The notes below the pieces were generated by a model. The model ran no database searches, was not told the DNA's origin, and worked only from the letters and a program-made list of their open reading frames with translations. Shown here piece by piece: positions 1 through 64,000 of a DNA stretch of 64,000 nt. Numbering within the stretch: the first letter of the stretch is position 1; each line of letters starts with the position of its first letter. The position numbers and the translations under genes were made by a program. Source of the stretch: Thermodesulfobacteriota bacterium (GTDB lineage Bacteria; Desulfobacterota; Desulfobulbia; Desulfobulbales; SURF-16); assembly GCA_039714595.1 (NCBI GenBank), contig JBDLJA010000008.1, positions 6,565-70,564 of the forward strand. The letters run 5' to 3'.

Positions 1-143
1 GCGCAGGCGGTGGTGAGCAGCCAGGAGAGGCGCGTTTGGCCTTCGGGGAGTTGGGACGCCAGGCCGATGCCAAAGGTAAAGGCGACGGTGAGATGGATCA
101 GGAGGAAGGAGGGGTGGCAGAGCTTTTGCCAGCTTGGGACCAT
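1..143 (-). CDS. partial CDS (5' end only), putative membrane protein N-terminus
   Basis: ATG at 143 on the minus strand opens a frame that runs off the window edge (MVPSWQKLCHPSFLLIHLTVAFTFGIGLAS...). It has a hydrophobic TM-like stretch. Too short to assign a family. Confidence 0.3.
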   Translation of the reverse strand, partial: MVPSWQKLCHPSFLLIHLTVAFTFGIGLASQLPEGQTRLSWLLTTAC

Positions 144-158
144 GGCTTACCCTTGGCC

Positions 159-194
159 AAAAAAAAATGCCGGCTGAGGCAGCCGGCATTTTTT
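159..194 (-). terminator. rho-independent terminator, bidirectional in form, downstream of the sigma factor gene
   Basis: Perfect 10-bp stem ATGCCGGCTG/CAGCCGGCAT (167-189) with a 3-nt loop. An A-run lies on one side and a T-run on the other. It sits 3 nt beyond the stop at 197. Confidence 0.8.
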
Positions 195-196
195 AC

Positions 197-1498
197 TTAA
201 TCGAGGAAGAATTTCAACTTTTCCCGGCGGCTGGAGTGGCGCAACCGGTTCAGGGCCTTCTTCTCAATCTGTCTGATCCGCTCGCGGGAGACGTTGAAAC
301 GTTTGCCGATCTCCTCCAGGGTGTATTCGGCGTCCTCGCCGATACCGAAGCGCAGGCGGATGATCTTCTCCTCCCGGGGGCTCAAAGTGGCCAGGATGCC
401 GGTTACCCGGTCGGCCAGTTCATGGTTCTTCACCGCCTCGTAGGGCGAGATAGCCTCCTGGTTTTCCAGAAAATCGCCCAGGGTGGAGTCATCATCGCCC
501 ACTGGCGTCTCAAGGGAGATGGGCTCCCGGGAGGCCTCCAGGATGGCCAGGATCTTGTCCATGGGCAGGCCGGTCTTGGCGGAGATCTCCACCGGGGTGG
601 GCTCCCGGCCCAGTTCCTTCAAGAGGGAATAGAAGGCCTTGAAGAACTGGCTGCGCAGTTCCAGGAAGTGGACCGGCAGACGGATGGTCCGGGTCTTGTC
701 CAGGATGGCCCTGGTAATGGCCTGTCTGATCCACCAGGAGGCGTAGGTGGAGAATTTGTTGCCCTTGGTGTAGTCGAAGCGGAACACGGCCCGCATCAGC
801 CCCAGGTTGCCTTCCTGGATCAGGTCGGCCAGGCTCAACCCCTGGTGCATGTAGCGTTTGGCAATGGAGACCACCAGCCGCAGGTTGGCCTTGATCATGT
901 TGTCTTTGGCGCCCTCGATGGAGCGGGTGTAAAGACTGATCCGGTGGTTGCCATACTCCAGGGGCGCATTGTCAGGATTCTCCTCGACAATGGAGAGCAT
1001 GGTCCGGCGCATGTGGTTGAGGTGCTGTTTCTTTGGCTTTAAGGTGGGGTCCCGTTTCTCCCACAGGTCGATGCGCTCGGCCAGCATCCCCACGGCCGGG
1101 ATCTCCGACTGGTCGGTGCGGATGGTGCGGATGATGGAGTCAAAGCCCTCCCTGATGGTTTTGGAGTACTTCTCCTCCTCCTCAGGGGTGAGCAGCTCAA
1201 AGCGGCCCATCTCGCGCAGGTAGGTGGTGGTGGTTTCCTCCACCTCTTGGGGGGGCTCCAGCTTGTTCTCACCACTGCCATCGCTGTCCTTGTCGTCACC
1301 ACTTTTGCCTATGGCCTTCTGGGCCTCAGGGGGCAGGACGGTGACTATTTCGATACCGTTGGCGGTGAGGAAGTCAAGGATCTGATCAATATAGGTAGCA
1401 TCCTTGTCCAACGGAATGATGTCCGTGAGAAGGCCGATGCTGACACACTTGAATTGCTTGCCGAATTTAAGCAGCTTTTCTTGAATTTCTGCTGGCAC
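197..1498 (-). CDS. RNA polymerase sigma factor, sigma-70 (RpoD/SigA-like) family
   Basis: 433 aa. Region 2 reads DLIQEGNLGLMRAVFRFDYTKGNKFSTYASWWIRQAITRAI. Region 4 HTH reads TLEEIGKRFNVSRERIRQIEKKALNRLR. Shorter and more divergent than a typical primary RpoD, so group 1 versus group 2 is unresolved. Confidence 0.85.
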   Translation of the reverse strand: MPAEIQEKLLKFGKQFKCVSIGLLTDIIPLDKDATYIDQILDFLTANGIEIVTVLPPEAQKAIGKSGDDKDSDGSGENKLEPPQEVEETTTTYLREMGRFELLTPEEEEKYSKTIREGFDSIIRTIRTDQSEIPAVGMLAERIDLWEKRDPTLKPKKQHLNHMRRTMLSIVEENPDNAPLEYGNHRISLYTRSIEGAKDNMIKANLRLVVSIAKRYMHQGLSLADLIQEGNLGLMRAVFRFDYTKGNKFSTYASWWIRQAITRAILDKTRTIRLPVHFLELRSQFFKAFYSLLKELGREPTPVEISAKTGLPMDKILAILEASREPISLETPVGDDDSTLGDFLENQEAISPYEAVKNHELADRVTGILATLSPREEKIIRLRFGIGEDAEYTLEEIGKRFNVSRERIRQIEKKALNRLRHSSRREKLKFFLD

Positions 1499-1752
1499 AG
1501 GCAGATTTCTCCTATATGTATAAGGGAAGTGGGGGGCCGGCCAGAGGGGTTATACTTACACGGCTTGGCGGGCCTGATCTTACCTGGCAAAATAAAAAAA
1601 TATTTTGCAAAATAAGCACTTCCTGTGCTTAAAAATTTAAATGGTAAATAAAGTGCCAGAAGGCAAAAGGCTTTTGGCACGAAACAGAACATTTTAACCA
1701 CCATTTCTTTCTTTCGCAACCATTTTTGCGAAAACCCCCTGGAGGTTTACCC

Positions 1753-3243
1753 ATGGAAGGTCAGCGGCACTCTGGTATCCTGCTGCACGTCACCTCTCTG
1801 CCCGGCCCTTATGGTATCGGTGATATTGGCAGTGGCCTGGAATTTGTCGATTTCCTGGCTGCGGCCGGACAGCGTTGCTGGCAGTTTCTGCCCACCTGTC
1901 CCACGGCCGCGGCCTTTGGCCATTCCCCCTACATGGGCCTCTCCGCCCTGGCCGGCAATATTTTGTTTATCAGCCCGGATCTCCTGGTGGACCATGGCTG
2001 GCTGGCCCAGGAGGATATCGAGCCCCTGCCCCATGTCGCCACGCCCTTCACCGTTGATTTCCAGGCGGTGACCGCCTATAAGGAGCAGCTTCTCCTCCTG
2101 GCCCACGGCCGCCTGACAGAGGAGAAGCGCCAGGTGTTTGCTGAGTTCTGCGCCGGCCAGCCGTGGCTGGACGATTACGCCCTGTTCATGGTGGCCCGCA
2201 ATCACTACCAGGGAGCCTGGTCAGACTGGCCCGCGGAGCTGGCGGCCCGCAAGCCTACAGCCCTGGCGGAATTGGCCGGACGTTTTCCCCGTCAGCTTGA
2301 ACTGGTGAAGTTCGGCCAGTTTCTCTTCTATGAGCAGTGGGCCCTGCTTCTAAAAACGGCCCGGCAGCGGGGGGTCCGCCTCTGCGGCGATATCCCCATC
2401 TATGTTGGCCACGATTCCAGTGACGTCTGGGCCAACCAGGACTGTTTCCTTCTGGATGACGATTTTTTACCCAGCGTGGTGGCCGGCGTCCCCCCCGACT
2501 ACTTCAGCGCTACGGGGCAGCGCTGGGGCAACCCCCTTTACAGCTGGGAGACCCAGGGAGAGAAGAATAAAAGACTCTACGACTGGTGGCGCCAGCGTTT
2601 CGCCATCATCGGCCAGCAGGTGGACATGGTGCGTATCGATCACTTCCGCGGCTTCGAGGCGTACTGGCAGGTGCCGGCTGAGGAGGAGACCGCCCTGAAC
2701 GGCACCTGGGTCAAGGGGCCGGGGCGCCAATTTTTCAGCGATCTGGCCGAGGAGCTGGCCGATGTTGCCGTCATTGCCGAGGATCTGGGAATCATAACTC
2801 CGGAGGTTACGGCCCTGCGGGACGCTCTGGGCTATCCTGGGATGAAGATCCTCCAGTTTGCCTTTGATTCGGATGAGCGTAACCTCTACCTGCCCTTTAA
2901 CGTTACGGAAAACTCGGTGATCTACCCAGGAACCCATGATAATGATACCGCCCTGGGCTGGTACATGGACGGGGGTGTGGCCCAGCGCAGTAAGGATCGT
3001 CTGCGCCGGTTGGCCAACAGTGACGGTTCCGCCGTCCACCTCGACTTTATCCGCCTGGCCTATGGCTCGGTGGCTAACTTGGCCATTATCCCTTTGCAGG
3101 ATGTGTTGGGTTACGGCTCCGATTGCCGGATGAACCGGCCCGGGACCAGCCATGATAACTGGCTCTGGCGCGCTGGCGAGGTGTTCAGCTCTGATCTGGC
3201 CAACTTCCTCCGGGAGGAGGCCCGTTTCTATAACCGTCTCTGA
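1753..3243 (+). CDS. malQ: 4-alpha-glucanotransferase (amylomaltase, GH77)
   Basis: N-terminus GILLHVTSLPGPYGIGDIG, plus VRIDHFRGF and PGTHDNDT motifs typical of MalQ. Start moved from the TTG at 1726 to the ATG at 1753, which has GGAGG 7 nt upstream. Confidence 0.9.
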   Translation: MEGQRHSGILLHVTSLPGPYGIGDIGSGLEFVDFLAAAGQRCWQFLPTCPTAAAFGHSPYMGLSALAGNILFISPDLLVDHGWLAQEDIEPLPHVATPFTVDFQAVTAYKEQLLLLAHGRLTEEKRQVFAEFCAGQPWLDDYALFMVARNHYQGAWSDWPAELAARKPTALAELAGRFPRQLELVKFGQFLFYEQWALLLKTARQRGVRLCGDIPIYVGHDSSDVWANQDCFLLDDDFLPSVVAGVPPDYFSATGQRWGNPLYSWETQGEKNKRLYDWWRQRFAIIGQQVDMVRIDHFRGFEAYWQVPAEEETALNGTWVKGPGRQFFSDLAEELADVAVIAEDLGIITPEVTALRDALGYPGMKILQFAFDSDERNLYLPFNVTENSVIYPGTHDNDTALGWYMDGGVAQRSKDRLRRLANSDGSAVHLDFIRLAYGSVANLAIIPLQDVLGYGSDCRMNRPGTSHDNWLWRAGEVFSSDLANFLREEARFYNRL

Positions 3244-3315
3244 CCAGGGGCTAACCCTCTCTTCCGTCCCCAGCCATTAGCCGGCTTGGCCTTGACTTTT
3301 TTGGCTCATATTTTC

Positions 3316-3344
3316 TTGACAAGCGGCATGGCCTGGGGTAAATG
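3316..3344 (+). promoter_or_regulatory. predicted sigma-70 promoter for tRNA-Glu
   Basis: TTGACA (3316-3321), 17-nt spacer, TAAATG (3339-3344), about 20 nt upstream of the tRNA 5' end. Confidence 0.55.
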
Positions 3345-3365
3345 AACCTCTCTCAAAGAGAACAT

Positions 3366-3440
3366 GGCCCCTTCGTCTAGCGGTTAGGACGACGGCCTCT
3401 CACGCCGTAAACAGGAGTTCGATTCTCCTAGGGGTCACCA
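3366..3440 (+). tRNA. tRNA-Glu (anticodon CUC), CCA encoded
   Basis: Hand-folded cloverleaf. Acceptor GGCCCCT/AGGGGTC, anticodon stem ACGGC/GCCGT with loop CTCTCAC (anticodon CTC), T-arm GGAGT-TCGATTC-TCCTA, and 3' ACCA. Confidence 0.9.
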
Positions 3441-3450
3441 TTGTTTCAAA

Positions 3451-3486
3451 AGGGTTTAGCTAGTTATAGCTAAACCCTTTTTTTTG
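3451..3486 (+). terminator. rho-independent terminator after tRNA-Glu
   Basis: Stem AGGGTTTAGCTA/TAGCTAAACCCT with loop GTTA, followed by a T8 run. Confidence 0.85.
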
Positions 3487-3840
3487 TTTTACGGGGGGAT
3501 GTTGGCAACCCCCTATCTTCTCTCTCTGCCCCTTCCAGGCCGAACCGCAAGTTACCCGCGAATCTCTGGACAGCAGCCGCTGGCCGGCCCGCCCTTTTCT
3601 GAGAACTGCCACCGCGCTGCAAAAGCTGGGTAGCCCCTTCGGCTATTCCCCCCCCCTCTGCCACTTCGCCTTATCCCCACCCGCGTGATCCCTGTTCTTT
3701 CTTCGCTATAAAAAATATGGTTTTAACGCATAAATTCAGCTGGGTAGTAGTTTTTCAACGGCCTGTTGAGCTATACTCAAAGCTCTATATCTGTGGGACC
3801 ACTTGCAATTAATCTTCATTGATACCCTCTGGAGACACCT

Positions 3841-4143
3841 ATGCCGCAAAAAACGAAAACCCCCCCTGCTGCCAAGAAAGCAGCCCCTTCAGCTGCTGCT
3901 GAAGGCAAGGGTAAGAAGAAGCTCTATAATGTTATTTTTTTTCATGACTGGTGCAAGGCGTGTGGGCTCTGCACGGCACTCTGCGCCAAAAAGATAATCT
4001 TAACTGATGAAACCGGCCAACCCTATATCGATGAGATGGATAGCTGTGTAGGGTGTCGTTTTTGTGAAATACATTGTCCAGATTTTGCAATTACCATTAA
4101 GAACAGGCACCCGGAAAGGAGAAAGACAGATGGCAGAAAGTGA
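3841..4143 (+). CDS. korD: 2-oxoacid:ferredoxin oxidoreductase delta subunit (2x[4Fe-4S] ferredoxin-like)
   Basis: 100 aa. Two Cys clusters, CKACGLCTALC and CVGCRFCEIHCP. Lys/Ala-rich N-terminal tail. GGAGA RBS. Overlaps the next gene by 14 nt. Confidence 0.75.
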   Translation: MPQKTKTPPAAKKAAPSAAAEGKGKKKLYNVIFFHDWCKACGLCTALCAKKIILTDETGQPYIDEMDSCVGCRFCEIHCPDFAITIKNRHPERRKTDGRK

Positions 4144-5272
4144 ACAGGTTAAACGGGTTCTTCTTCAAGGCAACGAAGCAATCGTTGCCGGAGCCCTTGC
4201 TGCCGGCTGTCGCTTTTTTGCCGGATATCCCATAACCCCCGCGTCTGAAATTAGTGAGCTGCTCTCGGTAAAATTGCCCGAGGTTGGCGGGACATTTATT
4301 CAGATGGAAGATGAAATCGCCTCCATGGGCGCGGTTATTGGCGCATCCCTTGCCGGTACCAAGGCCTTGACCGCTACCAGTGGCCCGGGGTTCTCCTTGA
4401 TTCAAGAAAATCTTGGCTATGCCTGCGTGGCTGAAGTGCCCTGTGTGGTGGTGAATGTTATGCGGGGTGGGCCTTCCACGGGCCTCCCCACCAGTCCGTC
4501 CCAGGGAGATGTGCAGATGGCCAGGTGGGGGACCCATGGCGACCATCCCATCATAGTCCTCGCGGTCTCCTCTGTTGCCGATTGTTTCTCGGTAACCGTC
4601 AAGGCCTTCAATATGTCTGAGAAGTATCGGATTCCGGTAATAATCCTTTCAGATGAAGTGGTGGCCCATACCCGTGAGGCGGTCGCCTTACCCGAAACAG
4701 AAAGAATTCGCGTCATTGACCGGATATCCCCCGATGTGCCGCCGGAATGGTACAGGCCATACGCTGACAACAATCGCGGTGTCCCCGACATGGCTGCCTT
4801 TGGTGACGGCTACAGGCATCATGTAACCGGACTGATCCACGATGACCTGGGCTATCCCACCCAGGATCCCCAGGAAGTTGAAAAATTTTATAAACGTATC
4901 CATGGCAAGGTCTCCAAAGGTTTCCAGGATATTCAGGTTACCAGGGACTATCTTATGGAAGATGCTGATATCTGTGTCATTGCCTATGGATCTGTTGCCC
5001 GTTCCGCCTTAAAGGCGATTCGCGAGGCGCGTGAGCAGGGGGTTAAGGCTGGATTGGTCCAACTTGTGACCCTTTTTCCATTTCCAAGAAAAAGTGTTGA
5101 TACCTATCTGCGCCAATGTCGGGTTGCCATTATTCCGGAGATGAACATGGGGCAGATGAGCAGAGAGATTTCCAGGGTCAACCAGGCAGACTGCAGAGTA
5201 ATCAAACATAACCGCATTGATGGACAGTTAATCAGCCCTGGCGAAATATTAAAACTAATTGTTAAAGCATGA
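4130..5272 (+). CDS. korA: 2-oxoacid (2-oxoglutarate-type):ferredoxin oxidoreductase alpha subunit
   Basis: LLQGNEAIVAGALAAGCRFFAGYPITPASEI is typical of KorA/PorA. Start set at the internal ATG 4130, which has a GGAGA RBS, rather than the track start at 4064. Confidence 0.85.
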   Translation: MAESEQVKRVLLQGNEAIVAGALAAGCRFFAGYPITPASEISELLSVKLPEVGGTFIQMEDEIASMGAVIGASLAGTKALTATSGPGFSLIQENLGYACVAEVPCVVVNVMRGGPSTGLPTSPSQGDVQMARWGTHGDHPIIVLAVSSVADCFSVTVKAFNMSEKYRIPVIILSDEVVAHTREAVALPETERIRVIDRISPDVPPEWYRPYADNNRGVPDMAAFGDGYRHHVTGLIHDDLGYPTQDPQEVEKFYKRIHGKVSKGFQDIQVTRDYLMEDADICVIAYGSVARSALKAIREAREQGVKAGLVQLVTLFPFPRKSVDTYLRQCRVAIIPEMNMGQMSREISRVNQADCRVIKHNRIDGQLISPGEILKLIVKA

Positions 5273-5325
5273 TTACCTGCTGGTTATCTGCTGGTTAAAC
5301 CTGATGAAGAGAAAGGAGAGCTGAA

Positions 5326-6207
5326 ATGCTGGAAAGCGCTGAAATAATCAGACAGGAATATCTGCGGCATGACAAAAAATTCCCCCATGTATGGTGCCCG
5401 GGCTGTGGCAATGGCATTGTTATGGGAGCCTTACTTCGCGCGGTCCATACCCTGGACTTAAGTAAAGATGAAGTGGTTCTTGCCTCTGGCATAGGTTGCT
5501 CGGGCCGGATGCCCACCTACGTTGATTTTAATACTATTCACACAACCCATGGCCGGGCCCTGACATTTTCCACCGGCATCAAGTTGGCCCGGCCGGAACT
5601 TACGGTTCTCACCGTCATGGGCGATGGCGATGCCACCGCCATTGGCGGCAATCATTTTATCCATGCCGCCAGGCGAAATATTGATCTCACCGCCATCATC
5701 ATCAATAATTCCACCTATGGTATGACTGGTGGCCAGTACTCACCAACTACTCCTTATGGTTCTAAATCAACCACCTCCATCTATGGTCATGTGGAACACT
5801 CCTTTTCCATTGCCGAGCTTGCCGTAACCGCTGGAGCTTCTTTTGTGGCCCGGGGAACGGTATATCACGCCGCCCACCTTGAACAGCTAATCAACCAGGC
5901 AATCAGTAAAAAAGGGTTTTCTGTGGTTGAGGTGATCTCAAACTGTCATGTCCAGCATGGCCGGAGAAACAAGCTTGGCGGAGCGGTTGAGATGATCAAC
6001 AGTTTTAAGGAAAATGCCGTGACGGTTGGTAAGGCCGAGAAGATGAGTGAGGAAGAGCTTGCCGGGAAATTTACCATTGGCGTCCTGGCAGATGTGGACA
6101 AACCCCTATCCACTGAGCAGTACCAGCGGGTTATTGCTGAAGCGAGGAAAAATGCTGTGAAGGCTGCTGAAGAAAAAGAAAAAACTAAGGTTAATCGTTA
6201 TGAGTGA
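5326..6207 (+). CDS. korB: 2-oxoacid:ferredoxin oxidoreductase beta subunit (TPP-binding)
   Basis: WCPGCGNGIV, GIGCSGR and GDGD motifs. AGGAG RBS. Confidence 0.85.
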   Translation: MLESAEIIRQEYLRHDKKFPHVWCPGCGNGIVMGALLRAVHTLDLSKDEVVLASGIGCSGRMPTYVDFNTIHTTHGRALTFSTGIKLARPELTVLTVMGDGDATAIGGNHFIHAARRNIDLTAIIINNSTYGMTGGQYSPTTPYGSKSTTSIYGHVEHSFSIAELAVTAGASFVARGTVYHAAHLEQLINQAISKKGFSVVEVISNCHVQHGRRNKLGGAVEMINSFKENAVTVGKAEKMSEEELAGKFTIGVLADVDKPLSTEQYQRVIAEARKNAVKAAEEKEKTKVNRYE

Positions 6208-6790
6208 TGAGAGGTATGAAATCAGATTCAGCGGCTCAGGAGGTCAGGGTATTATCACCGCAGCCGTGGTTCTTGCCGATGCAATCGGATCTTTTGACAA
6301 TAAATACGTGTGCCAGACCCAGAGTTATGGTCCCGAGGCCAGGGGGGGGAAGAGTAAGGCTGAGGTTGTTATCTCCAATTCACCCATAGATTACCCCAAG
6401 GCCCTGGAGGTTGACCTCCTCCTTGCCATGACTCAAGCGGCCTGTGACGCCTATTTTTTTGATATCAAGCCAGAGGGATTACTGGTTGTGGATAGTGGCC
6501 TTGTTGAGCAGTTGCCAACCAGTCGCGCCGTGTCAATCCCATTCACCCATATCGCCAGAAAAGAAATTGGCAGAGAACTTGTGGCAAACATGGTGGCCCT
6601 CGGGGCGGTTGGCTACCTCTGTAATCAGGTGGGTCTTGGCAGTCTTGAACAGGCCCTGCTGGCCCGGGTGCCCAGGGGGACGGAAAAAATGAACTCCGAG
6701 GCCTTGCAGGCTGGCATCGAGGCCGCGAGAAGTATTAATCTTGACTCATTACCCCGTTCAGTCCTCTCTGACTGGGATGATGAGTTGTAG
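6200..6790 (+). CDS. korC: 2-oxoacid:ferredoxin oxidoreductase gamma subunit
   Basis: RFSGSGGQGIITAAVVLA matches the gamma-subunit signature. 8-nt overlap with korB. Confidence 0.8.
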   Translation: MSDERYEIRFSGSGGQGIITAAVVLADAIGSFDNKYVCQTQSYGPEARGGKSKAEVVISNSPIDYPKALEVDLLLAMTQAACDAYFFDIKPEGLLVVDSGLVEQLPTSRAVSIPFTHIARKEIGRELVANMVALGAVGYLCNQVGLGSLEQALLARVPRGTEKMNSEALQAGIEAARSINLDSLPRSVLSDWDDEL

Positions 6791-6864
6791 GGGTAGTGAA
6801 GGCAGCTTTTTCCCTTGCCCTGCCAGGCGGCCCTGCAGGGGGGGGCTTTATTGTTACTGTTCAA

Positions 6865-7048
6865 GGTTAAAACCTTCGCCTTAGGCGAATAACAGCGCAG
6901 CGGTGTCTGTTTTGCTAGCAGCTGATTTTTTTGTTTGAAAAACGAATATCGAGGTCACCAGAAATATCGAATGATGAAGGGTGGAAGATATCTTAATTAA
7001 TAAAGAAAGTACCTTCCTTCGACATTCGACATTCGATATTCTGCGGTT
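6865..7048. repeat. structured intergenic repeat, type 3, copy A
   Basis: Aligns block by block with 36992-37136 (GGTTAAAACC.., GCTAGCAG.., CGAATATCGAGGTCACCAGAAAT.TCGAA, ..TCTTAAT..AAAGAAA.GTACCTTCCTTC..CTGCGGTTT). Contains nested inverted repeats (CGAATATCG/CGATATTC; GAAGG..GGAAG/CCTTCCTTC). Confidence 0.8.
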
Positions 7049-7054
7049 TTCCTG

Positions 7055-7088
7055 GACTTCTCGGAGTCTCGCTGCTCTCGCTTACCTG
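7055..7088. repeat. inverted fragment of the type-2 repeat core
   Basis: The reverse complement, GGTAAGCGA[GAGCAGCGA]GACTCCGAGAAGTC, matches AGGTAAGCGAAGACTCCGGGACTTC at 58918-58942 and 61315-61339 apart from a 9-nt insertion. Confidence 0.6.
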
Positions 7089-7170
7089 TCCGCGAAGCTA
7101 AACCCACCTGCTTGCATCTGCTGGTTGTTTAGTTTGTCTGGCGATAATCTTGCCTGCCGCCAAAGACCCC

Positions 7171-8310
7171 TTACCTCTTGCAACTCTCCACCTGGCGCGC
7201 TTCCAGGTTGAACACCTTGGTGATCGCCTCTTCTATGGATACCCCGCGCTCAAACCAGCGCCGGAAACAGTTGGCCTCAAGGCCCCACTCTTCATGAACC
7301 AGTTCAAGCTTGCCCCGTATCTCGCCTAAGAACTCGGTTAAATCCTCCTCGCTGTCCGCCTCGGAGTAGATCATATAATCGCAATGCTTGCGAAAGAGCA
7401 TGATGGAGCCATCGTAGTTGACCCGCCTCTCCCGGAAACGGGCAATTGTCTCGCGCAAGCGCTGACCGATCTCGTCATGGACCTGGTTGGCAACTATAAA
7501 GCCGTGCTCCTGTTGAAATCTGCCAAAATCCCTGAAGTTGATCAGTTGCAGTTCAAAGCCGGCGGTGCCGGTCTCGCCCAGGTGCTGCAGGTCGTCCAGG
7601 ACCAGTAAATAGCGGTAGTTATAAAGCTCGCTTATGGTATCCCGGAAGAATGAGTCGCGGCGGAAATGTTCGATCTCCTCCATGAAGCCGGCCGTGGGGT
7701 AGAGATAGTCCGACTCCGGGGCGAGATCATCGCCGATACTGATCAGGGCGGCCACCGCCTCCCTGTCAAGATGATTGTCCTTTGCCTCCTGCTCCAGGAG
7801 CTGGTGGGCGATCTTGCTGGTGAGGGGCTTTTTATAGGGCCTTTTGGCGGTGAGGGCCTCGAAGACATCGGCCACGGCCGTAATCCGCGACAGGAGATCG
7901 ATCTCCTCGCCCTGCAGCCCCAGGGGATAACCGCTGCCGTCAAGGCGTTCATGGTGGCGCAGGATAATATTGGTGATCTTGTCGTCGCTCACCCGTTTGG
8001 CAAAGAGTTTGGCCCCGATCAGGGGATGATACTCCATTATCCGCCTGTCCTGGACATTGAAGAGATCCGGTTTCAGGAGGATATCATCGGGGATGGCGGT
8101 CTTGCCGATATCATGGACCAATCCTGCCAGTTCCAGGATGTGCAACTCCTCGGCCGGCAGGCCCATAACCGCGCCAATCTCCTTGGCGATCGCCGCCACC
8201 CTGGTGGTATGTTCATAGGTCGGATAATCACGGCCGGCCAGGATCTCACTCATCACCTCAAAGAGGTCCTTAATGAGGGTATATTTCCCGAAATTGAGCA
8301 GTTGGTCCAC
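7171..8310 (-). CDS. HD-GYP domain c-di-GMP phosphodiesterase with C-terminal degenerate GGDEF-like domain
   Basis: HDIGK and HHERLDGSGYPLGL motifs lie in the N-terminal half. The C-terminal half has a GGDEF-fold-like pattern, but RKHCDY occupies the GGDEF position. Confidence 0.8.
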   Translation of the reverse strand: MDQLLNFGKYTLIKDLFEVMSEILAGRDYPTYEHTTRVAAIAKEIGAVMGLPAEELHILELAGLVHDIGKTAIPDDILLKPDLFNVQDRRIMEYHPLIGAKLFAKRVSDDKITNIILRHHERLDGSGYPLGLQGEEIDLLSRITAVADVFEALTAKRPYKKPLTSKIAHQLLEQEAKDNHLDREAVAALISIGDDLAPESDYLYPTAGFMEEIEHFRRDSFFRDTISELYNYRYLLVLDDLQHLGETGTAGFELQLINFRDFGRFQQEHGFIVANQVHDEIGQRLRETIARFRERRVNYDGSIMLFRKHCDYMIYSEADSEEDLTEFLGEIRGKLELVHEEWGLEANCFRRWFERGVSIEEAITKVFNLEARQVESCKR

Positions 8311-8313
8311 TCT

Positions 8314-9435
8314 TCAGCCTTTCTCGTTCCGGCGGGCCTTATTCCGCGCCTTCATGGTGTACATCTCCTGGTCGGCAATCTTGAGCAACTCGTCAATATC
8401 AGTGCTGTCTGCCGGATAAACACTCATGCCGATACTGAGCATAACGGTAATATTAAACCTCTGGCAGGCAATTTTTCTACTTAGGGTCTGCAAGATCTTC
8501 TCCTTCAAGACATTGGCGTCATCATTGGCCGTGACCCGGAAGATGCCGACAAATTCATCACCGCCGAAGCGGGCAATGATATCATCCTGGCGGATATTGG
8601 CCTTGAGATCTTCGGCCACCCGTTGCAAGACCTGATCGCCTACGTCATGGCCATAGTCGTCATTAATCGCCTTGAAGTCGTCCAGGTCGATGAAGGCCAC
8701 GACAAACATCGATTGCTGGCGACTGGCCTCCTTGAGGCGTTGCCTGAGATGTTCCATCAGAAGCGACCTGTTGGCCAGACCGGTGAGGGGATCATGGCCG
8801 GCCACATGCTCCAGCTTTCGCTGCAGTATCTTCAGGTCTGAGATGTCGCGGTTGCTGCCGCGAATGCCGATATTTTCACCCGTGCTGCTTTTGACGGTGC
8901 GGCAGACGTGGTGGATCCACTTGCGCTCTCCCGCCTTGGTGCGGATCTCAAACTCAATGGGCTCCACCACCCCGTTTTCAGCCCTGGTGTGGCTGTGCTC
9001 CAGCCACCTCTGCCAGTCGTCGGGGACGATGATTTTTTGCAGCAGGCCGGGGTTTTGATAGAACTCATCCGGCCCATAGCCCGTTAAATTCTCACAGGAG
9101 GGCGAGACATACTGATAATTACCATCTTCGTCCTGCCAATACTCCCAGTCATTGGCAAACTCCGAGATAACCCAGAGGGTCTCCTGCTGTTTGAGGAATG
9201 ACTCTTCCATGGCCCGCAACTTCTCTATCATGGCCTGCAGGTCTGAGATCGTTTCCTCAACCTGTCTCTTATGGACGGTAAATTTCTTCATATCTTTTTT
9301 GTAATGATTTCCGGCAGAGATGGCAATAGTTGCTTCAGCACCCAAGCCCGCTGCCGCTGCCGAAAATGGTAAGGCCAAATTGCTGGCGCCAAGGGGTGAC
9401 GGTTGGATTTGACCCCAATTAATAGTCTCTGCCAT
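8314..9435 (-). CDS. PAS domain-containing diguanylate cyclase (GGDEF)
   Basis: RFGGDEFVGIF active-site motif, upstream DPLTGLANR, and a PAS-like region (YVSPSCENLTGYGPDEF). 3 nt upstream of the HD-GYP gene. Confidence 0.85.
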   Translation of the reverse strand: MAETINWGQIQPSPLGASNLALPFSAAAAGLGAEATIAISAGNHYKKDMKKFTVHKRQVEETISDLQAMIEKLRAMEESFLKQQETLWVISEFANDWEYWQDEDGNYQYVSPSCENLTGYGPDEFYQNPGLLQKIIVPDDWQRWLEHSHTRAENGVVEPIEFEIRTKAGERKWIHHVCRTVKSSTGENIGIRGSNRDISDLKILQRKLEHVAGHDPLTGLANRSLLMEHLRQRLKEASRQQSMFVVAFIDLDDFKAINDDYGHDVGDQVLQRVAEDLKANIRQDDIIARFGGDEFVGIFRVTANDDANVLKEKILQTLSRKIACQRFNITVMLSIGMSVYPADSTDIDELLKIADQEMYTMKARNKARRNEKG

Positions 9436-9666
9436 CCATCCCGTAAATCACCGGCTTACCTCTTCTTGCCAGCAATCAAGAATTTAGGTAAATAGTTAAT
9501 TTTATGATTGTTTTCCAGCAATAATGTGATAATGTCCGACTCTATGAAAAGGTTACGGGCCTAATGGCTGGCTAGACTTTGCCATTTTTAATCGCCTGTA
9601 AGGGAATAGAAGGGGAAAGGTCTAGATAGAGCAATATCAAGGATATTTTCCACGTATTGCCATGTT

Positions 9667-10038
9667 ATGCTACGAAAAAAAATGAATATACGAATAATCA
9701 TATATTGCGCATTAATCTCTATATTTGCTTCTGCAATAACACCCATTTTCACCCTCATCACTTATATCCCGGACGAAGGCGAAATGGTCTATGACACAAC
9801 AAAAGAAGACGAAGAGAAAATGATCAATATGTCAAGTGAGGAACTAGACAACTATGTATCCAAACATGTAAAAATGAAAAGGCTTACAGGTTTTGAACGA
9901 ATTACATACCTGTTTTCCCGCCCTTCAATGGTTTTATATCACAAGGGTCTCTTATTAAGCACATTTGCAATTGTCTTTTCGTCAACATTAACAGCTAGTT
10001 TTCTTACGGTTAAACAATTGAAAAAGTCAAAAGAATAA
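9667..10038 (+). CDS. hypothetical small membrane protein (cassette-like ORF 1)
   Basis: 123 aa, AT-rich codon usage unlike the flanking genes, two hydrophobic segments. An attC site follows immediately. The start could instead be the ATG at 9682. Confidence 0.5.
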   Translation: MLRKKMNIRIIIYCALISIFASAITPIFTLITYIPDEGEMVYDTTKEDEEKMINMSSEELDNYVSKHVKMKRLTGFERITYLFSRPSMVLYHKGLLLSTFAIVFSSTLTASFLTVKQLKKSKE

Positions 10039-10042
10039 AACC

Positions 10043-10166
10043 GCATAACAATACGCTCAAGTACGACGCGCAAACTTGCGCTTTGCTGAATCGGCTTCGG
10101 CCATCTTTACTACAACCCGAACTTACTCAACCTCGGCTAGGCGCGCGTCTTAGCTTTGCGTTAGAT
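10043..10166 (+). mobile_element. integron attC recombination site (124 bp)
   Basis: R'' GCATAAC (10043-10049), then AATAC, then L''-like GCTCAAG. At the other end L'-like CTTAGC, then TTTGC, then R' GTTAGAT (10160-10166). Inner arms GACGCGC/GCGCGTC pair. It begins 5 nt after the ORF1 stop and ends 30 nt before the next ORF. Confidence 0.7.
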
Positions 10167-10196
10167 GTCACAATAATAATTTTGGAGAAATGCATA

Positions 10197-10673
10197 ATGA
10201 GAAAATCAATCGTAATATTTATTTTAATAATTTTTTATCCAGTATCATCTGGGGCAATTGACACTGTACATGACAGAGAGATTGAGCGACAAAACAGAAT
10301 AGCAAATATTGAAAAAACAGTACCAGTAAGTCGTCCAGCTCAACCAACCAAACCAGGATATACACTTAAAGACCTTGCAGATCATACTAAAACAATGTCG
10401 GATAATGACTGGAAGTCTTTACGAAATTTAGAAAATTGTCTTGCGAAAGTTGAAGAAGAACAATTAGGAGGACTATTCGCAGGGTTAATGTCTTTCAATT
10501 TAACCGAAAGTATTTTTGCAATTGGAGAAGCTATGTTTAATGAAATAAAAGGAAGTGATTGTCATGAAAAAAACCAACTAACACATAATGCTGCAACATA
10601 TAAGAATATTTATACATCTTTAACAAGAGACCAAATAAGAAATCAAAAGAATGCAGCTCGTGATATTCTTTAG
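10197..10673 (+). CDS. hypothetical secreted protein (cassette-like ORF 2)
   Basis: Start moved to ATG 10197, which has a GGAGA RBS. Signal-peptide-like MRKSIVIFILIIFYPVSSGA. AT-rich. No recognisable domain. Confidence 0.55.
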   Translation: MRKSIVIFILIIFYPVSSGAIDTVHDREIERQNRIANIEKTVPVSRPAQPTKPGYTLKDLADHTKTMSDNDWKSLRNLENCLAKVEEEQLGGLFAGLMSFNLTESIFAIGEAMFNEIKGSDCHEKNQLTHNAATYKNIYTSLTRDQIRNQKNAARDIL

Positions 10674-10686
10674 GTTTTAAAATTAC

Positions 10687-10795
10687 ATCTAACAGTTCAA
10701 TCCATCTGACTCGCGAGATCGTTCCCTTGGCCAGTTCAGCGGCCTTACTTCCCTGGCGCCTTATGCGCCATTTGCTGGGCAGGCGCGGGTTGTCT
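10687..10795 (+). mobile_element. degenerate attC-like site
   Basis: The left half, ATCTAAC-AGTTC-AATCC, fits an R''/spacer/L'' layout and starts 14 nt after the ORF2 stop. The right end, GTTGTCT, is a poor GTTRRRY match and L-box pairing is weak. Confidence 0.35.
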
Positions 10796-10829
10796 TGTGC
10801 CTTATGAATACAAAAAGGAGAGTAAAATT

Positions 10830-11246
10830 ATGAAAAAATTATTATTTGTCCTGCTTTTTATAGTTAGTTCAGCTAGTTCTTCTCTTGCTAGTGAACCTGC
10901 CATTGAAGCAGGTTTCAAGGCGTTTAAAGAAGATGGGGTTGAAGCCGCGTGGAAGAGTTGGGCTAAAAATGGCCCACTGGAAGGGAGCACAGAATTAATG
11001 GCTCAAGCCTCTCAATTTGGTCAAATAGGAACTTATTTCGGTAAATATTTTAGCCATGAGTATGTAGCAACAAAACAGTTAGGCCCAAATAACAAAATAG
11101 TTTTCGTCATCATGAACCTGGAAAAAGGGCCATTATTTGGCAGGTTTTTGGTATTTCGCAACTCAGAAGGCAAATGGACATTACCAAGCTTTAAATTCAA
11201 TACTGATCCAGAGCAAATTTGGCCCGCAACAATATACTCTAATTAA
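10830..11246 (+). CDS. hypothetical secreted protein (cassette-like ORF 3)
   Basis: Start moved to ATG 10830, which has an AAGGAGAG RBS. Signal peptide MKKLLFVLLFIVSSASSSLASE. AT-rich. No recognisable domain. Confidence 0.55.
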   Translation: MKKLLFVLLFIVSSASSSLASEPAIEAGFKAFKEDGVEAAWKSWAKNGPLEGSTELMAQASQFGQIGTYFGKYFSHEYVATKQLGPNNKIVFVIMNLEKGPLFGRFLVFRNSEGKWTLPSFKFNTDPEQIWPATIYSN

Positions 11247-11393
11247 TAAGGCGATTTACTTCATAGTTCACTTTGCAAAAGAGCCTGGTCGGTTGGCTTG
11301 AGGGCCGAAACCCAACCTACTGGTTTGAGAAAACCAAACTAAGATTGAGCCGGCCGGCAAATCGGCTTAATTTGCCTCTAATCAGAAAGGATT

Positions 11394-12053
11394 ATGTCTA
11401 TCAAGGTACCGAAACTGGCCAGGGTGCCAAAGATTGATGGGGATTGGCATAAATACCCCTGGCGGGATATGGAGCCGGAGTTGCTTGGCAACTACATGGG
11501 GGAGATGCCGGACCATAGGCCCAGGGCAGAGGTGAAGATTGCCTATGACGACCATGCCTTATACCTGATCTTCCGGGTGGCGGACCGATACGTGCGGGCG
11601 GTGGCGGAAAATCATCAGGATCCTGTCTGTGGCGACAGCTGCGTGGAGTTCTTCTTTAGCCCTGGCCCGGATGTGGCAGATGGCTATTTCAACTTGGAGG
11701 TCAACTGCGGCGGCACAATGCTCTTCCACTTTCAAAAGGTACCGCGTCAGAACCCCATCGCCCTCCCTGCGAGTGAGTATGACAAAGTTGAGATTGGCCA
11801 CTCGCTGCCCCAGCTTGTTGACCCTGAGATCGAGACGCCCCTTAGCTGGACCGTTGAGTATCGTCTGCCCCTGGATATTCTGGCCAGCTACTGTTATCTC
11901 ACCAGGCCGGCCCCAGGCGTTACCTGGCGCGCCAATTTCTGCAAATGCGCCGACAACTCCTCCCACCCTCACTGGCTCACATGGTCATTGCTTGACTATC
12001 CGCGGCCCAACTTCCATCTCCCGCAATTTTTTGGGCTGCTGGAGTTTAGGTGA
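11394..12053 (+). CDS. carbohydrate-binding family 9-like (CBM9/DOMON-like) domain protein
   Basis: 219 aa, with PKIDGDWHKYPW...YDDHALYLIFRV...DSCVEFFFSP...YFNLEVN...WRANFCK. The pattern resembles CBM9_2-type proteins. No signal peptide. Confidence 0.5.
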   Translation: MSIKVPKLARVPKIDGDWHKYPWRDMEPELLGNYMGEMPDHRPRAEVKIAYDDHALYLIFRVADRYVRAVAENHQDPVCGDSCVEFFFSPGPDVADGYFNLEVNCGGTMLFHFQKVPRQNPIALPASEYDKVEIGHSLPQLVDPEIETPLSWTVEYRLPLDILASYCYLTRPAPGVTWRANFCKCADNSSHPHWLTWSLLDYPRPNFHLPQFFGLLEFR

Positions 12054-12119
12054 TATGCCGGCAGGGCAGCTTGCAGAGAGGTGTAAGGCAGAAAAATATT
12101 AGCGAATGAATGTCCATAA

Positions 12120-12153
12120 CCCCGTTGGCCGCAGGCCTGCGGGGATTTCTTTT
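12120..12153 (+). terminator. possible intrinsic terminator
   Basis: CCCCG..GGCC-GCA-GGCC..CGGGG hairpin followed by ATTTCTTTT. Confidence 0.4.
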
Positions 12154-12177
12154 GGCCCCAAGGGCCTTACCCCTCTT

Positions 12178-12206
12178 TTGACAACCTTGAATAAAGGGGC
12201 TATATT
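12178..12206 (+). promoter_or_regulatory. predicted sigma-70 promoter for the repeat lipoprotein gene
   Basis: TTGACA, 17-nt spacer, TATATT. This would give a 5' UTR of about 130 nt. Confidence 0.5.
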
Positions 12207-12344
12207 CCGAATCAAAGTTTACCCCGCAATATTTGCGTAACCGCCTTGATTGTGGCAACTGTAACAGCCGTAATTTCAGGCAGATAAGTGTAAGGTGTGG
12301 CTCTTTTAGGGCTGGTTGGTTGAAGTTTATTAAAGGAGAAAAAC

Positions 12345-13274
12345 ATGCGTTCCTTCGGCAGCAGAATCTCTCTTGTTGTTTCATTATTCATGCTCGTTTC
12401 ATTCATGGCGGGCTGCAGGGTCTATGTCCCGCCTCCGCCGACCCCGGTGGTCGTCGCCCCGGTGCCTCAGCCGCGTCATCATCGCCACCGGCCAAAGATC
12501 TACAACTATCGTTATTTCCCCGGGCCGCAGGTCTACTATGATCGTGGCCGGGAAGTCTACTTCTACCTGGAAGGGAATGCCTGGCGCACTGCCGCTGTGC
12601 TGCCGCGCCACATCCATATTGAGTTTGATGATTTTTTACGGGTGGAGCTTGAAGGCCCCAGGCCCTACGTCCATCATAAGACGGTGTATAAGCGCTATCC
12701 CCCCTATCGCTACAAGAAGAAGCACAAGAAGCGCCGTAAGGTTGTAAAAAAACAGCGTAAATATAGCAAGAAGCAGCACAAAGAGTATCGCAAGGACCAA
12801 AAAGAACGGCGCAAGTATGAAGAGATGCGCAGTAGAGAGCATCGCAAGGATCTAAAAGAGCAGCGCAAGTACGAAGAGATGCGCCGCGAAGAGGATCGCC
12901 AGGATCTAAGGGAGCGGCGTAAATACGAAGAGATGCGCGGCAAAGAGGATCGCCGGGATCACCGGGAGCAGCGCAGATACGAAGAGATGCGCGGCAAAGA
13001 GGATCGCCGGGATCACCGGGAGCAGCGCAGATACGAAGAGATGCGCAGCAAAGAGGATCGCCGGGATCATAGGGCAGAACGCAGATACGAAGAGGAGCAC
13101 AGGGGCGATAAAAAGCCGCGTAAGTATAAGAAAAAACACAAGAAAGATTACCGCGAAGACGATGATGAGCGGGAATATCGGGAATATGAGGATAGGCCGC
13201 GTGGCGACTATCGTCAGGATGGCGATCGGCGCCAATACGATGGGGACCGCTATGAGTACTATCGCCAGGATTAA
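12345..13274 (+). CDS. lipoprotein with highly charged Arg/Lys/Glu/Asp tandem-repeat C-terminal region
   Basis: Lipobox LVSFMAGC. Pro-rich linker. Tyr-rich domain (YRYFPGPQVYYDRGREVYFYLEGNAWR). Then about six 18-aa repeats of the form (K/R)E(Q/R)R(K/R)YEEMR(G/S)KEDRRDH. AAAGGAG RBS. Confidence 0.75.
   Translation: MRSFGSRISLVVSLFMLVSFMAGCRVYVPPPPTPVVVAPVPQPRHHRHRPKIYNYRYFPGPQVYYDRGREVYFYLEGNAWRTAAVLPRHIHIEFDDFLRVELEGPRPYVHHKTVYKRYPPYRYKKKHKKRRKVVKKQRKYSKKQHKEYRKDQKERRKYEEMRSREHRKDLKEQRKYEEMRREEDRQDLRERRKYEEMRGKEDRRDHREQRRYEEMRGKEDRRDHREQRRYEEMRSKEDRRDHRAERRYEEEHRGDKKPRKYKKKHKKDYREDDDEREYREYEDRPRGDYRQDGDRRQYDGDRYEYYRQD
12801..13100 (+). repeat. in-frame 54-bp tandem repeat, about 5.5 copies
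   Basis: Units start at 12801, 12855, 12909, 12963, 13017 and 13071. Units 12963-13016 and 13017-13070 are 52/54 identical. Confidence 0.9.
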
Positions 13275-13490
13275 TCCCATTGATTGAGATCGTCTGTTGC
13301 CAGGCAGTTTTTTCTGGCTTACTCACTGCAGTTTGCCCGGCCTTTAGCCTTGCAAGCCAAGGGGGCATGCTGCAGGGGTAAAGGCTATCTTCCAGGGTCG
13401 AGGTTGCGTCAAGTTTTTTGCCAAGAGGCGACACCCCCCTGGCAACCCTGGACAACCTCCATCGCGCTTTGCCTAAAAGGGATATGAAAC

Positions 13491-14558
13491 ATGGCTAATG
13501 AAGATGGCCTGACAAAGACTGCCCACCGCTTGGAGGCGCTGCGCAAGATAATCACCAATACGATCTGGATCGTGATCGTGGTTGTCGTTCTTGCCGCCAT
13601 TGGCCGTTATCTCATGATTAAAGGGAGCGGCGAGATGGGAGAGGCGGGGGTTCAGGAGAAACCCGTCAATCAGTCCATCCCGTGGCATGAGGTTGACCAG
13701 GATGTTGCCCTTGCCATGACCGGGGCCCGCGAGAGCGCCGAGGCGTTCGCCGACCAGCAGCTGGATGAGTGGAGGGCCGGTCTCATGGCGCGGGTGGATA
13801 ACGACTACCTTGACTGGTACTTCAGTTACTGGAATCAACAGGTCCTGGGGCTCAAGGCCCTGGGGCAGTATGGTGTCCACTACTTCTTTAGGGATCAACC
13901 CTCCGCCGCTGAAAAGCTCACCGAGGAGATCCAGGAACAGTTCGCCACTAGGGTATTGCGCCCCCAGATAGCAGAGCTAGAGCTTGAGCGCATTGTCCGG
14001 AACACGGTCAACCATTACGTGGTCCAGCTGCGCGCCAATCTGGACTCCGTGCCCCAGAGGTACAAGATACCGAACACCACCTGGGACAGGTACATGGACG
14101 GCATCGCCCTCACCACCTATGGCACGGACGGCAACCGCCAGGTGCCCATTGCCCTGAAGGCCGTGGTGGCCACCGGCACCGGGGGCGCTCTCCTCCTGGC
14201 CGGCAAGATGCAACTTCTGATTGGCAAACTCTCCAGTAAGGTGTTGGCCAAGTCGGCCGGCAAGGCCGCCTCAAAGATGGCCGCCAAGACAGGGGGGAAG
14301 GTTGCCGCCAAGGCGGGCGGGAAATTTCTGGGCGCCATAGTGGGCGTGGGCGTGCTGGTCTGGGACGTCTGGGATCACAACAAGACCAGACAGGAAAATC
14401 GCCCCATTCTCCGTCAGGCCCTGGCCGATTATCTGCAAGAGTTGCAGGATATCCTCCTCTATGACCCTGAGGCCGGGATCATGAGTACCTTCAACGATCT
14501 TGAGCAGCAGGTCTTTTCTGATCTGCGCTCATCGCCTGGCCGGCCGGCAGCACTGTAA
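13491..14558 (+). CDS. hypothetical membrane protein
   Basis: 355 aa. N-terminal TM (IWIVIVVVVLAAIG). Central helical region. C-terminal Lys/Ala/Gly-rich stretch (AKSAGKAASKMAAKTGGKVAAKAGGK) followed by a second TM (FLGAIVGVGVLVW). No family recognised. Confidence 0.6.
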   Translation: MANEDGLTKTAHRLEALRKIITNTIWIVIVVVVLAAIGRYLMIKGSGEMGEAGVQEKPVNQSIPWHEVDQDVALAMTGARESAEAFADQQLDEWRAGLMARVDNDYLDWYFSYWNQQVLGLKALGQYGVHYFFRDQPSAAEKLTEEIQEQFATRVLRPQIAELELERIVRNTVNHYVVQLRANLDSVPQRYKIPNTTWDRYMDGIALTTYGTDGNRQVPIALKAVVATGTGGALLLAGKMQLLIGKLSSKVLAKSAGKAASKMAAKTGGKVAAKAGGKFLGAIVGVGVLVWDVWDHNKTRQENRPILRQALADYLQELQDILLYDPEAGIMSTFNDLEQQVFSDLRSSPGRPAAL

Positions 14559-14963
14559 AGGGCGGGAAAATCCTCTCTCCTCTGCTGCCAACCAATCTCA
14601 TTTTTTATTCTCGGCTTCACCCCTTCTCTTTAGAATTTGCTCGCCAAATCCCCATGGCGCTTCTCTCCTGCCAACATCAGCAGCGATCTAGCTGATATCA
14701 TTCATTAGTCTTGATTTTCTCCCGCAATACCGTTACCTCTTCCTGACAGACTAATCTTGTTTTCCCGGCCCTGTCATGGGGGAGGCCTGGGCGTTAGGGT
14801 CAGCCTTTTGTCCGGGAAACAGGGTAGGGGGGCAATATCTAAGGTGTATAGGCTCAGCTCTCGACCTATTAGCGTCTGTAAGTATGTTGCCCCGCCCTAT
14901 CTAACCCTGAGAATCAGAGGTCCTATTTGTAGCACAGGCCTCCAAATAAAAAAATGTATAGCC

Positions 14964-15539
14964 ATGGATAAGAAATTTGTCAGGTGGATTGTTGGAGCAG
15001 TCGTTGTCCCCTTAATAATAGCCGTTTTGAGTATATTCGGTGTTCAGATAAAGGATGCTCTATTTCCTGCACCTCCTCCAGAAATTGGAGACGGGCTAAC
15101 AGCTTCATTGGAGAAAAGGCTGATTGTTCTGGAAGCGAAATTTGACACTATTGCCAGATTTATCCATGTGCAACCAGTTTCTAAAGATGTTGCCTCAGAA
15201 AGAAAAAGTATATCTGATGCGGAAAAATTCAACGATGGAATCACAATTAAGAATGACTCTCAATACTCGGGCCGAAATCTTTATGTCGGTAAAAGGGCTT
15301 GGGACTGGACCGTCTACCTGGAAGCTGATCTTGATATCTTAAAAAGGATATCTTGTGTAAAATATCATCTTCACCCAACCTTCGGAGATAGCCCCAAAAC
15401 AATATGCCACCAAGGCAAGCAGTCAAAAGCATTTTCTTTTTCCACTACAGGGTGGGGTACATTTAATATTGGAGTAACAGTAGAGTTTAAAGATGGGTCA
15501 GAATTTACCACCAATCATTATCTTACATTTGCTAAATAG
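14964..15539 (+). CDS. membrane-anchored protein with C-terminal prokaryotic YEATS-like (pYEATS) domain
   Basis: 191 aa from ATG 14964. The 69-codon upstream extension in the ORF track is GC-skewed, non-protein-like sequence. TM helix WIVGAVVVPLIIAVLSIFGV. The C-terminus, WDWTVYLEA..ISCVKYHLHPTFGDSP..TTGWGTFNIGVTVEFKDG, matches the YEATS fold pattern. Low GC. Confidence 0.6.
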   Translation: MDKKFVRWIVGAVVVPLIIAVLSIFGVQIKDALFPAPPPEIGDGLTASLEKRLIVLEAKFDTIARFIHVQPVSKDVASERKSISDAEKFNDGITIKNDSQYSGRNLYVGKRAWDWTVYLEADLDILKRISCVKYHLHPTFGDSPKTICHQGKQSKAFSFSTTGWGTFNIGVTVEFKDGSEFTTNHYLTFAK

Positions 15540-15606
15540 ATATTAATGGTTCTACTTTATAAGAAGAGTAATATGTTTAAATATCAACAAAGGGGGGAGC
15601 ATACTA

Positions 15607-16488
15607 ATGGCAAAATTAATTCTTTCACTTGATGGCGGTGGCATACGGGGAGCGGCAACAGCGGAGTTCCTGCGCAAGCTGGAAAAGCAGTTGGCTAAAC
15701 CGTTACATAATACCTTTGATATGTTCATTGGCACCTCCACCGGGGGAATTATCGCGGCGGCCATAAGCAGCCTGAAGATGGCGGGCGAGGACTTGGCTCA
15801 GCTCTATAATCAAGAGAATGGCAGGGAGATTTTTCCGCAATCGTTCTGGGACCGGACATTAATCACCCAGAACCAACCGAAGTACGATGGGGAAGGGAAA
15901 CTAAGTGTCTTGAAGAGGTACTTTGGCAAACGGCTGCTGAGGAGCTCAGCCAAGCCTCTGGTGGTAACCGCTTACGATGTTGAACGGCGTAAGCCAAAAC
16001 TGTTCAAGTCATATGAGGAAGATGACACGAGGGTGGTTGACGCGGTGAACGCCACCTCGGCCGCGCCCACCTATTTCCCCACGGTTGAGGTGAATGGCGC
16101 CTGGTTAATTGATGGCGGCGTGATTATCAACAACCCGACCATGACCGGATTTGCTGAGGCCAAAGAGAGGTGGCCGGATGAGGAGATCAAGATACTCTCT
16201 GTGGGCACCGGGACAAGAACCAGGCCCATTCCTGGGGAGAAGTCGGCGGACTATGGGGCCATAGGCTGGTTTAAGCACGATCTTTTGGGAGTTGTCACCG
16301 ATGAGGCCATTGTTCATCTCCAGGCCAAGACTATCCTGGCCGATAGATATGTGCGGGTAAATTCCGAGCTGAAAAAGGCGGACGACGACATGGACAACGT
16401 TAAACAGGGCAACCTGGACAACCTCAAAAAGCTTGGCCAGAAATGGTGGGCTGACCATGGCCAGGAGGCAATCAGTCTCTTGAGTTAG
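15607..16488 (+). CDS. patatin-like phospholipase
   Basis: DGGGIRG oxyanion-hole motif, GTSTG nucleophile elbow and LIDGGV catalytic Asp motif are all intact. 293 aa. GGGGGAG RBS. Confidence 0.85.
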   Translation: MAKLILSLDGGGIRGAATAEFLRKLEKQLAKPLHNTFDMFIGTSTGGIIAAAISSLKMAGEDLAQLYNQENGREIFPQSFWDRTLITQNQPKYDGEGKLSVLKRYFGKRLLRSSAKPLVVTAYDVERRKPKLFKSYEEDDTRVVDAVNATSAAPTYFPTVEVNGAWLIDGGVIINNPTMTGFAEAKERWPDEEIKILSVGTGTRTRPIPGEKSADYGAIGWFKHDLLGVVTDEAIVHLQAKTILADRYVRVNSELKKADDDMDNVKQGNLDNLKKLGQKWWADHGQEAISLLS

Positions 16489-16599
16489 GGGAGGGGGGCA
16501 ATTTATCTCTTTTCTGGCCGGCAGGAAGAGGGCGTGGAGGTAGAAAATTTCTTCCTTCCCCTGGTCGCCCTTTCCCCTTTGCCGGCCGAGAGGTTTCTT

Positions 16600-16629
16600 T
16601 TGACATGGCCGGGGGTTCAATGGTAAATG
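16600..16629 (+). promoter_or_regulatory. predicted sigma-70 promoter upstream of hom
   Basis: TTGACA (16600-16605), 17-18 nt spacer, GTAAATG. Confidence 0.4.
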
Positions 16630-16771
16630 ATACCTTTTTCAACCACCCTGCGGCCCCTCTTCCCTGCTTTTCCGGTAAAGCTTCATGGCTTTTGCGAGGC
16701 TGGCTGCCCGGCGTGAACGTTCGGGGCCCCTCTTAAGGGCCCTTTTGGCGAGAATTTCTTAAGTAATAAAA

Positions 16772-18079
16772 ATGAAAAAGATAAATATTGGCATTATCGG
16801 TTTTGGCACGGTGGGCAGTGGTACGGCCCAGGTCCTTCATGATCAACTGGAGCGCATGGCGCGGCGCAGCGGTATCGAACTGGTCCTGAAGACGGTGGTG
16901 GAGCAGTTCCCCCGTGATCTGCCAGAGCCCTTTGCCGACGTGCCACTGATTACCTCCATGGCCGAGCTGTGCAGTGACCCGGCCATCGATATTGTCGTGG
17001 AGCTCATCGGCGGCCTGGAGCCGGCCCGCACCTTTGTCCTCCAGGCCATCGAGGCGGGCAAGCATGTGGTCACCGCCAATAAGGCCCTGCTCTCCGAGCA
17101 TGGTATGGAGATCTTTGCCGCGGCCAACAAGGCGGGGGTGGAGGTGGGCTTCGAGGCCAGCGTGGGCGGCGGCATCCCGGTGATCAAGGCGATGAAGGAG
17201 GGGCTGGTGGCCAACCGCATCGACTCCATCAGGGGTATCTTAAACGGTACGGCCAACTATATATTGAGCAAGATGACCAGCGACGGCGCCCCCTTTGCCG
17301 AGGTGCTGAAGGAGGCCCAGGAGAAGGGCTTTGCCGAGGCGGACCCCACCTACGATGTTGAGGGGATCGACACGGCCCACAAGCTGGTTATCCTGATGAC
17401 CATGGCCTACGGCATGCCGGTGCGCCTCTCCGACGTATCCATTGAGGGGATCAGCGCCATTGAGCCCACCGATATCAACTTTGCCAAGGCGTTCGGCCAC
17501 CGGATCAAGCTGCTGGCCATCAGCCGCAACCATGGCGACCACGTGGAGGCCCGGGTCCACCCCACCCTGGTGCCGGAGGACCATCTCCTGGCTGCCATTA
17601 ACGGCCCCATGAACTCGGTCCATATCCATGGCGATATGGTGGGGGACATCCTCCTCTACGGGGCCGGGGCGGGCAAGATGCCCACCGGTTCGGCCGTGGT
17701 GGCCGATATCATGGATATTGCCCGCAACATCGACCGCGACTCGGTCAATCGTGTTCCGGCCCTCTCCTACCTGCCAGAGGAGATGCGCCCGCGGGTCATA
17801 ACCCCCATGGAGCAGCTCCGCTGTCCCTACTACTTCCGCTTCTCCACCGTGGACGCCCCCGGTGTCCTGGCCACCATCGCCGGTATCCTGGGCAAACATG
17901 ATATCTCCATTGAGAGCGTGATCCAGAAGGGCCGCGAGGCGGGCAAGACGGTGCCCATTGTCATGCACACCCATGAGGCGCAAGAGGCCGCGGTGGAGAA
18001 GGCCTTGGCCGAGATCAACTCCTTGGATATTATCACGGCCGACACGGTGAAGATCCGGGTGCTCACCGGCGGGGAGTAA
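16772..18079 (+). CDS. hom: homoserine dehydrogenase
   Basis: NIGIIGFGTVGSG Rossmann motif, a central catalytic region, and a C-terminal ACT-like domain. 435 aa. Confidence 0.9.
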   Translation: MKKINIGIIGFGTVGSGTAQVLHDQLERMARRSGIELVLKTVVEQFPRDLPEPFADVPLITSMAELCSDPAIDIVVELIGGLEPARTFVLQAIEAGKHVVTANKALLSEHGMEIFAAANKAGVEVGFEASVGGGIPVIKAMKEGLVANRIDSIRGILNGTANYILSKMTSDGAPFAEVLKEAQEKGFAEADPTYDVEGIDTAHKLVILMTMAYGMPVRLSDVSIEGISAIEPTDINFAKAFGHRIKLLAISRNHGDHVEARVHPTLVPEDHLLAAINGPMNSVHIHGDMVGDILLYGAGAGKMPTGSAVVADIMDIARNIDRDSVNRVPALSYLPEEMRPRVITPMEQLRCPYYFRFSTVDAPGVLATIAGILGKHDISIESVIQKGREAGKTVPIVMHTHEAQEAAVEKALAEINSLDIITADTVKIRVLTGGE

Positions 18080-18084
18080 GTAAG

Positions 18085-19287
18085 ATGAAGAGCGTGATCC
18101 TGGTGGGCGACGGCATGGGCGATTACCCCGTGGCCGAGCTCGGTGATAAGACGGTGCTGGAGGCGGCCCACACCCCGGCCATGGACGATCTGGCCAGCCG
18201 GGGCCGCGTCGGTCGGCTGCGCACCGTGCCTGATGGCATGGCGCCCGGCTCTGACGTGGCCAACCTCTCCCTCCTGGGCTACCGGCCCGAGGAGTTTTAT
18301 ACCGGCCGATCCCCTTTAGAGGCGGCCAGCCTGGGGGTGGATCTGGGACCAAATGAAATCGCCTTCCGCCTCAACCTGGTCCATACCAGGGAGGAGGGCG
18401 GGCGGCTCACCATGGTGGATTACAGCGGCGGCCACATCTCCACCCTTGAGGCCCATGAGCTCATCGCTGCCCTGCAGGATGCCCTGCCGCTCTCCGGTAA
18501 CCTGGCCCTCTATCCGGGCATCGATTACCGCCATCTCCTGGTCTATCGCGGCCCGGTGGACTCCCTGACCACCGCCCCTCCCCATGATTATTCCGATCAG
18601 GATGTGACCGACTTCTGGCAGGCCTACGCAGCGGTGCCGGAGCTGGCCGCCTTTAACAGGGCGGCAGGCCCCATCCTGGCCGCTCATCCGGTGAATAAAG
18701 AGCGTCAGGCGGCAGGGAAGCGGTCGGCCAATAACGTCTGGCTCTGGGGCGAGGGGATGGCCCCGGCCATTGTCCCCTTAAAGGAGCGGTTCGGGGTGAG
18801 CGGCGCATTGATCTCGGCGGTGGATCTCCTGAAGGGCATCGCTGTCTATGCCGGGATGGAGGTGGTGGAGGTGGCGGGTGCCACCGGCTATCTCGACACC
18901 AACTATGAGGGCAAGGTGAGTGGCGCCCTGGCCGCCCTGAAACGTCACGATCTGGTCTTTGTCCATGTGGAGGCGCCGGACGAGACGGGCCACCAGGGGC
19001 TGGTGGCGGAGAAGGTGCGGGCGGTGGAGGATTTTGACGCCCGGGTGGTGGCGCCGGTTGCCGCTGGCCTGGCGGAGCTGGGGGAGCCGTACCGGCTGGT
19101 GGTCTGCATGGATCACTTCACCCCGCTCGCCCTGCGCACCCACACAGACGACGAGGTACCCCTTGTTATCTTTGCCAGTGAGGCGGAAGGGGAGGGCAGC
19201 GGCCAAGGCTATGACGAGGCGGCCGGCCGGGCCAGTGATCTGGTCTTTGCCAACGGCCAGGAGTTCATGGCCGCGGTGCTGGACTGA
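18085..19287 (+). CDS. cofactor-independent phosphoglycerate mutase (ApgM) family protein; 'proposed homoserine kinase' subgroup
   Basis: VILVGDGMGDYPV..TPAMDDLA N-terminus and HVEAPDETGH metal-site motif of the ApgM family. It sits 5 nt after hom, the context described for the proposed non-orthologous homoserine kinase. Confidence 0.7.
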   Translation: MKSVILVGDGMGDYPVAELGDKTVLEAAHTPAMDDLASRGRVGRLRTVPDGMAPGSDVANLSLLGYRPEEFYTGRSPLEAASLGVDLGPNEIAFRLNLVHTREEGGRLTMVDYSGGHISTLEAHELIAALQDALPLSGNLALYPGIDYRHLLVYRGPVDSLTTAPPHDYSDQDVTDFWQAYAAVPELAAFNRAAGPILAAHPVNKERQAAGKRSANNVWLWGEGMAPAIVPLKERFGVSGALISAVDLLKGIAVYAGMEVVEVAGATGYLDTNYEGKVSGALAALKRHDLVFVHVEAPDETGHQGLVAEKVRAVEDFDARVVAPVAAGLAELGEPYRLVVCMDHFTPLALRTHTDDEVPLVIFASEAEGEGSGQGYDEAAGRASDLVFANGQEFMAAVLD

Positions 19288-19288
19288 T

Positions 19289-19732
19289 ATGGCCACTGAT
19301 CTCAGCCTGACTCTGGCCGAACCGATCCACCAGGTGGAGAGCCGCATCCTCTACGGCGACACCGATGCCGGCGGGGTGGTCTACAACGCCAACTACTCCC
19401 GTTTCTTCGAGCTGGGCCGCGGCTCCTTCATGCGTGAGCTCGCCTTCTCCTACAAGGAGCTGGAGGAGCTTGGTTATGTCCTGCCGGTGGTGGAGACCTA
19501 TCTCCGTTTCAAGGCGCCGGCCCGCTATGACGACCTGATAATTATCAAGACCTGCCTGGCCGCCCTCACCCCGTTCACCTGCCGTTTCCACTGCCACATC
19601 TTCCACGCCGACACGAATCGTCTGCTGGTCAAGGGTTTCACCCAGCACGCGGCGATCAGTCACAGCGGCCGCTTAAGCCGGCTGCCCGCTGGTCACCTGG
19701 CCAAGCTGGAGGCTCTGGTGGCCCGCCGCTAG
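19289..19732 (+). CDS. acyl-CoA thioesterase, 4HBT/YbgC family
   Basis: 147 aa from ATG 19289. RILYGDTDAGGVVYNANYSRFFE is typical of the YbgC/4HBT hot-dog fold. Confidence 0.75.
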   Translation: MATDLSLTLAEPIHQVESRILYGDTDAGGVVYNANYSRFFELGRGSFMRELAFSYKELEELGYVLPVVETYLRFKAPARYDDLIIIKTCLAALTPFTCRFHCHIFHADTNRLLVKGFTQHAAISHSGRLSRLPAGHLAKLEALVARR

Positions 19733-19864
19733 TTTCTTTCTCGCGGCTGATTCTGATTTTGCTGTAAAGCCCCTCCCAATTCTGGGAGCAACATTCCCTC
19801 GCCAGCCGTAGTCAACAACAGGATCTGGATCACTTGCGCCACAGCGCCTCAGTTAATCCGGGGC

Positions 19865-20590
19865 TTAACCCAGCTGTTTCTGGCGCAGGTTGATCTCCGC
19901 CTCTGAGGCGCGGATATAGATGGGCACGGCCGTGGCCGGGTCGCTGAAATCCTCGGCCAGGTAACGGCTGACGGCCAGCTGGCCTAAGGATGCCGCCCGG
20001 GGGAAAAAGCCTTGGCCCGGAGCGAAGTGGGCCAGTGGCCCAAGCTCCGCGCTGATCTCCTCCTGGTAGGGCGGGACCCCGTCGCCGACAAAGAGGGTGG
20101 GCTCCTTAAGCAGGCGGCAGAGTTTGCTGGGCTCCATGACCAGGTAATCGCTGGTTCTGGTCATCACTCCAGCCTGGTTCTGGTAGAGGGCGGTGTACAC
20201 CTCTGATTTGCGGGCATCAAGGATGGGGCAGAGCTGGAGGGAGCAGTGGGGAAATTGGCTGGCCAGGCCGCTCAGGCTGCTGACGCCGATGAGCGGCAGG
20301 CCCGTGGCCAGGGCTAAGCCCTTGATGGTGGCCAGGCCGATGCGCAGGCCGGTGAAGCTGCCCGGTCCCAGACTCACCGCCAAGGCGTCCAGCTCATCCC
20401 ACTCCAGGCCGGTCTCCGCCATGGCCCGCTTCAGGCTGGGTAGCAGCCGCTTTGAGTGGGTCTTGCTGGAGAGCAGGCTCTGTTCATAGAGGCAGCTGCC
20501 CCCGGAAACCAAGGCCACGGAACCGCACATGGTGGAGTTCTCCACGGCCAGGATGAGGGGGGCAGGGCTGTGGATGACGGGGCTTGCCAT
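19865..20590 (-). CDS. tsaB: tRNA threonylcarbamoyladenosine (t6A) biosynthesis protein TsaB
   Basis: CGSVALV..., GPGSFTGLRIGLATIKGLALATGLPLIGVSSL. Confidence 0.8.
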   Translation of the reverse strand: MASPVIHSPAPLILAVENSTMCGSVALVSGGSCLYEQSLLSSKTHSKRLLPSLKRAMAETGLEWDELDALAVSLGPGSFTGLRIGLATIKGLALATGLPLIGVSSLSGLASQFPHCSLQLCPILDARKSEVYTALYQNQAGVMTRTSDYLVMEPSKLCRLLKEPTLFVGDGVPPYQEEISAELGPLAHFAPGQGFFPRAASLGQLAVSRYLAEDFSDPATAVPIYIRASEAEINLRQKQLG

Positions 20591-21666
20591 CAGCTGCTGA
20601 TCATTCGCATGATATCGTTGTAAAAGGCAAAGACCATGAGGGCCACCAGCAGGGCCAGGCCAATCATCTGCAGCTTCTCCATGGCCTGGGCGGTGAGCGG
20701 CTTGCGGCGCACCGCCTCAAGGGAGAAGAAGACCAGGTGACCGCCGTCTAAGACCGGTACCGGCAGGAGGTTGAGGATGCCGAGGTTAACGCTTAAAAAA
20801 CCCATGAAGTAACAGAACTCAAGCCAGCCGGCCCGCATCTGTTTGCCGGCCAGCTGGGCGATGAGGATGGGGCCGCCGATCTCCGAGGCGGGGACCACCC
20901 GCTGGATCATCTTGCCGATGCCAATCACCGTCATACTGATCATCTCCCAGGTCTGCTGGTAGCCGGCGGCCACGCCCTGAACCAGGCTGGCGTCCTCAAA
21001 CTCCATGGCCGACATGTCCCGCTCTACCCCCAAGCGATAGCCCTGGCCGGTGACCTCGCCAAACTCGTTCTTGATGTCCACCTCCTCCGCCTGGGCGGTG
21101 AGAGTCACCTTTTCCTCGCCGCGCAACACCGTTATCTCTAAAGGTGCCCCGGCCGAATTGGTCACTACGTGATAGACCTCCGACCAGTCGCTGATCTCCT
21201 GGTGGTTGATGCGCAGGAACTGGTCGCCGCTCACTAAGCCAGCCGCCTCTCCGGCCCCGCCTTCCATCACCTTGCCGATCATGGTGGTGGGGCGCAGGAT
21301 GGGCAGGCCGATGATGGAGAAGATAACGGCGAACATGACAAAGGTGAAGAACAGGTTGGAGAATGGCCCGGCAAAGACCACGAGAAAGCGCTGCCACACC
21401 GGTTTGTTGGCAAAGGCGCGGGGGACGTCCGTCTCGCTCACCTCCTCGCTGCCCTGCTCACCCACCATCTTCACGTAGCCGCCCAGGGGCAGGGCGGAGA
21501 TCAGATATTCGGTCTCCCCCCAGCGCTTGCCCACCATCTTGGGGCCGAAGCCTAAGGAAAATTTGGTGACCTTGACATTGAAAAGCTTGGCCACGAGGAA
21601 ATGGCCCAGTTCATGGACAAAGATCAGGATGCCCAGGACGAGAATGAAGGATAGGATGGTGGTCAT
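20590..21666 (-). CDS. rseP: RIP metalloprotease RseP (site-2 protease, M50)
   Basis: HELGHFLVAKLF zinc motif, a PDZ-like middle region, and NLLPVPVLDGGH. Confidence 0.9.
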   Translation of the reverse strand: MTTILSFILVLGILIFVHELGHFLVAKLFNVKVTKFSLGFGPKMVGKRWGETEYLISALPLGGYVKMVGEQGSEEVSETDVPRAFANKPVWQRFLVVFAGPFSNLFFTFVMFAVIFSIIGLPILRPTTMIGKVMEGGAGEAAGLVSGDQFLRINHQEISDWSEVYHVVTNSAGAPLEITVLRGEEKVTLTAQAEEVDIKNEFGEVTGQGYRLGVERDMSAMEFEDASLVQGVAAGYQQTWEMISMTVIGIGKMIQRVVPASEIGGPILIAQLAGKQMRAGWLEFCYFMGFLSVNLGILNLLPVPVLDGGHLVFFSLEAVRRKPLTAQAMEKLQMIGLALLVALMVFAFYNDIMRMISS

Positions 21667-21741
21667 ATTTTTATTGCGTTATAGGGTGCGGCTTGGGGCG
21701 CCGGCTTTTGGCCATGCCCCCCGGATAAGTTTAGTTTGCTG

Positions 21742-22023
21742 CTATTTGTAGAGGCAGAGATAGGAGCTCTCGACGCTCACCTTGACGCCGAATTTGACAT
21801 CCTTGGCCACCTCAAACTCCTCACCGGCCTTAAAGGTCTGCCAGGAGTCGCTGTCCGGCAGTTTAATCTCCAGTTGGCCTGATACCACCCGCATGATCTC
21901 CACGCTGGCGGTGCCGAATTCATAGTCGCCCGGGGCCATGACGCCGATGGTGGCCGGCCCCTCCTCACTGGTGAAAGCGATGGACTTCACCTTGCCGTCA
22001 AAGTATTCGTTTGTCTTGAACAT
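21742..22023 (-). CDS. ppnP: pyrimidine/purine nucleoside phosphorylase PpnP (DUF1255)
   Basis: [17 protein letters not shown]...YLCLY closely parallels E. coli PpnP/YaiE (94 aa). Start set at ATG 22023 rather than TTG 22050. Confidence 0.75.
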
Positions 22024-22085
22024 TTTTTTTACCTTTTTATTAACCTTCAAGAGATGGTTGCTCTCGTGAAACAGGGGGGCAGCCT

Positions 22086-23261
22086 TCAGGGGCTTTGGCC
22101 CTGCAGCTCTTCGACAACGGTCTCGGCCTGCTGTCTGGCCCAGAGGTCGGCGGCCAGTACCGTGGCAATGCTTTTCAGCTCCTGGCGGGCGTGACGCTCC
22201 ATGGTCGCGGCCACCACCCGGGCAATCTCCGGAAAGCGGATCTTCTCGGCCAGGAAGGAGGCCACGGCGATCTCATTGGCGCCATTAAGCACGGCGGGCA
22301 GGGTGCCCCCCTGCTCGCAGGCCCAGTAGGCCAGCTCCAGGGCCGGAAAGCGGTTAAAGTCGGGGGGCTGAAAGGTGAGGGGTGGCATCTCGGTTAGCCC
22401 CAGCCGGGGGAGACTAACCGGCAGGCGGCCCGGGTGGGCCAGGGCGTAGGCGATGGGGATGCGCATGTCCGGGATGCCCATCTGGGAGATCACTGAACCA
22501 TCGATGAACTCCACCATGGAGTGGACAATGGACTGGGGATGGATGACCACCTCAATGTCTGCTAGCTCCGTGTTAAAGAGGTATTTTGCCTCGATTACCT
22601 CCAAGCCCTTATTCATCAAGGTGGCGGAGTCGATGGAGATCTTGGCCCCCATATCCCAGTTGGGATGGTCCAGGGCCTGGGCCGGGCTCACCTCCCACAG
22701 CTCCTCGCTCTCTTTGGCCCGGAAGGGGCCGCCGGAGGCGGTGAGGATTATCTTGTGGACATCCTGGCGGCGGCCGGCGTCCAGGGCCTGGAAAATGGCG
22801 TTATGCTCCGAGTCAATGGGCAGGAGACTGACCCCATGCTCGGCCACCGCCCCCATGATCAGGTCACCGGCCATGACCAGGGTCTCTTTGTTGGCCAGGG
22901 CCACATCCTTACCATGTTTAATGGCGGCCAGGGTGGGGAGGAGACCGGCCGCTCCCACGATGGCCGAGACCACCGTGTCTGTTTCGCTATGACACGCCAC
23001 CTTGCTGTTGCCTTCCCGGCCATGGAGCACCTGGCCTTGCCAGGCCGGGTCCAGGAGCTGCCCGAGCTCCGCGGCCAGCTCAGGGGTGGCCACGGAGACA
23101 AGCTGGGGCTTGAACTCCTTTATCTGTTCACTGAGCAGGTGGATATTGTTGCCGGCGGCCAGGGCCGCCACCTGGAAACGGTCAGGAAATTGGCGGACAA
23201 TAGCAAGGGTCGCGGTGCCGATGGAGCCGGTGGAGCCGAGGATGGAAAGGGTTTTGCTCAT
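22086..23261 (-). CDS. dxr: 1-deoxy-D-xylulose 5-phosphate reductoisomerase
   Basis: [20 protein letters not shown] and DSEH motifs. Confidence 0.95.
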
Positions 23262-24052
23262 AACAGCTGCAGATGGAGGATGTAGTAGAGGGATGGGGCG
23301 CAGAAGAGCAGGGAGTCCACCCGGTCAAGGATGCCGCCATGGCCTGGGATCAGGTGGCTGGAGTCCTTCACCCCGCTGGCCCGCTTGATGATCGATTCAC
23401 TCAAATCGCCAATAACCCCCAGGCAGCAGAGGAGGGCGGCGACAACGGCCAGGGCGGCTAGATTGGTCTGGGGCAGAAAAAAGTAGCCGAATATGGTGGT
23501 CACCGCAGTGCCGGAGACAACGCCGCCCACAAAGCCCTCCACCGTCTTGCCCGGGCTGATATGGGGGCTGAGCTTATGGCTGCCCCACGCCTTACCGCAG
23601 AAGTAGGCCCCGGAGTCGGAGGCGATGGTTATGGTGGAGAGGATGAGCAGCCAGATAACCCCATGCTCCAGGGTGACCAGGAGGAGGATGTGGGGGATGG
23701 TAAAACCGATATAGGCCAAGCCCAACAGCCGGTTGTTGAACTGGTCAAAGGGGGGGCGGCCCGGGCCGGCGCTGAAGACGGTCCAGCTGGCGTGGAGAAC
23801 CAGGCCAGCCGCCAAGGCGGCCAGGAGGAGATCATGGCTGCCGCCCTTAACCAGGATGAAGACGGGCAGTCCGGTGATAATGATGGCCGACAGGCGGGAG
23901 GCGCCTCTCTCTCCCCGCATGGTGAAAAATTCATAGCCCCCCAGGATGGCCAGCAGGCAGGAGGCGAGCCAGAAGAGAGAAAAGTTGTTCAGGTAGAGCA
24001 GGGCCAACCAGGCCAGGAGCATCAGAACCCCGGAGATAATCCTAGTTTTCAT
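23258..24052 (-). CDS. cdsA: phosphatidate cytidylyltransferase
   Basis: Multi-TM protein. C-terminal SESIIKRASGVKDSSHLIPGHGGILDRVDS signature. 4-nt overlaps on both sides. Confidence 0.9.
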   Translation of the reverse strand: MKTRIISGVLMLLAWLALLYLNNFSLFWLASCLLAILGGYEFFTMRGERGASRLSAIIITGLPVFILVKGGSHDLLLAALAAGLVLHASWTVFSAGPGRPPFDQFNNRLLGLAYIGFTIPHILLLVTLEHGVIWLLILSTITIASDSGAYFCGKAWGSHKLSPHISPGKTVEGFVGGVVSGTAVTTIFGYFFLPQTNLAALAVVAALLCCLGVIGDLSESIIKRASGVKDSSHLIPGHGGILDRVDSLLFCAPSLYYILHLQLL

Positions 24053-24807
24053 GGCGTGTCGCTACCTACTAAGGCGCCGGCGGCGGTGGTTATCTGCTCA
24101 CCGGTGTGGCCAAAACGGCGCTGCCGCCGGTGAAAATCATTGATGGCCCCCTGGAGATCAACCTCCTTGAAATCGGGCCAGGGGGTGTCGGTGAAATAGA
24201 TCTCGGCGTAGGAGGATTGCCAGAGGAGGAAGTTGGAGAGACGCGCCTCGCCGCCGGTGCGGATGATCAGGTCTGGATCGGGCAGGGCGGCGGTGTCCAG
24301 GTGGGCGCTCATCATGGTCTCGTCGATCTGCTCCGGCCGGATCGTTCCCTGGACACAGTTGTCGGCTATGGTTCGGATGGCGCGGAGCATCTCGTCCCGG
24401 CCCCCGTAGCTTAGGGCCAGGTTAAGGACCATGGTGCGGCAGGAGGCCGTCTTGGCCATGGTCTCCTCAAGGGTCTGGCCCACCGATTTGGGCAGCTTGT
24501 CGGTCTGGCCGATGGTGTGCAGGCGGATGTCGTGCTTGAGCATCTCTTTAAGCTCACTGGCCAGAAAGGAGTTGAGCAGCTCCATCAACCCCTTCACCTC
24601 AGCCTTGGGCCGTTGCCAGTTTTCAGTGGAGAAGGCGTAGAGGGTTAAGACCTCCACCCCCAGGCGGCGGCACTCTGCGACGATGCGGCGGACGCTCTTC
24701 ACCCCGGCCCGGTGGCCCATGAGACGGATCATACCGCGGGACTTGGCCCAGCGGCCGTTGCCATCCATGATTATGGCGATATGGCGGGGGGCACCAAGGA
24801 AAGTCAT
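24049..24807 (-). CDS. uppS: isoprenyl transferase (undecaprenyl diphosphate synthase)
   Basis: HIAIIMDGNGRWA and RTGGEARLSNFLLWQ motifs. Confidence 0.95.
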   Translation of the reverse strand: MTFLGAPRHIAIIMDGNGRWAKSRGMIRLMGHRAGVKSVRRIVAECRRLGVEVLTLYAFSTENWQRPKAEVKGLMELLNSFLASELKEMLKHDIRLHTIGQTDKLPKSVGQTLEETMAKTASCRTMVLNLALSYGGRDEMLRAIRTIADNCVQGTIRPEQIDETMMSAHLDTAALPDPDLIIRTGGEARLSNFLLWQSSYAEIYFTDTPWPDFKEVDLQGAINDFHRRQRRFGHTGEQITTAAGALVGSDTP

Positions 24808-24810
24808 GGG

Positions 24811-25362
24811 TTAAACCGCCATTACCTCTTTTTCCTTGTCCGCCAGGGCCTCTTCGATCATCTTGATGAACTTGTCCGTCTCTTTCTGCGCCTCGTCCTG
24901 GTTGCGGAACAGGTCGTCCTCGGTGATATCTTTGTCCTTCTTCTGTTTCTTCAGGACGTCATTGGCCTCGCGCCGGGCGGAGCGGATATTCACCCGGTAA
25001 TCCTCGCAGGTCTGTTTCACCTGCTTGACCAGCTCCTTGCGCCGCTCCTCGGTGAGCTGGGGGATGGTGATTCTGATTATCTTGCCGTCGTTGGCCGGGG
25101 TCAGCCCCAGGTTGGCCTTGAGGATCGCCTTTTCAATGGCGGGCAGCACCTGGGGATCCCAGGGCTGAATAACGATAACCCGGCTCTCCGGGGTGGTGAT
25201 GGTGGCCACCTGATTCACCGGCATCATGGCGCCATACGACTCCACCTTGATAGAGTCGAACATGTCCACCGAGGCGCGGCCGGTGCGGATCTTGGCCAGT
25301 TCCCGCCGGAAGGCGTCCATGGACTTGGTCATCTTTTCTGTCATTTCGGCAAGTACAGTCAT
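24811..25362 (-). CDS. frr: ribosome recycling factor
   Basis: 184 aa from the internal ATG. ...FRRELAKIRTGRASVDMFD... Confidence 0.9.
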   Translation of the reverse strand: MTVLAEMTEKMTKSMDAFRRELAKIRTGRASVDMFDSIKVESYGAMMPVNQVATITTPESRVIVIQPWDPQVLPAIEKAILKANLGLTPANDGKIIRITIPQLTEERRKELVKQVKQTCEDYRVNIRSARREANDVLKKQKKDKDITEDDLFRNQDEAQKETDKFIKMIEEALADKEKEVMAV

Positions 25363-25367
25363 CCTAA

Positions 25368-26087
25368 TCACGCTCCTTTGATCAATGTGCCCACCTGGGC
25401 GCCACACACGGCTTGTTCAATATTGCCGGGTATATTCAGGTCAAATACTAGTAACTTATGGTTGTTTTCCATGGCCAGGGAGATCGCCGCCGCGTCCATC
25501 ACCGCCAGACGCCGGTCCAGCACCTCAGAAAATGTAAGCTGGTCAAATTTCACCGCGTCATCGTGGATGAGGGGGTCTTTGTCATAGACGCCATTTACCC
25601 GGGTGGCCTTGCAGATCAGCTGGGCCCCTATCTCCAGGCCCCGCAAGACCCCGGCCGTGTCGGTGGTGAAGTAGGGGTTGCCGGTGCCGGCCGCGAATAT
25701 GACCGCCTGGCCCGCCGCCATATGCGCCAGGGCCCGGCGCTGGGAATAGGGCTCGCACACCGTCTCCATGGGGATGGCGGAGAGAACCGCGGTGGGGATG
25801 TTCTTCTGGTCCAGGGTGTCCTTCAGGGCCAGGCTGTTCATCACCGTGGCCAGCATACCCATATTATCGGCCGCGGCCCGGTTCATCCCTTCAGCGGAGC
25901 CGGAGACGCCGCGGAACAGGTTGCCGGCCCCGATCACCAGCCCCACCTCCACGCCAAGGCGGGCAACCTTGCCAATTTCATCAGCCACATAGTCTAAAAC
26001 CGCGTGGCTGATGCCAAAGGCGGCGTCACCCATCAGGGCCTCGCCGCTTAATTTGATCAAGACGCGTTTATACTTGGCTTGGGGCAT
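25368..26087 (-). CDS. pyrH: UMP kinase
   Basis: YKRVLIKLSGEAL and GAGNLFRG motifs. Start set at the second ATG (26087), with GAGG upstream. Confidence 0.9.
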   Translation of the reverse strand: MPQAKYKRVLIKLSGEALMGDAAFGISHAVLDYVADEIGKVARLGVEVGLVIGAGNLFRGVSGSAEGMNRAAADNMGMLATVMNSLALKDTLDQKNIPTAVLSAIPMETVCEPYSQRRALAHMAAGQAVIFAAGTGNPYFTTDTAGVLRGLEIGAQLICKATRVNGVYDKDPLIHDDAVKFDQLTFSEVLDRRLAVMDAAAISLAMENNHKLLVFDLNIPGNIEQAVCGAQVGTLIKGA

Positions 26088-26137
26088 GGTTTGCCTCACT
26101 GTCAGAGTTTTTTTTGTTTTTTCTTTGGGTCAGGGCC

Positions 26138-26188
26138 AAAAAAAAGGAGTGACAAGGGGGGCTTACAGGCCCACCTTGGTCACTCCTT
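26138..26188 (-). terminator. rho-independent terminator after tsf
   Basis: On the minus strand, AAGGAGTGAC(C)AAGG / CCTTGTCACTCCTT stem followed by a T8 run. Confidence 0.75.
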
Positions 26189-26201
26189 GTCCTGCGATGA
26201 T

Positions 26202-26795
26202 CTAAGCGCCGACCTGGAAACGGGCAAAACGCTTGATGGAGATGTTTTCTCCCAGGGTGGAGATTACCTCGTTGAGTTTGTCCTGGATGGTGACATCCGG
26301 GTCCTTGATGTACTTCTGCTCCATGAGGCACACCTCGGAGTAGTACTTGTCGATCTTACCGCTGACGATCTTCTCGATGATATTGGCCGGCTTGCCGGAA
26401 TCGGCGGCCTGCTTCTCGTAGATCGCCTGTTCCCGGGCCAGGACATCGGCCGGAACATCTTCACGTTTAACACCCACCGGGTTGCTGCCGGCAACGTGCA
26501 TGGCGATGTCACGGGCGAACTCCTTGAAGCCGTCGGTCTTGGCGACAAAGTCGGTCTCGCAACCAACCTCCACCATGGCGGCCAGTTTGCCGCCGGCGTG
26601 GATATAGGTCTCAATCACGCCCTCACTGGTGGCCCGGTCGGCCCGTTTGGCGGCAATGGCCAAGCCCTTCTGGCGCAGGAAATCCTGGGCCTTGTCCATG
26701 TCGCCGTCATACTCCACCAGGGCCTTCTTGCAGTCCATCATGCCCGCGTTGGTCTTGTCGCGGAGTTCTTTAACCATTTGACTTGTAATTTTCAC
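26202..26795 (-). CDS. tsf: translation elongation factor Ts (short form)
   Basis: MVKELRDKTNAGMMDCKKAL UBA-like N-terminus. 197 aa. Confidence 0.9.
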   Translation of the reverse strand: MKITSQMVKELRDKTNAGMMDCKKALVEYDGDMDKAQDFLRQKGLAIAAKRADRATSEGVIETYIHAGGKLAAMVEVGCETDFVAKTDGFKEFARDIAMHVAGSNPVGVKREDVPADVLAREQAIYEKQAADSGKPANIIEKIVSGKIDKYYSEVCLMEQKYIKDPDVTIQDKLNEVISTLGENISIKRFARFQVGA

Positions 26796-26843
26796 AGCTT
26801 ATCCATCCTTAAAATAAATCTTGCGCCTATGATGGCGCTTTAT

Positions 26844-26886
26844 GAAAAAAACCGCCTTTGACCGGTGAACGGCTGGCAAAGGCGGT
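26844..26886 (-). terminator. intrinsic terminator or attenuator between rpsB and tsf
   Basis: On the minus strand, 10-bp stem ACCGCCTTTG/CAAAGGCGGT followed by T7. Confidence 0.7.
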
Positions 26887-26923
26887 ATTCTAACCCCTCA
26901 TAACTTGTCTTTGGGGAGTGGCC

Positions 26924-27790
26924 TTACTCCTTGGCCTCAGGCGCAGCCGCCTCAGGAGCAGCCGCCTCAGGAGCAGCCGCCTCAGGAGCAGCCGCTTCAG
27001 GAGCAGCCGCTTCAGGAGCAGCAGCCTCCGCCGGGGCAGCAGCGGCCTCGGTGTTGGCCTCGGCCATGGCAGTGGCGATGTCGGCGTCGGTCTCAACCGA
27101 CTCACCGCGGCGGGCCTTGCCGGCCATGGCCGCGTTAGCCATCTTGGTGGTTATCAATTTAATTGATTTGATGGCGTCATCGTTACCCGGGATGATGTAA
27201 TCGATGCCGTCCGGGTCACAGTTGGTATCGGTGAGGGCCACAACCGGGATGCCCAGGCGGTTCGCCTCGTCAATGGCAATCTTCTCCCGATGGGGGTCGA
27301 TGACAAAGATGGCTGAAGGCAGGGCCTTCATCTCTTTAATGCCGCCCAGGTTACGCTGCAGCTTAACCAGGTCCTTTTTAAGGCCCAAGGCCTCTTTCTT
27401 CTTGTACAGGTTGATGGAACCATCATCCTCCATGGCCTGGATCTTCTTCATCCGGTCCACGGACTTCTTGATGGTCTGATAGTTGGTCATCATGCCACCC
27501 AGCCAGCGGTGGTTGACAAAGAACATGCCGGAGCGAGCGGCCTCTTCCTTGATGGTCTCCTGGGCCTGGCGTTTGGTGCCGACAAACATAACAGTGCCGC
27601 CACTGGCAACGGTGTCGGCAATGAAGTTGTACGCCTCGTTGAACAGGGGCAGGGTCTTGTCCAGGTTAACGATATATATCTTGTTGCGGGCCCCGAAGAT
27701 ATACGGTTTCATCTTGGGGTTCCAGCGCCGGGTCTGATGGCCGAAGTGCATGCCTGCGGCCAGCATCTCTTTCATGGTGATGTTGCTCAT
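26924..27790 (-). CDS. rpsB: 30S ribosomal protein S2 with Ala/Pro/Glu-repeat C-terminal extension
   Basis: [19 protein letters not shown] start and a conserved S2 core. The tail is ...(AAAPE)x6-7...AKE. Confidence 0.95.
26933..27022 (-). repeat. 15-bp in-frame tandem repeat (about 6 copies) encoding AAAPE units
   Basis: GCCTCAGGAGCAGCC-type unit repeated head to tail. It generates long ORFs in several frames of the track. Confidence 0.9.
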
Positions 27791-27951
27791 CTTGTTTTAA
27801 CTCCTGTTTTTGGTTGTTCGTCCATCCTGTCTCCCAACCCCTGTTGGGGCACCAGTGGGAAAAGTTAGGATGTGAGATTTTGGCAATGGCAAACAGTGAC
27901 ATTGCCTTAAGTTGACCCTGTGCCATTTGCCAGGGCCTATAAAACCAGAAA

Positions 27952-27980
27952 CTTTTACCATTGCTCAGCTGAAATTGCAA
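27952..27980 (-). promoter_or_regulatory. predicted sigma-70 promoter for rpsB
   Basis: On the minus strand, TTGCAA, 17-nt spacer, TAAAAG. This would give a leader of about 155 nt containing the hairpin CCCCAAC-AGG-GGTTGGG. Confidence 0.45.
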
Positions 27981-28350
27981 GGGAGTCATGGCCTGGCTCT
28001 TTGCCTATTTCGCAAAAAAACTTGTGAAATTTTTTGCTTTGGCGACTTGGCCCGTTCAGGCCCCCAATAAGACGGCCCTGGTTGGCGTTTGCTCGGCCCT
28101 GGGGCTTTTGGCTTCTCCGCTACCATCTGGACCAGCTCAAGGGCTGAGCGCCAAGGTTTTCAGCCTTGGCCTGCGGAGGGAAGATGAAAAGGTGGGTGAT
28201 CTGACCCTGACCAGGGTGGCCGGTATCTTTTGAGATGGGCTGACACTGCTGGCCCATGGGGGTGATCTGGCGGCAGGGTTCGCTCTGCTCCGGAACCAGG
28301 CCCCCAGCCCTGCGCCATTAGCCTGAATCTCCTGATCTGCTTACTGCCGG

Positions 28351-29451
28351 TTAATACGGTTGCCAGGGCCTATTTTGGGCCCTGGCAACCTGTTCGTTGG
28401 TAAGACGCCCGCCTTGGCTATTAATGCCCCGGGCCAGGGCCGGATCCTTCTCGGCCGCCGTTGCCAGCCCCTGGTTGGCAATGGCCAGGGCATAGGGCAG
28501 GGTGACGTTGGTCAGGCCAAAGGTGGCGGTGCGCGGCACCGCCCCCGGCATATTGGCCACACAGTAGTGGTTAATGCCAGCCACCTGATAGACTGGGTCG
28601 GAGTGATAGGTGGGCTGGCTTGTCTCGCAGCAGCCCCCCTGGTCAATGGCCACGTCAACGATCAGCGAGCCCTTTTTCATCAAGCCCAGCATGGCCCGGC
28701 TGATCAGCTTGGGGGCGCTGCCCCCCGGCACCAGGACCCCGCCGATTACCAGATCCGCCTTGGAAAGTTCCCTTTCGATATTGGCCTGGTTGCTCACCAG
28801 GGTGGTGAGGCGGCCATGGTGGATGGTCGCCAGCTCGTCAAGGCGGGCCATATTGCGGGCCACGATGGTGGTCCGGGCCCCCAGACCCATGGCCATCAGG
28901 GCCGCGTTACTGGCCACCGTGCCACTGCCTAAGATGGTGACATGGCCCGGTTTGACGCCGGGCAGCCCAGCCAGCAGGACGCCGCTGCCCCCGGCTGGAC
29001 GTTCGAGAAAGTGGGCCCCCACCTGGACGGCCATGCGGCCCGCCACCTGGCTCATGGGGACCAGCAGGGGCAGGGAGCCGTCGGCCAGCTGCACCGTCTC
29101 ATAGCCAATGGCCGTCACCTGGCGGGCCAGCAGCTGTTCGGTGAGTTCCGGCTCCGGGGCCAGGTGGAGATAGGTGTAGATGATCAGGTCCTGCCGGAGA
29201 AAGGGGTACTCCGGGGGCAGCGGTTCTTTGACCTTGATGATCATCTGGGCCCTTTGCCACACCTCTTCTGCCTTGGCGACAATCTCGGCCCCGGCCGCCT
29301 GGTACTCGCCGTCGCTGATGCCGCTGCCCAGCCCCGCGCCCTGTTCAATAAGGACCCCATGACCATTGCTGGTCAAGGATCTGACTCCGGCCGGTACCAC
29401 TGCCACCCGATACTCTTCCGTCTTGATCTCCCTGGGGACGCCGATGATCAT
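28351..29451 (-). CDS. ald: alanine dehydrogenase
   Basis: MIIGVPREIKTEEYRVAVVPAGV and the NAD motif ILGSGTVASNAA. Confidence 0.9.
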   Translation of the reverse strand: MIIGVPREIKTEEYRVAVVPAGVRSLTSNGHGVLIEQGAGLGSGISDGEYQAAGAEIVAKAEEVWQRAQMIIKVKEPLPPEYPFLRQDLIIYTYLHLAPEPELTEQLLARQVTAIGYETVQLADGSLPLLVPMSQVAGRMAVQVGAHFLERPAGGSGVLLAGLPGVKPGHVTILGSGTVASNAALMAMGLGARTTIVARNMARLDELATIHHGRLTTLVSNQANIERELSKADLVIGGVLVPGGSAPKLISRAMLGLMKKGSLIVDVAIDQGGCCETSQPTYHSDPVYQVAGINHYCVANMPGAVPRTATFGLTNVTLPYALAIANQGLATAAEKDPALARGINSQGGRLTNEQVARAQNRPWQPY

Positions 29452-29530
29452 TTTTCTTACCTTGGTTTTTGGCTCTCTGCGTGAATAGTTGGGCGGGGTT
29501 TTACTCTGGCGAGTGAAAATGGCTCTGGGC

Positions 29531-29989
29531 TTACTGGTGCCAGGCGATGATCAGCTCCCCCTGCCGTTCCTTGATCTTGTGGGCCACCTTGGCCTCCACC
29601 AGAACGTAGGAGGCGTCATCCTTGACAATGGCCAGCTGGCCCCGGCTCAAGCCCTCCACCTGGTTACCAGAGACCTGCAGACGCTTGATCTTGTTATCCT
29701 CGACAAAGTGGTAGAACTCTTCGGGTTGCTCTATCTCCAGGCCATGGTCGGCAATGAGTTGTCTGGCCTGGGCCTTTTTCTCCTCTTCCTGGCGCTGTTG
29801 CTGGAGCTTACGGTTCAGCTCCTGGTTCTGCCGCTCCTGGGCCTTCTTGGCCGCCATGGCCTCATTGGCTTTTTGTTTGCTGGCGTCCTTATTGGGACGT
29901 TTTACCCTTTTTTCGTGTTTGGCTTTTTTTACCTGCTTCTTGTTGACCAGGCCGGCCTTGAGGAATTGGTCCTGGAAGGGGTTGCCCAT
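29531..29989 (-). CDS. DUF2058 (YaiL-like) family protein
   Basis: MGNPFQDQFLKAGLVNKKQVKKAKHEKR, a Lys-rich coiled region, and a conserved C-terminal domain. Confidence 0.65.
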   Translation of the reverse strand: MGNPFQDQFLKAGLVNKKQVKKAKHEKRVKRPNKDASKQKANEAMAAKKAQERQNQELNRKLQQQRQEEEKKAQARQLIADHGLEIEQPEEFYHFVEDNKIKRLQVSGNQVEGLSRGQLAIVKDDASYVLVEAKVAHKIKERQGELIIAWHQ

Positions 29990-30288
29990 GATGAAGGTCC
30001 TTTTGGCTTATTTTGTTGATTTTTTTTATTCCTTTTAAAGCTAAATCGTAGTCTGGAAATTGTCGTCTGTAAACCCCATAACTCCCCTGCTACTCCTGGG
30101 CCTCTTGGCGGCGGCAGGGGGGAGGGTGTGTTAAATTTATCCTGTAATATTAATGGGTTATTTGTGGGTAGCTGGTTGCTTCCGGCAAATGGTATTGAAT
30201 TGCTGGACTTAGGTCTTCTTTATTTTATACACTCTTGGACAAATATCGTCTGAATGGCCAATCTTGGTTGAAAATGAGGAGGAAAAAA

Positions 30289-31569
30289 ATGAAAGGGAAG
30301 GTTCTGGCGTTTGCCGCTGCCCTGCTGCTGACCGTGGCAGGCAGTTCCATGGCTAAGGATAAATGTGTCTCTTGCCACACCAAGATTTCACCGGGCCAGG
30401 TCAAGGATTGGCAGGTGAGTAAACACGCCGACAATGATGTGGGCTGCGCCACCTGTCACGGTGATAAGCACAAGAGCGCCAAGGATTATAAGAAGGCGGT
30501 GCTGCCCTCTGAGCAAGTCTGTCAGGAATGCCATGAGGAGCAGTTTGAGCAGTTCAGCAAGGGTAAGCATAACTTCGGTTGGACCTCGATGAACGCCATT
30601 CCCGCCACCCATATCGCCCCGGATGAGCTGATGGAAGGTGGTGGAGGTTGCGGTGGTTGCCATAATATGGGGATCAAGACCGAGGCCCAGAAGAAGGAGC
30701 AGCGCGACAAGGGCTACCGTTACCAGAACAACTCCTGTGACGAGTGTCATACCCGCCACTCATTCTCCAAGAAAGAGGCCTTAGATCCCAAGGCGTGTCA
30801 GCAATGTCACATGGGCTATGACCATCCCCAGTGGGAGATGTGGTCCAGTTCCAAGCATGGCACGCGCTATCTCTCCCAACAGGCCGGTAACCTGCCTAAG
30901 GGCGCCGTGGCCCCCAAATGCCAGGATTGCCACATGAAGGATGGCAGCCACAACAACCATACGGCCTGGGGTTTCTTAGGCGTCCGTCTGCCCCTGCCGG
31001 AGGATCCGCAGTGGAAGGCGGATCAGATCACCATTTTGAAGGCCCTGGCGGTGTTGAATCCGGAGACCGGTAAGCCTGGCCCTATTTATGATGCCGTTGG
31101 CGCGCTTGATCTGGCCCGGACCAGCAAGGAGGCCTTTGATAAAGAGCGGAACAAGATGATTGGTATCTGCTCCCAGTGCCACTCCGAAAAGTATGTCAAG
31201 GAGCGTCTCGCCTTGGGTGATTCCATGATGCCAAAACTTGACCGGATGATGGCCGAGGGCATTGAAACCGTAGCGGCCCTCTATAAAGATGGCCTGATTA
31301 AAAAGCCGGCCGACTATCCCTTCAACTACCCCTTCCTGTTAACCTTCATGGAGACAGGCGGTGTCGCGGCTCGCAAAGATTTCGATAAGTTGTCCTATAT
31401 CGATCAGGTGCTGTGCCAGATGTATATGAAGCATCGCATGCGGGCCTACCAGGGTTTCTTCCACGTCAACCCTGACTATGCCTACTGGTATGGTTATGCG
31501 GAGATGACCAAGGACCTGGGCGAGATCAAAGAGCTGGCCAAGACCATGCGCGCCACCCATAAGAAGTAA
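30289..31569 (+). CDS. periplasmic octaheme c-type cytochrome, hydroxylamine oxidoreductase (HAO)-like
   Basis: Signal peptide. Eight CxxCH motifs (CVSCH, CATCH, CQECH, CGGCH, CDECH, CQQCH, CQDCH, CSQCH). HAO-like CHMGYDHPQWEMWSSSKHG and C-terminal HVNPDYAYWYG. Start set at ATG 30289, after GAGGAGG. Confidence 0.65.
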   Translation: MKGKVLAFAAALLLTVAGSSMAKDKCVSCHTKISPGQVKDWQVSKHADNDVGCATCHGDKHKSAKDYKKAVLPSEQVCQECHEEQFEQFSKGKHNFGWTSMNAIPATHIAPDELMEGGGGCGGCHNMGIKTEAQKKEQRDKGYRYQNNSCDECHTRHSFSKKEALDPKACQQCHMGYDHPQWEMWSSSKHGTRYLSQQAGNLPKGAVAPKCQDCHMKDGSHNNHTAWGFLGVRLPLPEDPQWKADQITILKALAVLNPETGKPGPIYDAVGALDLARTSKEAFDKERNKMIGICSQCHSEKYVKERLALGDSMMPKLDRMMAEGIETVAALYKDGLIKKPADYPFNYPFLLTFMETGGVAARKDFDKLSYIDQVLCQMYMKHRMRAYQGFFHVNPDYAYWYGYAEMTKDLGEIKELAKTMRATHKK

Positions 31570-31598
31570 GATAGTAAGGTTAGATTGATATCCCTGGG

Positions 31599-31633
31599 GG
31601 GGGGATGGGGGAGACCCCGTCCCCCCTTTTTTT
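31599..31633 (+). terminator. rho-independent terminator after the cytochrome gene
   Basis: GGGGGGATGGGG / CCCCGTCCCCCC stem followed by T7. Confidence 0.8.
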
Positions 31634-31802
31634 ATCTGGCGCCTGTGGCAGGGGCGGCCTGAAATAATTTATTTATATTTATCAATAGGTTATATTGCCT
31701 GGCTGCTGCTAAAATCTTAACGTAATCCGCCACTCCTTGGGCCCGGGAGGCGTCGGCGTCTTTGCCATAAATTGGCCTGAACAAATGGTTGGCTAGAAAA
31801 AC

Positions 31803-32600
31803 ATGTCCCCCCTGATTCTCCTCGCATACGCCCTCACGGGGGGTATTGCCGGTCTGCTGGCCGGATTGCTGGGGATTGGCGGCGGCCTGGTTATCGTGCC
31901 CCTGCTCCTCCTGCTCTTTAGCTGGCAGGGTATGGAGTCGGAGTATGTCATGCATCTGGCCCTGGGCACCTCCCTGGCCACCATTGTCTTTACCGCCGCT
32001 GCCAGCGCTTATGCCCATCATCACCATGGGGCCGTGCGCTGGCCCCTGGTTGCGAAGATAAGCCCCGGGATTATCTGCGGGACCCTGGCGGGGAGCTGGC
32101 TTGCGGCCCGTCTGGCCACCGGTCCCCTCCAGCTCTTCTTCGCCGCCTTTCTTTTCCTGGTGGCCCTGCAGCTGCTCCTGGAGATCAGGCCAGTGGTGAC
32201 CCGCTCCCTGCCGGGGCCGGGGGGAATGTTTGGCGCCGGCGGCGTGGTGGGGCTTATCTCCAGTCTGGCTGGCATTGGTGGCGGTTCAATGACCGTACCC
32301 TTTCTTCTCTGGAGTAAGATTCCCATCCATCAGGCCATTGGTACGGCCGCCGCCATTGGCCTGCCCCTTGGCCTGGCCGGCACCGGCGGCTATGTGATAA
32401 ATGGTTGGCAGCTGGCAGGACTTCCCCCTCTTGCCGTGGGCTTTGTCTATCTGCCGGCCATGTTGGTGATTTCCGCCGCAACGGTTGTCACCGCCCCCCT
32501 GGGCGCCTCTCTGGCCCACAGCCTCTCTGGGCCGGGGATGCGGCGAATCTTTGCTGTACTGCTTATAATTGTCGCCACCAAGATGGTGCTTACGAGGTAA
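31803..32600 (+). CDS. TSUP (TauE/SafE) family anion exporter
   Basis: 265 aa, polytopic. GGIAGLLAGLLGIGGGLVIVPLL, with a repeated GIGGG motif in the second half. Confidence 0.8.
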   Translation: MSPLILLAYALTGGIAGLLAGLLGIGGGLVIVPLLLLLFSWQGMESEYVMHLALGTSLATIVFTAAASAYAHHHHGAVRWPLVAKISPGIICGTLAGSWLAARLATGPLQLFFAAFLFLVALQLLLEIRPVVTRSLPGPGGMFGAGGVVGLISSLAGIGGGSMTVPFLLWSKIPIHQAIGTAAAIGLPLGLAGTGGYVINGWQLAGLPPLAVGFVYLPAMLVISAATVVTAPLGASLAHSLSGPGMRRIFAVLLIIVATKMVLTR

Positions 32601-32615
32601 TAAGAGGAAGAGACT

Positions 32616-33581
32616 ATGAAGATGAATAGACGCGGTTTTCTGGCCGGCACTGCTGCCGCGGCCGTGGCCATGGGCCTGCCGAAACCACCCGCGGCCCGGG
32701 CCGGCATTAAGGCTGACTCCTGGGCCTCAATAATTGATTTGACCCTCTGTGACGGTTGCCAGGACAAGGAGGAACCCCTCTGCGTAAGCTCCTGCCGGGC
32801 AGGGAACGGCCACCGTTTTCCGGAACCGGCCGAAGATCAGCTGCGCGATTACTGGCCCCAGAAGAGTCATGAGGACTGGTCATCCAGGCGTCAGGTGAAT
32901 GACCAGCTCACCCCCTATAACTGGATCTTTGTCCAGCAGGTGGAGGTGGCCGGGGAGAAGGTTTCTATCCCTAGGCGCTGCATGCACTGTGACAACCCGC
33001 CCTGCGTCAAGCTCTGCCCCTTTGGCGTGAATCACAAGAGCCCGGAGGGGCCGGTCTATATCGATCCTAAACTATGCTTTGGCGGGGCCAAGTGCCGCAC
33101 CGTCTGCCCCTGGCAGGTGCCCCAGCGTCAGGCCGGGGTGGGGATCTATACCAACTGGCAGAAACTGCTGCCGGTGGGGGGTGGGGTGATGTTTAAATGC
33201 GACCTGTGCCGCAAGCGGCTGGCCGAGGAAAAAACGCCTTTCTGTATGGAAAAATGTCCCAAAAAGGCGATGCGCGTGGGCCAGAGGCAGGAGATGTTGG
33301 CCGAAGCCCAGCGTTTGCGGGACAGTTATAACGGTTTCCTCTATGGCGTCGATGAAAATGGCGGCACCTCCACCTTTTATGTCTCCAAGGTGGACTTTAA
33401 AGAGCTGAATCAGGCCCTGGCCGACCAGGCGTCTGAGGAAAAGGGGCTTATGCCCCTGCATGAGCCGGAAAATATGCTGGCCAAACAAAAAGGGCTGGCC
33501 GCGTTAAGCCTTGCGGCCCCGCTGGCCGGGGGCTTAGCGGCCTTTGTCATGGCAGGCAAGGGCAAGGAGGTGAACAAATGA
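32616..33581 (+). CDS. Tat-exported 4Fe-4S ferredoxin-type subunit with C-terminal membrane anchor (FdnH/HybA-like)
   Basis: Twin-arginine signal MNRRGFLAG. Cys clusters CMHCDNPPCVKLCP, CFGGAKCRTVCP and CDLCRKR..FCMEKCP. C-terminal hydrophobic helix LAALSLAAPLAGGLAAFVMA. Confidence 0.7.
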   Translation: MKMNRRGFLAGTAAAAVAMGLPKPPAARAGIKADSWASIIDLTLCDGCQDKEEPLCVSSCRAGNGHRFPEPAEDQLRDYWPQKSHEDWSSRRQVNDQLTPYNWIFVQQVEVAGEKVSIPRRCMHCDNPPCVKLCPFGVNHKSPEGPVYIDPKLCFGGAKCRTVCPWQVPQRQAGVGIYTNWQKLLPVGGGVMFKCDLCRKRLAEEKTPFCMEKCPKKAMRVGQRQEMLAEAQRLRDSYNGFLYGVDENGGTSTFYVSKVDFKELNQALADQASEEKGLMPLHEPENMLAKQKGLAALSLAAPLAGGLAAFVMAGKGKEVNK

Positions 33582-34225
33582 AAAAAGAAACCCTGTTGCG
33601 CCATCCCCTCACCGTGCGCCTCTGTCACTGGTCCATCGCCATCAGCGGCATCCTCCTGCTCTTTTCCGGCTTTGGCCAGATGCCCATGTATAAGCGTTAT
33701 AACATCGTTAAGATCCCCGGTCTCGCCTGGGCGGACCAGTATGCTCTCACCCTGGCCATCCATTACGTCACGGCGGCCATCTTCACCGCCGCCGTGGTCT
33801 ATCATCTGATCTACCACCTGCGGCGCCACGAATTTGCCATTATGCCGCGCCGGGGTGATGTGGCCGAGAGTATCCAGTCCGTCAAGGCGATGTTTCGCCT
33901 GGCGACCATGCCCCGTCATGAAAAATTTCAGGCCAAACAGCGGCTGGCCTACGGGGTGATCGGCATAAGCTCCCTGCTGCTCATCGTAACTGGCCTGATC
34001 AAGTCCTATAAAAACCTGGGCAATATTGTCTTGGAGCCCCTGTTCCTCCAGGCCATGACCATGCTCCATACCCTGTTTGGCATGATCTTCATGGCCCTCT
34101 TCCTGGCCCACGTGGGGGCATTGTTGTTGAAAGAGCATCGGCCCCTGGTGCCCTCCATGTTTTCCGGCCGGATCGCTAAGGAGTATGTTGATGAACACCT
34201 GCCAGGCTGGTCCGGGGATAGCTGA
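33578..34225 (+). CDS. membrane cytochrome b subunit (FdnI / Ni-Fe hydrogenase b-type family)
   Basis: HPLTVRLCHWSIAISGILLLFSGFG and four TM segments with conserved His. 4-nt overlap with the FeS gene. Confidence 0.7.
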   Translation: MKKETLLRHPLTVRLCHWSIAISGILLLFSGFGQMPMYKRYNIVKIPGLAWADQYALTLAIHYVTAAIFTAAVVYHLIYHLRRHEFAIMPRRGDVAESIQSVKAMFRLATMPRHEKFQAKQRLAYGVIGISSLLLIVTGLIKSYKNLGNIVLEPLFLQAMTMLHTLFGMIFMALFLAHVGALLLKEHRPLVPSMFSGRIAKEYVDEHLPGWSGDS

Positions 34226-34408
34226 GATTCTTTTTCTCCTAACTTTTCTTTTGAAATTCACGGGCTTAACCCTGGGGCGCCCTTAACCCTTTGATTGGAC
34301 GAAATTTTCCCTTGGTTGCTTTGGGAGGGGAGTGCTAGGCTCAATAATAGTAATCGCTGACCTGGAAATTTTTTCAGGGCTAACCTAATTATTGAGGGGA
34401 CTTCGTTG

Positions 34409-35437
34409 ATGGAAAAGCTGGCTAAACGGTTGAACTGTGGACTGCTGCTAAGTTTCATCCTGCTCTTTGTCGCAGGTTCTGTCCAGGCGGCCGAGCTGGC
34501 GGATAAAGAGATCCAGGCGGCCCTGGATAAGGCCTATGCCAAGTATAAGGGCTTAAAAGAGGGGAAGAACGCCGACTATATCCCGGTGCTGGCCAAGGTT
34601 GACTCTAATCTCTTCGGTATCGTCCTGGTGACCGTGGATGGCCGGGTGTTTAGCGCCGGTGATGTCAAGAGTGAGGTCTCCATCCAGTCGGTGGCCAAGG
34701 TGTTCACCATGGCCCTGGTCATGGAGGAGTCGGGACCCGCGGCCATTCGCGATAATCAGGGGGTGGACGCCACCGGCCAGCTCTTCAACTCCATCGTGGC
34801 CATTGAGCAGAATCAGGGGAAGGAGATGAATCCCCTGGTCAATGCCGGTGCCATCACGGCCACCAGCATGGTCAAGGGCAAGAACGGCAAGGCCCAGTGG
34901 GCCAGCATCAGCAAGATCTACAACGCCTTTGCCGGCCGCAAGCTCAAGGTGATGGCCGACGTCTATAAATCAGAATCAGAGACCAATCAGCGTAACCAGG
35001 CCATTGCCATGCTGATGCACGCCTACGGGGTGATCAAAAAAGATCCCTTAGTGGCCAACGATGTCTACACCCGCCAGGGCTCGGTGGGGGTCAACGCCAG
35101 GGATCTGGCCACCATGGTGGCCACCCTGGCCAATGGTGGGGTCAATCCCGTTACCAGGGAGAAGGTGGTTAGCGCCGCCAATGTCCCGGAGATCCTGGCC
35201 GTTATGGCCACGGCCGGCCTCTATGATGACGCGGGGAAATGGCTCTTCAGCACGGGGCTCCCCGCCAAAAGCGGGGTGGGGGGCGGAATTCTGGCCGCTT
35301 CGCCCGGCAAGTTCGGCATTGCCGCCATCTCACCCCCCTTGGATGCGGCCGGCAACTCGGTGCGGGCCCAGAGGGCCATTGCCGATATCTCCAACGCCCT
35401 GGGCGGCAACCCTTATGAGGTTAAACCCCTTAAATAA
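34409..35437 (+). CDS. glsA: glutaminase, secreted/periplasmic
   Basis: Signal peptide LLLSFILLFVAGSVQAAE. IQSVAKVF (S-x-x-K), NPLVNAGAI, and SGVGGGILA near the C-terminus. ATG 34409 has GAGGGGA upstream. Confidence 0.85.
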   Translation: MEKLAKRLNCGLLLSFILLFVAGSVQAAELADKEIQAALDKAYAKYKGLKEGKNADYIPVLAKVDSNLFGIVLVTVDGRVFSAGDVKSEVSIQSVAKVFTMALVMEESGPAAIRDNQGVDATGQLFNSIVAIEQNQGKEMNPLVNAGAITATSMVKGKNGKAQWASISKIYNAFAGRKLKVMADVYKSESETNQRNQAIAMLMHAYGVIKKDPLVANDVYTRQGSVGVNARDLATMVATLANGGVNPVTREKVVSAANVPEILAVMATAGLYDDAGKWLFSTGLPAKSGVGGGILAASPGKFGIAAISPPLDAAGNSVRAQRAIADISNALGGNPYEVKPLK

Positions 35438-35551
35438 CTTGAGTCTTTTCTTTTGGCGAGGTTGCCCGCAGCCCCTCAAATAACAGACCTGAAATCCAGA
35501 GGCCCCTTGGGCTTTTGGGCCAGAAAAGTTTAACCTGAGGAGAGAGTGATA

Positions 35552-36886
35552 ATGATCAAGGTTATAAGCTCCATCTGTTCTGTCGTGTTGCTGACAGCGG
35601 TGACTGGCCAGGCGGAAACAGCTGATCTGAACTATGGCGGCTGGCAGGTAAGTGGTGACGTGCGCATGGGCTGGCTCGACTACGACTATGGCAATCCCAC
35701 CGGGGACCCGGGGATTAATAAAGGTCATATCGACTCGGAAGGCTATTATCTCGTCCCCAAGCTGTCCCTTGCCACGCCGCACTATGGTGGTCTGCAGGCC
35801 AAGATGACCCTGGCTGGCGCCACCGACTTCGGGATCAATGATGAGGCCCATGAGCCGCGTAACTTCGTCTTTGACGGCACGGAGCTTGAGTCGTTCTTTC
35901 TCCTCCAGGAGGCGTACGTCACCTATAAGTCGGGGCGGCACGAGGCCCTGTTTGGCCGTTATGAGCTGGACACGCCGATGATCAACAAGGATGACTGGTA
36001 TATGCTGGCCGACACCTTCGGGGTGGCAAGCTATACAAACCGCGGCATTGACGATCTCATGCTCACCGGCGGCTATATCTACAGCATGGCCGGCGTCTGG
36101 GACAGTGGCGCCAACGGTACCGAATTTCACTCCATGCCGGATGCCAGCTTTGTTGATCCGGCCGACAAGGCCAGGGCCGACCATAGCGGTGTGCTTTTAG
36201 ACCGGGAGATGGCCAACGATCGCGGGGTGGTTTATGGCGGCGTCCGCTATGAGACTGACCGCCATGACCTGCAGCTCTGGGACTACTTCGCCATCGACCT
36301 GTACAACACCTTTTTCGCCCAGTATAACTGGCTGCATGGTCTTGCTGGCGGTTTCGACTATAACTTCGGCCTGCAGCTCATCGACTTCAAGGAGATGGGG
36401 AAATTGGCCGACCACAACACCACTGAGATCGACTGGACCCTGTATTCGGCCATGTTCGACGGTTCCTTCAAGGGCGGCTTCAACTTCGCCACCGGCCTCA
36501 GTAAGTACAGCGACGGCCCGGGGCAAGGGGCCACCCTGGGGGCCTGGGGTGGCTATCCCTACTTTGCCAACGGCATGATCTTCCACTTCTTTGAGGCGGG
36601 GAGTCTGCGAAATGCCGCCTCCTACAAGGGGCAGGTGGGCTATGACCTTGGCAAGCTGGGCGTCGAAGGGCTGGCCGCCTATCTGCGCTACACCTATTAT
36701 GAGCTGGACAGCCAATACTCCTTTGCCTCCAATGGCCTGGGCCAGGATGAGATGATACTGACCGGTGTCAGGCTCTCTTACACGGCCGATAACGGCGTCT
36801 ATTTTACCGGCACCTGGGAGAAGGTGGATCTGGACCATGAGCCCGAGACCGACTGCCTGCGCCTGATCGGCGGGGTTCGTTTCTAG
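35552..36886 (+). CDS. outer-membrane beta-barrel porin
   Basis: Signal peptide ...LLTAVTGQAETA. Alternating Tyr/Gly-rich beta-strand pattern. C-terminal ...LIGGVRF with terminal Phe. Family not resolved (OprD-like?). Confidence 0.6.
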   Translation: MIKVISSICSVVLLTAVTGQAETADLNYGGWQVSGDVRMGWLDYDYGNPTGDPGINKGHIDSEGYYLVPKLSLATPHYGGLQAKMTLAGATDFGINDEAHEPRNFVFDGTELESFFLLQEAYVTYKSGRHEALFGRYELDTPMINKDDWYMLADTFGVASYTNRGIDDLMLTGGYIYSMAGVWDSGANGTEFHSMPDASFVDPADKARADHSGVLLDREMANDRGVVYGGVRYETDRHDLQLWDYFAIDLYNTFFAQYNWLHGLAGGFDYNFGLQLIDFKEMGKLADHNTTEIDWTLYSAMFDGSFKGGFNFATGLSKYSDGPGQGATLGAWGGYPYFANGMIFHFFEAGSLRNAASYKGQVGYDLGKLGVEGLAAYLRYTYYELDSQYSFASNGLGQDEMILTGVRLSYTADNGVYFTGTWEKVDLDHEPETDCLRLIGGVRF

Positions 36887-36906
36887 TTTGTGGAGTTGCT
36901 TTAGGT

Positions 36907-36976
36907 AAAAGGCCCCGAAGCACTGCCAATCTCGGAGTGAGAAAGGTCGCAGCCAAAAGGTGCTGGGGCCTTTTTT
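36907..36976 (+). terminator. possible terminator after the porin gene (long-loop hairpin)
   Basis: GGCCCC(GA)AGCAC ... GTGCTGGGGCC followed by T6. The loop of about 36 nt is atypically long. Confidence 0.45.
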
Positions 36977-36991
36977 ATTGTTTCTGGGCAG

Positions 36992-37136
36992 GGTTAAAAC
37001 CTCCGCCTCTTAGGCGGACAGCTTTCAGCTAGCAGTTGCATTTTTTTACAGCGAATATCGAGGTCACCAGAAATGTCGAACCGCAGAAGGAAGGATGTTA
37101 TCTTAATAAAGAAAAGTACCTTCCTTCTGCGGTTTG
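36992..37136. repeat. structured intergenic repeat, type 3, copy B
   Basis: See 6865-7048. Contains a perfect 15-bp inverted repeat ACCGCAGAAGGAAGG/CCTTCCTTCTGCGGT (37080-37094 / 37119-37133). Confidence 0.8.
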
Positions 37137-37196
37137 TTTTTTAAACCGGCTGCGTCAGCCTGGCCGGTATTGCTGGATTTTGCGGTCCGCGATTTC

Positions 37197-37233
37197 AAAC
37201 CCACCGGCTTTATAGCCGGTGGGTTTTTTTCTT
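37197..37233 (+). terminator. rho-independent terminator (hairpin usable on both strands)
   Basis: 13-bp stem AAACCCACCGGCT/AGCCGGTGGGTTT with loop TTAT, followed by T7. It lies 6 nt from the selU stop on the other strand. Confidence 0.75.
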
Positions 37234-37238
37234 TGGGG

Positions 37239-38273
37239 CTAGCCGCCGGATATTTTGGCTACCTTGGCCTGGACCAATTCGGTGTCCGCCTTAAGATCAG
37301 TGCCGCTGATGGCCAGCGAGAAAATCTCCTGGTTTCGCCGTTTCTCTAAGCCACGGTTGTAGAAGTAATCGTAATAGCCCAGGAGGATCTCGCAGGCGCC
37401 AGCAAAGTCGTCCGCCTCCAGGAACTCTATGACCTGGGCCAGCTTGGCCGTGGTCAGTTTCTTCTCGATGCGCCGGGCCGCCGTGATCAGCTGCTCCCGG
37501 TCCCTGGTGTGGTAATCCTTGACCAGGCGGCTGACCCGGGCGCTCAGGGTAACCTCCACCATGAGCAGCGGCGCCGCCCGCATCTGGAGGAGCAGGGGCG
37601 GGGGCAGGTGGACTGAGCCGATGATGTGGCTCTCGTTTTCCAGGAGCAGCGGTTTAGCTGGATCAAGGGGGGCCATCTCCTGGTGCAGGTTGTTTTCAAA
37701 CTGTTCCGTGGTGGGTTGCGGCCTTTCGTTAATATGGCCGAAGACCGAGCCCTTATGGTGGGCCAGCCCCTCAAGGTCGATTACCTGGAGGCCCAAGTCG
37801 CGTAGCCCCAGGAGGATGGCGGTCTTGCCGCTGCCCGTCTTGCCGCCCAGGACTATTATGCTGCGCGGCCTGTCGATAAACTCTCTGATTGCCCGCCGGT
37901 AGCCTTTGTAACCGCCGCTGAGACGCTGCACCGCCAGGCCCGCCTCCCTTAAGACCCGGCTCACCTCGCTACTGCGCATCCCCCCCCGCCAACAGTGAAC
38001 CAGAAGACTCTTGTTTCCCAAGGCCCGGGCCCGGGCGATGAGATCCGCCACCTTGGGCTCGGCGATCTCCCTGCCCCGGCTTAAGGCCAGCTCCTTACTC
38101 TCTTGTTTGTAGATGGTGCCGATCTCGGCCCGCTCGCGATCGGAAAAGAGGGGGATGTTAATGGCGGCGGGGATGTGGCCCTGGTGAAACTCGGCCGGGC
38201 TGCGCACGTCGATGATGGCAGAATCGGTGGGTATATCGCTGAAATCTATATCGTCATTCATTGCTTGTTCCAA
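37239..38273 (-). CDS. selU: tRNA 2-selenouridine synthase
   Basis: Rhodanese domain with HCWRGGMRS. P-loop GGKTGSGKT. 344 aa. Confidence 0.85.
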   Translation of the reverse strand: MEQAMNDDIDFSDIPTDSAIIDVRSPAEFHQGHIPAAINIPLFSDRERAEIGTIYKQESKELALSRGREIAEPKVADLIARARALGNKSLLVHCWRGGMRSSEVSRVLREAGLAVQRLSGGYKGYRRAIREFIDRPRSIIVLGGKTGSGKTAILLGLRDLGLQVIDLEGLAHHKGSVFGHINERPQPTTEQFENNLHQEMAPLDPAKPLLLENESHIIGSVHLPPPLLLQMRAAPLLMVEVTLSARVSRLVKDYHTRDREQLITAARRIEKKLTTAKLAQVIEFLEADDFAGACEILLGYYDYFYNRGLEKRRNQEIFSLAISGTDLKADTELVQAKVAKISGG

Positions 38274-38287
38274 AAAGGCGGCTTCTC

Positions 38288-39328
38288 TTATTCGCCACTG
38301 TTATCGTAAAAACAGGTCTTGCCCTGGTAGTTGCTGAAGATCAACTGCTCCCCTATCTCCTGGACATAGTTTGGGGTGAGCGGCACCTTACCGCTGCCGT
38401 GGGGGCCATCCACCGCGTAGGTGGGCAGGGCCAGGCCGGAGGTGTGGCCGATGAGGCCGCGCATGATCTCCTGGCCGCACGTAACCGAAGTGCGCAGGTG
38501 GTTGGTGCCGCGGCTCATATCACCCTGGAAGAGGTAGTAGGGCTTGACCCGGATGGTGAGCAGCTTATGGAGGAGCTCCCGCATGGTGGCAAGATCGTCG
38601 TTGACCCCTTTTAAGAGCACGGTCTGGCAGCCTAAGGGGATACCCGCGTTGGCCAGGCGGCCGCACGCCTCTGCCGCTGCCGGGGTGATCTCGCGGGGGT
38701 GGTTGAAGTGGGTGTTTAGGTAGAGGGGGTGGTATCTGCTAAGAATGGTGGCAAGACTCTTTGTCACCCGCTGGGGCAGGGTGCACGGCACCCGGGAGCC
38801 GATCCGGATGATCTCCACCGTGGGGATGGCCCGCAAGCGGGAGAGGAGCCAGTCCAGCCTGTCGTCCGGGAGGAGAAGGGGATCGCCGCCTGAGACCAGG
38901 ACATCGCGCACCGCCGGAGTATGTTTGATGTAGTCCAGGCCGTCTTCTAAGCTCTGGGGGCTGATCTCCATGGCGCAGGTACCCACCTTCCGTTTACGGG
39001 TGCAGAAACGGCAGTACATGGCGCATTGGCTGTGGACCAGGAAGAGGACCCGGTCCGGGTACTTGTGGATGAGATTTTTGACCGGGCTTAAGTTCTCCTC
39101 GTTCAGCGGGTCTTCCAGGCAGACCTTGTCGTTTAACTCCGCCTCCTGGGGTACCCCCTGGAGCCAGATCGGGTCATACCTTTTTGCCATGAGGCCCAGG
39201 TAGTAGGGATTGATCCGCATGGGGAATTTTTCAGTAATTCTACCTATTTCCTTGCTAGGGGCAAGGTGGGCTGGTAAATGATGACATTGGCTGATGGAGT
39301 CGTTTAGGAGGTGCTGCCAGGTGTCCAT
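38288..39328 (-). CDS. KamA-family radical SAM protein (lysine 2,3-aminomutase / EpmB-like)
   Basis: CAMYCRFCTRK cluster motif, SGGDPL, and 346 aa, similar in size to EpmB. Confidence 0.75.
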   Translation of the reverse strand: MDTWQHLLNDSISQCHHLPAHLAPSKEIGRITEKFPMRINPYYLGLMAKRYDPIWLQGVPQEAELNDKVCLEDPLNEENLSPVKNLIHKYPDRVLFLVHSQCAMYCRFCTRKRKVGTCAMEISPQSLEDGLDYIKHTPAVRDVLVSGGDPLLLPDDRLDWLLSRLRAIPTVEIIRIGSRVPCTLPQRVTKSLATILSRYHPLYLNTHFNHPREITPAAAEACGRLANAGIPLGCQTVLLKGVNDDLATMRELLHKLLTIRVKPYYLFQGDMSRGTNHLRTSVTCGQEIMRGLIGHTSGLALPTYAVDGPHGSGKVPLTPNYVQEIGEQLIFSNYQGKTCFYDNSGE

Positions 39329-39726
39329 GGATTTGCTGTTTTTTTTGTTGTCAGGGGCTGTCGTTTAGTGGTCTGCTTTAAAGTTTTTTTGAAAAAAAGT
39401 TCCCGGAAGTGATACCAATATCTGGGGAAACAAGGGTTTATCTCTTAAGGCCCGCAGCTCTTGGGCCGCTCATGGTTCTGCGTGGCGGAAAAAATAATGA
39501 CCTGCAAGTAAACTCTCCACGCCTAAAACGCGGGGCTTTCCCGCCCTTGGTTTTGCCAAGGGTGGGAAAAAGTGCTTAAGCACGCGGCCAGTTTCCATGA
39601 GCAGTTATTCGCTGGCTAAAGCTAACAGCAGGCTTGACCTGCGCTGTCTGATTTTAACTTACAGGTAAAAAATTCTGCGAATAATAAACCGCAAAGGCGT
39701 CTGGGGCGCCATCTTTTTCTTGGGCC

Positions 39727-40668
39727 ATGACACCTAGTTACTTGACCTTGCATGGCAGCGGAAAGCTGGCGACCCGGGCCGAGGAGGCCCTGGCCGCCCT
39801 GGGCCATTGCACCCTCTGTCCCCGGGGTTGCGGGGTTGACCGGCTGGCGGACGAGAAGGGTTTCTGCCGGACAGGGCTCATGGCCAGGGTGGCATCCTAT
39901 GCCCCCCATTTTGGTGAGGAGACGCCCCTCAGCGGGGTGGCGGGGTCGGGGACCATTTTCTTTAGCAACTGCAACCTGGGCTGCGTCTTCTGCCAGAATG
40001 AGGAGATCAGCCACCAGGGCCAGGGGGTGACGGTGGACAGCGGCCAGCTGGCCGCCATGATGGTGAGCCTCCAGAAACAGGGCTGCCATAACATCAATCT
40101 GGTCACCCCCTCCCATGTCATCCCCCAGATCCTCCGGGCCTTGGTCCTGGCGGTGGAGCAGGGGCTCACCCTGCCCCTGGTTTATAACAGCAGCAGCTAC
40201 GACTCTGCCGCCGGCCTGGAGTTGTTGGCCGGGGTGGTGGATATCTATCTGGCTGATTTCAAGTTCTGGCAGCCGGAGTCGGCCGGCCGCTACCTGCAGG
40301 CGGCCGATTATCCCGAGGTAGCGCGAGTCGCCATTGCTATGATGCACGACCAGGTGGGAGATCTGGAGATCGGCGCTGACGGTATTGCCGGCCGCGGCCT
40401 GCTCCTGCGTCACCTGCTCATGCCGGGCTTTATCGCCGAGGCCAAGGAGATTCTCTCCTTTTTCGCCCAGCTGTCGCAGAAGAGCTATGTGAATATCATG
40501 GGCCAGTATCACCCCTGCCACCGGGCCCATGAGTTTGCCGAGCTTGGCGCGGAGGTCTCAGGCCAGGAGTATGAGGATGCCTATGCCTGGGCCAGGCATG
40601 AGGGCCTTCAGCGGCTGGAGCAGGGCGGCCTGGAGCGGCTCTTGGCCGCCCTGGCCCGGGGGCACTGA
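39727..40668 (+). CDS. radical SAM protein, PflX-like (COG1313-type, PFL-activase homologue)
   Basis: N-terminal CTLCPRGC..FC cluster and CNLGCVFCQN radical-SAM motif. Confidence 0.65.
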   Translation: MTPSYLTLHGSGKLATRAEEALAALGHCTLCPRGCGVDRLADEKGFCRTGLMARVASYAPHFGEETPLSGVAGSGTIFFSNCNLGCVFCQNEEISHQGQGVTVDSGQLAAMMVSLQKQGCHNINLVTPSHVIPQILRALVLAVEQGLTLPLVYNSSSYDSAAGLELLAGVVDIYLADFKFWQPESAGRYLQAADYPEVARVAIAMMHDQVGDLEIGADGIAGRGLLLRHLLMPGFIAEAKEILSFFAQLSQKSYVNIMGQYHPCHRAHEFAELGAEVSGQEYEDAYAWARHEGLQRLEQGGLERLLAALARGH

Positions 40669-40735
40669 TTTTTTTTCTTTCCCAGAATAGATGGACACGG
40701 GATCAGAAGATTACCTGATACGAGGATGAGCTGAA

Positions 40736-41386
40736 ATGGAAATTTTAAGGCGTCTTGTCACCAGTTCCATTGGCCGTAAGGTGATAATGGCGGTGAGCGG
40801 CCTCTATCTGGGCCTTTTTTTGCTGCTCCACGCCCTGGGCAACTCCACCATCTTCTTCGGGGCCGAGGTCTTTGGCAGCTACGCCCACCACCTCCATGAC
40901 CTGGGGCTCTTGGTCTATCTCGTTGAGCTGCTGCTCCTTGCCATCTTTATCATCCATATCTCCTTTGCTGCCCTGCTCTTTTTCGCCAACCGCCGGGCCA
41001 GGGACAAGGGCTATGCGGTGAGCCGCAGCTCCGGCGAGAGGAGTCTCGGCTCCCGCACCATGTTCTATAGCGGTCTGGTTGTGCTGCTCTTCATCCTCTT
41101 TCATCTGGCCCGGGTCCGTTTTGCTGACAGCGGCGGCCAGATAGCAGAGCTTGTCCGCTCGCACCTGAGCCAGAGGGGGGTGGGGATTGCCTATCTCCTG
41201 GGGCTCTCGGCCCTGGCCCTCCATCTCAGCCACGGGTTCTGGAGCCTCTGGCGCAGCCTTGGGGTAGAGCATCCCCTCTACAACGGTCTTATCCGCTCCC
41301 TGGCCTGGCTTTTCACCGTTACCATCTCGGCAATCTTTCTGGCCATTACCCTCCTGGGGTTCTTCTGGCCCAACTTCTTAGCATAG
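40736..41386 (+). CDS. sdhC: succinate dehydrogenase / fumarate reductase cytochrome b subunit (b558 family)
   Basis: 216 aa, 5 TM segments with conserved His. Directly precedes the flavoprotein subunit. Confidence 0.8.
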   Translation: MEILRRLVTSSIGRKVIMAVSGLYLGLFLLLHALGNSTIFFGAEVFGSYAHHLHDLGLLVYLVELLLLAIFIIHISFAALLFFANRRARDKGYAVSRSSGERSLGSRTMFYSGLVVLLFILFHLARVRFADSGGQIAELVRSHLSQRGVGIAYLLGLSALALHLSHGFWSLWRSLGVEHPLYNGLIRSLAWLFTVTISAIFLAITLLGFFWPNFLA

Positions 41387-41398
41387 AGAGTGGCAGAT

Positions 41399-43309
41399 AT
41401 GATTTTAGACGCCAAGATACCGGCCGGCCCCCTGGCCGAAAAATGGGATAGACACCGTTTTGCCGCCCAGCTGGTCAGCCCGGCCAATAAACGGAAGTAC
41501 CGGGTGCTGGTGGTGGGTTCTGGCCTGGCCGGGGCCTCGGCCGCCGCCACCCTGGCCGAGCAGGGCTATCAGGTGAGCTGTCTCTGCATCCAGGACTCAC
41601 CCCGGCGGGCCCACTCCATCTCGGCCCAGGGCGGCATTAACGCCGCCAAGAACTACCAGAACGACGGCGACTCCGTCTTCCGCCTCTTCTACGACACCAT
41701 CAAGGGCGGTGATTTCCGGGCCCGGGAGGCCAATGTCCACCGCCTGGCCCAGGTGAGTAACTCCATCATCGACCAGTGCGTGGCCCAGGGGGTGCCCTTT
41801 GCCCGGGAGTATGGCGGCACTCTGGCCAACCGCTCCTTTGGCGGGGCCCAGGTCTCCCGCACCTTTTACGCCCGGGGCCAGACCGGCCAGCAGCTCCTCC
41901 TGGGGGCCTACTCCAGCCTGGCCCGCCAGATAAAATTAGGTAGGGTGACCATGCTGCCGAGGCGGGAGATGATGGAGCTGGTGGTGGAGGATGGCGTGGC
42001 CCGGGGGGTCATTGCCCGCAATCTTATTTCCGGCGAGCTGGAGGAGTATGGGGCCCACGCCGTGGTCCTGGCCAGCGGCGGTTACGGTAACGCCTTCTAC
42101 CTCTCCACCAACGCCATGTCCTCCAATGTCACCGCCGCCTTCCGGGCGTTCAAGAGGGGGGCCATGTTCGCCAACCCCTGCTTTGTCCAGATTCATCCCA
42201 CCTGTATCCCGGTCCATGGCGACTACCAGTCAAAACTGACCCTGATGAGCGAGAGTCTCCGTAACGATGGCCGGGTCTGGGTGCCTAAGGCCAAGGGGGA
42301 CAGAAGGCCACCGGCCCAGATCCCGGAAGATGAGCGGGACTACTACCTGGAGAACAAATACCCCAGCTTCGGCAACCTGGTGCCGCGGGATGTGGCCTCA
42401 CGTAACGCCAAGGAGCAGTGCGATCTCGGCAAGGGGGTGGGGGAGGGGTTGGCCGTCTATCTCGACTTTGGAGAGGCCATAGAGCGGGACGGCGAGGCCA
42501 CCATTCTTAAAAAATATGGCAATCTCTTTCAGATGTATGAACGGATCACGGCGGTGAACCCCTTGGCTGAGCCCATGGCCATCTACCCGGCGGTCCATTA
42601 CACCATGGGCGGCCTCTGGGTGGATTACAACCTCCAGTCCACCATCCCCGGTCTCTTTGTCATCGGCGAGGCCAACTTCTCCGACCATGGCGCCAACCGC
42701 CTGGGGGCCAGCGCCCTGATGCAGGGGTTGGCCGACGGTTACTTCATCCTGCCCTACACCATGGGCAACTACCTGGCTAAAGTTTCCCCTGCTGAGGTCA
42801 AGGTGGGGGGTGAGGGCTTCAGGGAGAGGCGGGAGGAGGCGGACCGGCGGCTGGGTAAATTGCTTAATCTCTCCGGCAACCGGCCGGTGGATGAGTTTCA
42901 TAAGGAGCTGGGGGCGCTCCTCTGGGATGAGTGCGGCATGGCGAGAAACCGCCAGGGGCTGGAGCATGCCCTGGAGCGCATCCCGGAGATCCGCGCCAGG
43001 TTCTGGCGGCAGGCCCGGGTGACAGGGGGGGGCAGCGAGTTGAACCAGGGGCTGGAGCGGGCCGGCCGCATTGCCGACTTCCTCGACTTTGCCCCGGTTA
43101 TGGTCCATGACGCCCTGGCGAGGGAGGAGTCGTGTGGCTGCCATCTCCGCGAGGAGAGCCAGACCCCGGAACATGAGGCGCTGCGCGATGACGGCAACTA
43201 CTCCCACGTGGCGGCCTGGGAGTATCAGGGCGAGGAGAGCCCGCCCACCCTCCACCGGGAAGAGTTGGCTTTTACCAATGTTACCCCGACTCAGCGCAGC
43301 TATAAGTAA
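41399..43309 (+). CDS. sdhA: succinate dehydrogenase / fumarate reductase flavoprotein subunit
   Basis: [28 protein letters not shown] motif and HPTCIP... Start set at ATG 41399; the track starts at GTG 41390. Confidence 0.9.
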
Positions 43310-43326
43310 GGGGCCGGAGAAAAAAA

Positions 43327-44091
43327 ATGAGTAAGACAAAAAAGATAAATCTCACCGTCCAGGTCTGGCGCCAGAAGAGGCCTGAGGCCCGGGGCGGACT
43401 GGCCACCTACCAGTTAGACGATATCTCCACCGATATGTCGTTTTTGGAGATGCTCGATGTCCTAAACGACGATTTGACCCGGAAGGGCGAGGAGCCGGTG
43501 GCCTTTGACCATGACTGCCGGGAGGGGATCTGCGGCATGTGCGGCGCCGTGGTCAACGGCCAGCCCCATGGGCCGGAGGCCGCCACCACCCTCTGCCAGC
43601 TTCACATGCGCCATTTTAACGATGGCGACACCCTGGTCATCGAGCCGTTCAGGAGCCGCGCCTTCCCCCTGGTGCGTGACCTGGTGCTGGATAGATCCGC
43701 CCTGGACGCCACCATCGTCGCCGGCGGTTATATCTCGGTGAATACCGGCGGGGCCCCGGACGGCAACGCCATCCCCGTGCCGCAGCGGGACGCCGAGGCG
43801 GCCATGGACGCCGCTGCCTGTATCGGCTGCGGCGCCTGTGTGGCCGCCTGCCCCAACGCCTCCGCCATGCTCTTTGTCGCCGGCAAGGTCTCCCAGTTGT
43901 CCCTTCTGCCCCAGGGTCAGGCGGAGCGCAAGGAGAGGGCCCTGTCCATGCTTGCGGCCGCCGATCTCGCCGGTTTCGGGGCGTGCACCAACGAGGGGGA
44001 GTGCCAGGCCGCCTGCCCCAAGGCGATCTCCATCGCCAATATTGCCCGCCTGAACCGCGAGTATCTCAGGGCGATGTTTCTGCTCCCTTGA
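43327..44091 (+). CDS. sdhB: succinate dehydrogenase / fumarate reductase iron-sulfur subunit
   Basis: [22 protein letters not shown] and [12 protein letters not shown] clusters. Confidence 0.9.
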
Positions 44092-44175
44092 GAATTTTCT
44101 TCCTTTTTTGGCCTACCAAGCAGCTTAGTTAACCTGGCTGGCCGCTTGTCAGACGGGTAACGCTTTGCTCTAGGT

Positions 44176-44250
44176 TTGCCACGGAATCCACTGAAAGCAC
44201 GGAATGTTTTCAGGCAATTTCTCTGTCTTCCGTGTCTTCTGTGGCAAAAT
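44176..44250. repeat. hairpin repeat built from tandem 9-mers (type 1, copy A)
   Basis: The left arm is CACGGAATC|CACTGAAAG|CACGGAATG. The right arm is TCTTCCGTG|TCTTCTGTG in inverse orientation, bounded by TTGCCAC/GTGGCAA. Confidence 0.75.
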
Positions 44251-44322
44251 TAAAGGGCGTATCTCATTGGTAGCCCCATTCTTTTTTACCCCGATCTTAT
44301 TCCAGGACCCTCCTCCATAAAA

Positions 44323-45762
44323 TCAGGCGCTGAGCCAGCAGCCGCCCCGCCGGGGGTCTCCGCCTCCGGCCTGGCCCACGGCCACCCCATGCACCCCGCC
44401 AAAGTAGACCCCCTTTTTCTGCCATAGATTCACTGGGAAATTCTTAGCCAGTTCCCTGACGCTCTCCGCCGGCCAGCCCGGCTCTATCTGCACCACCTCG
44501 CCATCAAAGTGGAGGCGGGGCGTGGTCACTGCCGTCTCTATATCAAGATTAAAGTCAAGCAGATGGCTGATAACCTGGCCTATTGCCGTACGGATCCGCT
44601 TGGAGCCGCCCGAGCCCAGGACCAGCAGCGGCCTCTGCCCCGCCATGACAACGGCAGGACACATCATGGAGGCCACCCGCTGGCCGGGGGAGTGGGCGTG
44701 GAAGCCGTCGGGGTGCAGGTCATCCTCACCCATCATGTTGTTGAGCATGATGCCGCTGCCAGGGACGATATAGCCGGAGCCCTCGCCGTTGGAGGTGGTC
44801 ATGGCGGCCAGGTTACCCTCGTGATCGGCAATGGAGACGTGGGTGGTGCCCCGGCTGCACTGGGGACGTTTGCGGCTCTCCTCCACCTGGGCCATCACCT
44901 GGGCGTGGGCCAGGAGATGGTCGGCTGAGCCAAACTCCATCTCGGCGAGATCATAGCTTTCCAGCAGGCTCAGGGCCTGGGCCAGGAGGGTGCCGCCCAT
45001 GGAGGGTGGCGGGTTGCAGAGGAGATTTTTGCCCCGGTAGCTTGAGCGCAGGGGTTGTCGTTCCAGGACCCGGTATTGGCCCAAATCCTGGGCCGTGAGC
45101 AGCCCGTCCCCCTGCCGCATATCTTGAGCAATCCTTGCGGCCAGGCCCCCCTGATAGAAGGAGGCCTCCTGGCCTTCACGGGCCAGACTCTCCAGAAAGC
45201 CAGCGTAATCATGGTTGTGGAGCCGCTCGCCGGCCCGGATCAGCCGCCCCTGGGCGGCGTAGATTCTTTGGCCGGCGGGGCTCATGGTGAGGATCGGCTC
45301 CAGGAGGGTGAAGAAATGGGCCTGCTGCTCGGTTACCACTACCCCCTGTCCAGCCGCCTCGCGGGCCGGGGCAACCACCCGGGCCAGTGGCAACCGGCCC
45401 AGCCGCTGATGGACATGGAGATAACCGGCCAGGCAGCCGGGCACGGCCACTGAGCCCCGGCCCACATGGAAATCCTGCTCACTGCCGGAAAAACCGATGG
45501 TGACCGGGTAAAAGTGCGGTTCTGTCGGTCCGCTGAGGCCAATCCCTGGCGTGTCGCTGAAGAAGTCAAAGAGGGTGGCCTCCCCCTGGGCCGGCTGGGC
45601 CAGGAGAAAACCGCCACCGCCCAGGCTGGTGAGGCCCGGTTCCGCCATGGCCGCCATGAAACCGGCCGCCACCGCCGCGTCAAAGGCGTTGCCGCCTTCG
45701 GCCAGCATGGTCATGGCCGCCTCCGCCACCAGATGGTGGCCGGCCGCTACTATCGCTTTCAT
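44323..45762 (-). CDS. ggt: gamma-glutamyltransferase family protein
   Basis: GGGGFLL, autoprocessing/catalytic TTHVSIAD, and GGSKRI. No obvious signal peptide. Confidence 0.8.
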   Translation of the reverse strand: MKAIVAAGHHLVAEAAMTMLAEGGNAFDAAVAAGFMAAMAEPGLTSLGGGGFLLAQPAQGEATLFDFFSDTPGIGLSGPTEPHFYPVTIGFSGSEQDFHVGRGSVAVPGCLAGYLHVHQRLGRLPLARVVAPAREAAGQGVVVTEQQAHFFTLLEPILTMSPAGQRIYAAQGRLIRAGERLHNHDYAGFLESLAREGQEASFYQGGLAARIAQDMRQGDGLLTAQDLGQYRVLERQPLRSSYRGKNLLCNPPPSMGGTLLAQALSLLESYDLAEMEFGSADHLLAHAQVMAQVEESRKRPQCSRGTTHVSIADHEGNLAAMTTSNGEGSGYIVPGSGIMLNNMMGEDDLHPDGFHAHSPGQRVASMMCPAVVMAGQRPLLVLGSGGSKRIRTAIGQVISHLLDFNLDIETAVTTPRLHFDGEVVQIEPGWPAESVRELAKNFPVNLWQKKGVYFGGVHGVAVGQAGGGDPRRGGCWLSA

Positions 45763-46853
45763 GACCAGAACTCCTGGCGCAGCTGCTGGATCATGGCGGC
45801 TGGCGTAAGCCCCTCCCCCAGGAGCTGGCGCTGGCGGGAGCTACTGTTGCCCTGGGCGCAGATATCCCTTATGCCGTCAAGATAGCTCAGGCTGCCAAGC
45901 TCCCTGGCCAGGGGCTGCAGCTTCTCCAGCAGTTGCGGGACCAGCTCTGAGAAGGGCAGGTGTCCCTTGCGGCCCAGCCAGTTGCCGTCAAGGCCGTAGC
46001 GCGCCGCGTGCCAGCGGCTCTGGTTGATGATGGCCAGGGGAACCTCCTCCTGCCGCTCCTCTTCTGCCAGCCAGGCCACCAGGGCCTGGCTCAGACCGGT
46101 TAGTCCTAAGATGTGGGAGAAGCGGCTGGGCAGGTCGCAGATGCGGATCTCCACCGTGCCAAAGTCTGGGTGGGGGCGGACGTCCCACCACAGCTCTTTA
46201 ATGCCGCTGAGGATGGAACCCTTATTCAAGGTGGCGATGATATCCTGGAAGTTGTTCCAGCTACCTAAGGTGGCGGGCATACCGGTCCGGGGCAGGCAGC
46301 CGAAGAGGTTGGTCCGGTAGGAGGCAAAACCGGTGTCTTCACCCTCAAGGAGGGGCGACGAACCGGATAAGGCCAGCAGCAGTGGGAGCCAGGCCCGCAC
46401 CCCGTCGCACACCTTGATGGCGGTGGCGGCGGAGGTTACCCCCACATGGACGTGGAGGGCCTGGGTTATCATGCGCCGGCCGGCCAGCTGCAGATCAGCC
46501 ATAATCTCGTCATAACGAAGTCCAGGGGATATGTGGCGCTCTTTAACCAGGGCAAAGGGGTGGAGGCTGGCAGCATGGCAGCAGGCCCCTACCTGGCCGG
46601 CCAGCTCCTCGGCCCGGCGGCAGAGGCGGCTGAGCTGGTCGGCCACCTGCTCCATGTCAGCACAGACCGGGGTGCAGATCTCCACCATGGAACGGATGAA
46701 TTCCGCCTTGATCCGCGGCCGTTCCGCCTCACTGATCAGGGCCAGGAGCGCCGGCCCCTGGGGAACCAGATTCATGCTCCGGGGGTCCAGGAGCTGCAGC
46801 TCCAGCTCCACCCCCAGGGTGAAAGGTTGGGACTTTTTAAAGATCAGCGCCAT
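45759..46853 (-). CDS. ybdK: carboxylate-amine ligase, YbdK / glutamate-cysteine ligase family 2
   Basis: FTLGVELELQLLD N-terminus and HVHVG motif. 4-nt overlap with ggt. Confidence 0.8.
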   Translation of the reverse strand: MALIFKKSQPFTLGVELELQLLDPRSMNLVPQGPALLALISEAERPRIKAEFIRSMVEICTPVCADMEQVADQLSRLCRRAEELAGQVGACCHAASLHPFALVKERHISPGLRYDEIMADLQLAGRRMITQALHVHVGVTSAATAIKVCDGVRAWLPLLLALSGSSPLLEGEDTGFASYRTNLFGCLPRTGMPATLGSWNNFQDIIATLNKGSILSGIKELWWDVRPHPDFGTVEIRICDLPSRFSHILGLTGLSQALVAWLAEEERQEEVPLAIINQSRWHAARYGLDGNWLGRKGHLPFSELVPQLLEKLQPLARELGSLSYLDGIRDICAQGNSSSRQRQLLGEGLTPAAMIQQLRQEFWS

Positions 46854-46888
46854 GTTTGTTGGGGGGACAATGTCCCCGTTTCATCTCT

Positions 46889-48046
46889 TTACGGTTGGGC
46901 CAGTCCCAGCAGGGCGGCCTGGGCCAGAAAGGCGGCCCCTAGGGGCAGCACTGCCTCGTCAAAGTCAAACTGGGGGCTGTGGGCCGGAGCTGCCCCTGGG
47001 CCTGGTGAGGCCCCCAGCCGCACCAGGCAACCGGGTACCCGGTTTAGGTAAAAGGCGAAGTCCTCACCGCCCAGGCTGGGGTGGCCCTGTTCCTTGACCC
47101 CTGCTGTCCCCACCAGCAGCTCGGCGGCCTGGCGGGCCAGCCCGCTTGCCCCTGGTTCATTGATCACGGCCGGGTAACCTGGCTCCAGGTCAATGGTGGC
47201 CGCGGCCGAGTAAAGCTCCTCCATGGCCGCCACCATGCGCTGCAGGCCGCTGATGATCTTCTGCCGGGCCTGGGGCATGGTGGTGCGGATGGTGCCCTCC
47301 AGCACGGCCCGATGGGCGATGACGTTGGGGGCCGTGCCGCCCCTGATGCGGCCCACGGTGACCACTGAGGGGAAAACCGGGTTTGTCTCCCGGGAGACTA
47401 AAGTCTGGATGCTCATCACCAGGAGACTGGCCACCACGATGATATCGGTGGTCTCGTGCGGTTTGGCGGCGTGTCCCCCCTTGCCCTCGATGGTGATGGT
47501 GAACTCGTCGGTAAAGGCGCAGATCAGGCCGGGCTGGACGGCGATCTCCCCGGCCTGAAAATGGCGGTCAATGTGACCGGCAAATATCATTCTAACCTGG
47601 GCCAGGGCGCCGGCGGTTATCATGGTCTCGGCCCCGGCCCCCCCCTCTTCGGCCGGCTGGAAGATGAGGATCACCGGGCCGGGCAGGGACTCCTCGCGGA
47701 GCAGGGCGGCGGCGCCCAGGAGCATGGCCACATGGCCGTCATGACCACAGGCGTGCATCACGCCACTGTTTTCCGAGCTGAAGGGGAGGCCGGTATTCTC
47801 GGCGATGGGCAGGGCGTCCATATCGGCCCGCAGGGCGACACCCTCGCCCTCCGTTGGCCCCAGGCGGGCAATGACGCCGGTGCGGTGGGTCCGGAAGGGG
47901 ATGGCCAGTTTGCTAAGCTCCCGGCAGATCAGCTCCTGGGTTCGCGTCTCCTGGAAGGCCAGTTCCGGCCAGCGGTGAATGGCCCGGCGGATACCTATGA
48001 GCCACTGGCTGAATTCCGGATCTGGGGGCGGCCAGGGAGTTTTCAT
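46889..48046 (-). CDS. M20 family amidohydrolase (N-acyl-amino acid / hippurate hydrolase type)
   Basis: HRWPELAFQE and MHACGHDGH motifs. Start set at ATG 48046 (AGGAG RBS) rather than TTG 48064. Confidence 0.8.
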   Translation of the reverse strand: MKTPWPPPDPEFSQWLIGIRRAIHRWPELAFQETRTQELICRELSKLAIPFRTHRTGVIARLGPTEGEGVALRADMDALPIAENTGLPFSSENSGVMHACGHDGHVAMLLGAAALLREESLPGPVILIFQPAEEGGAGAETMITAGALAQVRMIFAGHIDRHFQAGEIAVQPGLICAFTDEFTITIEGKGGHAAKPHETTDIIVVASLLVMSIQTLVSRETNPVFPSVVTVGRIRGGTAPNVIAHRAVLEGTIRTTMPQARQKIISGLQRMVAAMEELYSAAATIDLEPGYPAVINEPGASGLARQAAELLVGTAGVKEQGHPSLGGEDFAFYLNRVPGCLVRLGASPGPGAAPAHSPQFDFDEAVLPLGAAFLAQAALLGLAQP

Positions 48047-48266
48047 GGACTTTTTCTCCTGCAAGGGGGAGGTAATTTATTTATCCAGTAAGCCAAGGTC
48101 TCTGGCCCCGGGCCCTGTCCAGCACTGGCGGTCGCTTAAGGGCCTGGAGTAAAGTATAGGCAGCGACAGAGTCGCTGTAAAGGTTAGGTGGCCATTCCCC
48201 CTTTACAGCGGGAGCCGCACTGCCTAACGTATAAAAATTGAACCATTGTGCTGGAGAAGATGCGAA

Positions 48267-49523
48267 ATGACCCTGCCGGAGCTGTTGACCCCCCAGAGCC
48301 CCACCACCAACCTGCTCTTTATCATGGTCCTGGTCTGGTCCGCCGGTGTTCTCTTCCGGAAGATAAAGCAGCCGCCGGTCCTGGGCGAGCTGACGGCCGG
48401 CATCATCTTCGGCCCGGCCATGCTGGGCTTTATTCAGCCGGACGGCATGGTAACGGTGCTGGCTGAACTGGGCGCCTTCTTTCTCATGTTTTACGCCGGC
48501 CTGGAGACAAACCCCTTTGACCTCAAGGCGCATCGCGGCACGGCTATCCTGGTGGGTTTCTTTGGTTTCCTGGTACCCTTTCTCATGGGCTACACTCTCT
48601 GCCTGCTCTTCGGCATGGCCCAGATCCAGGCGATGTTCATCGGCTTGGGCTTATCGGTAACCGCCATCGCGGTGAACGCCCGGGTGCTCAATGACTGTAA
48701 GCTCCAGGCCTATGTGGTGGTGCCGGTGATCATCGGCGCGGCCATTATTGATGATGTCTGCTCCTTTGCCCTGTTCAGCGTTATCATCGGCCTGGCAGCG
48801 GGGGGCAACGAGCCCATCTACTGGCTCCTGGTCGTTGACCTGTTCAAGGTTCTGCTCTTCTTCGGGTTGACCTGCGGCATCGGCATCTACCTCTACCCCA
48901 GTTTCGCCCCCCATTTTATGGGCCGGGAGGCCAAGGGCTTTACCTTTGCCCTGATCATGGCCCTGGTCTTCGGCCTCATGGCCGAGGCCGCGGGGCTGCA
49001 CATCATCATCGGCGCTTACATGGCCGGTCTCTTTGTCCGCGAAGAGATAGTCCATCCGGCCCTTTTTCAGAAGATCAACGACCGCTTTGTCGCCATCACC
49101 TACGGCTTTCTAGGGCCGATCTTCTTTGTCAGCCTCGCCTTTCACATCACCTTTGACATCTTTTTTACCCACACCCTGCTCATCGTGGTGCTGCTGCTCA
49201 TCGCGGTGTTGGGCAAGGTTCTGGGTTGCGGGGTGGTGGCCCGTCTGGCCGGGATGAACAGGCGGGAGAGCACGGTTGTCGCCATGGCCATGAACGGCCG
49301 GGGGGCGGTGGAACTGGTTATTGCCTCGGTGGGGATCAAGTTGGGGATAATAGATGATGATCTGTTCTCCATCCTGGTGGTTATAGCCTTTGTCACCACC
49401 ATGATTCCTCCCTTTGCCCTGGGGCAATACCTCCGCCCTGGCCTCCATGGCCTGCGGCGACTCGAGGAAAGCAAGCGCCGGAAGTGGCTTAACAAACCGT
49501 GCGAAGGAGATGATTCAGACTGA
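48267..49523 (+). CDS. cation:proton antiporter (CPA2 / Kef-NapA type)
   Basis: About 12 TM segments. PPVLGELTAGIIFGP N-terminal signature. Start set at ATG 48267. Confidence 0.8.
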   Translation: MTLPELLTPQSPTTNLLFIMVLVWSAGVLFRKIKQPPVLGELTAGIIFGPAMLGFIQPDGMVTVLAELGAFFLMFYAGLETNPFDLKAHRGTAILVGFFGFLVPFLMGYTLCLLFGMAQIQAMFIGLGLSVTAIAVNARVLNDCKLQAYVVVPVIIGAAIIDDVCSFALFSVIIGLAAGGNEPIYWLLVVDLFKVLLFFGLTCGIGIYLYPSFAPHFMGREAKGFTFALIMALVFGLMAEAAGLHIIIGAYMAGLFVREEIVHPALFQKINDRFVAITYGFLGPIFFVSLAFHITFDIFFTHTLLIVVLLLIAVLGKVLGCGVVARLAGMNRRESTVVAMAMNGRGAVELVIASVGIKLGIIDDDLFSILVVIAFVTTMIPPFALGQYLRPGLHGLRRLEESKRRKWLNKPCEGDDSD

Positions 49524-49730
49524 CAGTAAGCTAGCCAGGGGTAAAACGGGGGGCTTTTGTCGCCCTTTATCTGCAGAGGGAGATGAAAAGGGCGGCGCAG
49601 GTGGCGAATTTCAAAGAGAGTTAGCTGTCCGCGGGCAGTGCCAGCGGTTTGAAAACAGCTAAAAACCAGCGGCGAATATTAACTCCTGCTGAATAGCTGC
49701 CACGGCGTGACAAGGGGGAGGGAGGAGGCT

Positions 49731-51410
49731 TCAGATAATTTCCATTATCTTGTTGGTGAGATCCGCCATGTTGAACGGTTTCTGGATGAAGGCGGAGCAG
49801 CCGCGCTTAACGATATCAGCCGCCTCACCCTCCAGGGAGTAGCCGGAGGAGAGGATCACCTTGATTTCCGGGTCCAGCCGTTGCAGCTCGTCAAAGGTCT
49901 CACTACCACCCTTTTCCGGCATGACCATGTCCAGGACAACGATGTCAAACTCATCCTCCTGATAATGGCTGATCGCCTCAACGCCGTTGGCCGCCGTGGT
50001 CACGGTGAAGCCCCGTTCCGTCAGGAGCTCCTTGCAGATCTCCCGGATGGAGTATTCATCGTCCACCAGCAGGACCCGGCCGCCGGGCGGCCTGCTGGCC
50101 AGGTCGGAAAAACGGCCCTGGCTGGCTGGTTTCTCGGAGCTGGCCGGCAGGTAAACGTGAAAGGTGGTGCCCCGGCCCAGCCTGGATTTAATCTCAATGA
50201 GGCCGCCGTAGCCGGCGACAATACCGTAGGTGGAGGCGAGCCCCAGTCCCGTGCCCCGGGATTGCGGCTTGGTGGTGAAAAATGGTTCAAAGATATGGTC
50301 CTGGATCTCCTCGGGGATGCCTTCGCCGTTATCGCTGAAGCTGAGATGGATGTAATCACCCTGGATGCCCTTGTGCATTTTGCTGGCGATGGCGGCAAAG
50401 GGGACGATCTCGGTGTCGATATTGATGCTGCCGCCCTGGGGCATGGCGTCGCTGGCGTTGATGAGGAGGTTGAAAAGGATCTGCTCCAGCTGGCCCTGAT
50501 CTGCCTTCACCGCCAGGCAGGGCACCGGGAAATGATTGGCGATATCGATGTTCTTGTGGGTGCGGCCGAACGTCTCGCAGATATTGGTGATGATGTCACA
50601 CAGGTTGTGGACCCGGACATCGTACTGGCCCTTGCGGGCGTAGCCCAGCAGCTGTTTGGTGAGGCGGCCGCCACTTTCCACCAATTGTTCAATATTGAGC
50701 AGGTGGGAAAGCACCGGCGGCTGGTTGTCTGACTTGCCCAGCAACAGGGAGACATGGCCCTGAATACCCATGAGGAGATTGTTGAAATCATGGGCGATGC
50801 CGCCGGCCAGGGAGCCTAACGCCTCCATCTTCTGGGCCCGGCGGAGACGGGCGTCCTTTTCGCGAATCTCCTGGATCACCTGGCCGCTGAGTTCAATCTC
50901 GTCGGCCAGTAAGGCGTTGGCCCGGGTCAGTTCGGCCGTGCGCCGATTGACCCTTATCTCCAGCTGGTCATGGGCCTCCTGCAGGGCCGCCTGTTTCTGG
51001 GCCACCTCCTGTTGCAGGTGGATCTTTTCCTGACAGTTGCCTAAGACGGCGGAGAGTTCCGAGATGCCCACCGGTTTTGTCAGGAAATTGTAGGCCCCCA
51101 GGCGCATGGCCTCCAGGGCCGTATCCATGTCGCCATGGCCGGTGACCATAATGGCCTCCATCTCCGGATAGCTCTTTCTGGCCGTCTTGAGCAGGGTCAT
51201 GCCATCCATGCCAGGCATGCGGATGTCTGTTACCAGGATGTCGAAGGGGCGGCTGGCGGCCAGAACCTCCATCGCCCGCTGGCCGGAGTCGGCGGTCTCG
51301 ACGCTGTAACCGCGTTGATTCAGCTGCCGTTGGAGCAGTTCCAGGATGATGGGCTCATCATCCACCAGCAGGAGGCGGTTGACTTTAGCAGAGGGAGAGG
51401 GGCTGGGCAT
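49731..51410 (-). CDS. hybrid sensor histidine kinase/response regulator (REC-coiled coil-HisKA-HATPase-REC)
   Basis: N-terminal receiver ([16 protein letters not shown]). H-box [10 protein letters not shown]-boxes GTGLGL. C-terminal receiver (VLLVDDE..DMVMP). Confidence 0.85.
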
Positions 51411-51562
51411 GGCACTCTTTTCTAGTAAGGTGATTTAGTTGAAGAGATCAATGTTAACTACAAATTCGCCAAGAAACCAAGGAGATAATTGCTGGGCCCG
51501 CTGCTCACAAAAAAAATGTTACTTGGTATTAGGTGGTTAGGGTACTTTTTTTTCCCGGTTGG

Positions 51563-53290
51563 CTAAGCCGTTGCGACCGGCCTGATTATAACCCGGAAGC
51601 AGCTGCCCTGATTCGGTTCAGAGTCGATCTCCAGGGACATGTCCATCTCGGAGATGATGCCGTGGATAATGGAAAGCCCCAGGCCGGTGCCCTGGCCCAC
51701 CTCTTTGGTGGTGTAAAAGGGCTCCAGGCAGCGCTCTTTAGTCTCTTTTGCCATGCCGATGCCGTTATCCTCCACGGCAAAGACCAGCGCCTCGTCCACC
51801 CCGCTGAGCCTGGTTGTGATCTTCGGGACGTAAGCTGGGTCACCCTCCTGCTCCTGGCGGGCCAGGACGGCGTGGCGGGCGTTGGTCAGCAGGTTTACCA
51901 CGATCTGTTCAATCTTCTGCGGATCAATCTGGGCCCTTGGCAGGTCTGGGGCAATCTCTTCGCTGAAGGTGATGGCGTGCTGGCGGAACTGTTCCCGGAA
52001 AAATGAGAGGGCCAGGTTTATCGGTTCAGCGACGTTGTGGCGGGCCAGATGGCCGTCGCTGGCCCGGGCAAATGAGCGCATGTTGGTGATGATACTGGTG
52101 GCCCGTTTGACCTGATCCTGGATCTTATCCACGTCCTGGGCCGCCTCACCCTTTTCCCCCTGGCCGGTGAAGAAATCGGCCAGACAGTCGGCCGCCAGGC
52201 GGATGATGTAAAGGGGTTGGTTGATCTCATGGGCCATGCCGGTGGCCATCTCACCTAAGGCGCTTAAGCGGCCCTGATGCTCCATCTGAACCCGTTTCTC
52301 CTCCAGCTTTCGTTCCGCCTCCTTCAGGGCGCTGATATCCTTGGCCATGCAGATAATGCCGGAAAACTTGCCCTGGTCAGGGGCCAGGTAGGCGCCGGAG
52401 ATCATCACCTGCCGCTGGCTGCCATCCTTGGCGATGAATATCTTCTCGCGGTTGTTCATGATGAAGGTGGACTTGAAATGCTCCAGGTGGGTCTCCTTAA
52501 AAAAGCCATGGTCGGTCATGAACTCGCTGATGTGGCGCCCCGCCATATCTCCCTCGCTGTAACCGAGGAGGTGCAGGGTATACGGGTTCACCTCCAGGAT
52601 CAGACCGTCACTGTCCATAACGATACGCATGTCCTGCAGGGAGGCGATTATCTGTTGGGTGGTCTGCTGGGCCCGGGCCAGGTCGTTGGCGTAGGCCGAG
52701 AGGCGGCGCCCCAGGCGGATGACAATGAACCAGACCCCGATGAGGATCAGGACTATGAGGCTGGAGCCAAAGGTGAACTTGGCCCGGACATTCTGCATGA
52801 GATCAAAGAGGATCTCCTGATTGTTACTGAAGATGGCGATGCCCAGTAACTCTTTAGTGGTGGGGCAGTAGAGGGGGATTGCGATCTCTTCGCTGTTGGC
52901 CGGACTCTCTTCGCCCCGGCTGAAGTCGAGGCGTTCATCGGCCACGGCCAGGGCGTCCTGATCAATCTCCAGCCTGATCTGTCTGGTGAAGGGCCGCTCT
53001 GACTGGGGCAGGCGAAAGAGGAGGATCTTGTCCATGGCCAGGGTGAGGCGGTCCAGGCGGAGCTCTCCCTCCTGCTCACTCAGGTCCAGGGCCAGGATCT
53101 CGGCCTGGGCCTGGGAGAGGGACTTGGAGTAGGCGGTTATCTCCCCTTCAAGCTTTGGTTCCAGAAAAAAGAGCCAGTAGCCGGCCAGGGCGCCCTCCAG
53201 GATTACGGCGAGGAGAATGAAGATCAGGGTGAGGCGGGCCTGGTAATAGCTTGATCTTGCGGATAAATCTTTTAGAGAGGCGCTCATCAA
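51563..53290 (-). CDS. membrane sensor histidine kinase (2 TM periplasmic loop, PAS, HisKA, HATPase)
   Basis: Two TM segments flank a loop of about 150 aa. PAS-like segment. H-box MAHEINQPL. DNGIGM and GTGLGL. Confidence 0.85.
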   Translation of the reverse strand: MMSASLKDLSARSSYYQARLTLIFILLAVILEGALAGYWLFFLEPKLEGEITAYSKSLSQAQAEILALDLSEQEGELRLDRLTLAMDKILLFRLPQSERPFTRQIRLEIDQDALAVADERLDFSRGEESPANSEEIAIPLYCPTTKELLGIAIFSNNQEILFDLMQNVRAKFTFGSSLIVLILIGVWFIVIRLGRRLSAYANDLARAQQTTQQIIASLQDMRIVMDSDGLILEVNPYTLHLLGYSEGDMAGRHISEFMTDHGFFKETHLEHFKSTFIMNNREKIFIAKDGSQRQVMISGAYLAPDQGKFSGIICMAKDISALKEAERKLEEKRVQMEHQGRLSALGEMATGMAHEINQPLYIIRLAADCLADFFTGQGEKGEAAQDVDKIQDQVKRATSIITNMRSFARASDGHLARHNVAEPINLALSFFREQFRQHAITFSEEIAPDLPRAQIDPQKIEQIVVNLLTNARHAVLARQEQEGDPAYVPKITTRLSGVDEALVFAVEDNGIGMAKETKERCLEPFYTTKEVGQGTGLGLSIIHGIISEMDMSLEIDSEPNQGSCFRVIIRPVATA

Positions 53291-53883
53291 TAGTGTGAGG
53301 CGATACGGAGGAAAAAGGGTTTGAGGCGCAGGCCGGAGACGCGCAGGGTGTTTGTGTTAACCTGGGGCAGGATATTGGCCGTGACCTGGATGGAGCTTGC
53401 CACCCCGGCGCTGATATCACCCTGGAAGGGCGAGAAGGTAATGGCGGCGTTGGCCTTGCCGTAGGCTACCACCCGGCCAAGGTGGCGCAGGCGGGGTTCG
53501 CTGATGAATATGCCGGCCACGGGAGGGGGAGTTGCCTCAAGGAGAACGGGGTTAATGATTAAGACCCGCAGGGGGATGTTTTTTACCCGGGCCACCTGGC
53601 GCAGGCGGGCGGCCGCGTCCTCGGCCTGTTGCGGGTTGTTTTCGTAGATAACCGCGATGTTGAGCACACCCTCAGCACTCGTTTTTTCGCGGATGTCGAT
53701 GTCCGCGGCCAGGACGCTGGGAAAGAGGTCCAGGCCGGCCTGCAGGCGGCGCAGTTCAGGCGATTCGGCCGCAGCTCTGCCGCTGAGGCCGAAGGTAAGG
53801 GTCAGCAGGAGAAGAAGGGCGCTGCCGCGCTTCAGGGCAGTTAGGCCCCTATGTCTTGCTTGGCGAGGTTTCAAAATTCTCAC
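53287..53883 (-). CDS. periplasmic YfiR/DUF4154-like protein
   Basis: Signal peptide ..LLLLLTLTFGLSGRAAA. The overall pattern and the position between a TonB receptor and a sensor kinase resemble DUF4154. GTG start abuts the receptor stop codon. Confidence 0.45.
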   Translation of the reverse strand: MRILKPRQARHRGLTALKRGSALLLLLTLTFGLSGRAAAESPELRRLQAGLDLFPSVLAADIDIREKTSAEGVLNIAVIYENNPQQAEDAAARLRQVARVKNIPLRVLIINPVLLEATPPPVAGIFISEPRLRHLGRVVAYGKANAAITFSPFQGDISAGVASSIQVTANILPQVNTNTLRVSGLRLKPFFLRIASHY

Positions 53884-55983
53884 TTACATCTCATAGGAGC
53901 ATTGCAGCCACCAGGACTGATCCTGGGTGGGCAGGTCATTGGGGTAACCCTGGGTATAACCTATGCCGCTTTGGGGGGTGGAGGCGCAGAGCACATCCTC
54001 GTCAAGGAGGTTCTTGACCCCGGCCCGCAGGGTCAAGCCCGGCAGGGGGAAGAGGGAGAGGGTGAAGTCCACCACCTGGTAATCTGCGGCGGGTGGCCGG
54101 CTGTCAATCTCCTTCCTCTCCTGCTCCCCGACATAGCGGTACTGGAGGGCCATGGTGGTCCAGGCCACCGGACTGTAGATCAGGGCGGCGTTGGCCAGCC
54201 AGTTGCGGGTGCCGGGCACGGTGGCCTTGTTGTCCACCAGCTCAGTGTCCACGTAGGAGAGGTTGGCGTCTAAGGTGAGGAGCCGGTTAAGCACCTCTCT
54301 GATCTCGATCTCCCCCCCCCGCTGGATGGCGCCGGCCGTGTTCTGGTAGCTCATGGTGCCGCTGACGGGGTTTATCTGGCTGACGATGGTGTCATGGTTG
54401 TCGGAGTAGAAGAGGGTGGCCTTGGCGGTGCGCCTCTCATTCCGGAAGATGTAGCCGACCTCGACGGTGTCCACCGTCTCCGGGGTGATATTGGCGTTGC
54501 CCTTGACAAAGCTTTCATTGCCGTAAAGCTCCATGAAGGTGGGGGGGCGGAAGGCCCGGGCGTACTGGGCCTTGAAGATGTGCTGGGGCCTTGGCGTCCA
54601 TACCCCGGCAAGGCGGGGGGTGAGGTCATCGCCCACATCGCTGTAATGATCGTAGCGCAACCCGAAGGTCAGGTGGATGGTGTCGCTGATGGTCCATTCG
54701 TCCTGGAGCGAGAGGCTGGTGACCTTGCGCTGGGGATCCTCCGGCACCATGAGGTTGGCGGCCCCGCTGTAGCGCTGCAGGGGTGTGGGGGGGTAAGGGG
54801 GCGTTAAGTCGATATTCCACTCATGCCAGAGATCCTGCATCTTGGAGCGGCTGTAGGAGAGGCCGGTGAGTACCTTGTGGCCGGTCCAGCCGGACCAGGT
54901 GGAGTCGATGGCGGTAAAGTACTTGTTCTCCCGGGCCAGTATACCGACTAGTATCCCCTCAGGATAGGGGTTGCCAGCATTTAGAAAGGGCAATTGGCTC
55001 AGGCTGGGGTCAAAGCCCTCCGGTACCATGTAGGTGGGATCCTGTTCCATCTCCTGCTCCTGCCAGCCCGCCTTGAGGTGAAGGCTGAAATCATCGTTTA
55101 CCTCCCTGGCAAAGCGCGCCTCCACCGTCTTGACCTGCTGGTGCTGGCTCAGCCCATGGCCGCTCTCCTCCATGGTGGCGCTGGGCATCACCCCGAAGAA
55201 ATCACCCTGGCCCCCCTTGATTATGTGGGCCAGCAGGGTGAAGTCGTCGTAGCTGGCGCTGGCAAAGGCGCTTAACGACTCCCGCGCCTCGTTGGTCGTG
55301 CCGTAATTGCCAAAGCTGTCCGGGCCAATGTAGTGATCGGCCCCGTTGCTGGTTGCCCCGGCCACGTTCAGGGAGAGGAAGTCTTCTCTGTCATCACTGG
55401 TCCAGGCCGTGGCCACGCCGCCGTCATAGCTCTCAAAGCGTCCGACCGAACCATACACCCTGTTGTTGCACTTGCGGGTGATGATATTGATCACCCCTGA
55501 GTAGGCAAACTCGCCGTTGATGGCGGATCCGGGCCCGCGGATTACCTCGATGCGGTCCACCTGCTCGATGGGGATGGCGGCCACGCCGCTGCTCTGGCCG
55601 GCGAATGTGGAGACCATGGGTGAGCCGTTCACCATGATCATGGCGGTGGCCGGAGCGTAACCGCTGCCCAGGCCCCGGCTCAAGAGGCCCTGGGCCCCGC
55701 TGTTGTTGATGGCCACGTCAAAGCCCGGGACCAGGGTCATGGCCTTGGCCAGGTTGCGGATGCCGCGCGCCTCCAGCTCGTCGCCATGGAGGACGGTGAC
55801 CATGCCGGGGATGTAGTCGGCGTTCATCCGGGTCTCGGTGGCAATGGCCGTGTGCTTGTCCAGCACGGCCATGAGTTGGTTCAGCTCGGCCTCGTCAACG
55901 GATTCGGCGGCCACTGCCGGCGAGGAGATGAGGGCGAGGGTGATAAGGGCCAGGGTATGTACTTTTGTCGCGGTGGGAAACAT
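53884..55983 (-). CDS. TonB-dependent outer-membrane receptor
   Basis: Signal peptide, plug domain (VTVLHGDELEARGIRNLAKAMTLVPG; DRIEVIRGPGSA), and a long beta-barrel. Start set at ATG 55983. The C-terminus ends ..CSYEM rather than with the usual terminal Phe. Confidence 0.85.
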   Translation of the reverse strand: MFPTATKVHTLALITLALISSPAVAAESVDEAELNQLMAVLDKHTAIATETRMNADYIPGMVTVLHGDELEARGIRNLAKAMTLVPGFDVAINNSGAQGLLSRGLGSGYAPATAMIMVNGSPMVSTFAGQSSGVAAIPIEQVDRIEVIRGPGSAINGEFAYSGVINIITRKCNNRVYGSVGRFESYDGGVATAWTSDDREDFLSLNVAGATSNGADHYIGPDSFGNYGTTNEARESLSAFASASYDDFTLLAHIIKGGQGDFFGVMPSATMEESGHGLSQHQQVKTVEARFAREVNDDFSLHLKAGWQEQEMEQDPTYMVPEGFDPSLSQLPFLNAGNPYPEGILVGILARENKYFTAIDSTWSGWTGHKVLTGLSYSRSKMQDLWHEWNIDLTPPYPPTPLQRYSGAANLMVPEDPQRKVTSLSLQDEWTISDTIHLTFGLRYDHYSDVGDDLTPRLAGVWTPRPQHIFKAQYARAFRPPTFMELYGNESFVKGNANITPETVDTVEVGYIFRNERRTAKATLFYSDNHDTIVSQINPVSGTMSYQNTAGAIQRGGEIEIREVLNRLLTLDANLSYVDTELVDNKATVPGTRNWLANAALIYSPVAWTTMALQYRYVGEQERKEIDSRPPAADYQVVDFTLSLFPLPGLTLRAGVKNLLDEDVLCASTPQSGIGYTQGYPNDLPTQDQSWWLQCSYEM

Positions 55984-56088
55984 AAAATAACACTTAACTC
56001 CTGGGGTTAACGGCAAAATTGTTTGACAGCCGCCAGAAGGTGGCGTGGGCCGGGGAAAGGCTGGCCGCCCCTGGAGCTTTTTATCGCA

Positions 56089-56107
56089 ACTAATGATAAA
56101 TTTTGTA
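56089..56107. promoter_or_regulatory. possible Fur-box-like sequence upstream of the TonB receptor
   Basis: ACTAATGATAAATTTTGTA matches about 12/19 positions of GATAATGATAATCATTATC, including the AATGATAA core. It lies about 105 nt upstream of the receptor start. Confidence 0.3.
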
Positions 56108-56156
56108 AGGCATATTAGCCGCCTGGCAGAGCAAAGTCAATGCTCCCTTTCTGCAA

Positions 56157-56600
56157 CTAACCGGAATTGTCAATTTTTCTCGACAACGTCTCCAGGGCCG
56201 CCCTGCTGGCCCGGTCCGGGGCCAGGGCCAGGAGCTTATCCCGGCAATCTGCCAGGATAAGCTGGCGCTCCATGGCCGCGCCATCCTGCTCGCTTAATTC
56301 AGTTAAAAAGATGTCAAGGCTGAGGTCAAGGGACTCCGCGTCGCCAACAATAATAGCGGCCCAGACCAGCTGGATGGTTGCGGGGTTCAGCTTGGAGTCT
56401 GGGGAGCGCATGGCAACCGGTTGCTGGAGCCAGGCCATTTTTTTGATCAGGGCGGCCCGCAGACGGCCCTGGAGAGGGGATTTGGCGGGAATTTCTCCAG
56501 CCTCTATGGCCTGCACCATACCGCTTAGCATGAAGGGTTGCCTTTTGGGTAATTTTTCATTTAAAAAATAACTAATTGCCCATTGGCTGTTCGCCGTCAA
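56157..56600 (-). CDS. hypothetical protein
   Basis: 147-aa ORF with a TTG start (alternative ATG at 56531). Helical-looking, no recognised motif. Coding status uncertain. Confidence 0.35.
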   Translation of the reverse strand: MTANSQWAISYFLNEKLPKRQPFMLSGMVQAIEAGEIPAKSPLQGRLRAALIKKMAWLQQPVAMRSPDSKLNPATIQLVWAAIIVGDAESLDLSLDIFLTELSEQDGAAMERQLILADCRDKLLALAPDRASRAALETLSRKIDNSG

Positions 56601-56754
56601 GGTTTTAGGAGCGGAAAGCTGAGTTTATCTGCCAGGGCAGGGGTTTTATTTTAGTGCGGTTGTGGGCCTTGGCGCTTGGCGCCTGGCGGCAAGTAAACTC
56701 CCGGCCCGCAAGGCGGCTGCCGTTGCCAGGAGCCCGCGCCATGGGGCTAACGCA

Positions 56755-56783
56755 TTGACATTATAGGGACCAAATGATAAACG
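56755..56783 (+). promoter_or_regulatory. predicted sigma-70 promoter for prpE
   Basis: TTGACA, 17-nt spacer, TAAACG, about 90 nt upstream of the start codon. Confidence 0.5.
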
Positions 56784-56875
56784 AGTTTTTTAGGTAATTT
56801 TACATGGGTGTTTCTGCCTAGGTTGGGGCGGCGGCCCCCGGTTCATTTTTTTGCTAATGAGAGGAGATTGTGATC

Positions 56876-58768
56876 ATGGGATATAGCGAGGCGTTCAAGG
56901 AAAGCGTGGCAGAACCAGCAAAATTCTGGGCAACGGCGGCCAAGGATATTGTCTGGGATAAAGAACCCACCACCATCCTGGACGACTCCCGTCCCCCCTT
57001 CTACCGCTGGTTCGTCGGTGGCGAGTTAAATACCTGTTACAACGCGGTAGACCGCCATGTGGAGGCGGGCCGGGGCGAGCAGCATGCCATCATCTTTGAC
57101 AGCCCGGTGACCGGGGTGATCCGTAAGATAACCTACAACCAGCTGCAGGAGCAGGTGGCGGCCTTTGCCGGGGTCCTGCGGGCCAAGGGGGTGGCCAAGG
57201 GTGATACGGTAATCATCTACATGCCCATGATCCCCGAGGCGGCGGTGGCCATGCTGGCCTGCGCCCGGTTGGGTGCGGTCCACTCGGTGGTCTTTGGCGG
57301 TTTCGCCCCCAATGAGCTGGCCATCCGGGTGGACCATGCCCAGCCCAAGGTGATTGTCACCGCCGCCGGCGCCATCGAGGGCAAGAAGACCATTGCTTAT
57401 CTCCCCCTGGTGGACGAGGCGCTGGAGATAGCCGAGCATGGGGTGGAGGCGGTGCTCATCTGTGAGCGCGATTTCATCAAGGTCGAACCCAAGGCGGGCC
57501 GCGATTTCCTCTGGGCCGATCTCCTGCCCAGCGCCGTTCCAGCCGAATGCGTGCCGGTGGCGGCCACCGATCCCCTCTACATCCTCTACACCTCCGGCAC
57601 CACCGGCATGCCCAAGGGCGTGATGCGGGACAACGGCGGCCACGCCGTGGCCCTCAACTGGTCCATGAAGCATGTGTACGATATGAACCCGGGCGAGGTG
57701 TTCTGGTCCGCCTCGGACGTGGGCTGGGTGGTGGGCCACTCCTACATCGTCTACGGGCCGCTCATGGCCGGCTGCACCAGCGTGATCTACGAGGGCAAGC
57801 CCATCGGCACCCCGGATGCCGGCGCCTTCTGGCGGGTTATCAGTGAGCATGGGGTCAAGGTGCTCTTCACCGCCCCCACCGCCTTTAGGGCCATCAAGAA
57901 GATGGACCCGGAGGGGGAGCTGTGCCAGAAGTATGATCTCTCTGGCTTTGCGGCCCTCTACCTGGCCGGTGAGCGCCTTGACCCGGACACCTACCATTGG
58001 GCCCGGGAGCTCCTTAACGTGCCGGTGATCGACCACTGGTGGCAGACCGAGACGGGCTGGGCCATAGTGGCCAACTGCCGCGGCATTGAAGAGTTCCCGG
58101 TGAAACCGGGCTCGCCCACCAAACCGGTGCCCGGCTATGACGTGCGCATCGTCGATGACGCGGGCCACGAGGTGAAGCCAGGGGTGGAGGGCAACGTGGT
58201 GGTCAAACTGCCCCTGCCCCCCGGCACCCTCGCCTCCCTGTGGCGGGACGAGGAGAAGTTCGTCAAATCGTACATGACCAACTTCAGCGGCTACTATGAG
58301 ACCTCTGACGGCGGTTACATCGACGAGGACGGCTACGTCTTCATCATGGGACGGATGGACGATGTGATTAATATCGCCGGCCACAGGCTCTCCACCGGCG
58401 CCATGGAGGAGGTGGTGGCCACCCACCCGGCCGTGGCCGAGTGCGCCGTCATCGGGGTGGACGACAGGCTCAAGGGCCAGATGCCGGTGGGACTGGTGGT
58501 CTTGAAGGCCGGCGCGGCCCCGGACGAAGAGGAGCTGGCCCAGGAGCTGGCCCAGATGGTGCGGGCCAAGATCGGCCCCATCGCCTGTTACAAGGTTAGC
58601 GCCGTGGTCGAAAGACTGCCCAAGACCAGGTCAGGCAAGATCCTGCGCGGCACCATGCGGGCCATTGCCGGGGGCCATGACTACCGCATGCCGTCCACCA
58701 TTGACGACCCCACCTCTTTAGATGAGATCAGAACCTGTCTGCAGGGTATGGGCATAGCCCCCAGGTAG
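56876..58768 (+). CDS. prpE: propionate-CoA ligase (acyl-CoA synthetase, PrpE-like)
   Basis: MGYSEAFKESVAEPAKFWA..RWFVGGELNTCYNAVDRH, YTSGTTGMPKG AMP motif, about 630 aa as for PrpE. ATG 56876 follows GAGGAG. Confidence 0.8.
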   Translation: MGYSEAFKESVAEPAKFWATAAKDIVWDKEPTTILDDSRPPFYRWFVGGELNTCYNAVDRHVEAGRGEQHAIIFDSPVTGVIRKITYNQLQEQVAAFAGVLRAKGVAKGDTVIIYMPMIPEAAVAMLACARLGAVHSVVFGGFAPNELAIRVDHAQPKVIVTAAGAIEGKKTIAYLPLVDEALEIAEHGVEAVLICERDFIKVEPKAGRDFLWADLLPSAVPAECVPVAATDPLYILYTSGTTGMPKGVMRDNGGHAVALNWSMKHVYDMNPGEVFWSASDVGWVVGHSYIVYGPLMAGCTSVIYEGKPIGTPDAGAFWRVISEHGVKVLFTAPTAFRAIKKMDPEGELCQKYDLSGFAALYLAGERLDPDTYHWARELLNVPVIDHWWQTETGWAIVANCRGIEEFPVKPGSPTKPVPGYDVRIVDDAGHEVKPGVEGNVVVKLPLPPGTLASLWRDEEKFVKSYMTNFSGYYETSDGGYIDEDGYVFIMGRMDDVINIAGHRLSTGAMEEVVATHPAVAECAVIGVDDRLKGQMPVGLVVLKAGAAPDEEELAQELAQMVRAKIGPIACYKVSAVVERLPKTRSGKILRGTMRAIAGGHDYRMPSTIDDPTSLDEIRTCLQGMGIAPR

Positions 58769-58806
58769 GGGGCTGTCCTTCTCAGGTCTGAGCAAAAAAA
58801 TATCTG

Positions 58807-59114
58807 ATTACCACTGACTTTCAGCCAGTTTGGCAGGAGACTGAAAGGTTATCTGTTTAAGTGAAATAATTTGGAACTTGAAAATCAGCAAAACTGCTTT
58901 TTCACCGCAGATAAGCGAGGTAAGCGAAGACTCCGGGACTTCGAAGACGCTAGGGTAACTACCTGTTTTTATAAAAAACTTTGCGCCTTCGAAGTCTGCG
59001 CTTATCTGCGGTGAACTTAAGCCTGATGACAAATAACGTAAATCATTAACTTTACGCCAGAATCGGTGATGCCTCACAGGGGTCTCCTAATAGTGGCTGA
59101 AACTTAGTGGTAAT
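58807..59114. mobile_element. MITE-like element with about 21-bp terminal inverted repeats and a nested long hairpin (type-2 repeat, full copy)
   Basis: The ends are ATTACCACTGACTTTCAGCCA (58807-58827) and TGGCTGAAACTTAGTGGTAAT (59094-59114), with 19/21 complementary. Internal perfect 17-bp inverted repeat TTCACCGCAGATAAGCG/CGCTTATCTGCGGTGAA (58901-58917 / 58999-59015), plus GACTTCGAAG/CTTCGAAGTC. No ORF. It fills the prpE-sucC spacer. Confidence 0.6.
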
Positions 59115-59126
59115 TAGAAAAAAAAT

Positions 59127-60302
59127 ATGAAAATCCACGAATATCAGGCCAAGGATCTCCTGCGGGCTGCCGGGGTAAGGGTGCCCAGCGGCCAGGTTGC
59201 CATGACGCCGGAGGAGGCGGGCGCCGTGGCCCAGGGGCTTCCCGGCTACCCGGTGCTGGTCAAGGCCCAGATCCAGGCCGGCGGCCGCGGCAAGGGCGGC
59301 GGGGTGGTGCTGGCCCATGATGAGGGCCAGGTGGAGGAGACTTCCCGCCAGATGCTGGGCATGACCCTGGTGACTAAGCAGACTGGCCCCGACGGCCGCC
59401 TGGTTTCCAAGGTGCTGGTGGAGGAGGGACTGACCATTGCCCGGGAGCTGTACCTGGCCATCCTGGTGGACCGGGCAGAGGCCGCCATCCTGGTGATGGT
59501 GAGCAGTGAGGGGGGGATGGATATCGAGGAGGTGGCGGCCAGCGATCCGGAAAAGATTCTGAAACTGGCCGTAAACCCCCTTACGGGCCTGCAGGGCTAT
59601 CACTGGCGTGAGGCCGCCTTCTCCTTGGGCCTGACCGGCCAGGCCTTTAAATCATTTGGCACCCTGCTCAGCCGCCTCTGCAGCTTCTTTGTCGATAACG
59701 ACTGCTCCCTGGTGGAGATCAACCCCCTGGTGGTGACTGGGGACGGGGAGGTTGTGGCCCTGGATGCCAAGGTGGAGCTGGACGGCAGCGGCCTTGTCCG
59801 CCATCCGGAGCTGGCCCTATTGCGGGACGAGGCAGAGGAAGATCCCCTGGAAGTGGCCGCCTCCCGCTTCGACCTTAACTATATAAAACTCCAGGGCAAT
59901 GTGGGCAATATGGTCAATGGCGCCGGGCTGGCCATGGCCACCATGGACATCATCAAACAGGCCGGGGCCGCGCCAGCCAACTTCCTCGACGTGGGGGGCG
60001 GCGCCAACGCCGAGATGGTGGAGAACGGGATGCGGATCATCCTGAGCGATGCCAATGTGGAGGCGATTTTGGTCAACATCTTCGGCGGTATCCTGCGCTG
60101 CGACGTTTTGGCGGCAGGGTTGGTCCAGGCGGCGGCCAAGGTGGAGCTCACCGTGCCGGTGGTGGTGCGGATGGAGGGGACCAACGTGGAGGAGGGCAGG
60201 CGCATCCTGGCGCAAAGCGATCTTGAGCTGATCACGGCCCATGATCTGGCCGATGCCGCGGCCAAGGTGGCGGCCATTGTCGGCCAGGGGGGAAGGCCAT
60301 GA
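59127..60302 (+). CDS. sucC: succinyl-CoA synthetase (ADP-forming) beta subunit
   Basis: [12 protein letters not shown] start, ATP-grasp domain, [15 protein letters not shown]. Confidence 0.95.
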
Positions 60303-61255
60303 GTATCTTTGTCGATGCCAATACCCGGGTGCTGGTCCAGGGCATCACCGGCCGGGAGGGGCGCTTTCACAGCGAGCAGTGTCTGGCCTACGGCACTAAT
60401 ATTGTTGCCGGTGTCACCCCGGGCAAGGGGGGGCAGGAGGTGGACGGCGTGCCGGTCTTTAACTCCGTGGCCCAGGCGGTGGCGCAAACAGGGGCCAATG
60501 CCAGCCTGATCTTCGTGCCGCCGCTAATGGCCGCCGAGGCGATCATGGAGGCGGCCCAGGGTGGGGTGGGGCTCATCGTCTGCATCACCGAGGGCATTCC
60601 GGTCATGGATATGCTCCGGGTCAAGAATTTTCTAGAAATGTTTCATAGCCCGGACAGCTCACAACGAAGCATGATGGTTCCGGGCCGGGAAGCAACTGGG
60701 CCCGAAGTGGCTGGTCAAAAAAAATCTGTGCGTCTCATCGGGCCCAACTGTCCCGGCATCACCACCCCGGGGGAGTGTAAGATGGGGATCATGCCCGGGC
60801 CCATTCATCTCCCCCACGGCCCCATCGGCGTGGTCTCCCGCTCCGGCACCCTCACCTACGAGGTGGTGGCCCAGTTAAGCGGCCAGGGTCTGGGTCAGTC
60901 CAGCTGTGTCGGCATCGGCGGTGATCCGATAATCGGTACTGATTTCATCGACTGCCTCGCCGCCTTTAACCGTGACCCGGCTACCCAAGGGGTGGTGCTG
61001 GTGGGGGAGATCGGCGGCACGGCGGAGGAGGAGGCGGCCGCCTTTATCAAGGCGGAGATGGATAAGCCGGTGGTGGGCTTTGTCGCCGGGATCACCGCCC
61101 CGCCCGGGCGGCGCATGGGCCACGCCGGGGCCATTGTCAGCGGGGGGAGTGGCACGGCCGCGGCCAAGATAGCTGCCTTTGAGGAGGCCGGGGTGGCGGT
61201 CTGCCGTGATCTGGGGCGGCTGGGCGAGTTTTGCAAAGAGGTCTTTGCCTTCTGA
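60299..61255 (+). CDS. sucD: succinyl-CoA synthetase alpha subunit, with an internal insertion of about 27-30 aa
   Basis: [40 protein letters not shown] and MGHAGAI (phospho-His). 318 aa versus about 290 typical. Confidence 0.9.
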
Positions 61256-61297
61256 TTCGCCCTTTTCGTGTCTCACCAACAGTAGGCAAAATTAAAA

Positions 61298-61420
61298 TTC
61301 ACCGTAGATAAGCGAGGTAAGCGAAGACTCCGGGACTTCGAAGACAGAAAGGCGCAAAAATAACTGTCTGTTTTTATTAACAAAAAAAACTTTGCGTCCT
61401 TTGCGCCTTTGCGGTTGAAA
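61298..61420. repeat. type-2 repeat, second (partial) copy
   Basis: 61298-61345 is 47/48 identical to 58901-58948. The downstream part shares CTGTTTTTAT.AA, AAAACTTTGCG and TGCGGT.GAA blocks. It has its own inverted repeat AAAGGCGCAAA/TTTGCGCCTTT. Confidence 0.8.
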
Positions 61421-61520
61421 TGATGTTCCTTTTATTATTCGAGATTCCCTTGGCTGAAATCTTTTCGCTGCCCAGTGCCCTCTCCGCTAGAGGTGGGTTG
61501 AAAAAACATTGGTAAAAAAA

Positions 61521-61916
61521 ATGGCAAGAAAACGTGTTCTCATCGGTAAACCGGGCCTGGACGGCCATGATCGGGGGGCCAAGGTGATCGCCCAGGCCTT
61601 GCGGGACGCTGGTTTTGAGGTGGTCTACACCGGCATCAGGCGTTCGCCGGCCGAGATTGCCGCGGCCGCCATCCAGGAGGATGTGGCGGCCGTGGGCCTC
61701 TCCTCTCTCTCCGGCGCCCATCTGAGGCTCTTCCCGGCGGTGGTGGCCGAGCTGCGCCAGCGGGGCGGCGAGGATATCGTTGTCCTCGGCGGCGGCGTTA
61801 TCCCGGATGAAGACGTGGCCCGCCTGGAAGAGGCTGGCATCAAGACGGTATTTACCCCGGGGACTCCCCTGGCCACCATTGTCCAGGCCTTTGCCCGGGC
61901 CTGCGGGGCCAATTGA
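61521..61916 (+). CDS. methylmalonyl-CoA mutase, cobalamin-binding small subunit
   Basis: RVLIGKPGLDGHDRGAKVIAQALRDAGFEVVY contains the DxHxxG B12-binding motif. ATG 61521. Confidence 0.9.
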   Translation: MARKRVLIGKPGLDGHDRGAKVIAQALRDAGFEVVYTGIRRSPAEIAAAAIQEDVAAVGLSSLSGAHLRLFPAVVAELRQRGGEDIVVLGGGVIPDEDVARLEEAGIKTVFTPGTPLATIVQAFARACGAN

Positions 61917-62872
61917 GCTCCAGCGCCAGGAAGATGAGTGGTGTCGCCAAAATCATTGCCGGCCTGGACCAGGGCCAGCCCCGGGCCATTGGCCGGGCCA
62001 TCTCCATGGTGGAGAACCAGGAGGATGGCTGTGCGGCCATTCTCGCCCATCTGGAGAACCGGGAGGATGACTATCTGGTCCTGGGCATCACCGGTCCCCC
62101 GGGGGCGGGCAAGTCAACCCTCACCGCCCGTCTCATTGGTCATTTCCGCCGCCAGGGGCAGCGGGTGGGGGTAATCGCGGTGGATCCCTCCTCGCCGCTC
62201 ACCGGCGGCGCCATCCTGGGCGACCGCATCCGGATGATGAAGCATGCCACCGATCCCGATGTGGTGATCCGCTCCATGGCCAGCCGGGGGCGGCTGGGGG
62301 GCTTGGCCAGCGGGGCCGGCGCCGCCCTGCGCATCATGGCGGCCAGTGGCTGCCAGCTCATTATCATCGAGACGGTGGGGGTGGGCCAGTCGGAGATGGA
62401 TATTATTTCCCTGGCCGACCTCACTGTCCTCGCCCTGGCCCCGGGCTTAGGTGATGAGATCCAGGCGATGAAGGCGGGTTTGCTGGAGGTGGTGGACCTG
62501 TTGCTGGTCAATAAGTTTGACCTGCGCGGGGCCGAGGCCCTCTCCCGGGATCTGGCCGCGGTGGTGCGATCACGGCAGGCTAACTCCCTGCCGCCCAGGC
62601 TCTGTCACACCGTGGCCAGTGAGGGCGAAGGCGTGGCCGAGTTGGCGGCTTCACTGGCGGAGATGGCCGGTTTGATCAAGGCCAGCGGCGAGCTTCAGCG
62701 GCGGCGGCAGCAGGGGAGGCACCGGGAGGTGCTGGACTGGGGCCTGGAGTTGGTGCGTCAGGAGTTGGAGCAGCGTCTGGCAGAGGCCCCTGATCTGGAG
62801 GGCAACCCACGTCGGCTGGCCGAAGAGCTGCTTTTCGAGCTGGGGCGAGATATGGCCGGTAGATTTTCATAA
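61913..62872 (+). CDS. meaB: methylmalonyl-CoA mutase-associated GTPase MeaB (ArgK)
   Basis: P-loop GITGPPGAGKSTL, IIETVGVGQSE, and NKFD. Confidence 0.9.
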   Translation: MSSSARKMSGVAKIIAGLDQGQPRAIGRAISMVENQEDGCAAILAHLENREDDYLVLGITGPPGAGKSTLTARLIGHFRRQGQRVGVIAVDPSSPLTGGAILGDRIRMMKHATDPDVVIRSMASRGRLGGLASGAGAALRIMAASGCQLIIIETVGVGQSEMDIISLADLTVLALAPGLGDEIQAMKAGLLEVVDLLLVNKFDLRGAEALSRDLAAVVRSRQANSLPPRLCHTVASEGEGVAELAASLAEMAGLIKASGELQRRRQQGRHREVLDWGLELVRQELEQRLAEAPDLEGNPRRLAEELLFELGRDMAGRFS

Positions 62873-62926
62873 ATTTTATGTTATTAGCAAACGAAATTCA
62901 GCCGACGAGCTTTGGCCCCTTTTATT

Positions 62927-63000
62927 TTGCCACGGAACCCACAAAAATCACAAAAATGGACAAGTAATATTTCCGTGTTTTCCGTGGGTTCAGTGGCCAA
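62927..63000. repeat. hairpin repeat built from tandem 9-mers (type 1, copy B)
   Basis: The left arm is CACGGAACC|CACAAAAAT|CACAAAAAT. The right arm is ATTTCCGTG|TTTTCCGTG|GGTTCAGTG, bounded by TTGCCAC / GTGGCCAA. Confidence 0.75.
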
Positions 63001-63067
63001 CCTCTGCTCCGTCCTTGGCTGCGGGCAGGGTTGGGTAACGAAATTTAACAGGTAAGCAATAAATAAG

Positions 63068-64000
63068 ATGAGCAATAAAACAGCATATGAGGAGTGGCAG
63101 GAGCAGGAGCTGGCCGCCAGCCTTGGCCGCTTTCCCGAGCGGCGGAAGAGCTTTCAGCACCATGGCGGGGCTGAGATCCCCCGGCTGGCGGTGCCGCCAG
63201 AGATGGATGAGGAGTATCTGGATAAGCAGGGGTTTCCGGGGCGCTATCCCTATACCCGCGGGGTCCAGCCCACCATGTACCGGGGCCGCTTGTGGACCAT
63301 GCGCCAGTACGCCGGGTTTTCCACCGCCGCCGAGTCGAACAGGCGCTATCGTTATCTCCTGGAGCAGGGGACAACCGGCCTCTCGGTGGCCTTTGACCTG
63401 CCCACCCAGATTGGCTACGACTCTGACCATGAGATGGCCCTGGGCGAGGTGGGCAAGGTGGGGGTGGCCATCGATACCCTGGCCGATATGGAGACCCTCT
63501 TTGCCGAAATTCCCCTGGGCAAGGTCTCCACCTCCATGACCATCAACTCGCCGGCCATGGTGCTCCTGGCCATGTACGTGGTGGTGGCCGAGAAGCAGGG
63601 CGTGGCCCTGAGTGATATTAAGGGCACCATCCAGAATGATGTCCTAAAGGAGTATGTGGCCCGGGGCACCTATATCTTTCCGCCCCGGCCCAGCCTGCGC
63701 CTCATCACCGACATCTTCTCCTGGTGTTCGAAGCACACCCCCGCCTTTAACACCATCTCCATCTCCGGCTATCACATCCGCGAGGCGGGTTCCACCGCGG
63801 GGCAGGAGCTGGCCTTCACCCTGGCCAACGGCATTACCTATGTCCAGGCCGCCCTTGACGCGGGGCTAACGCTGGACGTCTTTGCCCGGCGCCTCGCCTT
63901 CTTCTTCAACGCCTCCTCGGATCTCCTGGAGGAGGTGGCCAAGTTCCGGGCCGCCCGCCGGCTCTGGGCGAAGATCATGAGGGAGCGGTTCGGGGCCAAG
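63068..64000 (+). CDS. methylmalonyl-CoA mutase large (catalytic) subunit, 3'-truncated by the window end
   Basis: Not in the ORF track because no stop is reached. Hand translation from ATG 63068 gives [77 protein letters not shown]. Confidence 0.9.

Follow-up and report, generated by a model that had tools for sequence, protein, structure and literature searches.

A probable remnant of an integron gene cassette array, with no integrase nearby, in the chromosome of an uncultured Thermodesulfobacteriota bacterium

An AT-rich islet (positions 9436–11393) in the chromosome of an uncultured Thermodesulfobacteriota MAG, a relative of sulfate reducers, is most probably a small set of integron gene cassettes in array, partly decayed, whose integrase was either lost or never adjoined it. 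We put the probability of this reading at about 0.85, a figure that covers the cassette nature of the locus and not the route by which it originated. The reading is favored because the locus contains a match to attC covariance models, because this match displays the canonical pairing and bulges, and because the boundary of each predicted cassette is complementary to the R'' box of that cassette. All positions refer to the window, that is, the whole 64-kb stretch of DNA that was analyzed.

Setting and composition of the islet

The islet fills an intergenic gap between housekeeping genes and, by composition, is foreign DNA. Its GC content is 0.397 in the left intergenic region, 0.339 in ORF1, 0.323 in ORF2, and 0.386 in ORF3, against 0.53–0.56 in the flanking genes and 0.581 in the whole 64-kb window; GC3 is 0.34, 0.17, and 0.32 in the three ORFs, respectively, compared to 0.67–0.76 in the neighboring genes. 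The initial annotation, which described an AT-rich segment with three small, co-directional ORFs devoid of recognizable domains, is borne out by these values (GC 0.32–0.40 and GC3 0.17–0.34 across the islet), by the location of all three ORFs on the plus strand, and by searches of Pfam, NCBIfam, and PADLOC, none of which assigned ORF1, ORF2, or ORF3 to a family. The features of the locus are as follows.

8314–9435, minus strand: GGDEF gene, the left flank, divergent from cassette 1
9436–9664, no strand: left intergenic region between the GGDEF gene and cassette 1; GC 0.397
9664–9670, plus strand: putative left cassette junction core GTTATGC (R' type, GTT + ATGC), from complementarity with R'' of attC1
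9665–10160, plus strand: predicted cassette 1, 496 bp, comprising ORF1 and attC1 as far as the R' box G, from core complementarity and the attC match
9667–10038, plus strand: ORF1, 123 aa, alternative start at 9682, from the ORF list; GC3 0.339
10043–10166, plus strand: attC1, a complete 124-nt attC, from the covariance-model match, pairing, and bulges
10161 to about 10790, plus strand: predicted cassette 2, about 630 bp, starting with TTAGAT and holding ORF2 and the attC2 remnant; start from R' of attC1, 3' end undefined
10197–10673, plus strand: ORF2, 158 aa, N-terminal signal-peptide-like segment and GGAG ribosome-binding site; GC3 0.17
10687–10795, plus strand: attC2 remnant, left half intact, L' and R' missing
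10830–11246, plus strand: ORF3, 138 aa, signal peptide (predicted secreted); family cassette-borne elsewhere; GC3 0.324
11247–11393, no strand: right spacer, reaching the CBM9_2 gene; GC 0.456
11394–12053: CBM9_2 gene, the right flank, GC-normal

In the left intergenic region, the best covariance-model score was at most 4.3 bits, so that no attC was recognized there, and neither attI-like conservation nor an intI remnant was detected; no sigma-70-like promoter was found on the plus strand of 9436–9664, and no Pc-like promoter was found on that strand 5' of cassette 1. The right spacer yielded no covariance-model match and no attC. The right junction of the islet, which would lie somewhere between about 10790 and 11393, has been destroyed. 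A classical genomic island was considered and rejected, given the absence of flanking direct repeats and of an adjoining tRNA gene (tRNA-Glu, at a distance of 6 kb, is the closest). A search of a plasmid collection matched neither the islet DNA nor the ORF3 protein.

The attC sites and the cassette junctions

The boxes of attC1 run in the order R'' GCATAAC (10043–10049), spacer AATAC, and L'' GCTCAAG (10055–10061) on the left, and L' CTTAGC (10149–10154), TTTGC, and R' GTTAGAT (10160–10166) on the right. The site is co-oriented with ORF1, starts 5 nt past its stop codon, and ends 18 nt 5' of the GGAG ribosome-binding site of ORF2; both the attC layout and the placement between the two genes thus agree with the initial annotation. 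Two covariance models were employed, R1, for which 18 attC sites of clinical class 1 integrons were the sole input, and R2, built from the clinical sites together with 9 environmental attCs, none taken from the window; both are surrogates for the curated IntegronFinder attC model, and their E-values are rough. With R1, attC1 scored 28.2 bits (E = 2e-4) over the full model (1–72), the match covering exactly 10043–10166 on the plus strand and being the sole significant one in the window. With R2, the score was 48.3 bits (E = 9e-11), again the sole match in the window with the filters off, the runner-up scoring 10.4 bits. Across a control set of environmental DNA from elsewhere, 1.0 Mb in total, the top scores were 22.7 bits (R1) and 26.1 bits (R2), both below attC1, so that scoring with a covariance model, the check proposed along with the annotation, was passed with surrogate models. 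The model structure is itself supported by covariation among the known sites (80.8% of the cells paired; none of 500 shuffles reached the observed value).

Within attC1, 16 of the 18 model pairs are Watson-Crick, and the bulged C10058 and A10066 of the top strand, corresponding to extrahelical G and T on the bottom strand, coincide with both bulge positions of the model. The R' box GTTAGAT fits GTTRRRY exactly, and the R'' box GCATAAC, shared with the clinical arr-2 and VIM-2 attCs, is off RYYYAAC at one Y position, which is why a strict RYYYAAC...GTTRRRY regular expression misses the site. With the bulged C bracketed, attC1 (GCATAAC-AATAC-GCT[C]AAG ... CTTAGC-TTTGC-GTTAGAT) has a layout like that of the aadA1 attC (GTCTAAC-AATTC-GTT[C]AAG ... 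CTTAAC-TCAAGC-GTTAGAT). In the clinical class 1 sites compared, namely, 60-mers of the aadA1/aadB type, arr-2 (114 nt), blaIMP-1 (127 nt), and blaVIM-2 (72 nt), the same two model positions carry the bulged C and A, and the length of attC1, 124 nt, falls inside the known attC range of 57–141 nt. attC1 differs from these sites in one additional unpaired T (10062), which separates the L box from the stem, in a center unrelated in sequence, as is the case between all attCs, and in its location on the chromosome of an uncultured Thermodesulfobacteriota and not on a plasmid or transposon. Judged by its sequence and pairing, attC1 is a genuine attC. A single site belongs to the class where the authors of IntegronFinder expect false positives (PMC9024848). 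An Rfam 15 scan of 9000–12000 returned chance matches only, and Rfam 15 contains no attC family.

The second site is a remnant. Its left half consists of the R'' box ATCTAAC (10687–10693), the spacer AGTTC, and an L''-like AATCCAT, and the inner stem ACTCGCG/CGCGGGT is retained. Against a position weight matrix for attC left halves, it scored 7.8 bits, ranking 13th of about 128,000 positions, whereas as a whole site it received a covariance-model score of 3.2 bits; a good left half with an unusable right half is what the initial annotation had reported. A shorter reading of this site, with GTTCAGC (10734–10740) as R', also scored 3.2 bits, leaves the L boxes unpaired, and was rejected. With one complete attC, one half-site, and none after ORF3, the earlier description of three ORFs separated by attC-like sites was overstated.

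In integrons generally, a cassette passes through a circular form, the bottom strand of its attC folds into an imperfect hairpin through pairing of the R''/R' and L''/L' boxes, with extrahelical G and T, and the IntI tyrosine recombinase cuts between the G and the TT of R', so that the cassette starts with TTRRRY complementary to its own R''. If the same steps operated here, each cassette of the islet would once have been a circle, and its first bases would be accounted for. GTTATGC at 9664 and the attC1 R'' GCATAAC (10043–10049) are exact reverse complements of each other, which would place the left crossover between G9664 and T9665; the same holds for the attC1 R' GTTAGAT (10160) and ATCTAAC at 10687. 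The probability of a chance occurrence is 0.016 for GTTATGC in the shuffled 9436–9700 region and 0.009 for ATCTAAC in the shuffled spacer, and the joint probability of these two independent complementarities is about 1e-4. The two core pairs (9664/10043 and 10160/10687) therefore define two putative cassettes. A 5'-GWT-3' genomic site would fit the G|TT of the left junction, although recombination at attI or attC would look identical.

Gene content and relatives

ORF1 has hydrophobic N- and C-terminal segments suggestive of a small membrane protein; no homologue of it was found, nor a Pfam match above the cut-off. It lacks a ribosome-binding site, and because of this and the lack of a database counterpart, ORF1 may not be a gene. 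ORF2 matched only itself among 5.8 billion clustered proteins, and a search of 1.84 billion representatives added two remote relatives with 28–30% identity. Both ORF1 and ORF2 can thus be regarded as effective orphans, as is typical of cassette genes. The earlier designation of the ORFs as orphans fits these two but not ORF3, which has at least 9 homologues with 56–72% identity. The structural model of ORF3 (pLDDT 82.4) predicts an NTF2/cystatin-like alpha+beta fold, with weak fold matches (E about 2e-3, TM about 0.45–0.5).

Homologues of ORF3 are found in environmental cassette arrays. In the loci denoted L002 (ENA ERZ23498405), L003, and L004, an attC (20.5 bits) lies 9 nt past the stop codon of the homologue, within arrays that use the same GTTATGC/GCATAAC cores as the window, and in L001 (the Thermodesulfobacteriota MAG GCA_040757625.1), the homologue adjoins an array of at least 6 attCs. 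The neighboring genes differ in every context. By gene order, then, the ORF3 family is cassette-borne in metagenomic arrays. In the window, the covariance models detected no attC 3' of ORF3, and this region did not align with the attC that follows the L002 homologue. L001 and L002 resemble the window in the core pair, in the AT-rich small ORFs located between GC-richer attCs, and in the lack of an integrase in the sequence examined, but they retain from 3 to at least 6 recognizable attCs, as opposed to one and a half in the window, and, apart from ORF3, which lies inside the array in L002 and beside it in L001, have no genes or flanks in common with it. The flanks on the left of the L001 array and the window array share only the sequence ATGTTATGCT, and no common attI was identified.

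Among the homologues found, there is no conserved ORF1-attC-ORF2-ORF3 block, and no close relatives were found; nor did the relatives retrieved via the neighbor genes include an empty-site or variant locus. The CBM9_2 neighbor is widespread, its best relative being 62% identical among the matches listed, and the relatives of a lineage-specific 355-aa neighbor are at most 68% identical and lack further genes in common with the window.

No integrase is encoded in the 64-kb window (best E of 3.3 in a tblastn search with IntI1; Pfam scans of the neighbor genes negative), as had been noted at the outset, and there is no signal of an intI pseudogene or tyrosine recombinase within the 9.4 kb to the left or the 52 kb to the right of the islet. 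The sizeable genes within 10 kb on either side have other Pfam assignments or none, with no integrase among them; the coding space in this range is occupied by unrelated housekeeping genes, and no transposase or insertion sequence was found nearby.

Classification and origin

A CALIN contains at least 2 attC sites (PMC4889954; PMC9024848), whereas a SALIN is a coding sequence with one attC in whose vicinity neither a further att site nor an integrase lies (bioRxiv 10.1101/2022.09.11.507474). RefSeq genomes contain 3400 SALINs and 2961 CALINs, and small elements of both kinds are common and can form via IntI-mediated insertion at GWT genomic sites (bioRxiv 10.1101/2022.09.11.507474). The islet shares with these elements a chromosomal location, promoterless, co-oriented small ORFs of unknown function bounded by attC, the lack of an intI pseudogene or insertion sequence nearby and of an integrase at distances of up to 4 kb or 10 kb, and cassettes unrelated to resistance cassettes; 95% of the CALINs have no intI pseudogene in their vicinity (PMC4889954). 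The single complete attC in 64 kb, as recognized by the surrogate models, together with the absence of an integrase corresponds to a SALIN; the count falls short of the two sites of a CALIN with these models, although the IntegronFinder model itself, run with --local-max, might give a different result. Thus, the initial description as CALIN-like holds with regard to integron cassettes, attC, and the missing integrase but not to the number of complete sites. Formally, the islet would be a SALIN or a decayed two-cassette CALIN, a borderline case due to the adjacent half-site, and it differs from CALINs in having one complete attC plus one 5' half, followed by a third cassette-family gene without an attC. 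Compared to a complete integron, the cassette structure and the apparent recombination logic are alike, but the window has no intI, no attI or conserved attI-like flank was recognized at the islet, and no Pc-like promoter was found 5' of cassette 1.

Granted a cassette origin, the most likely course of events, to which we assign roughly an even chance, is the secondary-site, or attG, route: a circle of two cassettes would have entered the genome at a site other than an att site, with the integrase acting in trans. This route is favored because no attI, attC half, or intI remnant is present on the left of G9664 and because the site lies in a gap between housekeeping genes. Because no attC follows ORF3 and the islet has no defined right junction, this route requires a secondary deletion; the 3' half of attC2 would have been lost later, by deletion or rearrangement, and today cassette 2 would be fixed in place, whereas the attC of cassette 1 would be potentially recombinogenic. 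What the sequence shows is the model-based identity of the attC, the complementary junctions, the foreign composition, and the lack of an integrase; the route of origin, the mobility of the cassettes at this locus, the order of events, and the expression of the islet genes are what we infer. More tentatively still, the entire islet might be a natural footprint of the attG pathway, which was described only recently: a circle of two cassettes would have been inserted in trans at a GWT, not an att site, between housekeeping genes, and a secondary, imprecise event would have eliminated the 3' half of attC2 and juxtaposed ORF3, a member of a secreted, NTF2-like cassette family circulating among relatives of sulfate reducers; as a whole, this chain of events is conceivable rather than likely.

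The cassettes could be real but the residue of an integron formerly located here or elsewhere in this genome, either because intI and attI were deleted or because a rearrangement separated a piece of a larger array from its integrase. This alternative, which competes with the attG route only, appears unlikely, although it deserves serious consideration. Integrase loss and rearrangement are the proposed, classical origins of CALINs (PMC4889954); the missing 3' half of attC2 indicates that decay or rearrangement already took place at the locus; ORF3, a cassette-family gene without an attC, resembles an older, more decayed cassette; and the longer integrase-less array in the related MAG L001 suggests that such arrays are resident in the lineage. 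Furthermore, the integrase search covers the 64-kb window, and intI could lie in the rest of the genome. Against this possibility stand the negative search for an intI pseudogene or tyrosine recombinase signal over the 9.4 kb and 52 kb on the two sides, the unrelated housekeeping genes that fill the surrounding 10 kb without an insertion sequence or transposase nearby, and the left boundary, a clean G|TTATGC core that lacks both a conserved attI-like flank and half of an attC, which fits site-specific insertion better than random breakage.

It is very improbable that the islet has nothing to do with integrons and is a generic acquired AT-rich segment in which a terminator or REP-like palindrome resembles attC by chance. 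The folding energetics are compatible with such an explanation: the free energy of attC1 is no better than that of shuffled sequences, with unremarkable z-scores of +0.18 and -0.63, and the site ranks 183rd of 1864 AAC...GTT pairs by a crude hairpin energy, a ranking that is uninformative because the genome is GC-rich. The fold anticipated for 10043–10166 was recovered with respect to both canonical bulges and 16 of the 18 pairs, but the unconstrained minimum free energy structure (-18.7 kcal/mol) is slightly off the register of the canonical fold (-16.1 kcal/mol). Additionally, attC1 encloses a small terminator-like hairpin (10085–10101) and is the only complete site. Nevertheless, its model scores exceed all those in 1 Mb of control DNA, the match boundaries coincide with the R'' and R' boxes to the nucleotide, the two junction complementarities have the low joint probability given above, the left half of a second attC occurs in the expected place, and members of the ORF3 family reside in true arrays of attCs; moreover, the palindrome does not represent a REP family because there is no further copy in the window. 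Least probable of all is an assembly or binning artefact that joined foreign reads into the MAG contig, for although ORF2 and ORF3 are known from this single NCBI contig only and the Logan assembly of SRR27843389, in which housekeeping genes of the window do have exact copies, has no record of either exact product, the islet is internal to one contig with unbroken host-like sequence on both sides, its junctions fall at meaningful cores (9664 and the attC boxes) rather than at arbitrary points, and the flanking GGDEF and CBM9 genes are equally not on record, so that gaps in the index or other start-codon calls are the more likely cause.

An integrase-less cassette remnant is a common, already described kind of element, and given that such cassettes are counted in thousands in RefSeq, the specialist interest of this one is modest. 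It is a clean example from an uncultured Thermodesulfobacteriota, in which the junction logic is legible nucleotide by nucleotide and apparent stages of decay, a complete attC, half an attC, and no attC, lie side by side; a default IntegronFinder run, in which 2 attC sites are required, would probably drop this real locus. ORF3 appears to tie a family of small secreted proteins, with a predicted NTF2-like fold, to the environmental cassette pool. If the islet is indeed an attG footprint, it would provide field evidence for this route outside the Proteobacteria, where the attG pathway was demonstrated.

Composition and setting of the AT-rich islet

The islet at 9436-11393 is foreign by composition, its GC content falling from a window mean of 0.581 to 0.397 at 9436-9664, 0.339 in ORF1, 0.323 in ORF2 and 0.386 in ORF3, with third-codon-position GC of 0.34, 0.17 and 0.32, respectively, versus 0.67-0.76 in five genes nearby. 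GC is higher in the two spacers between the ORFs (0.508 and 0.474). All three ORFs run in the same direction: ORF1 encodes two hydrophobic segments and has no obvious ribosome-binding site, and ORF2 and ORF3 are preceded by GGAG/AGGAG ribosome-binding sites and encode signal-peptide-like N-termini. None matched a family in Pfam, NCBIfam or PADLOC, and no match to IntI1 was detected by tblastn in the window (best E 3.3). The initial annotation of an AT-rich islet with three small co-directional ORFs, one of membrane type and two with signal peptides, lacking recognisable domains and an integrase in the window, is thus borne out. Proteins identical to ORF2 and ORF3 carry the locus tags ABFR97_04265 and ABFR97_04270, respectively, in a Thermodesulfobacteriota metagenome-assembled genome (MAG), the latter on an 85-kb contig.

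The islet sits among ordinary chromosomal genes, including those for an RpoD-like sigma factor, 4-alpha-glucanotransferase and pyruvate:ferredoxin oxidoreductase subunits. To the left of the islet lie genes for HD-GYP and PAS-GGDEF proteins; on the right are those for a CBM9_2-domain protein, homoserine dehydrogenase, phosphoglycerate mutase, RseP and Dxr. No transposase, flanking direct repeat or adjoining tRNA was found at the islet, and no sigma-70-like promoter was predicted on the + strand upstream of the first cassette. Short contigs in the Logan assembly of run SRR27843389 encode proteins that exactly match the housekeeping gene products at 5326-6207 and 60299-61255. No such exact match is on record there for ORF2, the GGDEF gene or the CBM9 gene (8314-12053), which may reflect a gap in the index or a heterogeneous islet.

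Several other features of the window were recorded. A 309-aa protein (12345-13274, +) of extreme K/R/E content has tandem RKYEEMR-x-KEDRRDHREQR repeats, a lipoprotein-like N-terminal segment and no Pfam family. A second AT-rich patch (14757-16488, +; GC 0.435), some 3.4 kb to the right of the islet, has a gene for a 260-aa protein that ends in a prokaryotic YEATS domain (PF20305, 3.9e-19) and, after it, one for a 293-aa patatin-like phospholipase (PADLOC 'Effector phospholipase' PDLC00757, 3.9e-66); the pair is a candidate two-gene defence module, with no adjoining cyclase. Two strong perfect hairpins near each other, of 16 bp (37075-37138) and 12 bp (37194-37229), scored highest in the window hairpin scan and are probably terminators.

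Covariance-model analysis of the attC sites

No attC family exists in Rfam, and neither a strict regular expression nor fold energies or z-scores were informative for site 1 (10043-10166), so surrogate covariance models were built. An aadA attC 60-mer was confirmed, with 58/60 bases matching at 100% in ~2000 plasmids, and eleven class 1 integron arrays with annotation yielded 18 attC sites of 57-133 nt. Their alignment was given the textbook attC structure, in which R'' pairs with R', L'' pairs with L' except for one bulge, and the stem holds a second; 80.8% of cells pair, with clear covariation, and 0 of 500 shuffles reached the observed value. Model R1 comprises these 18 sites, with no sequence from the window or its relatives, and R2 adds 9 attCs found by R1 in two related metagenomic loci. 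Given that the E-values of these models are rough, a control search covered 1.0 Mb of unrelated loci from environmental genomes and metagenomes.

R1 matched 10043-10166 on the + strand over the full model with 28.2 bits (E 2e-4 in a 95-kb search, a rough value; E 6e-6 in the surrounding 3 kb without filters), and the next match in the window had E 0.59. With R2 on the whole window, filters off, the site scored 48.3 bits (E 9e-11, rough) and the runner-up 10.4 bits. The best control scores, 22.7 bits (R1) and 26.1 bits (R2), are both below those of site 1, which therefore passes the covariance-model check with the surrogates. Every box initially annotated is present at its position, and Watson-Crick pairs form at 16 of the 18 model pairings. 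The two exceptions fall at the outermost bases of the R boxes, which an arrayed attC owes to the neighbouring cassette. C10058 and A10066 fill the model's two bulge positions; on the bottom strand these are the extrahelical G and T. The canonical bottom-strand fold (-16.1 kcal/mol) is plausible but is not the predicted optimum (-18.7 kcal/mol).

Among the control loci, attC-like matches occur at 165-226 of a Pseudomonadota MAG locus (L020; 22.7 and 26.1 bits) and at 7327-7390 of a Desulfobacterales MAG locus (L018; 21.2 bits), the latter ~600 nt upstream of its own CBM9_2 homologue; either could be a true isolated attC or a chance match.

For site 2 (10687-10795), the annotated good left half and degenerate right half were both recovered. 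The left half, ATCTAAC-AGTTC-AATCCAT, ranks 13 of ~128,000 positions with an attC left-half PWM, where site 1 ranks first, and the inner stem ACTCGCG/CGCGGGT is retained; no L' or R' lies 3' of it, and the whole site scores 3.2 bits. Site 2 is a truncated attC.

Cassette junctions and related arrays

An integrated cassette starts with TTRRRY, the bases that completed the R' and paired with the R'' of the same cassette while it was a circle. This rule holds at both testable junctions of the islet: the exact reverse complement of the attC1 R'' (GCATAAC) is found at 9664-9670 (GTTATGC), and that of the attC1 R' (GTTAGAT) at 10687-10693 (ATCTAAC), 14 nt past the ORF2 stop codon. The probabilities in local-sequence shuffles are 0.016 for GTTATGC and 0.009 for ATCTAAC, and the whole 64 kb contains just 2-4 copies of each 7-mer. 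These complementarities set the bounds of cassette 1 and the start of cassette 2.

Cassettes of the islet and comparison arrays
9665-10160, +: cassette 1, 496 bp, from core complementarity
10161, +: start of cassette 2, from core complementarity with 10687-10693
L001 (GCA_040757625.1, JBFLWU010000012) 5563-9250, +: array with at least 6 attC hits in intergenic gaps, without integrase
L002 (ENA ERZ23498405 scaffold_56163; also L003, L004) 543-3704: array with attCs at 543-630, 1639-1760 and 3579-3704

ORF1 to ORF3 had been described as orphans. This in effect holds for ORF1, for which no relative was found, and for ORF2, with two remote relatives only among 1.84 billion representatives, but not for ORF3, which has at least nine homologues (56-72% identity) whose gene neighbours differ in every context. 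In three metagenomic loci (L002, L003 and L004), an attC (20.5 bits) lies 9 nt past the ORF3 homologue in a three-attC array, and the cassette carrying it starts with GTTATGC and has the R'' GCATAAC. In L002 this cassette encodes a 187-aa membrane protein with the ORF3 homologue; in another, an Rce1-like protease is encoded together with a 340-aa protein. In L001, a locus of a second Thermodesulfobacteriota MAG that also lacks an IntI1 match, the ORF3 homologue lies just outside the array, whose cassette genes include those for DUF6988 and FRG-domain proteins and whose start, ATGTTATGCT, is a 10-mer identical to that at the left junction of the window. ORF3 is a secreted protein of unassigned function, with a predicted structure (pLDDT 82.4) forming an alpha+beta cone of three helices and four strands with weak, NTF2/cystatin-like structural matches.

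The L001 array also contains two near-identical ~216-nt units (5974-6189 and 7745-7960) with no ORF, each directly 3' of another attC and comprising a GC hairpin (GTTCCTCCCGCCGCATTCGCGGCGGGAGGAAC) and its own 141-nt attC (19.8 and 9.4 bits). They may be ORF-less cassettes bearing a structured element.

Classification and origin of the locus

The locus is an integrase-less remnant of integron gene cassettes. The initial reading, three ORFs separated by attC sites in a CALIN-like arrangement, is supported for attC1 and two cassettes and fails where site 2 is truncated and no attC follows ORF3: the covariance models detected none 3' of ORF3, and its 3' flank did not align with the attC 3' of a homologue. 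By the published definitions, two attC sites are the minimum for a CALIN (PMC4889954; PMC9024848), and one alone makes a SALIN (bioRxiv 10.1101/2022.09.11.507474), so that, with one and a half sites, this locus is borderline between the two and would probably be dropped in a default IntegronFinder run.

On the left the cassettes are bounded by a bare G|TTATGC core, with no attC half, attI-like conservation or intI trace beside it, and this boundary falls in an intergenic gap where the neighbours are housekeeping genes. IntI-mediated insertion at a secondary genomic (attG, GWT) site therefore fits better than loss of the integrase in situ; we give such an insertion about half the confidence placed in the cassette origin itself. 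The right end of the islet is rearranged under any scenario. Among the matches listed for neighbouring genes, no close relative was found that would show an empty site or conserved synteny. As an integrase-less cassette remnant, the element is a further case of a well-known kind.

Follow-up and report, generated by a model that had tools for sequence, protein, structure and literature searches.

Two adjacent genes of the window (the whole 64,000-nt stretch of DNA that was analyzed) were probably two independent single-gene accessory units, having become neighbors by chance in a variable region upstream of a homoserine dehydrogenase gene: gene 1 encoded a pYEATS-domain protein with a predicted membrane anchor, while gene 2 encoded a patatin-like acyl hydrolase (Table 1). 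The two ORFs were co-directional with a 67-nt gap, their coordinates and lengths were exactly as given in the initial annotation, and all the peptides quoted there (WDWTVYLEA, LKRISCVKYHLHPTFGDSP, FSTTGWGTFNIGVTVEFKDG, DGGGIRG, GTSTG, and DGG) were found. The initial annotation had further proposed a two-gene module with a membrane-tethered reader gating the lipase, and this proposal failed on three counts: co-conservation, differing base composition, and opposed predicted compartments. The pair had little weight as a defense-system candidate because the pairing appeared unique to this contig and failed co-conservation.

Table 1. Features of the pYEATS–patatin locus (positions are those of the window)
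Feature	Position	Strand	Description	Basis
Repeat, upstream copy	14821..14836	+	16 nt, AGGGTAGGGGGGCAAT	Repeat search
Gene 1	14964..15539	+	pYEATS protein, 191 aa, predicted bitopic membrane protein	ORF list, Pfam, 12 aligned relatives
Signal-anchor TM helix	14988..15044	+	Predicted; residues 9-27, IVGAVVVPLIIAVLSIFGV	Hydropathy, AF2
Helical stalk	15099..15164	+	Predicted; residues 46-67, possible coiled coil, LEKRLIVLEAKFDTIARF	AF2
YEATS-fold beta-sandwich	15243..15527	+	Residues ~94-188	AF2, Foldseek, alignment
Spacer	15540..15606	+	67 nt, AT-rich, with strong Shine-Dalgarno for gene 2	Sequence read
Shine-Dalgarno of gene 2	15592-15599	+	GGGGGGAG	Sequence read
Gene 2	15607..16488	+	Patatin-like acyl hydrolase, 293 aa, predicted cytoplasmic	Pfam, PADLOC, AF2
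Repeat, downstream copy	16487..16502	+	AGGGGAGGGGGGCAAT, starts inside the patatin stop codon	Repeat search

The locus comparison covered seven independent gene 1 ortholog loci of TM–stalk–pYEATS organization (L001, L003, L004, L005, L006, L075, and L077/78, each with downstream sequence of 0.8 kb or more) and seven gene 2 ortholog loci (L009/10, L011, L012/13, L014, and L071-73; 57–78% identity), both samples being small and made up mostly of short metagenomic contigs. Patatin was absent from 7/7 gene 1 loci, the neighbors of which varied from locus to locus and which had no conserved flanking DNA in common. A pYEATS gene and a cyclase (the latter judged from Pfam lists) were both absent from 7/7 gene 2 loci, and the gene 2 orthologs stood singly, mostly among housekeeping genes (neighbors: dnaE, proB, RNase J, thiE, ETF, and glycosyltransferase genes). 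Gene-neighborhood conservation of the pair had been named beforehand as a refuting test, and the partner was absent on both sides.

The same comparison bore on whether the two genes form a minimal module for abortive infection or conflict, where ligand sensing by the membrane-tethered pYEATS protein would license the patatin to degrade membrane phospholipid. CapV-like or other patatins in or beside pYEATS operons at L055, L046, and L134 would fit such a module, but these were the only three of 138 other loci of any class with any patatin within 2 kb of a pYEATS gene, and the L046 and L134 patatins belonged to other subfamilies, with both loci carrying conserved pYEATS partners missing in the window. 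A patatin domain was found in 0/150 pYEATS representatives, and hence no pYEATS–patatin fusion was seen. The initial annotation had known of no characterized TM-pYEATS plus patatin pair, and none was contained in PADLOC models or in the literature searched. With co-conservation at 0/7 on the side of either gene, the module was considered unlikely.

The base composition likewise separated the two genes. The AT-rich patch described by the initial annotation was present across gene 1 and the spacer (GC 0.28–0.44 in 100-nt windows across 14900-15599, with 0.28 at 15500-15599 on the spacer side), but the patatin gene lay outside it (GC 0.48–0.59). The GC contents of gene 1, gene 2, and the 64-kb window on average were 0.40, 0.53, and 0.58, respectively, and the GC3 values of gene 1, gene 2, and native neighbor genes were 0.33, 0.65, and ~0.8, respectively. 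The GC step fell exactly at the gene 2 start, and gene 1 plus the spacer made up an AT-rich block separate from gene 2, which argued against a joint module. The gene 1 ortholog was also AT-rich in the GC-rich host L003 (0.41 versus 0.54). Both genes may be foreign, as suggested by GC3 values below those of native genes.

The promoter/terminator scan gave site counts at shuffle level; within the spacer, it reported neither a terminator-like site nor, on the coding strand, a promoter-like one. Co-transcription of the pair was possible because the two genes lay on the same strand, 67 nt apart, with no terminator-like site between them, and this adjacency was a point in favor of a two-gene module. 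The genes directly downstream of the pair were housekeeping ones and no other PADLOC defense-model match lay within ~13 kb of the pair, which counted against the proposed module. The Rfam scan of 9-20 kb of the window gave no match.

A 16-nt direct repeat bracketed exactly both genes, an arrangement that would fit a functional module and that could mark a joint insertion. The exact 11-mer of this repeat was present at these two sites only in the 64-kb window, the observed repeat length was reached in 1/1000 shuffles of the two intergenic regions (p ~0.001), and blastn-short of the repeat pair gave E = 0.033. These statistics, together with weak additional similarity around the repeat and the GC3 of both genes below native genes, were compatible with the repeat delimiting a single small mobile cassette, in which the two genes would be hitch-hiking cargo with no functional coupling; however, the difference in GC with its step at the gene 2 start, the absence of integrase and transposase from the interval holding both genes (ORF list and Pfam), the absence of such a repeat around the orthologs of either gene, and the lack of any longer similarity around the repeat by blastn made this cassette very improbable. 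Among the ortholog loci, L005 alone had a repeat, a palindromic hairpin-like 17-mer of different sequence. Upstream of gene 1, blastn and blastx recovered only the 16-mer, which gave no support to a decayed copy of the patatin there.

Gene 1 displayed the organization TM helix–helical linker–YEATS-fold C-terminal domain, as initially annotated, and the HMMER/Pfam and AlphaFold/Foldseek checks that the initial annotation had called for supported the YEATS fold. The single pYEATS domain (residues 112-190) matched Pfam pYEATS PF20305 at 2.1e-19 (69.6 bits; cutoff 26.9) and Pfam YEATS PF03366 at 1.1e-13 (51.4 bits; cutoff 22), and the identical protein, from a Thermodesulfobacteriota MAG, was named 'pYEATS domain-containing protein' at NCBI. 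The domain was modeled by AF2 at pLDDT 84–95, and 50/50 of the Foldseek PDB top 50 were YEATS domains (target-normalized TM-score mostly 0.5–0.68, rmsd mostly 2–3 A, and ~104 columns). The putative cage residues H137, T139, F140, W164, G165, and F167 were invariant in the gene 1 family (12 aligned relatives with 38–61% identity). GWGxF was kept in ~200/206 pYEATS domains; the LHPTF region had served to find the pYEATS loci, and its conservation in that set was inflated. As judged from the model and the alignment, both the YEATS fold and the aromatic cage of gene 1 were intact. Gene 1 had no match in PADLOC, which counted against a defense module, and none in PHROGs, and no gene 1 relatives were found in the viral contigs scanned.

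Gene 1 and the eukaryotic YEATS readers (GAS41/YEATS4, AF9, Taf14, Yaf9, and YEATS2) shared the Ig-like beta-sandwich and aligned signature residues: LHPTFG and TGWGTF of gene 1 were aligned with LHESYG and TGWGEF of GAS41, respectively, and the six putative cage residues presumably corresponded to GAS41 H71, S73, Y74, W93, G94, and F96. Unlike these readers, gene 1 was bacterial and membrane-anchored with ~20–25% identity to them, and its domain was predicted to lie outside the cytoplasm, in a compartment devoid of chromatin and histones; its ligand would thus not be a histone acyl-lysine.

The TM helix had a mean Kyte-Doolittle hydropathy of 2.84, and AF2 gave a helix spanning residues 3-33. 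In 11/11 gene 1 family members with complete N-termini, the N-tail contained two to three Lys/Arg versus zero to one acidic residues, while the 15 residues past the TM helix contained one to two basic versus two to three acidic ones; gene 1 was predicted, by the positive-inside rule only, to be N-in/C-out with a periplasmic YEATS domain and an eight-residue cytoplasmic tail. The stalk helix was modeled at low pLDDT, and its residues R52, L53, and E57 were invariant across the family. Gene 1 would be a laterally acquired orphan and a type II (N-in, C-out) inner-membrane protein, in which the short tail and one TM helix would anchor the helical stalk, the stalk would present the single YEATS-fold domain to the periplasm, and the His-Thr-Phe plus Gly-Trp-Gly-x-Phe clamp would bind a planar amide/acyl group of an envelope or incoming ligand. 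Since it had no output domain, gene 1 would act by binding or tethering rather than signaling.

This predicted topology left no obvious route for gene 1 to gate a cytoplasmic lipase, because the YEATS domain would be periplasmic and only eight residues would reach the cytoplasm, and it weighed against the two-gene module. A rare, recently assembled minimal conflict cassette bounded by the 16-nt repeat was also envisaged: the envelope-facing YEATS domain would detect an acylated/N-acetylated ligand from the envelope or from phage and release a cyclase-independent CapV-like lipase, either directly or via membrane perturbation, leading to cell death. Such a cassette, if real, would assign a function to a bacterial YEATS domain for the first time; it was judged quite unlikely.

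The comparison was extended to the wider pYEATS families. An N-terminal hydrophobic segment (signal or anchor) was present in 102/133 representative pYEATS proteins (about 80%), and the tandem-pYEATS and caspase-pYEATS relatives carried classical Sec signal peptides; for most sampled bacterial YEATS proteins, the prediction was thereby export or membrane anchoring, which would place the domain outside. The pYEATS fusion partners were mostly peptidases (nine papain C1, four caspase C14, four matrixin M10, and one thermolysin M4), and fusions to the death-type effector domains TIR and caspase were also seen, which would be in keeping with a conflict role of the pair. A 2-TM protein was encoded directly upstream of pYEATS in 50 loci, with stop/start overlap in many, and TIR-TPR-S and TIR-like proteins accompanied pYEATS in 16 loci; HMMs of the 2-TM and TIR/TPR-S partners had no match in the 64-kb window. 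The bacterial YEATS domains kept the full acyl-lysine-type aromatic cage, and their predicted location outside, the frequent peptidase fusions, and the conserved 2-TM partner pointed to an envelope ligand rather than a chromatin-like mark. The plasmid search gave a single small pYEATS gene, which was unrelated and lay among genes of mobile elements.

Two classes of pYEATS loci were compared with gene 1: (i) class I (PF20305 tandem secreted pYEATS plus 2-TM gene) had the pYEATS domain and predicted export in common with gene 1, but gene 1 had one domain instead of two, an uncleaved anchor plus stalk instead of a cleavable signal peptide, and no conserved 2-TM partner; and (ii) class II (TIR/TPR-S/pYEATS loci) shared the pYEATS domain with the gene 1 locus, with patatin also present in 2/16 (L055 and L046), but the class II pYEATS proteins had no TM helix or signal peptide, being presumably cytoplasmic, and occurred in every case with TIR-TPR-S and TIR-like genes, both of which were absent from the window. 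A relationship of the gene 1 N-terminal half to the class I 2-TM partner was rejected (nothing by hmmsearch and 11% probability by hhalign). The pYEATS domain was reportedly introduced in a J Bacteriol 2020 paper, and the TIR/TPR-S/pYEATS loci were reportedly described by the Aravind group by comparative genomics only. The literature searched for pYEATS/prokaryotic YEATS, YEATS plus patatin or conflict systems, and TPR-S contained nothing relevant, with eukaryotic YEATS only.

Gene 2 was a patatin-like lipase with the three motifs intact, in line with the initial annotation: it matched Pfam Patatin PF01734 at 1e-29 (104.6 bits; cutoff 27.7), had a CapV-like profile, and contained a glycine loop (residues 9-15), a putative nucleophile S44, and a catalytic D169. 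S44 and D169 were invariant among 120 relatives, and G10-G12 and R14 were, like them, invariant or nearly so. The AF2 model had pLDDT 94, and the protein opened straight with the first beta-strand and the glycine loop, with no export signal. The PADLOC run proposed in the initial annotation came out differently for the two genes, gene 1 having no match and gene 2 matching the CBASS phospholipase effector models at 4e-66; the latter was a point for a defense module.

The match also raised the reading of gene 2 as an orphan effector of the CBASS type, with a cyclic nucleotide from elsewhere in the genome or from phage activating it in trans and gene 1 being irrelevant. Gene 2 shared with CapV/CapE (AbCapV 8zr9, VcCapV, and CapE 9iom) the single-domain patatin organization, Gly-loop/Arg, GxSxG serine, DGG aspartate, strong profile matches, and the fold (query-normalized TM-score ~0.74–0.86 for the gene 2 model on plant patatin, CapV, and CapE); however, the plant patatin fitted equally well, and the fold search thus did not separate CapV-like from plant-patatin-like folds. 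The score against NCBIfam CBASS_lipase was 198.1 bits, just under the cutoff of 200, making it a borderline miss as an equivalog. No CD-NTase or TIR was found by PADLOC among the 54 window ORFs, and no cyclase adjoined gene 2 in the window or its orthologs at the seven loci.

The AbCapV cGAMP-contact residues include F147, K149, D159, and R279 (PMC12480259). AbCapV F147, K149, D159, E207, and R279 were aligned with gene 2 L132, K134, E138, E184, and A245, respectively, the alignment around R279 being of low confidence, and the gene 2 family consensus at these five sites was L/V, T/K, N/P/K/D, E, and G. The deposited AbCapV chain has 364 residues, ~70 more than gene 2, and thus the region of contacts E328, T331, and K332 had no counterpart in gene 2. 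On this alignment, the AbCapV cGAMP-contact residues were not conserved in the gene 2 family, with only E207 kept, and a trans-activated CBASS effector was regarded as improbable.

As one of two independent units, gene 2 would be a cytoplasmic Ser44–Asp169 patatin acyl hydrolase, belonging to a large family of ~295-aa CapV-related lipases encoded by solitary genes, and its activity would require neither a cognate cyclase nor the AbCapV cGAMP pocket. Given such a large solitary CapV-like family lacking this pocket, a CBASS-effector-model match alone should not count as evidence of defense. The family would include distant phage WO relatives: the phage WO (Wolbachia) patatins and phrog_25573 gave full-length matches to gene 2 with 36–37% identity and were likewise stand-alone genes, but gene 2 was located in a chromosomal, non-prophage context.

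The initial annotation had the two ORFs, their spacing, and all quoted peptide motifs right, but the proposed two-gene conflict module, in which a membrane-tethered YEATS reader (gene 1) would gate a phospholipase (gene 2), was not supported: genes 1 and 2 were probably two independent accessory genes, each adding to an already known family.

Positions and composition of the features discussed (L-numbers denote loci from other genomes or metagenomes)
Feature	Source	Position	Strand	Size	GC	GC3	Context
Gene 1, TM-anchored pYEATS protein	window	14964-15539	+	191 aa	0.40	0.33	67 nt before gene 2
Gene 2, patatin-like lipase	window	15607-16488	+	293 aa	0.53	0.65	
Native neighbors (hom, apgM-like, tsaB, rseP, dxr)	window				0.60-0.66	0.81-0.84	
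Direct repeat AGGG[T/G]AGGGGGGCAAT	window	14821-14836; 16487-16502		16 nt			128 nt upstream of gene 1; second copy starts within patatin stop codon
Second AT-rich islet	window	9667-11246			0.34-0.38	0.21-0.34	
Lipoprotein-like ORF	window	12345-13274		309 aa			
Tandem repeat array	window	12779-13094		54-nt unit			C-terminal half of lipoprotein-like ORF
MzaA-like protein	window	197-1498	-	433 aa			
Gene 1 orthologue	L001						cohesin/PKD protein, cNMP-binding protein
Gene 1 orthologue	L003						PEP-CTERM protein
Gene 1 orthologue	L004						peptidoglycan-binding protein
Gene 1 orthologue	L005						metallophosphatase, M43 peptidase
Gene 1 orthologue	L006						proteins of no assigned identity
Region flanked by 17-mer	L005	296-886					contains pYEATS orthologue
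Class I unit	L020	5225-6519					
Class I unit	L023	9411-10567					
Class I unit	L134	5696-6963					
Class II string	L055	5479-10165					
Class II string	L046	7922-13063					
Region around class I unit	L134	1222-8964					

The implied co-conservation of a TM-pYEATS plus patatin pair, whose absence the initial annotation had itself named as refuting, was contradicted as follows: (i) no patatin lay beside the gene 1 orthologues (34-69% identity) at any of the seven loci L001, L003, L004, L005, L006, L075, and L077/78, where each contig continued for at least 0.8 kb downstream; (ii) gene 2 orthologues (57-78% identity) were solitary at seven loci, their neighbors including histidine kinase plus ETF genes, RNase J plus thiE, dnaE plus proB, a glycosyltransferase, and a CBS-like protein, with neither a pYEATS gene nor a cyclase beside any of the seven; (iii) when 138 distinct pYEATS loci (~1.2 Mb) were screened with a patatin HMM, a patatin turned up within 2 kb at L055, L046, and L134 but at no other locus, and in L046 and L134 it was of a different subfamily; and (iv) of the 150 top-ranking pYEATS representatives in a search of 1.84 billion proteins, none contained a patatin domain.

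The AT-rich patch initially described covered gene 1 and the spacer (GC 0.28-0.44 in 100-nt windows across 14900-15599) but not the patatin gene (0.48-0.59), the compositional step being located at the start of gene 2. Gene 1 orthologues were AT-rich irrespective of host (e.g., GC 0.41 on a 0.54-GC contig), the usual pattern for an orphan gene that moves laterally, and their flanks had no sequence in common. Five of six independent contigs (L003, L004, L005, L006, and L077) ended less than 500 nt upstream of the gene 1 orthologue, which hints at a repeat or strain-variable junction there. On either side of the pYEATS orthologue in L005 lay a copy of a palindromic 17-mer, TCCCGGC[C/G]CGCCGGGAT, resembling a hairpin or REP element.

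Linkage of the two genes was favored by the spacer, in which no terminator-like site was found, and by the 16-nt direct repeat; gene 2 was preceded by its own strong Shine-Dalgarno sequence. Apart from its two copies, the exact 11-mer of the repeat was absent from the 64 kb. When the two intergenic regions were shuffled with dinucleotides preserved, 1/1000 trials yielded a repeat of this length; blastn-short gave the two copies an E-value of 0.033, and no longer homology was found. This repeat may be a joint-insertion scar, an operator shared by both sites, or a coincidence picked out post hoc; because of it, the module and cassette readings stay in play, though with low probability.

Other features of the window were also recorded. 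The second AT-rich islet, similar in composition to gene 1, contained three small ORFs with N-terminal signal/TM segments and no above-threshold Pfam, PADLOC, or PHROG match. The 309-aa ORF, without a family match, resembled a lipoprotein at its N-terminus (…FMAGC); its C-terminal half, for which 5.9 copies of the tandem repeat (RRYEEMRGKEDRRDHREQ units) code, was extremely charged. Residues 170-432 of the 433-aa protein matched the C-terminal part of PADLOC MzaA (3.3e-69), with no further Mza components among the 54 ORFs scanned.

The YEATS assignment of gene 1 was sound, being based on profile matches, predicted fold, structural search, and cage-residue alignment. Gene 1 matched Pfam pYEATS PF20305 (2.1e-19, 69.6 bits; cutoff 26.9) and eukaryotic YEATS PF03366 (1.1e-13), and an identical protein (85-kb contig, Thermodesulfobacteriota MAG) was labeled 'pYEATS domain-containing protein' by NCBI. 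Alignment with 12 relatives (38-61% identity) displayed the layout 8-residue basic N-tail, 19-residue TM helix, invariant D-x-LFP-x-P-x-P motif, helical segment, and YEATS domain; AlphaFold2 run on this alignment gave a confident C-terminal beta-sandwich (pLDDT 84-95, residues about 85-187) and a low-confidence stalk. The top 50 Foldseek matches in the PDB were YEATS domains only (GAS41, Taf14, Yaf9, YEATS2, and ENL), with E-values to 2e-6, target-normalized TM-scores mostly 0.5-0.68, and rmsd mostly 2-3 A over ~104 columns. In phmmer alignment to PDB sequences, LHPTFG and TGWGTF of gene 1 paired with LHESYG and TGWGEF of GAS41, positions that we take to be cage residues H71, S73, Y74, W93, G94, and F96. 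The aligned residues were invariant across the gene 1 subfamily; GWGxF was retained in ~200 of the 206 pYEATS domains collected, while conservation of the LHPTF region in this set was inflated because that region served as the search pattern.

In each of the 11 family members whose N-terminus was complete, the N-tail held 2-3 Lys/Arg versus 0-1 acidic residues, and the first 15 positions past the TM helix held 1-2 basic versus 2-3 acidic residues; by the positive-inside rule, gene 1 would be an N-in, C-out signal anchor whose YEATS domain is predicted to face the periplasm. This prediction fits the wider pYEATS family: tandem-pYEATS and caspase-pYEATS proteins had classical Sec signal peptides, 102 of 133 representatives had an N-terminal hydrophobic segment by a strict criterion (several more fell just below), the commonest fusion partners among 67 longer representatives were peptidase domains (papain C1, n=9; caspase C14, n=4; matrixin M10, n=4; thermolysin M4, n=1), and only TIR fusions looked cytoplasmic. 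Gene 2 started straight at the first strand plus glycine loop, without an export signal, and we infer that the 8-residue cytoplasmic tail of gene 1 offers no obvious means to gate a cytosolic patatin. Gene 1 is probably an envelope-facing binding protein with a YEATS domain, acquired laterally and without an output domain.

Gene 2 was confirmed as a patatin (PF01734, 1e-29), an identical protein (85-kb contig, Thermodesulfobacteriota MAG) carrying the NCBI label 'patatin-like phospholipase family protein', and its glycine loop with Arg14, nucleophile Ser44, and catalytic Asp169 were (nearly) invariant among 120 relatives. It matched PADLOC CBASS phospholipase-effector models (4e-66) and scored 198.1 bits against the cutoff of 200 for NCBIfam CBASS_lipase. 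Its AlphaFold2 model (pLDDT 94) gave similar query-normalized TM-scores (~0.74-0.86) to the CBASS effectors AbCapV and CapE and plant patatin Pat17, so the fold cannot tell these apart. In AbCapV, F147, K149, D159, E207, and R279 are essential cGAMP contacts, and C-terminal E328, T331, and K332 are contributing ones (PMC12480259). The essential residues aligned (phmmer, 8zr9) with L132, K134, E138, E184, and A245 of gene 2, and with L/V, T/K, N/P/K/D, E, and G across the 120-member family; the deposited AbCapV chain has 364 residues, ~70 more than gene 2. PADLOC detected neither a cyclase nor a TIR gene among 54 window ORFs. Wolbachia phage WO patatins (MN180251, KX522565, and others) matched gene 2 over its full length (36-37% identity), and gene 2 also matched phrog_25573 (4e-58). 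Gene 2 is probably a solitary cytoplasmic CapV-related lipase, from a family without the cGAMP pocket or cyclase neighbors and with distant phage WO relatives.

Clustering of the neighbors of all pYEATS loci disclosed two robust partnerships, more interesting leads than the window pair: (i) class I (50 loci, many phyla), a 2-TM protein of ~170-230 aa directly upstream of a secreted (Sec-signal) tandem-pYEATS gene, with overlapping stop/start codons (ATGA) in many loci; and (ii) class II (16 loci), a TIR-TPR-S protein of ~450 aa (Pfam MAP3K_TRAF_bd and TPR-S) plus a TIR-like protein of ~230 aa, upstream of pYEATS or pYEATS-TIR genes. HMMs for all four partner families had no match in the window, and the gene 1 N-terminus had no homology to the class I 2-TM partner. 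The class I 2-TM and tandem-pYEATS proteins checked (one each) had no match in Pfam and PADLOC, respectively. Within class II, the gene string of L055 included a CapV-like patatin (PADLOC 3.5e-44) and a pYEATS without fused TIR; in L046 a ThsB-like TIR and a patatin (~1 kb downstream) followed the string. The pYEATS-patatin association was thus not imaginary, but its setting was a different one, cytoplasmic and multigene, and as a candidate for a lipase effector linked to pYEATS the class II string with patatin was better than the window pair. Besides a secreted nuclease, a PhoD-like phosphatase, and a patatin, the L134 region contained the 2-TM plus tandem-pYEATS pair, followed by a DNA methyltransferase and a restriction-enzyme-like gene; with identities other than the patatin read off ORF translations, it looks like a defense island.
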